The notes under the pieces were generated by a model. That model searched no databases. It was given only the letters and a program-made list of their open reading frames with translations, and was not told the DNA's origin. Below are positions 1 through 15,619 of a DNA stretch of 15,619 nucleotides, one piece after another. The number at the start of each line of letters is the position of its first letter. Position 1 is the first letter of the stretch. Location of the stretch: contig MHOR01000007.1 of NCBI GenBank assembly GCA_001821915.1, positions 18,240 to 33,858 of the forward strand. The letters run 5' to 3'. This stretch comes from Candidatus Staskawiczbacteria bacterium RIFCSPHIGHO2_02_FULL_34_10. GTDB lineage: Bacteria; Patescibacteriota; Minisyncoccia; Minisyncoccales; Staskawiczbacteraceae. A program made the translations under genes and the position numbers.

Positions 1-120
1 GTTGCAGGTACTGCTGGTAATGCTGCGCTTGCAGCTGGTAACTTAACTTTAGGGAACCAATTAATAGATTGGGCAAATGAGTTACGAGAAAGATGGATAG
101 AAATCAATACAATGCAATAA
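1..120 (+). CDS. 3' end of an upstream CDS (…VAGTAGNAALAAGNLTLGNQLIDWANELRERWIEINTMQ*); function unknown
   Basis: Open frame 1 running from the window edge to a TAA at 118-120. The next gene starts 4 nt downstream, so the two are probably co-transcribed. No recognisable motif. Confidence 0.4.
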   Translation, partial: VAGTAGNAALAAGNLTLGNQLIDWANELRERWIEINTMQ

Positions 121-124
121 AATT

Positions 125-814
125 ATGGAAAAACCTAAAAATCAAAAAGTAATTTTTGCGCTACCAGGAGAAATAACAATGACTGAAGTTATTTTTCAGA
201 TACTAAAAAATAATGGTTTAGAAGAAAGTATTCAAGAAGCATTTAATAGAGGCACTAATGGAAAGGATTCTCGACTTATAATAGTAAGAGATGCAGCAAT
301 AACTATTGCAGAAAAAAAAATACCTGAAAAAAAGTTAGTTGAGCTTTTAGAAAAACATTTGGAAACTAAAAAACATACTGCTGAAAAAATAGTAAGCGAT
401 ATAAAAGAAAAAATTATTCCCTATGCTAAAATAATTGATCTATCAGGGGAAAAAGTTAAAGAAGCGCCAAAAACTCAAAACCAAAAAGAAAATATTGAGT
501 ACGATAAAGAAGCTTTCAGAGAAGAACTGTTAAAAAAAATAAATGCTAATAGAAATATTCCTGCAGTAGATGAACCTGCCCGCAATGCTTCGCATAGCGA
601 TGCAGGCGGGGAAGAACCACCTATATCTAATGTTAAAAAAGTAGATATTCAAAACGTAGAAAAAAACGCAGAAAATATGCAAAGAGAAGGAAAAAATATT
701 ATTACAGAGGAAAGAAAAGAGCCTACCTTCACTAAAAGCTTAAGTGAGGTAGGAGGAGAAAAGCCACAAATACAAGAAAGTGCGCCAGATAAGTATAAAG
801 AACTAATTGAATGA
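125..814 (+). CDS. Hypothetical Lys/Glu-rich protein, 229 aa
   Basis: Long ORF in an AT-rich context, followed by a strong hairpin terminator. Highly charged, no transmembrane segment, and no family signature I can recognise. Confidence 0.5.
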   Translation: MEKPKNQKVIFALPGEITMTEVIFQILKNNGLEESIQEAFNRGTNGKDSRLIIVRDAAITIAEKKIPEKKLVELLEKHLETKKHTAEKIVSDIKEKIIPYAKIIDLSGEKVKEAPKTQNQKENIEYDKEAFREELLKKINANRNIPAVDEPARNASHSDAGGEEPPISNVKKVDIQNVEKNAENMQREGKNIITEERKEPTFTKSLSEVGGEKPQIQESAPDKYKELIE

Positions 815-829
815 TAGATTTATTTTCAC

Positions 830-875
830 AAAAAAAGAGGGTTGGACAGATGTCCAACCCTTTGTTTTATTTTTT
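830..875. terminator. Bidirectional rho-independent terminator between the convergent genes 125..814 (+) and 867..2090 (-)
   Basis: An A-run (830-836) is followed by a perfect 10-bp stem GGGTTGGACA (839-848), a 2-nt loop, TGTCCAACCC (851-860), then TTTGTTTTATTTTTT (861-875). Confidence 0.65.
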
Positions 876-2090
876 CTCCCCCTTTTCCTTTTGCTGTCTT
901 TCATATTCTTCTCTGGATTCTTTCATTTGATCTGCAACGCTTTTACCCCCGCTACCGGATTTTTTGCTTCCGCCAGAACCACCGCCTGATGAGTTTCCGC
1001 CATCTTCTTTAGCAGAAGTCATGGCCGCTGCGGCGCCAGCAATAGTGCCAATGATTGAGGCTACTATATTACTACCCTCCAAGGGCTTACCACCAGAAGT
1101 AATGTCAATGTTCTTCTGGTCGAAACTACCACCATCTTTCGACATCTCCCTATTACGTAGCCTGCTAAGCTCCTTTTCTTTCTCTTGATAAGCACCAGTA
1201 CCCATAAGGGCACACCTTGCTTTTTGGAGATCTCTCTTGTTTAAGGGGTTAAGGCCCATCCTTGTAACCTCTCCCTTAAACCACTCATCAAGCATGAGTT
1301 CAATGGTCCTGCCAATAATCCTGGCTTTAGCTTTGGCAATGCTTTCGGCGGCTTCTGCTTTTACTATAGCAGCGCCCTTTTCAGCTTGTGCCTCTAATTG
1401 GAGAGTCGCGATCAGCTCAAGATTTTTACCAACTGGCCCCGACACGTGGACATACTCAATCCTAAGGTAGGCCTCGCCAGTACCGGGTTTATTAGTTGTT
1501 AACGGATTATTGTCAAACAATCCGCACCTGCAAAGCAAGCTATCAGGTTTTTGCAATAGATCGTTTACCTTACCGCTTAGCTCTTCGTTTTTCAAGCCAC
1601 CCATTACATCGGTATAGTTGTACTGACCAAATACAGAAAACAAATCGGGAGAAAAAGCTCGCTCTATCCATTTTCTCAGCTCCTCTTCGTCATTAATCGG
1701 AACACCAGAAGCAATGATGGTATCAATTTGATCGTCGTCATCGGGTAGCCCTAAAAAAAAGGTGGCATCGATACCAAGCTTCTGCCAGTCCTTTGATCTG
1801 ACCTGCAACTGTGTCCCCGAAATCTCCCAACTAGGCTTGTTTTCATCTCCTTTATATACTTGTGGCAATTTTTTTTGAGGAATCCTAACCAATTTAATCC
1901 CCCAAAACCATGGCACAAAATGAAGTCCCGAACCAAACCGACCATTGCTACTAGTTAGCTTTTTCTTCTTCAGGCGGCCGAAATACTGAAGCTTGGCGAC
2001 CTCATCAGGATTAATGGTATTGCAAAAAGAAACGATTAGCCAAATCACCACCGCCAGAAACAAGAAACTAATCAAAATGAACATAAGCAT
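867..2090 (-). CDS. SPFH/band-7 (stomatin/flotillin-like) domain membrane protein with an N-terminal TM anchor and a Gly/Ser-rich C-terminal tail. The ORF track extends it to 2135, but the likely start is the ATG at 2088-2090, preceded by AGAGGA.
   Basis: The protein opens with an N-terminal TM helix (MLMFILISFLFLAVVIWLIVSF). Ala/Glu-rich coiled-coil stretches (LQLEAQAEKGAAIVKAEAAESIAKAKARIIG) are typical of SPFH C-terminal regions. A good SD sequence (AGAGGAAAAC) lies 6 nt before the internal Met, whereas the far-upstream Met has none. The gene is visibly GC-richer than all neighbouring genes. Confidence 0.5.
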   Translation of the reverse strand: MLMFILISFLFLAVVIWLIVSFCNTINPDEVAKLQYFGRLKKKKLTSSNGRFGSGLHFVPWFWGIKLVRIPQKKLPQVYKGDENKPSWEISGTQLQVRSKDWQKLGIDATFFLGLPDDDDQIDTIIASGVPINDEEELRKWIERAFSPDLFSVFGQYNYTDVMGGLKNEELSGKVNDLLQKPDSLLCRCGLFDNNPLTTNKPGTGEAYLRIEYVHVSGPVGKNLELIATLQLEAQAEKGAAIVKAEAAESIAKAKARIIGRTIELMLDEWFKGEVTRMGLNPLNKRDLQKARCALMGTGAYQEKEKELSRLRNREMSKDGGSFDQKNIDITSGGKPLEGSNIVASIIGTIAGAAAAMTSAKEDGGNSSGGGSGGSKKSGSGGKSVADQMKESREEYERQQKEKGEKK

Positions 2091-2114
2091 GTTTTCCTCT
2101 CTTCTGTGAATGTT

Positions 2115-2153
2115 TCTCGTTAAATAGTCCGCCACAAACGGAATTTAACGAGA
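2115..2153 (-). promoter_or_regulatory. Perfect 11-bp inverted repeat (TCTCGTTAAAT…17 nt…ATTTAACGAGA) in the 5' leader of the SPFH gene
   Basis: The arms at 2115-2125 and 2143-2153 are exact reverse complements, and the element lies about 25 nt upstream of the proposed ATG at 2090. It may be an operator or a leader hairpin. Confidence 0.3.
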
Positions 2154-2270
2154 AGAAGTTTTTAAAGGACTGTCCAATTGACTTAAAACAATCAAATCAA
2201 TAGGTTATCTTTCTTATATCATAGTAAAGTATTCTTGTCAACCACTTTTTATTAATATTAAATACTATGT

Positions 2271-2300
2271 TGTTTTGTTACTATTTTATGTGATATAATG
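2271..2300 (+). promoter_or_regulatory. Candidate sigma70-type promoter for the plus-strand 4HB/T4SS-like operon (TTGTTT -35, extended -10 TGaTATAAT)
   Basis: An extended -10 element TGATATAAT ends at 2300, with TTGTTT about 18 nt upstream. It sits in the divergent intergenic region between the SPFH gene and the first 4HB gene. Confidence 0.3.
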
Positions 2301-2323
2301 AATAGTGAATTATTAATTTCTAT

Positions 2324-2766
2324 TTTTGAATTTCGAATAAATTTAAAATGATTTAATTTGAAAATTTATGGACAAAAAGTATGATTTAGAAGAAAGAACG
2401 GGGAGTTTTGGAAAAAGTATAATTAATTTTTGTAAATACATCAAACAAGATGTAATAACTAAACCTCTTATAAGCCAACTTATTCGTAGCGGAACAAGTA
2501 TAGGGGCAAATTACATGGAAGCCAATGGCGCAAGTTCAAGAAAAGATTTTAAAAATAAAATACATATTTGTAAAAAAGAATCCCAAGAAACAATGCATTG
2601 GTTAAAAATGATAATAGAATACGAGCCAAATAAAAAAGAACAAGCTATGATACTATGTAAAGAAGCGCAAGAATTAACTTTTATATTCGGAAAAATTATT
2701 TCATCTATGAATTCTAAAAATTCGGCATTCTGATTTTAATCAAAATTCGAAATTAGAAATTCAAAA
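2324..2766 (+). mobile_element. IR-bounded cassette 1 carrying four-helix-bundle gene 4HB-1
   Basis: The left arm TTTTGAATTTCGAATAA (2324-2340) and the right arm ATTCGAAATT[AGAAATT]CAAAA (2745-2766) are inverted copies of each other, apart from a 7-nt tandem duplication in the right arm. The same arms recur at 9861-9941. Confidence 0.4.
2368..2733 (+). CDS. Four-helix-bundle protein (Avd-like / '23S rRNA intervening sequence protein' family), paralog 1, 121 aa
   Basis: The diagnostic central motif LIRSGTSIGANYMEANGASSRKDF (L-x-RS-x-xSI-xAN-x-EG/A… S-x-KDF) is present. The size, about 120 aa, fits the family. Confidence 0.75.
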   Translation: MDKKYDLEERTGSFGKSIINFCKYIKQDVITKPLISQLIRSGTSIGANYMEANGASSRKDFKNKIHICKKESQETMHWLKMIIEYEPNKKEQAMILCKEAQELTFIFGKIISSMNSKNSAF

Positions 2767-2773
2767 TTTAGAC

Positions 2774-3190
2774 GTGGCACAGTATCCCATACCACAATTT
2801 ATTGAAAAAGAAGGAAAAATTATTTCTTTTTTAACCTTTAGACAGTTTTTTTTACTTGCCGGAGGAGGGGGCGCCTGCCTTTTATTGTATTTTATTCTGC
2901 CATTTTTTCTTTTTGCGCTTTGCGCAATAATTATAATGTCTTTAGTCGCAATAATAGCTTTTTTAAGAGTTAATGGGTTTTCTATAATAACAATATTTTT
3001 AAACTTTGTTGGTTTTTTAACAGGCAGTAAAACTTATATATGGAAAAAAGAAGAATCTTCTTATCCATTTAAAGTGTTAAAACGCCAAGAAGTTAAAAGT
3101 ATAGAAGAAGTAAAAACACCAAGTTTTTTAATGAAATCAAAGGCTAGTAAATTAAATGAGATTAAAAAAATGGTAGAATTAAAGAAATAA
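2774..3190 (+). CDS. PrgI/VirB3-like small membrane protein of Gram-positive-type T4SS (GTG start), 138 aa
   Basis: A short N-terminal cytoplasmic segment (…PIPQFIEKEGKIISFLTFRQFFLL) is followed by a double-helix hydrophobic hairpin (AGGGGACLLLYFILPFFLFALCAIIIMSLVAIIAFL). The gene sits immediately upstream of the VirB4-family ATPase, as prgI does relative to prgJ. The assignment rests on architecture and context only. Confidence 0.4.
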   Translation: MAQYPIPQFIEKEGKIISFLTFRQFFLLAGGGGACLLLYFILPFFLFALCAIIIMSLVAIIAFLRVNGFSIITIFLNFVGFLTGSKTYIWKKEESSYPFKVLKRQEVKSIEEVKTPSFLMKSKASKLNEIKKMVELKK

Positions 3191-3210
3191 TTTAGCTAAA
3201 TTATTTCTTT
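3181..3210. repeat. Perfect 30-bp palindrome AAAGAAATAATTTAGCTAAATTATTTCTTT overlapping the stop codon of the PrgI-like gene
   Basis: The 30-mer is its own reverse complement, giving a 14-bp stem with a 2-nt loop. It lies 5 nt before the left IR arm of cassette 2. Confidence 0.5.
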
Positions 3211-3215
3211 AATTA

Positions 3216-3703
3216 GAATCTAGAATCTTGTATCTTGTAGTTGGAATAGAATAAAGAATTATGAATAATAATGAAAATAAAATAAGAAAATTTACAGATC
3301 TTTATGCTTGGCAAGAGGGACATAAGTTAGTTTTAATGGTTTATAAAAATACTGAACAATTTCCAGAAAAAGAGAGATATAGTATTGTAGACCAAATGAG
3401 AAGAGCTGTAGTTTCTTTGACTTCCAATATAGCAGAGGGATTTTCAAGGAGGTCATCAAAAGAGAAAAATAGATTTTATTGCATAGCTCAAGCATCACTA
3501 GTAGAATTATAAAATCAATTTATTATATCTCGCGATGTTGGTTATCTATCAGAAAATGATTTTAAAATAATTGCTGACCAATCAGTTATAGCCAATAAAC
3601 TTTTAAATGGACTCTTAAAAGCTACTAAAGATAAGAAATTTGAGTCTTAGATTCTAAATTCAAAATATTTAATTCAAGATACTAGATACAAGATTCAAGA
3701 TTC
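3216..3703 (+). mobile_element. IR-bounded cassette 2 carrying 4HB-2 (interrupted)
   Basis: GAATCTAGAATCTTGTATCT (3216-3235) and AGATACAAGATTCAAGATTC (3684-3703) are reverse complements at 19 of 20 positions. Together they bracket the 4HB ORF like the stem of an rRNA IVS. Confidence 0.45.
3261..3650 (+). pseudogene. Four-helix-bundle (Avd-like) gene, paralog 2, interrupted by an in-frame TAA at 3510-3512. The N-terminal part is the 83-aa ORF in the track; the family's C-terminal part continues in the same frame to a TAG at 3648-3650.
   Basis: The N-terminal part carries …LYAWQEGHKLVLMVYKNTEQFPEKERYSIVDQMRRAVVSLTSNIAEGFSRRSSKEKNRFYCIAQASLVEL, a classic family motif. After the TAA the same frame reads NQFIISRDVGYLSENDFKIIADQSVIANKLLNGLLKATKDKKFES*, the expected C-terminal helix. 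A single base change (CAA, GAA or AAA to TAA) would explain the interruption. Confidence 0.65.
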
Positions 3704-3710
3704 ATAGTTT

Positions 3711-4373
3711 ATGGAAACAGCAACACAAGAATTTTTAGAAATAAAGGATATTAGAGAAGGTGTTTTGATTTTAAAAAATAACAACATAAGAGGGGTTCTT
3801 ATGGTTTCTTCAACAAATTTTGCTTTAAAGTCTAATGAAGAGCAGTCTGTTATTGTTTATGCATATCAAAACTTTTTAAACTCGCTTGATTTTTCGTGCC
3901 AAATTGTAATTCAATCAAGAAATATTAATATTACTCCCTATTTAGACAGCATTAAAAATTTAGTGGATAAACAGCCCAATGACTTATTAAAAGCGCAAAC
4001 TTCTTCTTATGGCGAATTTATAAAAGAGTTAGTGCATGGGGATAATATTATGACAAAAAACTTTTATGTGGTTGTGCCATATACTTTAACAGAAATACTA
4101 GGGGTAAAAGCTGCTTTATCAGAAACCAGTTTTTTTAAAAGTTTTAGTAAAAGTAAGGATAAAAAACAGCAAATGAAAGACGAAGACTTTGAAAAATGCA
4201 AAAACCAGCTTTGGCAAAGAATGGAGTTTTTAGCTATGGGATTAAAAAGATGCGGCTTAGATGTTATTCCTTTAACAACCCCTGAATTAATAGAGTTATT
4301 TTGGTCTGTCCATCATCCAAGCGAAGCAGAGGTTGGGTATTATCCGGAAATATTGCCAGAACTCCTTAAATAA
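3711..4373 (+). CDS. virB4: N-terminal domain fragment of a VirB4/TraC/PrgJ-family T4SS ATPase, 220 aa, ending at the left edge of cassette 3
   Basis: There is no NTP-binding motif. The sequence resembles the N-terminal region of Gram-positive VirB4 homologues (…IKDIREGVLILKNNNIRGVLMVSSTNFALKSNEEQSVIVYAYQNFLNSLDFSCQIVIQSRNINITPYL…). The downstream 599-aa ORF begins where such proteins continue. The combined length (220 + 599 = 819 aa) matches a full VirB4. Confidence 0.45.
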   Translation: METATQEFLEIKDIREGVLILKNNNIRGVLMVSSTNFALKSNEEQSVIVYAYQNFLNSLDFSCQIVIQSRNINITPYLDSIKNLVDKQPNDLLKAQTSSYGEFIKELVHGDNIMTKNFYVVVPYTLTEILGVKAALSETSFFKSFSKSKDKKQQMKDEDFEKCKNQLWQRMEFLAMGLKRCGLDVIPLTTPELIELFWSVHHPSEAEVGYYPEILPELLK

Positions 4374-4846
4374 TATTAAATATTAAAAAGCAAAAAGCAA
4401 AATGACAAATTAAAATGGAAAATCAAAAAGATAGCAGTAAATTTAAGGTGGAATTTAAAAAAAGATTATATACATTTGTTTTAAAAATGATTGAATTTAT
4501 TGATAAGCTGCCAAATGATAATGTTTCAAGAAGGATAGGGGATCAATTATTAAGAAGTGGAACAAGTATTTTGGGTAATTATATTGAAGGACAATCAGCA
4601 AGTAGTAAAAAAGATTTCATTAATTTTTTTAATCATTCATTAAAATCAGCTAATGAAAGTAAATTGTGGTTTGCAATAATTAGAGACAGTAAAAGAACTA
4701 AAGACTATATTGTTGTTTGGTTTTTAAAAGAATTAGATGAAATAGCAAATATATTCGCATCCAGTATCATAACTCTTAAAGGGAAAAATAAACTTTGATT
4801 TTTGATATGTCATTTTTATATTTGATATTTAATTTTTGATATTATT
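4369..4846 (+). mobile_element. IR-bounded cassette 3 carrying 4HB-3, inserted between the two halves of the VirB4-family gene
   Basis: The left flank is AATAATATTAAATATTAAAAAGCAAAAAGCAAAATGACAAATTAAA. The right flank is TTTTTGATATGTCATTTTTATATTTGATATTTAATTTTTGATATTATT. The two are imperfect inverted copies that share TGTCATTTT/AAAATGACA, ATATTTAAT and AATAATAT/ATATTATT. The TAA stop of the N-terminal half and the ATG of the C-terminal half sit at the cassette edges. Confidence 0.4.
4415..4798 (+). CDS. Four-helix-bundle protein (Avd-like / 23S rRNA IVS protein family), paralog 3, 127 aa
   Basis: Carries the family motif …IGDQLLRSGTSILGNYIEGQSASSKKDFINFFNHSLKSANESKLWF…. Confidence 0.75.
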   Translation: MENQKDSSKFKVEFKKRLYTFVLKMIEFIDKLPNDNVSRRIGDQLLRSGTSILGNYIEGQSASSKKDFINFFNHSLKSANESKLWFAIIRDSKRTKDYIVVWFLKELDEIANIFASSIITLKGKNKL

Positions 4847-6646
4847 ATGAAGTTACCATTCTTCAATAAGAAGGACGACGAAATAGAAGATAAAATGTTT
4901 GTGGAGCAAAATATTGACGTAAAAGACATTATAGCTCCACCATACATTGGCATAACCCAAGATTATATAAAATTAGGGGATAAAATTGCCAAATCTTTTT
5001 TTATTTTTTCTTACCCAAGGTATTTAAACACTGGATGGCTTTCTCCTGTAATTAATTTGGACGTCCAAATGGATATATCTTTTTTTATACATCCTATTAA
5101 TAGTGAATTAATTTTAAAAAAATTAAGGTCTAAAATTACTATGGTATCTTCAGAATTAATGGAAAGGCAAGAAAAGGGCCTAATAAGAGACCCTGCTTTA
5201 GAAACTGGATATCAAGATATTGAAAACTTGCGCGATAAAATTATAACCGCTCAGGAAAGAATGTTTAGGTTTGGGCTTTATATAACTATTTACGAAGAAA
5301 CAGAAGAGAAAATCAAATCAATTGAAGTTAATTTAAGATCAATTTTTGAATCACGCCTAATTTATATAAAACCTTCTTTATTTAAACAAAAGGAAGGTTT
5401 TATTTCAGCTGTCCCGTACGGACTAGATTTAATAAATGTCCATGTGCCAATGGATACAGAACCATTATCAACCACATTTCCTTTCATTTCTTTTGATTTA
5501 AGTTCTAATGAAGGTATTTTATATGGAGTAAATAGGCATAATAATTCTCTTATTTTATTTGATAGATTTACATTAGAAAACTATAATTTAGTTGTTTTTG
5601 CTAAATCTGGATCTGGTAAATCATATGCAATAAAACTAGAAATTTTAAGATATTTAATGTGGGGAATTGACGTTATTGTTATTGACCCAGAAAACGAATA
5701 TGAATTTTTAGCTGATGGAATAGGGGGGAATTTCTTTAAAATATCTTTAAATTCAGATAATCACGTAAATCCTTTTGACTTGCCGCTGCCAGGGCCTGAT
5801 GATGACCCTGAAGATATTTTAAGATCTAACACTATAAACTTAGTTGGATTATTTAGGATAATGTTAGGGGGTTTAACAAGTGAAGAAGACAGTATTTTAG
5901 ACCAAGCCATAACAGAAACATATGCTATAAGAGATATAACCCCGCAATCCGATCCAAATACATGGCAAGAAAATATACCTTTAATGTCTAACTTTGAAGA
6001 AATTTTAGAAAATATAACCCAAGCAGAATCTTTGGTAAGACGCCTTAAAAAATATACAAGAGGAACTTTTTCTGGATTTTTCAACCAACGGTCAAACATA
6101 CAAATTGATAAAAGTTTTATAGTTTTTGGAATAAGAGATATGGAAGAGTCCTTAAGGCCTATTGCTCTTTTTATAGTAATGAGATATGTTTGGAACATAG
6201 TAAGAACAAACATAAAAAAAAGAATTTTGGTGGTTGATGAAGCTTGGTGGTTAATGCAATCAGAGGATGGCGCTTCATTTTTATTTGGTTTAATAAAAAG
6301 AGGCAGAAAATACTGGCTGGGAGTTACCACTATAACTCAAGACATTGAAGACTTTATGAAGTCTCCTTATGGAAAAGCTATTATTACAAACTCTTCACTG
6401 CAACTTTTATTAAAACAATCTCCCGCGGAAGTTGATATATTACAAAAAACATTTGACTTAACAGAACAAGAAAAGATGCTTTTACTGGAAGCATCTGTTG
6501 GAGAAGGGCTTTTCTTTGCTGGTAAAAAACATGTATATATTAGTATAAAAGCCAGCTATACTGAAGACCAAATAATAACCACTAATCCGGGAGAAGTTGA
6601 GAAGATAAAAGAAGCAAAAAGGAGATTAAAACAATCCACAAATTAG
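4847..6646 (+). CDS. virB4: VirB4/TraC/PrgJ-family T4SS ATPase, C-terminal 599 aa including the P-loop NTPase domain
   Basis: Walker A VVFAKSGSGKSYAIK. Walker B RILVVDEAWWL, with the DEAW motif typical of VirB4/TraC. The region before the P-loop (YPRYLNTGWLSPVINLDVQMDISFFIHPI…LRSKIT…ELMERQEKGLIRDPALETGYQDIENLRDKI…ERMFRFGLYITIY) matches the conserved VirB4 middle domain as I recall it. Confidence 0.7.
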   Translation: MKLPFFNKKDDEIEDKMFVEQNIDVKDIIAPPYIGITQDYIKLGDKIAKSFFIFSYPRYLNTGWLSPVINLDVQMDISFFIHPINSELILKKLRSKITMVSSELMERQEKGLIRDPALETGYQDIENLRDKIITAQERMFRFGLYITIYEETEEKIKSIEVNLRSIFESRLIYIKPSLFKQKEGFISAVPYGLDLINVHVPMDTEPLSTTFPFISFDLSSNEGILYGVNRHNNSLILFDRFTLENYNLVVFAKSGSGKSYAIKLEILRYLMWGIDVIVIDPENEYEFLADGIGGNFFKISLNSDNHVNPFDLPLPGPDDDPEDILRSNTINLVGLFRIMLGGLTSEEDSILDQAITETYAIRDITPQSDPNTWQENIPLMSNFEEILENITQAESLVRRLKKYTRGTFSGFFNQRSNIQIDKSFIVFGIRDMEESLRPIALFIVMRYVWNIVRTNIKKRILVVDEAWWLMQSEDGASFLFGLIKRGRKYWLGVTTITQDIEDFMKSPYGKAIITNSSLQLLLKQSPAEVDILQKTFDLTEQEKMLLLEASVGEGLFFAGKKHVYISIKASYTEDQIITTNPGEVEKIKEAKRRLKQSTN

Positions 6647-6680
6647 TAGTTTTTTAAAGAAATAGTGGTATAATAAACCT

Positions 6681-8192
6681 ATGTTTAAAAAATATAACCA
6701 CCTAATACTTTTTGTCAGCTTATTTGTCTTGGTATTTTTTGCTTTAACTAATATTCAGTCTGTTTTAGCTCTTGAATTAAATTATCCTACACTCCCAGCT
6801 CCATTTAATATTGGGTGGAATGACTGTTCTAGCTCGGTACCATCGCCTACAGGAAATTGTCCGACTTTAACTCAATATATTGCTTATATTTTTTATTTCG
6901 CAGTGGTAGTGGCTGGAATAATAGGCGTTTTATCTATAATTATATCCGGCTTTCAAATATTATTATATGCTGGCAATCCATCTGCAATAAGCGCCGCGAA
7001 AGAAAGAATTTTTGGCTCTGTTTTAGGAATAATTCTTTTAATGTTTTCTCTTGTGCTTTTGCAAACTATAAACCCGGCACTTGTAAATGTGACTCAATCA
7101 GAGTTACTGCTTCAACCTGGACTTTATTATAGGGGTGACAACCCCAATCCTGGACCTACCACCCCCTATGTATATAAACCGGCGTCCACACAATCATCTA
7201 ATGTATTAACCGATTTACCTGCAGGATTTTCACATCTTTATTATAAATGCAACCCGCCCGGCAAAGCTCTTTTAGTTTGGACATATAGTAGAATAACCTG
7301 GAATTTAGACTATGTCGCAAATGGAAATTCAAATGCAACAACATTTCGCATACCATGTGGCTCTTCAATGAGTATAAGTCTTGATTCTGTAATGTCTTTT
7401 TATACAGCGTCCGAAGAACCTGGTGTTTATTTCTTTTTAAAAACTGGATGTGAGGGCTCTAGTACTACTGTCTTGCAAGAAAGCGGCCATATACCTGATT
7501 TTAGTTATATATATACTGAATTAGAACCACCAGTACTTTCATTAAGAATCGTTAATGAGGGTCTAATTCAAAAATATGCAGTGATTTTAAATAAAGATTA
7601 TGAATTTAAGAAAGAATGCAGCGCGCCACTTGGAATATTTAGTGGCACAATTGTAACCCCTCCACTCGAAGAAGGTAATTGTATTAATGTGTTGCCTCCC
7701 GATAAAGATGGAAATATATTTAATCCTTTTTCTGCATATATTATAAAACAACACGTTCAAGAATATCCGTCTATTTATACCGCTACTTTTTACAGTGGAA
7801 ATTTAGAGGCTAAATTTGAAAAACCTAATATAAAACAATGGTACTCATACGAGGGGAATATGAATCTTATTTTCACAAATAGGTGGCAAGATTCATCGAG
7901 AGTACCTCTGGATGCTTGGTATGCTGACCAATCCAAATGTAAAAATATAGTTGGTGATTACACTTGTTTAAACTATATAGAAAATGATGGATTTTTCAAC
8001 ATTATCCTTTATAGTAGTAATGAAAACGCACCTAATCCTAGTAGAACTAGATCTTGTGAAGTTTTCTTTAGTGAAAATTTAATCGCTGATGACCTTGACC
8101 TTCACTCAGATTATAATAATGCAAGTTATATAAATCTTTTACAGGGAGGTAGAAGTTTATATAGAATGGATATTATCCCTTATCCTAAATAA
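6681..8192 (+). CDS. Secreted/membrane protein: a cleavable signal peptide, a VirB2/TrbC-like pilin module (two hydrophobic helices separated by a short polar turn), and a roughly 360-aa Cys-rich extracellular domain with a Pro/Gly linker
   Basis: The N-terminus is MFKKYNHLILFVSLFVLVFFALTNIQSVLA, followed by the helix pair TQYIAYIFYFAVVVAGIIGVLSIIISGFQILLYAGNP…KERIFGSVLGIILLMFSLVLLQTINPAL, which is organised like the T4SS pilin families of CPR bacteria. A linker PGLYYRGDNPNPGPTTP follows. The C-terminal region has at least 12 Cys and no recognisable catalytic motif. Confidence 0.4.
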   Translation: MFKKYNHLILFVSLFVLVFFALTNIQSVLALELNYPTLPAPFNIGWNDCSSSVPSPTGNCPTLTQYIAYIFYFAVVVAGIIGVLSIIISGFQILLYAGNPSAISAAKERIFGSVLGIILLMFSLVLLQTINPALVNVTQSELLLQPGLYYRGDNPNPGPTTPYVYKPASTQSSNVLTDLPAGFSHLYYKCNPPGKALLVWTYSRITWNLDYVANGNSNATTFRIPCGSSMSISLDSVMSFYTASEEPGVYFFLKTGCEGSSTTVLQESGHIPDFSYIYTELEPPVLSLRIVNEGLIQKYAVILNKDYEFKKECSAPLGIFSGTIVTPPLEEGNCINVLPPDKDGNIFNPFSAYIIKQHVQEYPSIYTATFYSGNLEAKFEKPNIKQWYSYEGNMNLIFTNRWQDSSRVPLDAWYADQSKCKNIVGDYTCLNYIENDGFFNIILYSSNENAPNPSRTRSCEVFFSENLIADDLDLHSDYNNASYINLLQGGRSLYRMDIIPYPK

Positions 8193-8197
8193 TTATT

Positions 8198-8731
8198 TTA
8201 ACGGGAGCTAATAACTACACTCCTATTAATTCCTTCTCCTTGACTACCTGTAACAACGTCTTGCCGTTGAGCTAATTCCATATGTATTATTCTTCTTTCA
8301 TAAGCTGGCATAGGAGGCAGCGCTTTTTTTTCTTTAGTTAAAAACACTTGATCAGCTAGTTCATTAGCTATTTTTTTTAAATACTCAATTTTCCTTTTTT
8401 TATAGTCATTAATATCTAGTTTTAAATAAAAACTCTTTTGTAATTTTTTATTTAAAATTATTTTTAAAATTCTCTCTAGTTCAAATAAAGTTTGGCCTTC
8501 TTGCCCGATTAAAATTTGTGGCTCCTCTACTTTTATATCTAAGATAATTAGATCTATAATTTCACTATTTTGTAATTGAAAATCAATAATAGGTTGATTG
8601 GCCTCTAAAGATTTAGATTTTTTTTCTACAAAAGAAGTATTTAGTTCTATATTAAGAATTTTTATAGTCATTTTGTCTAAAAATTCTTGCAAAATACTTT
8701 TAATTTTTTCTAATTCTTCTTGATTTATCAT
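8198..8731 (-). CDS. jag: Jag/KhpB (R3H-domain RNA-binding protein, SpoIIIJ-associated)
   Basis: C-terminal R3H motif …YERRIIHMELAQRQDVVTGSQGEGINRSVVI. The gene sits immediately downstream of yidC in the conserved rpmH-rnpA-yidC-jag block. Confidence 0.8.
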   Translation of the reverse strand: MINQEELEKIKSILQEFLDKMTIKILNIELNTSFVEKKSKSLEANQPIIDFQLQNSEIIDLIILDIKVEEPQILIGQEGQTLFELERILKIILNKKLQKSFYLKLDINDYKKRKIEYLKKIANELADQVFLTKEKKALPPMPAYERRIIHMELAQRQDVVTGSQGEGINRSVVISSR

Positions 8732-8737
8732 ATTTTA

Positions 8738-9466
8738 TTAGGTGGGTTGCGCGCCTTTATTCTTATTAAAAATGAAGTATTGCTGTATTATAGAAAATAT
8801 TCCGCTTACTATCCAATATAAACCTAGCGCCGAAGGTAGTTTTAAAAGAATTATTATTGTTATAACTGGGAAAATATAAAGCATTTGTTTTTGCATAATA
8901 GAAGCCATATTTGCCTCCTTGGCTTGTTTTTTATTTAATTTAGGCGCTAGCATTTTTGTTTGAAAAAACTGTATAATTCCTGCTAATACAGCAAAGGTAA
9001 AATTTGGCTTTGATAAATTTACTACATTAAAAAACATCGCATTAATATGAATAGGATTTACAACAAAGTTATATAAACTATTAAGCGCTTCTGGCTTTAA
9101 TCCCTCCCAAAAAACCCTATATAAAGCAATTAATATAGGAAGCTGTATAATAATTAAAAATAATCCACTAAAGGGATTAATTTTTTCTTTACGATAAAGT
9201 TCTAGTGTTTCTTTAGCTTGTTTTTCTTTATCATCTTTAAATTTTCTTTGTATCTCCTCTATTTTTGGTTGTAATAATTGAAGAACTTTTTGGGAATTAA
9301 GGGCTTTTACTGAAATAGGATAAAGAATAAATCTTATAATTATTGTTACTAGTATTATTGTTAAGCCAAAATCATGTGTTGGTAGATAGTTATAAATTAA
9401 GACCAGAAAGTTAAAGAGGGGACGATATAAAAAAATATCAAAAATATTTACTAAAAATCCAAACAT
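8738..9466 (-). CDS. yidC: Membrane protein insertase YidC (short Oxa1-type form, 242 aa)
   Basis: Conserved YidC core …RFILYPISVKALNSQKVLQLLQPKIEEIQRKFKDDKEKQAKETLELYRKEKINPFSGLFLIIIQLPILIALYRVF…, with five hydrophobic helices. It lies between rnpA and jag. Confidence 0.9.
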   Translation of the reverse strand: MFGFLVNIFDIFLYRPLFNFLVLIYNYLPTHDFGLTIILVTIIIRFILYPISVKALNSQKVLQLLQPKIEEIQRKFKDDKEKQAKETLELYRKEKINPFSGLFLIIIQLPILIALYRVFWEGLKPEALNSLYNFVVNPIHINAMFFNVVNLSKPNFTFAVLAGIIQFFQTKMLAPKLNKKQAKEANMASIMQKQMLYIFPVITIIILLKLPSALGLYWIVSGIFSIIQQYFIFNKNKGAQPT

Positions 9467-9477
9467 TGCTTATTTAT

Positions 9478-9831
9478 TTAAATTAGATTTAATTTTTCGA
9501 AAACTTTAAATATATTACTTTTAACCTCTGAAAATTCTTTTTTTTCAATTCCAAATAAGGCAATGATTATAATATCTAATGGTTTTTTTATGCTATTTGG
9601 AGAATTTTTTTTAAAATTATTTAAAATTATAGATCTTAATCTTCTTTTTACTTTATTTCTTACAGTAGCTTTATTGGATACTTTCTTGCTAACTATAAAA
9701 CCGAAGCGACTTTCCTTTAAATGGTTTTTCATTGTCTTAAAAACTAAAAAATCATTTTTAAAACTCCTGCCTTTTTTAAAAACCAAATCAATATCTTTTT
9801 TTTTGGTCAACCTATTTATTTTTGGCAACAC
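9478..9831 (-). CDS. rnpA: RNase P protein component
   Basis: MLPKINRLTKKKDIDLVFKKGRSF…VRNKVKRRLR matches the RnpA N-terminal region and the RNR-type basic motif. It is downstream of rpmH. Confidence 0.9.
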   Translation of the reverse strand: MLPKINRLTKKKDIDLVFKKGRSFKNDFLVFKTMKNHLKESRFGFIVSKKVSNKATVRNKVKRRLRSIILNNFKKNSPNSIKKPLDIIIIALFGIEKKEFSEVKSNIFKVFEKLNLI

Positions 9832-9860
9832 GTAAGCTAATTCTTAATTTCTAATTTCTA

Positions 9861-9941
9861 ATTTTGAATAAATTCTAAATGATTTAATTTTAAAAACGTG
9901 TTTCTAAAATTTAAAATTCTTATTTTATTCGAAATTCAAAA
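9861..9941. repeat. ORF-less copy of the cassette arms (MITE-like or solo-IVS-like element) in the rpmH-rnpA spacer
   Basis: 9861-9890 matches 2330-2359, the left flank of cassette 1 in direct orientation, at 27 of 30 positions, including the exact 14-mer AAATGATTTAATTT. 9924-9941 is the exact reverse complement of 2324-2341, an 18 of 18 match. 9927-9941 matches the cassette 1 right arm ATTCGAAATT…CAAAA. Both arms are therefore present with only about 30 nt between them. Additional TAATTTC-type 7-nt tandem repeats lie at 9841-9868. Confidence 0.5.
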
Positions 9942-9963
9942 TTCTAAATTCGAATTTAAATTA

Positions 9964-10098
9964 CTATACCGATAACTTCTTTCTCCCTTTAGCCCTCCTT
10001 CTTTTAAGAACCTGTTCTCCTTTTTTAGTTTTTTTACGCACTAAAAAACCGTGTGTCCTTTTTCTTTTCTTCTTTTTTGGGTTATATGTAAAACTCAT
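9964..10098 (-). CDS. rpmH: 50S ribosomal protein L34, 44 aa (not in the supplied ORF track)
   Basis: The reverse complement translates to [44 protein letters not shown], which aligns convincingly with E. coli L34 (…[26 protein letters not shown]…). The ATG is at 10096-10098 and the stop is the complement of 9964-9966. Confidence 0.9.
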
Positions 10099-10389
10099 AG
10101 ATTGTATAATTATTTAGGTTAATATAATATGGGACTATTGGCTAGTATAGTATAAAAAGGCGCTCTGGTCAAATATATATATATTTGATTTAAACTTTTA
10201 ATTATCATTTTACATTTTAATATTTGCATTTTTAATTTTTATTATTGTGCGTCTTCATTAAAATATACAACACAACTTATCCACAGTTTAATAACATATA
10301 CGACTATTTTGTTTTGATTTGACTCTTTACTTTAAGGTTGATATTTTATTTATATAATTCAAAGTAATTAAAAATATAAATATAAAAAC
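10099..10389. promoter_or_regulatory. Probable oriC region in the rpmH-dnaA spacer, with an AT-rich unwinding element and divergent rpmH and dnaA promoters
   Basis: A 291-bp non-coding AT-rich spacer lies between the divergent rpmH and dnaA genes. It carries an (AT)n tract at 10174-10186 and one perfect DnaA box. Confidence 0.55.
10277..10285 (+). promoter_or_regulatory. Perfect DnaA box TTATCCACA
   Basis: Exact 9-mer consensus located 105 nt upstream of the dnaA ATG. Confidence 0.6.
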
Positions 10390-11751
10390 ATGGAAAATAG
10401 TGAACTTTGGCAATCAGTTTTAGCTCAGATGCAGCTTCATATTTCTAAGGCAAATTTTGCGACGTGGTTTCAAAATACTAGTATTGTCTCAAAAGAAAGT
10501 GAAAAGATTATAATTTCAGTTCCTAATGCTTTTTCTAAAGAATGGCTAAGTAATAAATATTACAAACTAATGCTTAAAACAATGCGCGATATAGACCACA
10601 CTATAAAAGAGTTAGAATTTACTATTAATCCACAATCCCTGAAAAAAAATATTATCGATAGAAAAACAGAAACCGAAAACGAAAAAATAGATATAGAACA
10701 ATTAAAATTTGATGAGTTTAAAGTTAATAGGGAAACTAATCTTAATCCCCGTTATACATTTGAAAATTTTGTTGTAGGATCATTTAATGACTTAGCTTAC
10801 GCTGCAAGCTTAGCCGTCTCAGAAAGCCCAGGACAGGCCTACAATCCATTATTTATTTATGGGGGTGTTGGATTAGGTAAAACTCATTTAATGCAGGCAA
10901 TTGGTAATAAAATAACAAATGACTCTAAAAAGAAAAAAGTAAAATACACTACCTCTGAAAAACTTGTTTCTAGTATTATTTCAGCTATTAGAAGCAATAC
11001 AATGGAGTCTTTTAAAGCTAGTTTAGCCCCAATTGATGTTTTAATTGTAGATGATGTGCAATTTATATCTGGCAAAATAAAAACTCAAGAAGAATTTTTT
11101 CATGTTTTTAATTCTTTATATGAAAAAAATAAACAAATAATACTTTCTTCAGATAGACCTCCAAACGCTATTCCAGAATTAGAAGAGAGGTTAAGGTCTA
11201 GGTTTGAAGGAGGTATGATTGCTGATGTTAATTTACCAGACTATGAAACAAGATTAGTAATCCTTAAAACAAAACTTCAGGAAAAAAACTTAAAACTACC
11301 AGAAGATGTATTAGAATATATTGCATCAAATGTTAAAAAAAATATTAGGGAATTAGAAGGAGCTTTAAATAGTTTATTAATTTATTGTAAAGTTAATAAC
11401 ACCCCCACTGTAGAAATAACTAAAAAATTATTAAAAGGTTTTGTTTTTTCGCCTTTTGATATTGCAAATTATAAAAAAATTATTGAAACAGTCGCTAAAT
11501 TTTATAATTTAGAAGAAAAAAACCTTTTTGACCAAACAAGAAGAAAAGAAATTGTAAAACCAAGACAAATAGCTATGTATTTATTAAGAAAAGAATTAAA
11601 ATATTCTTTTCCCACAATTGCGAGAAAATTTGGCGGCAAAGATCATACTACTGTAATATATGCATATAAAAAAATATTAAAAGAAAGTGAAGAAAATAAT
11701 AAACTAACAGAAGAATTAAGTTTAATAAAACAGAGAATATATAGTGGATAA
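10390..11751 (+). CDS. dnaA: Chromosomal replication initiator DnaA
   Basis: AAA+ Walker A GGVGLGKTHLMQAIGN and Walker B VLIVDDVQF. The domain IV HTH KPRQIAMYLLRKELKYSFPTIARKFGGKDHTTVIYAYKKI follows the conserved GG-DHTTV signature. Confidence 0.95.
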   Translation: MENSELWQSVLAQMQLHISKANFATWFQNTSIVSKESEKIIISVPNAFSKEWLSNKYYKLMLKTMRDIDHTIKELEFTINPQSLKKNIIDRKTETENEKIDIEQLKFDEFKVNRETNLNPRYTFENFVVGSFNDLAYAASLAVSESPGQAYNPLFIYGGVGLGKTHLMQAIGNKITNDSKKKKVKYTTSEKLVSSIISAIRSNTMESFKASLAPIDVLIVDDVQFISGKIKTQEEFFHVFNSLYEKNKQIILSSDRPPNAIPELEERLRSRFEGGMIADVNLPDYETRLVILKTKLQEKNLKLPEDVLEYIASNVKKNIRELEGALNSLLIYCKVNNTPTVEITKKLLKGFVFSPFDIANYKKIIETVAKFYNLEEKNLFDQTRRKEIVKPRQIAMYLLRKELKYSFPTIARKFGGKDHTTVIYAYKKILKESEENNKLTEELSLIKQRIYSG

Positions 11752-11796
11752 TATATATAATAAATCTATTAATTAAAAAATAAAAAATATATTCTA

Positions 11797-11808
11797 TTTA
11801 TCCCCACA
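11797..11808 (+). promoter_or_regulatory. Degenerate DnaA-box-like site TTATCCCCACA in the dnaA-dnaN spacer
   Basis: Matches the consensus with a single C inserted. It lies in a 204-bp AT-rich spacer. Confidence 0.2.
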
Positions 11809-11955
11809 ATATATTTATATATTTTTTAACTACTTTATTAACAGTTTATTTATTTTAATTTTATATATATTTTTATAATAAAAAATTACCAAAAATCATT
11901 AAAACATTATCTATAATAGTAATAATAATTTAATATATTAATAATTATAATAATT

Positions 11956-13083
11956 ATGAAAATAGAAATATTAAAAGAAAATCTAAAATCTGGACTTGGA
12001 ATTATAGAAAAAATTATTGGTAAGAATTTATCACTACCTATTTTAGATAATGTTTTAATAGATACAGAAGATAGTTTTTTAGTTTTAACTTCCACTGATT
12101 TAGAAACTGCTATTAAATTATGGATTTTAACTAAAATTATAAAAAAAGGCACAGTTGTTGTACCAGCAAAATTTCTTTCTAGTTTTATTTCTTCTTTACC
12201 AAACGAAAAAATTATAATGGAATCTAAAGAGCAAAAATTATATGTGGAATGTAGTAATATAAAAACACAAATTCAAGGATATAATACTGAGGACTTTCCA
12301 ATTATACCTAAATTTAATAACACTGAATTTATAGAAATAGATAATAAAAAGTTTTGCCAAGGATTATCTCAAATAATTGATATTGTTTCTATATCGCAAA
12401 ATAGGCCAGAAATTTCTGGTATTTATTTTTCTTTCTCAAAAAATAATATTAAAATTGTTGCCACTGACAGTTTTAGATTAGCAGAAAAAAATATCCAACT
12501 AGAAAAAAGTGTTAAAAAAGATTTTTCATTTATTTTACCCCAAAAACCAGCAAGAGAAATAATAAATATTTTGAATAGTAAAGAAGGGATTATTAGAATG
12601 TATTTTTCTAATAATCAAATATTATTTGAGTTTCCAATGAAAGAGATAGATCACCCTCAACTACAAATTACCTCTCGACTTATTGAGGGTGAATATCCTA
12701 ATTATCAAGATATTATTCCAAATAAATTTAAAACACTTATTACAATAAAAAGAGATGAATTTTTAAATCACATAAAAACAGCATCATTATTTTCTGGTAA
12801 AGTTAATGAGGTTAAACTTTTAATTAATGTAGATAAAAAAGAAGTGGAAGTTTTTGCTAAAAGTCCTGAGATAGGAGAAAATAAATCAAATTTTTCTGTA
12901 AAAATAGAAGGGGATCCAATAGAAGTTTCTTTTAATTATAAATATTTAATAGATGGACTTTTAAATATTAAAAGTTCTGAAATAATTTTTAAAATAAGTG
13001 AAAAAGAAGGTCCTTGTATTTTAGAGCCAGTTGGAGATAGTAGTTATATTTATGTAGTTATGCCTATTAAATCAATAAACTAA
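11956..13083 (+). CDS. dnaN: DNA polymerase III beta sliding clamp
   Basis: MKIEILKENLKSGLGIIEKIIGKNLSLPILDNVLIDTEDSFLVLTSTDLETAI… is the classic DnaN N-terminus. The 375-aa size is typical, and the gene is immediately downstream of dnaA. Confidence 0.9.
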   Translation: MKIEILKENLKSGLGIIEKIIGKNLSLPILDNVLIDTEDSFLVLTSTDLETAIKLWILTKIIKKGTVVVPAKFLSSFISSLPNEKIIMESKEQKLYVECSNIKTQIQGYNTEDFPIIPKFNNTEFIEIDNKKFCQGLSQIIDIVSISQNRPEISGIYFSFSKNNIKIVATDSFRLAEKNIQLEKSVKKDFSFILPQKPAREIINILNSKEGIIRMYFSNNQILFEFPMKEIDHPQLQITSRLIEGEYPNYQDIIPNKFKTLITIKRDEFLNHIKTASLFSGKVNEVKLLINVDKKEVEVFAKSPEIGENKSNFSVKIEGDPIEVSFNYKYLIDGLLNIKSSEIIFKISEKEGPCILEPVGDSSYIYVVMPIKSIN

Positions 13084-13100
13084 AAATTAAAGGTTAAAAT

Positions 13101-13130
13101 AAAAAACTCGCCTATAGGCGAGTTTTTTAT
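13101..13130. terminator. Bidirectional rho-independent terminator between convergent dnaN and the PBP gene
   Basis: AAAAAACTCGCC TATA GGCGAGTTTTTT. An 8-bp stem (AACTCGCC/GGCGAGTT) with a TATA loop, flanked by an A-run and a T-run. Confidence 0.65.
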
Positions 13131-13131
13131 T

Positions 13132-15258
13132 TTAGTTATTTAAATTGAGCCACTTTTTAATACCTTCTTCCCATTGAATATACATAGGATCTGAATTTGG
13201 ATTTTGGATTGGCTGACCTAATGGATTATTTTTATCTATATAATGTAAAATACTATGTGGCTCTTCTCCTTCTGGAAATTTTCCAAGTAAGATAGGATTT
13301 ATATTTTGGATAGGATCTGGTTTTATAAAATTTTCTATTTCGTGGGAGTTTAATGATTTTTCTATAACTTTTCTCCATATAGGGGCTGCTAAACCAATGC
13401 CCGTTTTCTTATTTGTTGAAGAATTATCATTATTACCAACCCAAACTCCAACAACTACAAATGGACTATATCCTATTGTCCATGCGTCATTATAATATTG
13501 AGTTGTACCTGTTTTAGCAGCAACTTGGTATTTATCAAAATATAAAGCATTGTTTTGGCCAAACATTGGAGTTCTTGCATTATTATCTGACAATATATCA
13601 TTAATTTTTCTTGCTGTTTGAGTATCTAAAACTTTTGTGGATTGTTTTGTATTTTGTTCTATTATATTTCCATTATTATCTTCTATTTTTAAAATACTCA
13701 CAGGTGGAGTTTTTAACCCCTCTGTTGCAAAAATACCATATGCAGATGTAATTTCTAGTAATGTTACCTCTCCACCCCCTAAAACCAAAGATAATCCATA
13801 TTTATCTGGTTCATTTAACGTTGTAATACCAAACGAACGCGCAGTTTCTAAACTATCTTTTAATCCACTTAAATATAAAAGCTCTACGGAAGGGATATTA
13901 AGAGATTGAGCTAAAGATGATCTTAAGGAAATCATCCCTCTATTTTTACCGTCATAATCTTGTGGATGATAACAATCTAATCCATATTTATCTTTTTCTT
14001 GAGTACTATCGGGATTACAATTTAAATTAAATTCTGTCTTAACGTCCCATAAAATAGTGTCTGGCGTATATCCTTTTTTAAGCGCAGTGGCGTATACAAA
14101 TGGCTTAAAAGAAGATCCTGGTTGACGAAGACCGAGCGTTGCTACATCAAATTTTGGATCAAATAAACAACTACCGCTTGCTTTTTCATCACACCCTTTT
14201 GGATAAGAATCTTCAAAATAATCTTTTGACCCTATTAAGGACAAAATTTCTCCTGTTTTAGGATCAATAACAACTATAGCTGTATTATTAGCATCAAATT
14301 TCACATTTGTTTTATCTGCCTCTTTTACCACTTCTTCGGTATAGTTTTGTAGTTCCCAGTCTAGTGTTGTATAAACTTTTAACCCCTTTTGCTGTAGAAA
14401 ATCTTGGCCATATTTATTCTCTAAATATTGCTTTATATACATTACAAAATGAGGGGCTTTAATTGGCGTTAAGGAATCAGAGAAGTTTAAGCTTTCTTCT
14501 TTGGCTTGTGATAATTGTTCACTATTAATATAGCCAAGATCTTTCATTCTTTCTAAAATAGTATCTTTTCTTTTTAAAAGCAAGTTTTTATGTGAACCGT
14601 ATGGCGAATAGTAGCTAGGAGCAGGTATTAGCGCGGTTAGGACAGCACTTTGCGCTAAGGATAAATTAGACGCAGATTTATTAAAGTATGTTTGGCTTGC
14701 TGCTTCAATACCATAGGAGTTTTCACCAAAAGGTATTTCATTTAAATACCAATTAAAAATTTGGTCTTTAGAATATCTTCTTTCTAGTTCTATACTTAAA
14801 ACTACTTCCCTCACCTTTCTTGATAGTGTTTTTTGTTTAGTTAAATAAACTGATCTTATTAATTGCTGTGTTATTGTTGACGCGCCAGTGCTGGCTTTTT
14901 GAAGCTTTAAATCAATTAATACAGACCTTATAATTGCTAAAAAATCAATTCCGCCATGCTGATAAAATCTATAGTCTTCAGAAGCTAAAACAGCATGTTT
15001 TAAATTATCTGAGATTTTATCAAATGAAATAATTTCTCTTTTTTCTTCTCCATAAATATCATACAAAAGAAATTTGCCCGTCCTATCATATATTTTAGTG
15101 GACTGTATAAATGGGCTTTCAGTAAACTTTTCTGGTCTAGGTAGGTCATAAGTATAGTAGAAAAATAAAAACAAAACAAAAAGCGCCAAGGCTAAAAGTA
15201 AAAAAGCCAGCCATTTTCCGATTAATAATAAAATTCTTATGTTCTTATTTTTTACCAT
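13132..15258 (-). CDS. ponA: Class A penicillin-binding protein (bifunctional glycosyltransferase/transpeptidase, PBP1A-type), 708 aa with an N-terminal TM anchor
   Basis: GT51 motifs EDYRFYQHGGID and GASTITQQL. Transpeptidase motifs SSFKP (SxxK), SLN and KTGTT. N-terminal anchor ILLLIGKWLAFLLLALALFVLFLFF. Confidence 0.9.
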   Translation of the reverse strand: MVKNKNIRILLLIGKWLAFLLLALALFVLFLFFYYTYDLPRPEKFTESPFIQSTKIYDRTGKFLLYDIYGEEKREIISFDKISDNLKHAVLASEDYRFYQHGGIDFLAIIRSVLIDLKLQKASTGASTITQQLIRSVYLTKQKTLSRKVREVVLSIELERRYSKDQIFNWYLNEIPFGENSYGIEAASQTYFNKSASNLSLAQSAVLTALIPAPSYYSPYGSHKNLLLKRKDTILERMKDLGYINSEQLSQAKEESLNFSDSLTPIKAPHFVMYIKQYLENKYGQDFLQQKGLKVYTTLDWELQNYTEEVVKEADKTNVKFDANNTAIVVIDPKTGEILSLIGSKDYFEDSYPKGCDEKASGSCLFDPKFDVATLGLRQPGSSFKPFVYATALKKGYTPDTILWDVKTEFNLNCNPDSTQEKDKYGLDCYHPQDYDGKNRGMISLRSSLAQSLNIPSVELLYLSGLKDSLETARSFGITTLNEPDKYGLSLVLGGGEVTLLEITSAYGIFATEGLKTPPVSILKIEDNNGNIIEQNTKQSTKVLDTQTARKINDILSDNNARTPMFGQNNALYFDKYQVAAKTGTTQYYNDAWTIGYSPFVVVGVWVGNNDNSSTNKKTGIGLAAPIWRKVIEKSLNSHEIENFIKPDPIQNINPILLGKFPEGEEPHSILHYIDKNNPLGQPIQNPNSDPMYIQWEEGIKKWLNLNN

Positions 15259-15335
15259 CTAATTATGTTATTAATTTATTCTCCCACTAACATTAGTGAT
15301 TTTAATCTTTTTAAACCTTATTTTATTGTTATATT

Positions 15336-15361
15336 AGTATCATAGACTAGTCTATGATACT
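15336..15361. promoter_or_regulatory. Perfect 26-bp palindrome AGTATCATAGACTAGTCTATGATACT, 78 nt upstream of the PBP start; candidate operator
   Basis: The sequence is its own reverse complement and lies in the PBP 5' region. It is followed by a GC-rich patch (GCACCCCTGCCGACGGAGCGACGAGG, 15389-15414) that is unusual for this genome. Confidence 0.3.
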
Positions 15362-15469
15362 GCTTTCGTTGTTGTTTGCACCCCTGCCGACGGAGCGACG
15401 AGGAAATTATTCTATTATAGTCTAAAACAACAATTTTACACAATTTTCTAATAAAAGCAACTCTTTTAG

Positions 15470-15512
15470 TAAAAAACAAAAACCCTATTAAAATAGGGTT
15501 TTTGTTTTTTTT
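15470..15512. terminator. Rho-independent, possibly bidirectional terminator after the upstream minus-strand gene
   Basis: AAAAAACAAAAACCCTATTAAAATAGGGTTTTTGTTTTTTTT. The stem AAACCCTAT/ATAGGGTTT has an AAA loop and is flanked by A-runs and T-runs. Confidence 0.55.
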
Positions 15513-15522
15513 GTCTAATTTA

Positions 15523-15619
15523 TTCTTCTTCGTCGGGCAATATTTCTTCCTCCTCATCATCTTTTTCTTCTTTCTCATCATCTTTCGCTTCATCTTCACT
15601 TTCTTCATTGTCATCTATA
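15523..15619 (-). CDS. 3' end of a minus-strand CDS with a highly acidic C-terminal tail (…IDDNEESEDEAKDDEKEEKDDEEEEILPDEEE*)
   Basis: The frame is open to the window edge, with a stop (TAA, complement of 15520-15522) 8 nt before the terminator hairpin. The overlapping 98-aa Lys-rich ORF in the track is the wrong frame. Confidence 0.4.

Follow-up and report, generated by a model that had tools for sequence, protein, structure and literature searches.

An apparently inherited GC-rich SPFH/Band-7 gene with a structured leader RNA in a T4SS-like locus of Patescibacteria

The T4SS-like locus and its SPFH gene

Patescibacteria carry an MPF-FATA-like T4SS locus near dnaA, in which VirB8 is missing in most classes (Quinonero-Coronel et al. 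2025, PMC12102498); in the sole Patescibacteria species tested, a T4SS-like system is essential for epibiotic growth, as related in a study cited by that survey. The locus described here, of which we analyzed a window of 15,619 nucleotides from Candidatus Staskawiczbacteria bacterium RIFCSPHIGHO2_02_FULL_34_10 (contig MHOR01000007.1, positions 18,240 to 33,858), shares with the published locus VirB4, a TrsD/TraC-like protein, PrgI/VirB3, VirB6/TrbL, a VirB2-like pilin, and a LysM-M23 VirB1 analog, as well as the neighborhood of KsgA, RnpA, RpmH, DnaA, and DnaN. Pfam matches place the rest of the T4SS-like cluster at 2774..8192 on the plus strand, with a PrgI/VirB3-like gene (2774-3190), a TraC/TrsD-like gene (3711-4373), a VirB4-like ATPase gene (4847-6646), and a gene for a T4SS-pilin-domain protein (6681-8192), among which three 23S_rRNA_IVP four-helix-bundle genes are interspersed.

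Divergent from this cluster lies a gene for an SPFH/Band-7 membrane protein (867..2090, minus strand), the sole gene of the T4SS locus on the opposite strand and the one with a different composition and different translation signals. Its downstream neighbor, hypS (125..814, plus strand), is a conserved gene for a small soluble partner of 229 aa; the two genes converge in each of the 12 fetched lineages in which any neighboring gene is retained. After hypS, outside the window, comes a TrbL/VirB6-like gene of 650-970 aa, the orthologs of which at loci L013 and L023 have TrbL and TrbL_3 Pfam matches. Wherever the contigs reach, the SPFH gene sits between PrgI/VirB3 (divergent) and TrbL/VirB6, with KsgA and LysM-M23 beyond TrbL/VirB6 on the same side and the TraC-like, VirB4, and pilin genes beyond PrgI; every family member with a readable context is in a T4SS context (that of P0098 is a 1.3-kb contig without neighboring genes). 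Searches of Pfam, NCBIfam, PHROGs, and PADLOC linked the protein to none of the named VirB, Prg, Trs, or Tra components, and in the text and the accessible supplements of the published survey an SPFH/Band_7 component is absent, so that it is synteny that ties the gene to the T4SS.

The closest described proteins are the SPFH scaffolds, namely, HflK/HflC, QmcA, the flotillins (YqiK, FloA/FloT), the prohibitins, and the erlins, in which an SPFH alpha/beta domain is preceded by an N-terminal anchor and followed by a long coiled-coil. With this architecture, from 12 to more than 24 subunits assemble into a ring or cage. The same architecture is seen here in the sequence and in a monomer model. The original prediction of an SPFH/band-7-like product was borne out by a Pfam match to Band_7 (PF01145) of 29.5 bits against a cutoff of 23.6, covering residues 25-181 of the divergent 407-aa protein, and precomputed PF01145 matches exist on eight of nine close homologs. 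The AlphaFold (AF2) monomer model (pLDDT 85.7) has an SPFH fold, for which Foldseek returned HflK/C, stomatin, prohibitin, erlin, QmcA, and flotillin at E values of 2e-10 to 1e-6 and a probability of 1.00, and the best sequence-level PDB match was HflC (E 7e-5); sequence identity to solved SPFH proteins is only 12-17%. The model has an N-terminal transmembrane helix at residues 2-22, and one or two N-terminal hydrophobic segments occur in all aligned family members. Beyond the SPFH domain, residues 218-277 form a long coiled-coil helix and residues ~343-359 a second hydrophobic one; a linker rich in Gly and Ser then leads to a charged tail.

In contrast to the known scaffolds, the family is isolated (159 clusters), bears the extra C-terminal hydrophobic helix and the Gly/Ser-rich charged tail, and is tied to T4SS genes in the fetched contexts. 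QmcA is accompanied by NfeD (YbbJ) and HflKC by FtsH, yet neither type of partner adjoins the SPFH gene here: no NfeD, FtsH, or second hflK/C-type gene was found in the fetched neighborhoods, and the tandem paralog at locus L007 belongs to the same family. NCBIfam and PADLOC gave no matches for the protein, and PHROGs gave an uninformative, unnamed phage "lipoprotein" family only. By likeness to HflK/C, stomatin, QmcA, and flotillin, the protein is most likely a ring- or cage-forming scaffold or gate; its assembly into an oligomeric cage would follow from the same analogy. Anchored in the membrane, such a ring or cage might scaffold or gate a membrane machine, and the invariant T4SS neighbors point to the T4SS as that machine, to which the protein may be coupled physically or functionally.

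Composition of the gene across its family

A sliding-window scan gave 41-48% GC over ~750-2100 versus 22-35% on either side. The SPFH gene itself has a GC content of ~44.4-44.5% and a GC3 of 0.439, versus 0.220-0.341 (mean 0.283) and 0.101-0.258 (mean 0.185), respectively, for the other 14 genes of the window, which places it outside the spread of its neighbors (z=4.8 for GC and z=6.4 for GC3; chi-square of 137.6 for the GC3 counts, p=9e-32). The GC-rich patch that had been noticed at the outset is thus real, although the 45-50% GC estimated for it, against roughly 25-30% for the neighbors, was somewhat generous, the measured 44% lying at the bottom of that range. Recoding the protein with the codon usage of the neighbors yielded 36.2% GC and a GC3 of 0.22, compared with the observed ~44.5% GC, and amino acid content therefore accounts for only part of the excess. 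GC3 is raised evenly along the entire gene (0.30-0.57 per 40-codon block).

The codon shift is only partly the one first described. GCC and GGC are indeed enriched three- to fivefold (27 per 1,000 each versus 5.4 and 8.5 in the neighbors), but CCG, listed alongside them, occurs as two codons and shows no meaningful enrichment. The biggest change is toward AAG, GAG, and CAG, with a G-ending fraction of 0.46 versus 0.14; at two-fold sites NNC rises to 0.39 versus 0.19, and four-fold sites shift from A to C. The G-ending bias in Lys, Glu, and Gln codons is kept even in the GC-richer genomes of L012 and L013. A bias toward AAG, GAG, and CAG differs from the classic signature of translational selection, an observation that counts against a reading based on mRNA or expression.

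The family is small, with 159 representative clusters matching at E<=1e-3 in an exhaustive search of 1.84 billion proteins and nine matches only in a 5.8-billion-protein search; degenerate peptide pattern scans of genome and metagenome collections returned one and four loci, mostly duplicates of loci already in the set. Its proteins have two types of C-terminal module. The orthologs are GC-rich in 11 of the 12 lineages with a neighboring gene (44-52% GC, GC3 of 0.40-0.56), down to ~27% amino acid identity and irrespective of whether the GC content of the locus is 30% or 45%, whereas neighbor genes in the AT-rich genomes have GC3 values of 0.13-0.35. The ortholog at L028, on a contig without neighboring genes, has a GC3 of 0.58. 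The exception is L015, where the GC3 excess is lost (0.31) while the promoter, leader, and Shine-Dalgarno (SD) sequence are retained, and GC-richness is thus not strictly required.

Four-fold sites at conserved residues are identical between orthologs in 31.6% of cases versus 26.3% expected at saturation. Since synonymous sites are near saturation, a composition brought in by transfer would not have survived such divergence, and the composition appears to be maintained rather than a relic. Pairwise SPFH divergence tracks that of hypS (Spearman 0.76) and VirB4 (rho 0.75); the corresponding values are 0.26 with PrgI and −0.04 with KsgA, and because divergences are nearly star-like this congruence test on pairwise identities is weak for several genes and informative for hypS and VirB4 only. 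The nearest homologs belong to the lineage of the gene itself and resemble it in GC, an outcome that, on the original prediction's own terms, speaks against the recent transfer from a higher-GC donor that it had proposed. Judged from sequence comparison and gene order, we regard the SPFH gene as an old, vertically inherited part of the CPR T4SS locus and not as a recent import.

Expression signals, leader RNA, and folding of the coding region

The signals around the gene are as distinctive as its composition. A sigma-70 promoter with an extended -10 element was read from the sequence at 2213..2241 on the minus strand, with TTGACA at 2241-2236, a 17-nt spacer ending in TGa, and TATAAG at 2218-2213 (the G at the last position of the -10 element made a generic promoter scanner overlook it), and transcription is predicted to start near 2206. 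All 13 family genes whose upstream region is complete have the pattern TTGACA-N14-TGnTA there. The SD sequence AGAGGA, at 2100-2095 on the minus strand, is the sole SD-like motif among the 15 genes of the window, and across loci 13 of 14 family genes have an SD, versus 5 of 82 neighbors (~6%). The ATG at 2090 is preferred as start codon over an upstream GTG at 2135, which falls inside a leader hairpin. At the other end, a bidirectional intrinsic terminator (830..866, both strands; GGGTTGGACA-TCT-GTCCAACCC, with T-runs on both strands) forms a hairpin at 836-863 with stems of 10-12 bp and is common to the SPFH gene and the convergent hypS (125-814, plus strand). Most of the 14 family genes read are followed by a comparable GGGTTrGAC hairpin and T-run; at L023 and L024 the hairpin before the T-run is a different GC-rich one. 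The canonical SD in a setting where most native genes lack one, the strong bidirectional terminator, and the inverted repeat in the leader had all been part of the original prediction, and all three held up. Related loci contain other GC-rich outliers, namely, 8xMP (L010), hyp131 (L013), and hyp271 (L012), each with an SD and a consensus-like promoter.

Between the predicted transcription start and the start codon lies a structured 5' leader RNA (2091..2206, minus strand) of ~115 nt, whose RNAalifold consensus has three covarying helices. Hairpin 1 (2201-2177, minus strand) lies only a few nucleotides from the point where transcription is predicted to start; at 2168-2159 the single-stranded stretch CCUUUAAAAA (consensus CCUUUGACAA) is a conserved motif; and the inverted repeat corresponds to a nested hairpin 2 at 2152-2116, CUCGUUAAAU...AUUUAACGAG, with an inner stem UCCG/CGGA. 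Compensatory changes on both sides were found in 19 of the 22 leader pairs, 87.9% of leader cells are paired versus 72.9% in shuffles (none of 500 shuffles reached the observed value), and the covariation score is 0.635 versus at most 0.234 with the partners slid. A covariance model, R1, matches the window at 2206-2088 on the minus strand with 92.7 bits, and its matches in 196 kb are leaders of the SPFH family only. The model reaches the closer half of the family, missing the leaders of L023, L024, L025, and L027 at E<=1, yet inspection by eye shows that those of L024 and L027 retain the CUUGUA loop and the CCUUGA(C/A)AA motif. At L007, the two tandem paralogs have an identical leader segment of ~72 nt. 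No Rfam family matched the leader (2088-2260) at E<=1, and a search of 600-2500 on both strands at the same threshold gave weak sub-threshold matches at the terminator only, with none on the leader or the coding region.

The mRNAs of genes such as ompA and aprE are stabilized by 5'-terminal stem-loops, and hairpin 1 resembles these in lying close to the predicted 5' end. The leader also resembles SD-sequestering leaders (fourU and ROSE thermometers and translational riboswitches) in that its helices are backed by covariation and its U-rich CCUUU or CUUUY is predicted to pair with the SD. Such pairing appears often in minimum-energy folds and is without covariation support, so that sequestration of the SD by the leader may be proposed on the strength of those predicted folds. 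What sets it apart from the described leader classes is that it falls outside Rfam and that its SD pairing is a minimum-energy prediction.

The coding region, too, is unusually well folded. Compared with synonymous-codon shuffles in a local folding test, the SPFH coding RNA gave a mean z of −2.83 and negative values in all 14 family genes, versus a mean z of −0.60 for 16 neighboring genes (Mann-Whitney p=3e-5); the excess of the window's own SPFH gene is modest (z=−1.27).

Explanations for the composition and their implications

We consider it probable that the island is a vertically inherited unit of the T4SS locus, that its GC-richness is actively maintained, most likely by selection on the mRNA, and that its product is a T4SS-associated scaffold. 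The island would be one self-contained transcription unit forming a fixed part of an MPF-FATA-type T4SS locus that adjoins the replication origin, and GC-richness would be a family-wide property of the gene arising from selection at the mRNA level. The near-consensus promoter, 5' hairpin, leader, strong SD (in a genome that elsewhere makes no use of this signal), well-folded and G/C-enriched coding region, and strong terminator would together yield a stable, SD-dependent, high-output transcript, the translation of which may be switchable; high expression and mRNA stability are accordingly the selective causes that we infer for the composition. Work by Raghavan, Kelkar, and Ochman in PNAS in 2012 reportedly showed that in E. 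coli both mRNA levels and fitness rise when synonymous variants are richer in GC. The SPFH gene, GC-enriched and equipped with maximal expression signals, is like the genes under that form of selection for genic G+C. It is unlike them in that the force described there is weak and genome-wide, while here a lone gene has kept, through deep divergence, a GC3 ~25 points above that of its genome.

A broader reading, which we put forward tentatively and hold to be clearly less probable, is that these bacteria have two expression regimes, an AT-rich, SD-less majority and a few GC-rich, SD-led, monocistronic membrane-protein genes, and that the SPFH cage is an unrecognized component of the T4SS. The SPFH gene may then be the most conserved member of the GC-rich, SD-led, strongly promoted class; its mRNA may be selected for structure or stability that depends on G+C, and a previously undescribed leader RNA may mask the SD. 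On the same reading, the cage might stand in for the VirB8 or core-ring proteins that the system lacks.

Recombination is an unlikely source of the composition, although it fits several observations. The gene could be a hotspot of homologous exchange or ortholog replacement among Patescibacteria, its GC3 being kept high by GC-biased gene conversion or by import from relatives with more GC; the ~44-52% GC that the gene has in hosts of differing GC content would be expected if its alleles formed a shared pool. Discordant identities between L010 and L022 (51% for SPFH, 36% for hypS, and 31% for VirB6) and the two C-terminal module types are in line with such exchange, and the leader segment shared by the L007 paralogs suggests gene conversion. 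However, the flanking PrgI and hypS genes evolve as fast and would share the local recombination, yet they are AT-rich, and SPFH divergence correlates with that of hypS and VirB4. Recombination also leaves unexplained the conserved SD, promoter, and leader and the excess folding relative to synonymous shuffles.

We give about the same low weight to control at the level of codons, under which G/C-ending codons would be either optimal in a very highly expressed gene or rare ones that slow elongation for membrane insertion and oligomerization. The shift is synonymous and codon specific, as the AAG/GAG/CAG and NNC fractions given above show, it extends to the Lys, Glu, and Gln codons of the GC-richer L012 and L013, and the strong promoter and SD fit high expression. 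In low-GC bacteria, however, G-ending Lys, Glu, and Gln codons are not usually the optimal ones, which tells against the first version. Moreover, the folding excess stands out against shuffles that keep codon usage, so that codon choice alone cannot explain the structure.

Recent horizontal acquisition from a higher-GC donor, the island then being foreign DNA still on its way to the host composition, is in our judgment very improbable. In the amelioration framework of Lawrence and Ochman, the island looks like transferred DNA in its sharp GC and GC3 step at the gene boundaries and its atypical codon usage, and the strong deviation is accompanied by the gene's own promoter, SD, and terminator in the only SD-bearing gene of the window. 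Unlike such islands, the gene is present and deviant in syntenic relatives (the GC3 excess being lost at L015), has no mobility genes or insertion scars, and remains deviant despite saturated synonymous sites. The position of the ortholog is unchanged in all fetched lineages with a neighboring gene (12 of 12, and hence no patchy distribution was found), and orthologs are GC-rich to the limits of identity noted above. No donor family outside the clade was found in searches of 5.8 billion proteins and 1.84 billion representatives. The window contains no tRNA genes, its ORFs and Pfam matches include no integrase-like ORF, and direct repeats flanking the island are at chance level only. In all six contigs from several groundwater samples that encode the exact protein, the gene is identical throughout and thus yields no SNP spectrum.

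Equally remote is the idea that third positions are constrained because the DNA has a second function, as an antisense gene overlapping the SPFH gene or as a structured RNA embedded in it. Stretches of high GC in AT-rich genomes often turn out to be structural RNAs, the antisense strand has ORFs of 66-77 aa, and the coding RNA is more stably folded than expected, yet Rfam gave no match at 600-2500 on either strand beyond the weak sub-threshold ones at the terminator, and GC3 is elevated evenly along the gene. The overlapping antisense gene was rejected, the antisense ORFs being short, interrupted, and in different frames. An extreme variant of the two-regime reading, in which the island is a cassette with "universal" bacterial expression signals that is expressed in the host cell after T4SS transfer, is at best as improbable.

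If GC-richness is indeed an inherited and maintained property of this gene, the island is a counterexample to reading any island of GC content or codon usage as horizontal transfer. A gene ~25 GC3 points above its AT-rich genome despite saturated synonymous sites points to a strong gene-specific force on composition. The contrast in SD use between the family and its neighbors (13 of 14 versus ~6%), together with a covarying leader outside Rfam, provides a handle on translation initiation and posttranscriptional control in these bacteria. Finally, an SPFH scaffold in a constant position of the locus is a new candidate component of a T4SS whose VirB8 and core components are missing.

Composition and identity of the SPFH gene

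The window has a GC content of 29.7% and carries dnaA, dnaN, rnpA, yidC, jag and a class A PBP gene together with a T4SS-like set. A sliding-window scan revealed a plateau of 41 to 48% GC at about 750-2100, against 22 to 35% on either side, and the SPFH gene (867-2090, minus strand) has a GC of 0.444 and a GC3 of 0.439, compared with 0.220 to 0.341 and 0.101 to 0.258 in the other 14 genes (z = 4.8 for GC and 6.4 for GC3; chi-square p = 9e-32 on GC3 counts). The GC-rich island of the original prediction is therefore real. Since recoding the protein with its neighbours' codon usage gives an expected 36.2% GC and a GC3 of 0.22, roughly half of the GC excess comes from amino acid content (Gly and Ala) and half from synonymous choice. 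The synonymous shift is a loss of A at third positions, with T3 unchanged: AAG, GAG and CAG rise from 0.14 in the neighbours to 0.46, and the C fraction of four-fold sites from 0.12 to 0.29. Among the codons originally singled out, GCC and GGC are enriched three to five times, whereas CCG is not. The expected bidirectional terminator (836-863), leader inverted repeat (2152-2116) and AGAGGA Shine-Dalgarno (SD) motif (2100-2095) were all located, the SPFH gene being the sole carrier of an SD-like motif, with no SD in the other 14 of the 15 window genes.

The proposed SPFH/Band-7 identity also held. Pfam Band_7 matches the protein at 29.5 bits (gathering threshold, 23.6), and an AlphaFold2 model built from a 44-sequence family alignment (mean pLDDT, 85.7) comprises an N-terminal helix (residues 2-22), a beta-rich SPFH domain, a 60-residue helix (residues 218-277), further helices, and a low-confidence Gly/Ser-rich segment that includes a second hydrophobic helix. 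Foldseek searches of the PDB matched the model to HflK/C, stomatin, erlin, prohibitin, QmcA, flotillin and major vault protein (E values of 2e-10 to 1e-4), and HflC was the top match of the family profile among PDB sequences (E = 7e-5). The window protein is a divergent SPFH protein and represents a new SPFH subfamily. A word-indexed search of 5.8 billion proteins returned only 9 homologues (39 to 100% identity), and an exhaustive profile search of 1.84 billion representatives returned 159 members at E ≤ 1e-3; the family is small and isolated.

Conserved locus and the question of recent transfer

We compared locus DNA over the whole similarity range of the family (loci L001, from the window's own genome, L007, L010, L012, L013, L015, L017, L018/L020, L022, L023, L024, L025 and L027). 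In all 12 of the 12 lineages whose contigs keep a neighbouring gene, the SPFH gene is convergent with hypS, a small conserved gene of 140 to 230 aa (125-814 in the window, 4554-5108 in L012 and 2448-3035 in L013). Wherever the contig reaches, one side of the SPFH gene carries a divergent PrgI/VirB3 gene followed by genes for TraC/TrsD-like, VirB4 and pilin-domain proteins, and beyond hypS lie a 650- to 970-aa membrane protein, whose orthologues in L013 and L023 match TrbL and TrbL_3 (VirB6), and then KsgA and a LysM-M23 hydrolase. This arrangement is the MPF-FATA-like T4SS locus that Quinonero-Coronel et al. 2025 (PMC12102498) describe near dnaA in Patescibacteria. According to them VirB8 is absent from most classes, and neither the paper's text nor the supplementary material covered here mentions an SPFH/Band_7 gene. 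The fixed place of the SPFH gene in this locus is new relative to the literature searched.

The original prediction ascribed the GC-rich gene to recent transfer from a higher-GC donor, and the syntenic orthologues proved to be GC-rich as well. GC3 values of the SPFH gene and its neighbours are 0.44 and 0.15 to 0.26 in the window and L001, 0.51 (tandem paralogue, 0.48) and 0.21 to 0.31 in L007, 0.44 and 0.16 to 0.35 in L010, 0.50 and 0.26 to 0.32 in L017, 0.51 and 0.20 to 0.41 in L018, 0.40 and 0.13 to 0.39 in L022, 0.45 and 0.20 to 0.39 in L023, 0.47 and 0.19 to 0.25 in L024, 0.53 and 0.17 to 0.22 in L025, and 0.50 and 0.19 to 0.30 in L027. The GC-richer genomes L012 (42% GC) and L013 (44.5% GC) have SPFH-gene GC3 values of 0.44 and 0.56, without contrast to their surroundings, and a single lineage, L015, falls to 0.31. 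The SPFH gene is thus constant at 44 to 52% GC in host loci of 30 to 45%. The L024, L025 and L027 proteins share only about 25 to 30% identity with the window protein, and at four-fold sites of conserved residues orthologue pairs are 31.6% identical, against 26.3% expected if fully randomised. Synonymous sites have turned over almost completely, so that a donor-derived composition would have been erased, as has already happened to the T4SS genes if they were originally imports. Divergence in the SPFH gene also tracks divergence in the flanking hypS (rho = 0.76) and in VirB4 (rho = 0.75), and no tRNA, integrase or flanking direct repeats were found around the gene. The original prediction named closest homologues of the same lineage and similar GC as grounds for refutation, and this is what the orthologues show; we therefore reject recent horizontal transfer.

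A population variant, L004, carries 15 SNPs relative to window positions 634-3811 (3.2 kb), none of them within the 1.27-kb SPFH gene, a pattern that is only weakly informative because the look-up required an identical SPFH protein. hypS shows the opposite anomaly, with a GC3 of 0.16 to 0.30 even in GC-richer genomes, where its neighbours reach 0.45 to 0.50.

IVP genes, repeats and the probable origin region

Three 23S_rRNA_IVP genes (four-helix-bundle, Avd-like) lie between the T4SS genes (2368-2733, 3261-3512 and 4415-4798). They vary in number and position across related genomes (L007 has none and L010 four), GIY-YIG and PDDEXK_3 genes occupy equivalent positions in L012, and the IVP genes resemble small mobile insertions in their behaviour. 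AT-rich repeats of 7-nt periodicity (TTTGAAT/TTCTAAT/TTCGAAT; 24 matches against 9.9 expected) form inverted arms (2315-2338 and 2745-2768) around the first IVP gene and recur in other intergenic regions (3213-3240, 3650-3706 and 9842-9961), including beside rnpA and rpmH. Within 3261-3649, the 83-aa IVP ORF stops at an in-frame TAA (3510-3512) that is followed by about 45 more codons in the same frame, which resemble the remainder of a full-length four-helix-bundle protein; it is either a pseudogene or a case of stop-codon read-through. A perfect, loop-free 38-nt palindrome (19 + 19 nt; 3177-3214) overlaps the stop codon of the PrgI-like gene. Between dnaA and dnaN, an extremely AT-rich stretch (11701-12000; 12.7% GC) probably represents the oriC unwinding element. 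The SPFH gene is oriented away from this stretch and would thus be co-directional with replication, unlike the T4SS genes, which are head-on.

Expression signals and a proposed role

All 13 of the 13 complete family genes are preceded by TTGACA-N14-TGnTA(T/A)AAT, a consensus −35 with an extended −10, assigned by sequence pattern to 2241-2213 for the SPFH gene. The leader of about 115 nt comprises a hairpin directly after the predicted start, a single-stranded conserved CCUUUGACAA motif and a nested second hairpin. RNAalifold predicted 22 pairs, 19 of them with compensatory changes; the named structure has 87.9% of its cells paired and the shuffles 72.9% (none of 500 as high), and sliding the partners lowers the covariation score from 0.635 to no more than 0.234. 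A covariance model matched solely SPFH-family leaders within 196 kb of related sequence, and the leader, for which Rfam gave no match, is new relative to Rfam and the literature searched. In predicted minimum-energy folds, the SD is often paired with the CCUUU motif or a proximal CUUUY tract. A GGGTTrGAC hairpin and T-run follow most family genes.

An SD precedes 13 of 14 family genes, compared with 5 of 82 neighbouring genes, and the genomes of the window and L001, L007, L010, L012, L013, L023 and L027 are essentially without SD sites. This conserved, gene-specific GC and SD anomaly is likewise new to the literature searched. GC-rich outliers are over-represented among the few genes with an SD: two of the five SD-bearing neighbours are such genes (hyp271 in L012 and hyp131 in L013), and in a third outlier, 8xMP in L010, GAAGGAGG precedes an upstream in-frame ATG. 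Besides the SPFH gene, the related loci contain GC-rich monocistronic genes (L010 17678-18094, which is 8xMP, PF24838; L013 5149-5544; L012 7709-8524; L022 18484-19362) that have GC3 values of 0.39 to 0.67 and encode predicted membrane or coiled-coil proteins. All of them have a terminator of their own and a promoter resembling the consensus, most have an SD, and together with the SPFH gene they may constitute a class.

To test for selection acting on the mRNA, we summed minimum free energies over 120-nt windows of each coding sequence and compared them with 40 shuffles per gene in which synonymous codons were permuted within the gene, keeping protein and codon usage. Coding RNA was more stable than the shuffles in 14 of 14 family genes (mean z = −2.83; −1.27 for the window gene), compared with a mean z of −0.60 in 16 neighbouring genes (Mann-Whitney p = 3e-5).

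Recombination or GC-biased gene conversion could keep the gene GC-rich, and some discordance (e.g., L010 and L022) and two types of C-terminal module in the family favour it, as does an identical leader segment common to both L007 paralogues. The leaders of these tandem genes (8049-8179 and 9885-10003) are 100% identical over a 3' stretch of about 72 nt that extends from the CUUUGACAA motif as far as the SD. The encoded proteins have diverged strongly, the second sharing only about 22% identity with the window protein, and the common leader segment suggests gene conversion or strong co-regulation. However, recombination accounts for the full set of conserved signals less well than an expression cassette does. 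The same holds for codon-level translational selection or rare-codon throttling; both alternatives are less likely than the cassette but plausible, whereas an overlapping second function in the DNA, which also fits the signals less well, is unlikely.

Read parsimoniously, the SPFH unit is a cassette optimised for expression and inherited vertically. It brings together a strong promoter, a 5'-end hairpin that would be protective, the structured leader, an SD required because of the leader structure and perhaps regulated through it, a GC-enriched, well-folded coding region and a strong terminator, which would together yield a stable, high-output mRNA. SPFH rings are built from 12 to more than 24 subunits, as established for HflK/C, stomatin and flotillin (PDB entries), and a high-output mRNA would thus suit a protein of which each complex requires many copies. 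The constant place of the gene in the T4SS locus suggests that the SPFH protein may scaffold or gate the T4SS.

Follow-up and report, generated by a model that had tools for sequence, protein, structure and literature searches.

The window, by which we mean the whole 15.6-kb stretch of DNA analyzed here, comes from a Candidatus Staskawiczbacteria genome of the Candidate Phyla Radiation (CPR) and has a GC content of 22–32%. It carries an operon in which genes for four-helix-bundle (4HB) proteins of about 120 aa alternate with secretion genes (Table 1). Profile matches agree with the gene order that the earlier note had read from the open reading frames alone: 4HB, PrgI, 4HB, VirB4 N-terminal part, 4HB, VirB4 C-terminal part, and T4SS pilin. 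The PrgI gene starts with GTG and keeps its position in all related loci that reach that far upstream, and every VirB4C homologue with an identity of at least 77% has a length of ≈600 aa. The third cassette sits between the two VirB4 parts, and we considered whether it had caused the split; this is ruled out because VirB4N is a separate ORF in 80 of 80 related loci, making the division ancestral. No Rfam family matched within the window.

Table 1. Cassettes, host operon genes, and related features, in window coordinates.
Feature	Position	Strand	Details
Cassette 1 (c1), whole element	2306–2770	+	left arm ~2306–2355; 4HB-1 ORF 2368–2733; right arm ~2722–2770
PrgI-family (VirB3-like) membrane protein gene, host operon gene	2774–3190	+	PF12666, 8.8e-07, above cut-off
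Perfect 19+19-nt palindrome, no spacer	3177–3214		100% complementary
Cassette 2 (c2), whole element	3216–3703	+	left arm 3216–3253; 4HB-2 ORF 3261–3650; right arm 3666–3703
VirB4 N-terminal part, host operon gene	3711–4373	+	positions 9–154 of CD1110-type VirB4 model
Cassette 3 (c3), whole element	4369–4846	+	left arm 4369–4415; 4HB-3 ORF 4415–4798; right arm 4800–4846
VirB4 C-terminal ATPase part, host operon gene	4847–6646	+	CD1110 model positions 175–732, 2.4e-108
T4SS pilin-like protein gene, operon end	6681–8192	+	PF18895, 1.5e-06
ORF-less miniature element (hairpin), c1 arm family	9836–9960		arms 9844–9869/9934–9959 at 85%

All three 4HB ORFs pass the family cut-offs of PF05635 (33.8 bits) and TIGR02436 (24 bits). 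4HB-1 scores 58.8 bits (7e-16) and 73.7 bits (1.3e-20), respectively; 4HB-3 scores 61.4 bits (1e-16) and 79.0 bits and matches PDB 2RLD at 2e-10; and 4HB-2, when read through an in-frame stop, scores 109.6 bits (1e-31) and 100.9 bits and matches PDB 2GSC at 6.6e-23. That stop, a TAA at 3510–3512 where relatives have CAA, makes 4HB-2 a pseudogene, and it is present in the independent assemblies L001 and L002. The three proteins are 32% identical or cannot be aligned and belong to different lineages, which rules out the idea that the cassettes are copies of one another.

The earlier note had described these proteins as Avd-like. Their membership in a four-helix-bundle family stands, through PF05635 and TIGR02436, but they are not Avd proper, since the Avd profiles NF033474 (24 bits versus a cut-off of 80) and PF22296 (22 bits versus 40) are missed. 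Avd of diversity-generating retroelements does have a homologous four-helix-bundle fold, is basic, and is assumed to bind nucleic acid (PMC10053308); the 4HB proteins are likewise basic, and their solved relatives are deposited as five chains. One could thus picture the cassettes as retroelement remnants made up of Avd genes and fragments of template and variable repeats (TR/VR), and the weak, subthreshold similarity of 4HB-2 to bAvd and DivGenRetAVD, together with the weak match of 4HB-3 to a segment of the RT_UG23 profile, points that way. The proteins pass TIGR02436, however, while falling far below the Avd models; Pfam detects no reverse transcriptase (RT) domain among the genes of the locus; and the repeats are inverted arrays of heptamers instead of a direct TR/VR pair. 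Such an origin seems to us scarcely credible.

Inverted repeats flank each 4HB ORF, as had been claimed. Between positions 2100 and 5000, and also window-wide at arm distances of up to 700 nt, all four of the top-ranking inverted repeats by length derive from the three flanking pairs. The repeats measure 70 nt at 71% in cassette 1 (2308–2377/2699–2768, with a core at 2315–2338/2745–2768), 38 nt at 82% in cassette 2, and 47 nt at 81% in cassette 3, for which a shifted variant (4372–4414/4794–4836) makes up the fourth. The match of 19 in 20 positions between 3216–3235 and 3684–3703 proved correct on rechecking. Folding likewise bore out the proposal that the arms form one long stem: the minimum free energy (MFE) structure closes each of the three cassettes with a terminal stem of 36–38 bp. 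The centroid keeps this stem in full in cassette 2 and contains the 38-bp stem of cassette 3 as well; of the 38-bp stem between the tabulated arms of cassette 1, it retains only the outer part. The stems are AT-rich and interrupted, with a longest perfect helix of 10–13 bp, and z scores for folding of the whole cassettes are only modest (−0.9 to −2.5 for c1–c3).

Arm–arm duplex energies were tested against 500 dinucleotide shuffles per cassette. None of the shuffles reaches the observed value for cassette 2 (z = −6.8) or cassette 3 (z = −5.0), and five do so for cassette 1 (z = −2.7), the weakest of the three, whose arm pairing is equaled by the folds of 13 of 402 same-geometry genomic controls. 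These figures for cassette 1 and the low GC content of the window are what one would expect if the flanking complementarity were a by-product of AT-rich, low-complexity intergenic sequence. That explanation has next to no probability in our judgment, given that the cassette pairs supply all four of the longest inverted repeats in the window, that cassettes 2 and 3 surpass every shuffle, that two other loci (L005 and L008) have GC-rich arms built in the same way, and that the inverted-repeat z score exceeds 3 in 64 of 76 cassettes of the c3 lineage. By the duplex, arm-alignment, and inverted-repeat tests, the complementarity of the arms goes beyond what base composition yields by chance.

The arms consist of tandem 7-nt units, with a period of 7 in all window arms and in 57–58 of 67 c3-lineage cassettes. 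An element of ≈460–490 bp is laid out as a left arm of 4–6 such units, the ORF, and a right arm that is an inverted copy of the left array. Between lineages the arm sequence is wholly different, and the inverted symmetry is kept every time. In the c3 lineage, the advantage of cognate over noncognate arms in pairing is slight, indicating that fine-scale compensatory evolution is weak; the case for arm structure rests on the contrast between lineages. The heptamer sequence also evolves faster than the 4HB protein, which speaks against sequence-specific recognition of the units by that protein.

Cassette 1 lies at the head of the operon, directly before the PrgI start codon, and its arm family recurs in an ORF-less hairpin of ≈125 nt that occupies the rpmH–rnpA spacer of a minus-strand operon (−20.5 kcal/mol, z = −2.2). 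The left arms of the two agree at 50 of 57 positions (z = 14), and by sequence the hairpin is oriented like cassette 1 on the plus strand, and so antisense to its own host operon. An ORF-less copy had been placed at 9861–9941; it exists, with a larger true span than that. The accompanying claim of flank similarity within the locus holds for cassette 1 and this hairpin, which share arm sequence, but not for cassettes 2 and 3, whose arms are unrelated in sequence and alike in architecture. In cassette 3, the left arm contains the VirB4N stop codon (TAA, 4371–4373) and the right arm ends at the base immediately preceding the VirB4C ATG. We also observed a perfect palindrome between PrgI and cassette 2, which consists of the final 19 nt of PrgI (stop codon included) together with their inverted copy and ends 1 nt short of the left end of the cassette.

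We compared ≈170 related loci overall. In a set of 80 orthologous PrgI–VirB4N–VirB4C–pilin operons, 4HB genes are absent from 63, and in the remaining 17 they occupy varying slots. The empty sites sought by the earlier note are present, the distance from the VirB4N stop to the VirB4C start being −8 to +25 nt in most of the 80 loci, compared with 460–540 nt when the gap is occupied. An ORF-less hairpin of 90–125 nt fills the same gap in four loci, and an intermediate of 328 nt comprises a 47-aa 4HB remnant with its arms. A cassette orthologous to cassette 3 is found in L009, and the same site is empty in L004, L012, L017, and L018. Unrelated 4HB lineages are seen in one and the same slot of different genomes, and one and the same lineage is found in different slots. 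In L009, each of the three slots that are filled in the window contains a 4HB gene too, and just one of these slots holds an ortholog of the window's gene. L008 has two 489-nt copies, 100% identical, in two slots of one operon with unrelated flanks.

The elements also occur far from secretion genes. At least 42 unrelated operon junctions, such as LeuC–LeuD, PilB–PilC, and TatC–TatA, contain relatives of cassettes 2 and 3 that have the same arms, and further junctions involve HisRS-region genes and glycosyltransferases. When the cassette 2 element is aligned across three unrelated gene contexts, homology runs exactly from 3216 to 3703, arm tip to arm tip, and the arms of such elements in other gene neighborhoods are near-identical. 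For the c3 lineage alone, 74 unique contexts were counted, and its neighbors fall into at least 42 distinct families. These neighbors are co-directional (52 of 56 upstream, 48 of 54 downstream) and the gaps tight (20–31 nt upstream, 47–69 nt downstream), and the elements almost always sit flush between the stop and start codons of their neighbors. In 73 of 76 contexts the cassette is poorer in GC than its flanks, across hosts whose GC content extends from 31% to 64%. None of 20 c3-lineage loci searched with Rfam is located in an rRNA gene. In a WS5 genome, a type IV pilus operon is interleaved in a similar way (PilB, 4HB, PilC, 4HB, pilin), and a second cargo family, GxxExxY, carries the same kind of arms.

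Could the 4HB genes nonetheless encode proteins that specifically serve the T4SS-like machinery, as accessory subunits, chaperones, or regulators, with operon-internal inverted repeats that evolved in place as regulatory hairpins? The one-for-one interleaving in the window, the three filled slots of L009, and the WS5 pilus operon would suit this reading. It becomes highly improbable in view of the 63 operons that lack 4HB genes, the single orthologous slot in L009, the same elements in LeuC–LeuD, TatC–TatA, HisRS-region, and glycosyltransferase junctions, and the pseudogene in the window itself. Sporadic occupancy and the turnover of slots and lineages refute a conserved partnership with the secretion genes, and these data, along with the identical L008 copies and the unrelated contexts, favor the spreading element that the earlier note had proposed instead. 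The comparisons show a discrete element with defined boundaries. Many lineages have acquired, lost, exchanged, or duplicated it at operon junctions, and its cassettes decay into ORF-less hairpins. No transposase, recombinase, or reverse transcriptase was found in or beside the elements, and neither the identical copies in L008 nor any of the three c2-type insertions is bordered by a direct repeat (target-site duplication); we therefore infer mobility from distribution and not from mechanism.

Spread need not be selfish. The cassettes could be domesticated modules that benefit the host, as RNA-processing or insulator sites or as a generic RNA- or DNA-binding factor, and that travel mainly by recombination or transformation under host-level selection. 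The 4HB ORF is under strong purifying selection across contexts (median dN/dS 0.14), which fits a host-beneficial function too; the sense orientation and flush fit keep the neighbors expressed; and cassette GC partly follows host GC (r = 0.72), suggesting long residence. On the other hand, presence is patchy among close relatives, cassettes decay to pseudogenes and hairpins, identical duplicates lie within one operon, and no host function is consistently linked to the elements. We consider domestication unlikely.

Among known mobile elements, integron cassettes invite comparison. Small, promoter-less ORFs, ORF-less palindromes of attC size (90–125 nt), cargo swapped at fixed slots, and GxxExxY as a second cargo with the same arm type could all reflect a site-specific recombinase acting on folded, attC-like imperfect palindromes. 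An integron cassette, however, has a single downstream attC and stands in an array beside intI and attI, whereas here an arm lies on either side of the ORF, cassettes are dispersed singly over operons, and no integrase or attI was seen, making an integron-like system very unlikely. As in MITEs and transposons, copies lie at multiple nonorthologous sites and homology stops at the tips of the terminal inverted repeats; the target-site duplication typical of those elements was not found. The Correia (nemis) elements of Neisseria and the ERIC (IRU) elements of enterobacteria are intergenic, co-transcribed, long imperfect hairpins that are known or suspected RNase III substrates, and the ORF-less 90–125-nt hairpins of the rpmH–rnpA and VirB4N–VirB4C junctions resemble them. 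The arms described here are instead tandem arrays of 7-nt units with no TA target duplication seen, and the hairpins are deletion derivatives of a protein-coding cassette and not of a transposase-bearing insertion sequence.

The closest anatomical match is the intervening sequence (IVS) of rRNA, the layout that the earlier note had recognized. IVSs of 23S and 16S rRNA, known from Leptospira, Coxiella burnetii, Xanthomonas, and CPR insertions, are of the same size (≈430–490 nt) and likewise have a terminal inverted-repeat stem around a PF05635 ("S23p") ORF (PMC4990558; PMC11270868); 23S_rRNA_IVP ORFs are known in CPR rRNA insertions (PMC11270868). In Coxiella, the stem is cut by RNase III and tandem heptamers are reported in the arm beside the ORF start, although these are not a formal IVS criterion (PMC4990558). 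Sense orientation in the host transcript, patchy distribution, and short ORF-less versions are shared as well. The differences are that an rRNA IVS sits in the loop of an rRNA helix, whereas the cassettes fit precisely between a stop codon and the next start codon in a polycistronic mRNA; that the ORF is decaying in the Coxiella IVS but under purifying selection here; and that excision by RNase III without re-ligation, a hallmark of rRNA IVSs, is predicted from the stem for these cassettes. We think it likely that the three cassettes are IVS-type insertional elements inhabiting a protein-coding (mRNA) operon. The family of insertional elements to which they belong is widespread, and we found no description of it for protein-coding operons.

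Sense-oriented cassettes between stop and start codons would be co-transcribed in the operon mRNA, where the arms are predicted by folding to pair in a terminal stem of ≈36–38 bp that would seal off the whole insert. What follows is probably one or both of two outcomes, which are compatible with one another. By analogy with rRNA IVSs, RNase III would cut the terminal stem, releasing the cassette RNA and separating the flanking cistrons. In the second outcome, the stem would hold the upstream stop beside the downstream start, and the terminating ribosome would melt its base and free the next start, preserving translational coupling across a 470-nt insert. By making the insertion tolerable, the stem would let the element survive in tight junctions between subunit genes. 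More speculatively, the basic 4HB protein may bind the heptamer arrays and serve maintenance or spread of the element, and a mobilizing enzyme may act in trans.

We propose, tentatively, a broader picture in which these elements would form an undescribed class of non-autonomous mobile cassettes with inverted heptamer-array ends, miniature hairpin forms, and exchangeable cargo (the 4HB "IVS protein" or a GxxExxY PD-(D/E)xK nuclease-like protein). Such a class might colonize operon stop–start junctions across bacterial phyla, with a pentameric 4HB protein acting on the heptamers and the stem as an adaptation that renders insertion into a transcript harmless; the classical rRNA IVSs would then simply be those members that had inserted into rRNA genes.

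Although IVSs have been known for more than 25 years, their origin, mobility, and function, and those of their S23p four-helix-bundle proteins, are still unclear (PMC4990558). An element of this kind that is abundant between protein-coding genes, with clean boundaries, empty sites, recent identical copies, a decay series, and a selected ORF, makes the question testable. In CPR and other genomes, scattered "four helix bundle protein" genes that defy annotation are seen at these loci; such an element explains them, and it may account for many of their contigs being very short. It also suggests how compact genomes tolerate insertions in tightly coupled operons and bears on gene calling, operon prediction, and the interpretation of what look like "accessory subunits" at secretion and pilus loci of CPR bacteria.

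The four-helix-bundle (4HB) cassettes interleaved with the T4SS-like genes of the window constitute an insertional element: its ends are defined, and its distribution is dynamic. All three 4HB proteins exceed the curated PF05635 and TIGR02436 cut-offs but miss those of the Avd-specific models, and the Avd-like label used in the earlier note is therefore not retained. PDB matches connect 4HB-2 to 2GSC and 4HB-3 to 2RLD, each entry with five chains. The proteins are basic (pI 9.2–9.7), a property that carries little weight in so AT-rich a genome, and PADLOC defence models gave no meaningful match. The same locus was assembled independently from several samples.

Features of the T4SS-like operon and the ORF-less hairpin (window coordinates)
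Feature	Position	Strand	Remarks
4HB-1	2368-2733	+	ORF, first of operon stretch 2368-8192; in cassette 1 (2306-2770)
PrgI-family gene	2774-3190	+	
4HB-2	3261-3650	+	in-frame TAA at 3510-3512; in cassette 2 (3216-3703)
VirB4 N-part (VirB4N)	3711-4373	+	~220 aa in the related Parcubacteria loci
4HB-3	4415-4798	+	ORF in cassette 3 (4369-4846)
VirB4 C-part (VirB4C)	4847-6646	+	~600 aa in the related Parcubacteria loci
T4SS pilin-like gene	6681-8192	+	
ORF-less hairpin	~9836-9960		~125 nt; fills rpmH/rnpA spacer, genes on other strand

A one-genome-per-species scan yielded 80 orthologous PrgI–VirB4N–VirB4C–pilin loci, with VirB4C identities of 50–84%. A 4HB gene is absent from 63 of these loci, and the remaining 17 carry 4HB genes in varying slots: before PrgI, or at the PrgI/VirB4N, VirB4N/VirB4C, or VirB4C/pilin junction. 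Unrelated 4HB lineages occupy one slot in different genomes, and one lineage can be found in several slots, bearing out the earlier view that these genes are not in a conserved partnership with the secretion genes. The empty sites anticipated in the earlier note are also present, as the VirB4N stop and VirB4C start lie −8 to +25 nt apart in most loci, compared with 460–540 nt where a cassette intervenes. Between these forms, four loci (L005, L008, L010, and L016) have a VirB4N/VirB4C spacer of 90–125 nt that folds into a strong hairpin, the arms of which in L008 are of the same type as those of that genome's full cassettes. A further locus, L004, contains a 328-nt intermediate consisting of arms and a 47-aa 4HB remnant; together with the empty, hairpin, and cassette forms, it defines a decay series. 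We also considered whether cassette 3 had split VirB4, and this can be ruled out: the N- and C-parts are separate genes in 80 of 80 related Parcubacteria loci with or without an insert, often 1–9 nt apart or overlapping (ATGA), indicating that the split is ancestral.

The boundaries of the copied unit are apparent in L008, where two 100% identical 489-nt cassettes reside in one operon, at PrgI/VirB4N (3014–3502) and VirB4C/pilin (6090–6578). Identity begins at the upstream TGA and continues to the downstream ATG, the flanks are unrelated, and a third slot (4147–4238) holds an ORF-less hairpin with the same arm type. The cassette 2 element likewise occurs in two unrelated neighborhoods, with protein identities of 79–87%: between giant surface-protein genes in L172, where the arms are near-identical to those of the window, and adjoining yqeY in L175, where they are recognizably the same. 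In a three-way alignment of these copies, homology runs from 3216 to 3703, the outer arm tips. The in-frame TAA of 4HB-2 represents a C-to-T change from the CAA (Gln) codon of L172 and L175 and is seen in independent assemblies, from which we conclude that cassette 2 is a recent pseudogene. No target-site duplication is visible around the L008 copies or the three cassette 2-type insertions, and no transposase, recombinase, or reverse transcriptase was found in the locus.

The four longest inverted repeats at positions 2100–5000, and likewise in the whole window for arms ≤700 nt apart, all fall within the three pairs flanking the 4HB ORFs, confirming the inverted repeats first noticed around each of them. 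Arm–arm duplex energies relative to dinucleotide shuffles give z scores of −2.7, −6.8, and −5.0 for cassettes 1, 2, and 3, respectively. The arms are predicted to pair into one long stem, with the minimum free energy structure closing every whole cassette through a 36- to 38-bp terminal stem; in the centroid fold, this stem is complete in cassettes 2 and 3 and partial in cassette 1. In cassette 3, the VirB4N stop codon forms part of the stem base, with the VirB4C ATG directly after the last paired base. An Rfam search of the window and of 20 related loci returned no match.

Across the lineages examined, each arm consists of short units repeated in tandem. A period of 7 is dominant in 57–58 of 67 arms of the cassette 3 lineage, in each of the six arms in the window, in the ORF-less hairpin, and in L004, L005, L007, and L008, while the arms of L006 have a period of 9. 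The unit sequences are wholly unlike between lineages, even between related cassettes (AAATCAA, GAATCTW, AATTTCT, TAGGGTC, CTAGNGA, and TAGCTTA), yet the two arms of each cassette are always inverted copies of one another. Within the cassette 3 lineage, cognate arms align only slightly better than non-cognate arms (scores of 39.4 versus 35.1), a weak sign of fine-scale compensatory covariation, so the case for arm structure rests on arm replacement between lineages. The ORF-less copy reported at 9861–9941 does exist, although it is longer than that interval, and the similarity claimed among flanks of the locus holds for this hairpin and cassette 1, whose left arms are identical at 50 of 57 positions, but not for the arms of cassettes 2 and 3, which are unrelated in sequence to those of cassette 1. 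The three window cassettes cannot be recent copies of each other: each protein represents a separate lineage (32% identity or unalignable), and the only arms related in sequence are those of cassette 1 and the hairpin.

Several other features of the window were recorded. A perfect, spacerless palindrome of 19 + 19 nt at 3177–3214 is made up of the final 19 nt of PrgI, stop codon included, and an exact inverted copy that follows them. It contains only A and T, in contrast to the terminator palindromes with GC cores elsewhere, ends 1 nt short of the left tip of cassette 2, and may represent a scar of insertion or repair. Such palindromes are not a general feature of cassette ends, as the other perfect palindromes in the loci resemble bidirectional terminators. 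Those of 19–20 bp at 13095–13134, where the dnaN and PBP genes converge, and at 15471–15510 each have a GC core between runs of A and T and look like bidirectional intrinsic terminators. The rpmH–dnaA spacer (9964–10390) holds a consensus DnaA-box-like TTATCCACA (~10281–10289), and with the dnaA–dnaN spacer (11752–11955; 204 nt, ~17% GC) it probably constitutes the replication origin region. Most of the window has a GC content of 22–32%; a minus-strand Band7/SPFH gene within 1001–2000, with a Gly/Ser-rich C terminus, is a compositional outlier (43–47% versus ~28% around it). A promoter/terminator scan, with 36 sites versus 33 expected, is uninformative in such AT-rich DNA.

The family extends well beyond the T4SS-like operon. 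Homologs of 4HB-3 number in the thousands, many of them on very short contigs, and none of its close relatives was found among viral contigs. From 80 metagenome and 4 genome loci of the cassette 3 lineage, we obtained 74 unique contexts, in which the neighbors represent at least 42 different families; the junctions include LeuC/LeuD, PilB/PilC, TatC/TatA, a hibernation factor adjacent to SecA, and T4SS junctions again. Neighbors are largely co-directional (52 of 56 upstream and 48 of 54 downstream). Upstream, mostly 20–31 nt separate the 4HB ATG from the preceding stop; downstream, mostly 47–69 nt separate the 4HB stop from the following ATG. The element therefore fits flush into the junction. 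Host GC content ranges from 31% to 64%, with the cassette more AT-rich than its own flanks in 73 of 76 cases. One-for-one interleaving recurs in a type IV pilus operon of a WS5 genome, from another phylum (L177:3–3494), ordered PilB(T2SSE)–4HB–PilC(T2SSF)–4HB–pilin, in which the second 4HB gene (2533–2919) is a relative of 4HB-2 with 64% identity.

In two orthologous operons, a GxxExxY gene (TIGR04256, PD-(D/E)xK-like) takes the place of 4HB, at PrgI/VirB4N in L005 (4770–5168) and at VirB4N/VirB4C in L006 (2316–2759), the latter locus also containing a GxxExxY remnant (1224–1412). Both genes are flanked by inverted short-unit arrays of the same kind as those of the 4HB cassettes, suggesting that arms of this design enclose more than one kind of cargo. 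We speculate that GxxExxY is a candidate nuclease for element mobility. At the GxxExxY cassette of L006, a run of N (2141–2239) has flanking sequence duplicated on both sides, the mark of scaffolding at a repeat. Many 4HB homologs are found on contigs <2 kb, suggesting that such elements break assemblies.

The Coxiella intervening sequence (IVS) of rRNA is described as having a terminal stem of 28 bp, which RNase III cuts, and a PF05635 ORF immediately preceded by tandem heptamers (PMC4990558), and CPR 16S and 23S insertions are also reported to carry PF05635 ORFs (PMC11270868). Because terminal stem, PF05635 ORF, and heptamers all match, the cassettes have the same anatomy as the IVS; the IVS-like layout recognized in the earlier note thus stands and now includes the heptamers (PMC4990558). 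Whereas the Coxiella ORF is decaying, that of the cassette 3 lineage is maintained, as its median pairwise dN/dS of 0.14 indicates. A full-text literature search, whose coverage took in few subscription journals, found no account of protein-coding operons with 4HB, IVS, or GxxExxY cassettes, and the TIGR02436 curators may have noted the scattered 4HB copies. For these reasons, we class the cassettes in protein-coding operons as a variant of IVS elements rather than a categorically new system. The terminal stem would form in the operon transcript, and two roles can be inferred for it. By analogy with rRNA, RNase III may cut the cassette stem. Alternatively, the stem may bring the stop codon of the upstream gene up to the start codon of the downstream gene, such that a terminating ribosome would open the stem base and free the next start.

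Follow-up and report, generated by a model that had tools for sequence, protein, structure and literature searches.

The window analysed here, a stretch of 15,619 nucleotides, is part of a Candidatus Staskawiczbacteria (Patescibacteria/CPR) chromosome and carries the conserved monoderm-type type IV secretion (T4SS) operon of this lineage, adjoining the replication origin. Both the operon and its origin-proximal position are conserved among relatives. The VirB4 component of the system is encoded by two consecutive genes, referred to here as N and C, which are separated by a small element, cassette 3. As is characteristic of a T4SS cluster, they are surrounded by genes for a VirB3/PrgI-like protein and a pilin-like protein. 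The gene order around the PrgI/VirB3-like gene is the same in relatives, where a TrbL_3 gene lies upstream in the cluster. The features of the region are the following:

2308..2768, + strand: cassette 1, upstream of the PrgI-like gene, with ORF 4HB-1 at 2368-2733 and arms at 2308-2377 and 2699-2768
2774..3190, + strand: PrgI/VirB3-like membrane protein (PF12666 PrgI, E 9e-7), operon member upstream of the N gene
3216..3703, + strand: cassette 2, between the PrgI-like and N genes, with 4HB-2 at 3261-3652 and arms at 3216-3253 and 3666-3703
3711..4373, + strand: N gene, stand-alone gene for a TrsD-like VirB4 N-terminal-domain protein of 220 aa, as judged from profile matches and collinearity with a one-piece VirB4
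4369..4415, + strand: left inverted-repeat arm of cassette 3, made of ~7-nt repeats, starting at the N stop codon and ending at the 4HB ATG
4415..4798, + strand: 4HB-3, a four-helix-bundle protein of the 23S-rRNA-intervening-sequence family, 127 aa (PF05635, TIGR02436)
4800..4846, + strand: right inverted-repeat arm of cassette 3, its last base one before the ATPase-gene ATG
4847..6646, + strand: C gene, VirB4 ATPase of 599 aa comprising the rest of the VirB4 N-domain and the P-loop ATPase domain (CD1110, Pfam, 4AG5)
6681..8192, + strand: T4SS pilin-like protein (PF18895 T4SS_pilin, E 1.5e-6), operon member downstream of the C gene

The initial annotation had likened the 220-aa ORF to the N-terminus of VirB4, and profile comparisons point the same way. 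The N ORF matches positions 9-154 of the 752 in the NCBIfam CD1110 VirB4 family, positions 104-245 of the 894 in the Mbov_0397 VirB4 family, and positions 21-148 of the 201 in the TrsD/TraD family. The three matches have significant E-values (1.7e-8, 1.3e-5 and 8e-5) but all score below the curated whole-protein cut-offs, the NCBIfam TrsD model giving 22.5 bits against a cut-off of 200. A local Pfam scan of this ORF returned no significant family, a sub-threshold phage chaperone match being its sole product; the database's precomputed annotation assigns PF26593 (TraC-like). Because a sequence search against PDB chains yielded chance matches alone (E >= 0.1), a fold search was used, and this identified the fold of the VirB4 N-terminal domain. 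Among 5,529 N homologues, each of the best 120 has a length of 201-224 aa.

The 599-aa ORF had been described as the continuation of VirB4, bearing Walker A and B motifs, and this description also holds. It aligns with positions 175-732 of CD1110 (E 2.4e-108; 363 bits, exceeding the cut-off of 325), matches the P-loop_TraG, AAA_10 and DUF87 families in Pfam (including PF19044 and PF12846), and over residues 219-578 aligns with 4AG5, a VirB4 ATPase domain of known structure (E 1e-42). Walker A (GSGKS) and Walker B (DEAW) are intact in its translation, as in other VirB4/TraG-type P-loop ATPases. The model suggested earlier for both ORFs, PF03135, was matched by neither in the local Pfam scan. 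In one related locus, L011, the gene carries an intein after Walker A; inteins are the protein-level excision elements of this gene family and are placed away from the N/C junction.

The two translations, which the initial annotation had advised aligning end to end, are collinear with P0244, a one-piece Patescibacteria VirB4 of 797 aa, with 375 identical residues. The N ORF corresponds to residues 7-213 of P0244, and the junction between N and C falls at a 21-residue gap within an unconserved linker. The one-piece form is rare and occupies a syntenic locus; among the best 150 50%-identity cluster representatives of N there is a single one-piece protein, of 797 aa, the others measuring 112-443 aa. 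N and C together resemble the one-piece VirB4/TraC/CD1110 ATPases (R388 TrwK, 7O41/7O42; P0244) in full-length collinearity, in having the same ATPase domain and in the similar fold of the N-domain, and differ from them in that the polypeptide is divided in a linker roughly 200 residues into the N-domain. A single VirB4 polypeptide of ~800 aa is not encoded here, as the N gene terminates at a stop codon (4371-4373) and the C gene begins at a separate ATG (4847).

This division is shared by every related Patescibacteria locus in the comparison: N and C are separate genes, with N directly upstream of the ATPase gene, in 86 of 86. The spacer is 48 nt or less, or the genes overlap, with no cassette between them, in 66 loci. 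It is expanded or cassette-bearing in the remaining 20, of which only four hold an insert with an ORF (a 4HB gene in two, a PDDEXK_3 gene in one and unknown ORFs in one) and 16 are expanded without any ORF. The close relatives L001, L004 and L005 have an N|C spacer free of a cassette gene. In cassette-free relatives N keeps its own stop and C its own start, and C has no conserved frame with respect to N (14, 26 and 26 loci). Plasmids of cultivated Bacillota (Pontibacillus, Geobacillus) display the same order of PrgI, N-homologue and overlapping ATPase without such cassettes. Additionally, a 2025 paper described a TrsD and VirB4 pair as widespread in Patescibacteria, where TrsD outnumbers all other T4SS components and 1,664 of its 2,272 copies adjoin virB4, and reported the same VirB4 split for the pGO1 prototype (PMC12102498). 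N and C agree with the TrsD and TrsE/VirB4 pair of the monoderm MPF_FATA conjugation systems (pGO1 prototype) and its Patescibacteria counterpart (PMC12102498) in gene order: a PrgI/VirB3-like gene is followed by one for a stand-alone ~200-aa protein with similarity to the VirB4 N-terminus and, directly after it, by one for a shortened VirB4 ATPase. The locus is chromosomal and adjoins dnaA. The pair of the window departs from these systems in the 4HB cassette between the two genes and in the sub-cut-off match to the NCBIfam TrsD model. Judged by these comparisons of sequence and gene order, VirB4 in two genes is the normal, already published arrangement of this bacterial group.

The spacer between N and C measures 473 nt and is filled by cassette 3. 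The initial annotation had equated the cassette with a gap of 476 nt, a figure that is reached only by counting the stop codon; its placement of the stop of the first half and the ATG of the second half at the cassette edges was accurate. The left arm begins at TAA 4371-4373 and the right arm stops one base short of the ATG. The two arms (inverted repeat I2) are each 47 nt long and 81% complementary. The enclosed 4HB-3 protein matches PF05635 (E 1e-16; 61 bits, cut-off 33.8) and TIGR02436 (E 3e-22; 79 bits, cut-off 24), and its dN/dS of ~0.06, calculated against loci L011 and L087, indicates purifying selection. From its sequence, cassette 3 is of the 23S-rRNA intervening-sequence (IVS) type, that is, a 4HB gene between inverted arms of 7-nt repeats: it has an S23p/four-helix-bundle ORF, terminal inverted repeats that form a predicted stem, and heptamer repeats upstream of the ORF. 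Among the 23S rRNA IVSs of Coxiella, Leptospira and others, which are excised by RNase III, the same elements recur, namely a PF05635/TIGR02436 ORF, long-stem inverted repeats, tandem heptamers just upstream of the ORF, and short ORF-less versions as well. In Coxiella, the RNase III-processed IVS has its heptamer repeats immediately upstream of the 4HB ORF (PMC4990558); the Coxiella ORF is decaying, whereas the 4HB gene of the window is under purifying selection. Unlike these elements, which reside in helix 25 or 45 of 23S rRNA, cassette 3 lies in an mRNA-operon spacer between two protein-coding genes. Two other identities for the cassette were considered and rejected: an integron attC cassette, as the repeats lie on both sides of the ORF, not in a single site at its 3' side, and no integrase is present among the annotated ORFs of the window, and the accessory protein (Avd) of a diversity-generating retroelement (DGR), as bAvd/Avd matches are far under their cut-offs and no reverse transcriptase is present among the same ORFs.

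The arms of cassette 3 are paired in both the minimum-free-energy and the centroid folds, in which the N stop and C start codons are predicted to lie opposite one another where the stem begins; taken as a whole, the 501-nt region folds no better than shuffled sequence (z = -1.07). Between the window and L011 the pairing is kept via compensatory change, and a 7-nt (lag-7) periodicity extends over 66 related cassettes. In a test for selection at the RNA level, G:T and A:C arm mismatches numbered 51 and 34, respectively (p = 0.08); arms that were DNA-level terminal repeats would likewise be expected to stay complementary. The z-scores of duplex energy for arm pairing are weak, with 13 of 76 cassettes below -3, and in a cross-locus control the observed pairs were not separated from the control pairs. 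Both outcomes arise because cassettes of different loci share heptamer-repeat arms, and they reflect a property of the family rather than an absence of pairing. At gathering thresholds Rfam gave zero matches in the window, including no intron and no rRNA. A scan of 2150-5000 for promoters and terminators gave 17 promoter-like sites where 16.9 are expected and is uninformative in this AT-rich DNA. Shine-Dalgarno motifs precede 0 of the 15 window genes; therefore, the absence of one before the C gene carries no meaning.

Cassette 3 is one of three such cassettes within 2.5 kb of the window. The arms of cassette 1 form inverted repeat I1, and 4HB-1 matches PF05635 (E 7e-16). Those of cassette 2 form inverted repeat I3, and the first 83 aa of 4HB-2 match the same family (E 2e-24); translation through the stop reveals an in-frame TAA at 3510-3512, and 4HB-2 is probably a pseudogene. 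Genes of the cassette family encode 4HB or PDDEXK_3 proteins between inverted arms of 7-nt repeats. Across 83 distinct T4SS loci, 25 cassettes occupy four slots, all oriented with the operon. Relatives of 4HB-3 that share 63-89% identity with it are for the most part surrounded by unrelated genes, with ~70 of 80 close relatives outside T4SS operons, and their orientation is nearly always that of the neighbouring genes. With respect to the VirB4 split, this distribution indicates that the cassette is secondary and mobile. In locus L007, an apparent repeat of 20-30 bp from the 3' end of N was considered as a target-site duplication and rejected; it flanks a 100-N run and is a scaffolding artefact.

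We consider it very probable that VirB4 is natively two genes here and that cassette 3 entered their short spacer at a later time. In this explanation, the ~220-aa, TrsD-like protein would correspond to the opening part of the VirB4 N-terminal domain, and the ~600-aa protein would contribute the remainder of that domain and the ATPase, the two presumably assembling without a covalent link. The split would be old and independent of any cassette.

The initial annotation had offered three other accounts of the divided gene. The first, in which the 4HB cassette broke up a formerly one-piece VirB4 gene when it inserted, here or in recent ancestors, would fit the exact contact of its arms with the stop and start codons, and it could draw on the one-piece form that occurs within the group and on the N|C spacer as a recurrent landing site (the 20 expanded or cassette-bearing loci). 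We nevertheless regard it as very unlikely: the 66 loci with a minimal spacer or overlap are split with no cassette trace, the Bacillota plasmids are split without such cassettes, as is the pGO1 prototype (PMC12102498), and other spacers of the T4SS operon hold cassettes as often as the N|C spacer, or oftener. On a recent time scale, fission by insertion is already contradicted; that an IVS-type cassette created the split through an ancient insertion is a remoter possibility.

Less likely again is the second account, in which the T4SS operon is decaying or inactivated and the N and C ORFs are pseudogene fragments. The presence of three selfish cassettes in 2.5 kb, one with an in-frame stop codon in 4HB-2, would fit such decay. 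Against it, both halves are full length when set beside thousands of homologues, the Walker motifs are intact, and the operon and its origin-adjacent position are conserved. Moreover, both halves are under strong purifying selection, with dN of 0.12-0.20 for N and C (0.12-0.17 for C), saturated dS, and dN/dS of ~0.12 where computable; inactivation of the T4SS is therefore unlikely. S. epibionticum, the only cultured member of the Patescibacteria for which this was tested, cannot do without its T4SS genes, the one for the TrsD homologue among them (PMC12102498).

The least probable account is intron-like removal of the cassette from RNA with joining of its flanks, or ribosome bypass, either producing one 819-aa VirB4: the predicted stem does bring both gene ends together, but Rfam gives no intron or other RNA family in the window, RNase III is known to excise IVSs without religation (PMC4990558), the protein-level excision elements of the family are inteins sited elsewhere (after Walker A in L011), and cassette-free relatives retain the N stop and a separate C start in a frame that is not conserved, and a fusing excision is therefore not needed.

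Returning to a natively two-gene VirB4 with a later cassette, the insertion looks harmless to the neighbouring genes, and folding suggests how it might be tolerated. Once transcribed with the operon, the arms can form a stem of ~47 bp, with the N stop opposite the C start. RNase III could cut this stem, as it does in rRNA intervening sequences. Alternatively, ribosomes terminating at N may open the base of the stem, such that translation of C stays coupled to that of N. Either route could spare expression of the downstream ATPase gene from disturbance by the cassette.

For annotation, the 220-aa product, now a 'hypothetical protein', would be better named a VirB4 N-domain/TrsD-like subunit and the 599-aa product a complete ATPase subunit; neither is broken, and the genome should be credited with an intact T4SS. 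The VirB4 split adds nothing to the 2025 survey of Patescibacteria T4SSs, and the biology of the cassettes in mRNA spacers, the sole new element, is mildly new. IVS-type cassettes and ORF-less hairpins recur, always oriented with transcription, in the spacers of an essential origin-adjacent operon, and they may merit a study of their own; this recurrence could help explain the long-puzzling role of 4HB/IVS elements and how they avoid harm to the host. We suggest, tentatively and as a reading that we think rather doubtful, that IVS-type cassettes are a general class of Patescibacteria mobile element, not limited to rRNA and specialised in short co-directional spacers. Under such a scheme, the stem would juxtapose the upstream stop and the downstream start, RNase III or a terminating ribosome would render the insertion harmless, and the ORF-less hairpins of the same slots would be miniature derivatives. 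Among 12 distinct ORF-less N|C spacers that were folded, two gave no significant structure, three had z near -2, and seven had z between -3 and -10.

In the window, the genes at 2.3-8.2 kb lie on the plus strand in the following order, with those at the origin after them:

2368-2733, +, 4HB-1, a four-helix-bundle gene, first of the ordered plus-strand genes at 2.3-8.2 kb
2774-3190, +, PrgI/VirB3-like gene
3261-3652, +, 4HB-2, with an in-frame stop codon
3711-4373, +, 220-aa ORF (N)
4415-4798, +, 4HB-3
4847-6646, +, 599-aa ORF (C)
6681-8192, +, T4SS pilin-like gene
8198-13083, jag(R3H), yidC and rnpA (minus strand), then dnaA and dnaN (plus strand), downstream of the T4SS operon

Since the last group follows it, the T4SS operon adjoins the replication origin; T4SS operons are often close to dnaA in Patescibacteria (2025 survey, PMC12102498).

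Its sequence makes C an ATPase of the VirB4 type, with matches to positions 175-732 of the 752 in the CD1110 family profile (E 2.4e-108) and to P-loop_TraG, AAA_10 and DUF87. Residues 219-578 match the solved VirB4 ATPase domain 4AG5 (E 1e-42), and the translation contains both GSGKS and DEAW, as the initial annotation had described. The proposed resemblance of N to the N-terminal part of VirB4 agrees with matches that are significant (E 1.7e-8 to 8e-5) but all under curated cut-offs, covering positions 9-154 of CD1110 and 104-245 of Mbov_0397, both one-piece families, and positions 21-148 of the stand-alone TrsD/TraD family. The CD1110 positions matched by N precede those matched by C. In the database, the best match of N is identical to it and comes from a metagenome-assembled genome of Candidatus Staskawiczbacteria (Parcubacteria/CPR). 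When joined, N and C are collinear with P0244, a one-piece Patescibacteria VirB4 of 797 aa (375 identities), and the junction lies within a 21-residue gap of an unconserved linker. The initial observation, two ORFs for the two parts of VirB4 with a cassette between them, is accurate.

The idea that a cassette split VirB4 does not survive a survey of 86 loci, comprising 80 species-representative genomic loci and 6 from metagenome assemblies and MAGs. Every one of them encodes N and C in separate ORFs. The distance from the N stop codon to the C start codon is at most 48 nt in 66 loci, 18 of which have ORFs that overlap or abut, and 70-225 nt in another 16. A larger spacer occurs in only four loci:

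Window, 473 nt, 4HB gene
L011, 459 nt, orthologous 4HB gene
L007, PDDEXK_3 gene
L012, 1,675 nt, two co-directional ORFs of 356 and 193 aa (region 6174-7816), neither with a Pfam match

Among the closest relatives, the spacer is 15 nt in L004 and an ORF-less hairpin in L001 and L005. Plasmids of cultivated Pontibacillus and Geobacillus (Bacillota) have the same gene order, with PrgI first, then an N homologue and an overlapping gene for a VirB4-like ATPase (621-636 aa). The best 120 of 5,529 N homologues are all 201-224 aa long, and the 150 best 50%-identity cluster representatives include a single one-piece protein (797 aa), the others being 112-443 aa, some with low-complexity tails. The frame of C relative to N varies among loci (counts of 14, 26 and 26) and therefore a read-through fusion is no conserved feature. 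VirB4 has a two-gene architecture here. The TrsD-like proteins P0180, P0192 and P0210 reach 417-443 aa owing to long Pro/Gln/Ala-rich low-complexity tails after the conserved 200-aa domain. An apparent target-site duplication at L007 2140-2239 was rejected as a scaffolding artefact, a run of 100 N amid duplicated N-ORF 3'-end sequence.

This architecture was already known, because the association of TrsD with virB4 has been published (PMC12102498). TrsD, which has its prototype in pGO1 and is remotely homologous to the N-terminus of VirB4, is the commonest T4SS component in Patescibacteria (2,272 copies, 1,664 associated with virB4), and its gene is essential in S. epibionticum ML1 (PMC12102498). 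The window locus is this ordinary TrsD-plus-VirB4 arrangement, and its cassette, of the intervening-sequence (IVS) type, is an incidental insertion into the intergenic spacer. The split itself is of little interest; the behaviour of such cassettes in mRNA operons is moderately interesting and a separate matter.

An inactivated T4SS is unlikely: relative to relatives of 70-84% identity, N and C show dN of 0.12-0.20 with saturated dS, dN/dS is ~0.12 where computable, and a rare one-piece VirB4 lies at a locus of complete synteny (PrgI, VirB4, followed by R3H, YidC, RnpA, DnaA). This synteny shows that VirB4 encoded by one gene and VirB4 encoded by two are interchangeable forms of a single machine. 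The N and C proteins would assemble non-covalently into a VirB4 unit, with translation of C coupled to that of N in compact loci. In several relatives (L011 at 7108-10896, L012, L021, L034, L036, L042 and L050) the ATPase ORF is ~1,260 aa. That of L011, the one on which Pfam was run, contains an intein (Intein_splicing and LAGLIDADG_3) directly after Walker A, at residue 259 of the window C ORF; the others break at the same position (276 in L050). The window's VirB4 ATPase gene contains no intein.

The edges of cassette 3 were placed correctly by the initial annotation. Its inverted arms (4369-4415 and 4800-4846; 47 nt, 81% complementary) begin at the N stop codon and finish one base short of the C start codon, so that in the predicted fold the two codons face each other at the stem base. 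Profile matches place 4HB-3 in the 23S-rRNA-intervening-sequence/four-helix-bundle family, and it is under purifying selection (dN/dS ~0.06). The arms have a clear 7-nt periodicity, (AAAWATC)n in the left arm and (GATWTTT)n in the right one, and PDDEXK_3 cassettes likewise lie between repeat-built inverted arms. Comparison of the window with the orthologous L011 cassette shows ATGACA/TGTCAT replaced by AATAAA/TTTATT, with pairing kept; in a test for RNA-level selection, G:T and A:C mismatches in arms numbered 51 and 34 (p = 0.08). The Coxiella 23S IVS has a like architecture, with a 4HB ORF, stem-forming inverted repeats and, shortly before the ATG, tandem heptamers, and is excised by RNase III (PMC4990558); 4HB genes are also reported within rRNA insertions of CPR bacteria (preprint 10.1101/2024.02.27.582315). 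A Shine-Dalgarno motif was absent before every gene checked in the window; initiation therefore probably relies on accessible AU-rich RNA, which would make a stem beside the AUG functionally relevant. RNase III might cut the stem, as it does in rRNA, or ribosomes terminating on N might open its base, and either route would maintain expression of C.

The cassette is secondary and mobile. Among 80 metagenomic loci encoding 4HB proteins 63-89% identical to 4HB-3, only ~10 lie in a T4SS operon, some between N and C and some upstream of N, and the other 70 between unrelated genes. The 4HB genes run in the same direction as the gene upstream in 53 of 56 cases and as the gene downstream in 50 of 55, in spacers that barely exceed arm length. 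Across 83 distinct T4SS loci, the 4HB/PDDEXK_3 cassettes number 25; they are spread over four slots, and every one runs in operon direction.

The ORF-less N-C spacers of 70-225 nt (16/86 loci; L001 5664-5775, L005 5670-5817, also L025, L041, L013, L042, L067 and L054) are mostly strong hairpins of ~7-nt repeats. When 12 distinct ones were folded, seven gave z of -3 to -10, three z near -2 and two were not significant. These hairpins may be miniature cassette derivatives or short IVS-like elements.

4HB-2 is interrupted by an in-frame TAA (3510-3512), beyond which family-typical sequence carries on in frame. This cassette gene was probably inactivated recently, and both inverted arms of its cassette (3216-3253 and 3666-3703) are intact. 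The PrgI-like gene has its stop codon within a perfect 19-bp palindrome (AATTAAAGAAATAATTTAG / CTAAATTATTTCTTTAATT, 3177-3214), which lies immediately before the left arm of cassette 2. At L087 735-765, a 4HB gene between N and C lacks a canonical start codon and follows the N stop codon directly in the same frame; the gene could yield a read-through product, begin at a non-canonical codon or be a pseudogene.

Follow-up and report, generated by a model that had tools for sequence, protein, structure and literature searches.

What has lengthened the spacer between rpmH and rnpA in a Candidatus Staskawiczbacteria bacterium from groundwater, and where did the additional DNA come from? The window (the whole stretch of DNA analysed, 15,619 nucleotides at about 30% GC) holds 132 nt between these two genes, a distance that a first-pass annotation, made from the sequence alone, described as normally very short. 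The same annotation noted that this spacer resembles the flanks of a cassette with a four-helix-bundle (4HB) gene about 7 kb away, and proposed that it is an ORF-less version of that cassette. We analysed the spacer, the cassettes of the window and their relatives in other genomes and contigs, which are denoted below by L-numbers (L013, L229 and so on).

The hairpin between rpmH and rnpA

The locus is organised as follows, with positions counted along the window.

9478-9831, minus strand: rnpA (RNase P protein), PF00825, E=6.2e-23; the start codon is GTG
9832-9963, 132 nt: the rpmH-rnpA spacer, between the Pfam-confirmed rpmH and rnpA
9832-9838, minus strand: residual host spacer on the rnpA side, AGCTTAC, directly before the rnpA GTG
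9839-9956, 118 nt: ORF-less short-form heptamer-repeat hairpin, imperfect; nhmmer family profile E=1.5e-13
9839-9875: left arm, degenerate tandem heptamers (AATTYYT / CTAATTT units); TRF period 7 at 9837-9864, lag-7 identity 0.71
9876-9919: apical region, comprising the leader AAATGATTTAATTT, which is conserved across the family, and a small hairpin at the tip around CGTGTTT, as delimited by the exact 14-mer, the alignment with L103, L106 and L135, and the folds
9920-9956: right arm, tandem heptamers (ATTCNAA units); TRF period 7 at 9927-9954, lag-7 identity 0.66
9957-9963, minus strand: residual host spacer on the rpmH side, TAATTTA
9964-10098, minus strand: rpmH (ribosomal protein L34), PF00468, E=2.4e-19
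10144-10172, minus strand: promoter-like site upstream of rpmH, TTGACC-17-TATACT, 10 of 12 consensus positions, a consensus match alone

The spacer folds as a single long hairpin on both strands, with -20.2 kcal/mol (z -2.2) for the transcribed minus strand and -16.0 kcal/mol (z -2.4) for the plus strand; its AU-rich stem is therefore only moderately stable (-20 kcal/mol, z -2.2). The left arm (9839-9875) pairs with 9934-9959, 7 nt are left on each side of the hairpin, and the last paired base is 8 nt from the GTG of rnpA, a codon that is ATG in 10 of 10 relatives inspected. With arms of 26 nt that are at least 85% complementary, the element is short, non-coding and bounded by terminal inverted repeats in the manner of a miniature inverted-repeat transposable element (MITE), and its two convergent 7-nt arrays lie in an intergenic position between co-directional ORFs. 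Relative to the family consensus its polarity is that of the plus strand, while the rpmH-rnpA genes are on the minus strand. A spacer identical over all 132 nt recurs in 8 contigs from different sample assemblies and so is not an assembly artefact. Contigs L006 and L007 end inside the spacer hairpin.

No terminator-like site was found in 9400-10420, and the GC-rich stem with a U tract of an intrinsic terminator is absent. Within the hairpin, promoter-like matches do not exceed chance. No Rfam family reached its gathering threshold anywhere in the window, and the matches in 9780-10020 were at chance level (E 6.8-8.6).

The window also holds three cassettes, in each of which inverted arms enclose a 4HB gene.

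2308-2772, plus strand: cassette 1; left arm 2308-2345, leader 2346-2367, 4HB gene 2368-2733, right arm 2734-2772
3210-3705, plus strand: cassette 2; arms GAATCTW / ATWCAAG, 4HB gene 3261-3650
4372-4846, plus strand: cassette 3; a third kind of heptamer (AAAAAGC / TTTGATA), 4HB gene 4415-4798

The heptamer unit differs for each cassette, and that of cassette 1 belongs to the same arm family as the spacer hairpin, with nhmmer family matches on both of its flanks. The 4HB gene of cassette 2 is broken by an in-frame TAA at 3510-3512. In all three cassettes the arms pair across more than 400 nt with the ORF in the loop, in minimum-free-energy and centroid structures alike. The arms of the spacer hairpin and of all three cassettes are degenerate tandem arrays of 7-nt units, a property that had been overlooked in the first-pass annotation. 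TRF reports a period of 7 at 2740-2768, 3214-3239, 3672-3704, 4372-4402, 4794-4843, 9837-9864 and 9927-9954, and the lag-7 self-identity of the arms is 0.55-0.78, as against 0.29 in 1368 control flanks.

The reported likeness between spacer and cassette 1 is real and longer than had been noticed. Positions 9861-9890 and 2330-2359 are identical at 27 of 30 positions, including the 14-mer AAATGATTTAATTT, which is exact at 2346-2359 and 9877-9890; the match in fact extends over 57 nt at 86% identity (2308-2364 against 9839-9895). The 18-mer TTTTGAATTTCGAATAAA is likewise exact at 2324-2341 on the plus strand and, inverted, at 9924-9941 on the minus strand, where the right arm holds its reverse complement; with up to two mismatches allowed there are 2 matches, as against 0.04 expected by chance. 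One detail has to be corrected: the 15-mer ATTCGAAATTCAAAA was equated with the right-arm motif of cassette 1, but an extra heptamer interrupts it there (ATTCGAAATT-AGAAATT-CAAAA, 2745-2766). Nor do the shared words behave as generic AT-rich words, since the 18-mer and the 14-mer are both absent from about 1.3 Mb of sequence in 80 related genomes, and within about 30 kb of this genome the family is found at two loci only, the rpmH-rnpA spacer and cassette 1.

A family with and without a 4HB gene

A sample of the family was obtained from at least 118 metagenome stretches that contain the exact 18-mer. Among the stretches listed, the 18-mer lies within a family element in 49 (on contigs with a GC content of 0.24-0.48), 37 of them full-length hairpins, and in unrelated, mostly coding, contexts in 69. 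As copies were chosen through the exact 18-mer, their conservation is inflated and covariation on the family alignment is uninformative. Of the at least 44 distinct full-length copies, not one falls within an ORF of at least 80 aa. As in the window, many copies stand 0-16 nt away from the stop and start codons of co-directional genes. The orientation of the element relative to its host genes is unbiased (13 same and 8 opposite among the matches listed). In 28 copies stability does not favour the sense over the antisense strand (13 versus 14, Wilcoxon p=0.75), and this lack of asymmetry in a test that exploits G-U pairing indicates that there is no signature of selection on the RNA.

The family profile finds only 1-2 copies in the 1.3 Mb of relatives' dnaA regions, showing that this is not a high-copy element. 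Local clusters occur, with three short forms in about 2.5 kb of L213, and one long and two short forms in 8.5 kb of L138. The mean identity of copies is 0.80 within genomes and 0.79 between them, with the exceptions of L227 (0.99) and L131 (0.91); there is thus no sign of a recent burst. The family is widespread in Patescibacteria.

Derivation of the spacer hairpin from cassette 1 within this genome was considered and is not supported. Short forms from other organisms are 80-91% identical to the window copy among the matches listed, over about 100 nt that include the non-arm leader, as compared with 84.8% for the flanks of cassette 1; among the long forms, L189 (0.88) and site C of L229 (0.82) are closer to it than its own cassette 1 (0.74). 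As consensus motifs of the family, the 18-mer and the 14-mer provide no evidence of local duplication. Of the original proposal, the sameness in kind of spacer and cassette elements stands, but the spacer element is not specifically a copy of cassette 1.

The cassette ORFs score 73.7, 79.0 and 77.8 bits with TIGR02436 (cut-off 24) and 58.8, 61.4 and 86.2 bits with PF05635 (cut-off 33.8). No transposase domain was found in the cassette 4HB proteins with Pfam, NCBIfam or PADLOC, and the PADLOC defence models gave nothing meaningful against them; among solved chains, the uncharacterised protein 2rld_A is nearest to them. If the element encodes a factor of its own, the 4HB protein is the sole candidate. 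4HB#1 has 5739 database homologues, the best 120 of which are 63-84% identical; those among these 120 with a named source come from other Patescibacteria lineages. For comparison, the identity to relatives is 53-85% for DnaA and 38-63% for RnpA.

Among the matches listed, 4HB genes flanked by arms of the spacer type occur in L138, L120, L189, L114 and L147, and no 4HB proteins in the set are closer to 4HB#1 than those of the same five, which are 59-72% identical to it. The closest homologue of 4HB#2 is that of L043, likewise with ATACAAG arms. Each of the two proteins is hence nearest to 4HB proteins with the same kind of arm, indicating that arms and ORF co-vary. Long forms with arms of the spacer type were also found in L227 and L229. 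Taken together, these results identify the spacer hairpin as a gene-less short form of a palindromic family whose long forms carry a TIGR02436/PF05635 4HB gene.

The two forms can be compared directly at three orthologous operon sites, A (upstream of PrgI), B (between PrgI and a TraC-like gene) and C (between the TraC-like and a VirB4-like gene).

Window: sites A, B and C long
L229: site A long; site B long; site C long, of the cassette 1 type
L026: site A an ORF-less hairpin with arms like those of cassette 2; site B empty (about 12 nt); site C long, a different cassette
L227: site A long; sites B and C each a 102-nt short form
L043: site A long; sites B and C ORF-less hairpins with other heptamers

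Long, short and empty states thus alternate at orthologous sites. The short forms at sites B and C of L227 are identical at 101 of 102 positions, and each reaches exactly from a stop codon to an ATG. Long and short forms represent a single element in two states.

Copies of the family are also present in rRNA genes. In L116 the element forms a 127-nt insert that replaces a loop near position 80 of the 16S model, and the helix sequence flanking the element of L206 is the same as in the 16S of L116. L128 carries an element within a 173-nt insert in 23S, and a second 23S insert with different heptamer arms at model position 583/584. The window copy is 84% identical to the copy of L116 and 84% identical to that of L128. 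These family members tie the spacer hairpin to the classical rRNA intervening sequences.

Beyond Patescibacteria, a tblastn search of 4HB#1 against plasmids retrieved 31 records, 16 of them from Nostoc. We examined 14 plasmid records, from Cyanobacteriota, Bacteroidota, Spirochaetota, Chloroflexota and Bacillota. All 14 have inverted heptamer arrays on both sides of the 4HB gene, and all 14 genes lie above the 99th percentile of 400 control genes. The arms read (TAATTCG)x4...(TTACGAA)x4 in Nostoc flagelliforme, and in Euhalothece a run of about 12 GTCACTG units stands beside the 4HB gene. The plasmid 4HB genes are wedged into operons, between hsdS and hsdR, cas2 and cas1, drmD and MmeI, DUF1156 and HEPN, or an RND adaptor and its permease. 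Within 50 kb of a Nostoc plasmid there are four inverted heptamer pairs, two of which enclose 4HB genes and two of which are ORF-less. Heptamer arms, seen in six bacterial phyla when the 14 plasmid genes outside Patescibacteria are included, would on this sequence evidence be a general hallmark of 4HB genes.

Origin and tolerance of the spacer hairpin

Comparison with relatives confirms that the spacer is long. In 57 relatives with DnaA proteins 53-85% identical, its median length is 7 nt, and it measures 26 nt or less in 47 of the 57; the closest relatives have 10 nt (L026, DnaA 85%) or 1 nt (L012 and L014). The spacer sequence is not conserved among relatives, and L229 (DnaA 81%), with 4HB cassettes at all three operon sites, lacks the spacer element, its rpmH-rnpA spacer being just 27 nt. 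When the flanks of the hairpin in the window are joined, they read TAATTTA+(A)GCTTAC and resemble the 13-nt spacer of L013, TAATTTAGTTTAT, indicating a clean insertion. There is no clear target-site duplication, at most a TTA or AATT in an AT-rich context. The spacer hairpin is therefore a lineage-specific insertion into an ancestral spacer of about 13 nt.

As to its age, the insertion is younger than the split from L229 and L026 (81-85% DnaA identity). The recent mobility that had been proposed is 'recent' only relative to that split, and no presence/absence polymorphism of the spacer element was seen in the population. The site has been occupied repeatedly, since four other lineages (L021, L045, L069 and L090) carry unrelated hairpins of 108-151 nt in the same spacer, of which that of L069 is also built of heptamers (lag-7 identity 0.58).

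Our main reading is accordingly that a gene-less short form of the family inserted between rpmH and rnpA in this lineage. We give it a probability of roughly 75%, which applies chiefly to what the element is and to its having been inserted. Among the three descriptions offered at first, a MITE-like derivative, a deletion remnant or an empty stem, the first fits best because of the central junction shared with short forms elsewhere; a strict definition of a MITE does not apply, as there is neither a transposase partner nor a clear target-site duplication. A deletion remnant would require that the rpmH-rnpA spacer once contained a full 4HB cassette, of which only the two arms survived the loss of the ORF. 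Conversion from long to short is plausible in general, given that the short forms of L227 are most like the long form of the same genome (0.86-0.87), and long and short forms do occur at orthologous sites, B and C being long in the window and short in L227. At the rpmH-rnpA spacer itself, however, a 4HB gene is found in none of the 57 relatives, nor in L229. The window copy moreover resembles foreign elements more than it does the cassette 1 of the same genome, which points to arrival as a short form, and its central junction (..TTTTRAAAC-CGTGTTT-MAAAATT..) is common to the short forms of L103, L106 and L135, suggesting that it was inherited in that state. We consider a deletion remnant unlikely.

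A host regulatory structure that evolved in place, such as a processing site, an attenuator or an mRNA stabiliser, could allow L34, which is abundant, to be expressed independently of RnpA, which is scarce; the resemblance to cassette 1 would then be convergent slippage of AT-rich heptamers. That at least 5 of 58 lineages (the window, L021, L045, L069 and L090) have a long hairpin in this spacer suggests that the site tolerates or benefits from one, and heptamer repeats near start codons have been proposed as expression regulators in Nostoc (bioRxiv 10.1101/2022.06.06.494920). Against this, the closest relatives lack the hairpin, copies 80-91% identical to it stand in unrelated contexts, rRNA included, and it shows neither a preferred orientation (the 13 same and 8 opposite among the matches listed) nor strand-specific stability, a terminator-like site or an Rfam match; we find such an origin improbable, more so than a deletion. 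With no signature of selection on the sense RNA, the element is likely to be a selfish, tolerated palindrome at the DNA level rather than a regulator evolved in place. Finally, the low GC content of the window (about 30%), arms that consist of simple repeats, the 69 of at least 118 stretches with the 18-mer in unrelated, mostly coding, contexts, and the contigs (L006 and L007) that break within the hairpin could all speak for chance likeness of low-complexity sequence or for an assembly artefact. The 0.04 matches expected for the 18-mer, the absence of both words from 1.3 Mb of equally AT-rich relatives, the family profile match (E=1.5e-13) and the identical spacer in 8 contigs from different assemblies leave this explanation a negligible probability.

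How such an insert might be tolerated can be outlined. The element would be co-transcribed in an rpmH-rnpA-yidC-jag mRNA, and the transcript would form an AU-rich hairpin of about 50 bp, the base of which, 7 nt from the stop codon of rpmH and 8 nt from the start codon of rnpA, would bring these two codons together. A closed hairpin whose ends meet in this way would be nearly neutral, as at the tip of an rRNA helix, which would explain the tolerance of a structured insert in the rpmH-rnpA transcript that the first-pass annotation had suggested and that our results support. By analogy with rRNA intervening sequences, RNase III may cut the hairpin and split the rpmH and rnpA messages, a step that we regard as possible with the odds somewhat against it; no rnc gene is listed in the approximately 30 kb of this genome.

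The wider interest of the locus is that rpmH-rnpA, among the most compact and conserved gene junctions of bacteria, has absorbed long palindromes (118 nt in the window) repeatedly, which fits the view of a closed hairpin as a nearly neutral insertion wherever its two ends meet. In practical terms, hairpins of this kind interrupt the assembly of candidate-phyla-radiation genomes and lengthen their intergenic spacers.

Relation to known hairpins and heptamer repeats

Intervening sequences of rRNA are stem-loops with terminal inverted repeats, some with an S23p/PF05635 ORF, that are cut by RNase III (PMC4990558), and in bacteria of the candidate phyla radiation both PF05635 ORFs and short non-intron inserts have been described within rRNA genes (PMC11270868). 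Terminal inverted repeats that close a long stem-loop, as in the intervening sequences of 23S helices 9, 25 and 45 in Salmonella, Leptospira and Coxiella, are found in the spacer element and the three cassettes, and cassettes 1-3 also have the PF05635 (23S_rRNA_IVP / S23p) ORF that some intervening sequences carry in the loop. The resemblance extends to the existence of ORF-less and PF05635-bearing versions, to a sporadic distribution suggesting horizontal transfer, and to insertion where a closed hairpin is harmless (PMC4990558). Location in an rRNA gene with a helix-tip loop replaced is found in L116, L206 and L128 and not in the window copy; unlike intervening sequences, the latter and most family members lie between protein-coding genes, and the arms of the family are tandem heptamers, which we did not find described for intervening sequences. 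Intervening sequences are excised by RNase III without religation; for the spacer hairpin, cutting is suggested by analogy.

The Correia elements of Neisseria are MITEs that form transcribed hairpins, and these hairpins are substrates of RNase III. The spacer hairpin resembles them, and REPINs (PMC3116915), in being short, non-coding, palindromic, intergenic, and present or absent between relatives; Correia elements and REPINs are co-transcribed with the flanking genes, as the spacer hairpin would be. MITEs share their termini with an autonomous element that encodes a transposase, whereas the partner here is the 4HB long form, the protein of which has no known transposase or RAYT domain. Further differences are the lack of a clear target-site duplication, the few copies per genome, and arm sequences that differ completely between sub-families while the 7-nt period is kept.

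The cassette proteins share a four-helix-bundle fold family with Avd of diversity-generating retroelements (bAvd-like, PF22296 / NF033474; PMC10053308). 4HB#2 has weak matches to PF22296 / NF033474, far below the Avd cut-offs. Unlike Avd, the cassette proteins belong to TIGR02436 and have no reverse transcriptase, template repeat or variable repeat near them. TIGR-Tas arrays were considered and set aside, on the grounds that the period of the present repeats is 7 nt and that they are arranged as inverted arms.

The period itself links the family to heptamer repeats reported from Xanthomonas (GGGAATC, 70-75 convergent pairs per genome) and Nostoc (GGGGAYT and TTTTGAA; PMC4692102; bioRxiv 10.1101/2022.06.06.494920), and to the intergenic heptamer TAACTGA of Beggiatoaceae (PMC4679880). 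These repeats likewise consist of tandem 7-nt units, lie mostly between co-directional ORFs and often abut start codons; they are often inverted pairs able to form stem-loops, and they are transcribed (PMC4692102, PMC4679880, bioRxiv 10.1101/2022.06.06.494920). The TTTTGAA unit of Nostoc is the unit of the spacer hairpin family. The earlier studies favoured a G-quadruplex or regulatory interpretation and named no gene, whereas the arrays described here constitute arms, either in 4HB cassettes or in derivatives of these without an ORF; look-ups in the texts of PMC4692102, PMC4679880 and 10.1101/2022.06.06.494920 found no mention of the terms four helix, S23 or intervening. A literature search of limited reach likewise returned no papers that link four-helix-bundle or intervening-sequence proteins with heptamer repeats, and none on such elements in mRNA spacers. 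The Nostoc preprint postulates an unidentified binding partner for its heptamer repeats (10.1101/2022.06.06.494920), a role for which the 4HB protein suggests itself as a candidate. We tentatively propose, at a little short of even odds, that the 4HB gene and its inverted heptamer arrays make up one pan-bacterial hairpin cassette, of which ORF-less rRNA intervening sequences and spacer hairpins would be the gene-less derivatives, perhaps together with at least part of the intergenic heptamer repeats of cyanobacteria and Xanthomonas, and that the 4HB protein is the cassette's own factor, which would bind the heptamer stem and either help the element to spread or govern how its host transcripts are processed.

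Short forms as spacers and contig ends in hairpins

One operon of the retrieved contig L227 holds two short forms, the ORF-less hairpins with heptamer arms, and these twins (10813-10914 versus 11575-11676) are identical at 101 of 102 positions. Each makes up a complete intergenic spacer, spanning exactly from the TAA stop of one gene to the ATG of the next, and their right end, AAATTCACAA..ATG, is also found before PrgI, where it follows a long form, that is, a four-helix-bundle (4HB) gene (PF05635/TIGR02436) between inverted arms.

In the window, rnpA begins with GTG (9829-9831) immediately past the insert in the rpmH-rnpA spacer; in the ten relatives inspected the start codon is ATG, and the codons after it (TTGCC/CTGCC) are the same. 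Two assemblies, L006 and L007, end within the spacer hairpin itself, 26 nt upstream of rnpA, suggesting that short-read assemblies break up at such palindromes. The rpmH-rnpA spacer of L021 carries a GC-rich palindrome similar to the repeats that flank the hairpins of two metagenome stretches, L144 and L146; in both of these, such GC-rich palindromic repeats adjoin the AT-rich heptamer elements, and the motif GCGAGGAGCGGAGCGACGAAGCAATCTC is common to the flanks of the two. In L128, a contig with a family element in its 23S gene, a second 23S insert of ~170 nt lies at ~760-940 (LSU model position 583/584, helix 25 region); its arms are built of other heptamers (AATTTCC / GAAATTG), and its loop is complex.

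The 4HB cassettes and their settings

A strong extended -10-like motif, TGTGATATAATG, stands at 2270-2300 of the window, directly upstream of the cassette 1 left arm, and the same motif precedes the L026 hairpin at site A, upstream of PrgI. Given this placement just before the arm, transcription of the operon may start almost at the cassette 1 hairpin.

The 4HB gene of cassette 2 (3261-3650) contains an in-frame TAA at 3510-3512, past which the frame stays open up to 3650 with sequence typical of the family. A sequencing error is excluded because the same 83-aa product is called in all retrieved assemblies; the gene is thus either truly a pseudogene or an instance of read-through.

Elsewhere, 4HB cassettes are found within defence operons on six plasmids (L237, L240, L241, L243, L244 and L246), inserted at the junctions hsdS/hsdR, cas2/cas1, drmD/MmeI and DUF1156/Swt1-HEPN gene, and the DUF1156 / 4HB / Swt1-HEPN arrangement is found in both Gloeocapsa and Chlorohelix. 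A DUF4012-4HB-glycosyltransferase stretch occurs twice on contig ctg97414l (1.55 Mb; records L225 and L226), at 1-14708 and 1343068-1363427. On gene content this is a duplicated region; a simple end overlap of the contig is ruled out, since the genes downstream of the two copies are not alike.

Other repeats and palindromes in the window

Three further features were recorded:

10181-10241: period-7 and period-19 repeats in the spacer between rpmH and dnaA
11898-11919 and 12038-12059: 22-nt inverted repeat, 95% complementary, bracketing the dnaN start
13095-13134: perfect palindrome of 20+20 nt, TAAAATAAAAAACTCGCCTA / TAGGCGAGTTTTTTATTTTA, between dnaN and the PBP gene, which converge

The repeats at 10181-10241 may be of the origin or DnaA-box type, or may form a further heptamer array, and the palindrome between the convergent genes looks like a bidirectional terminator.
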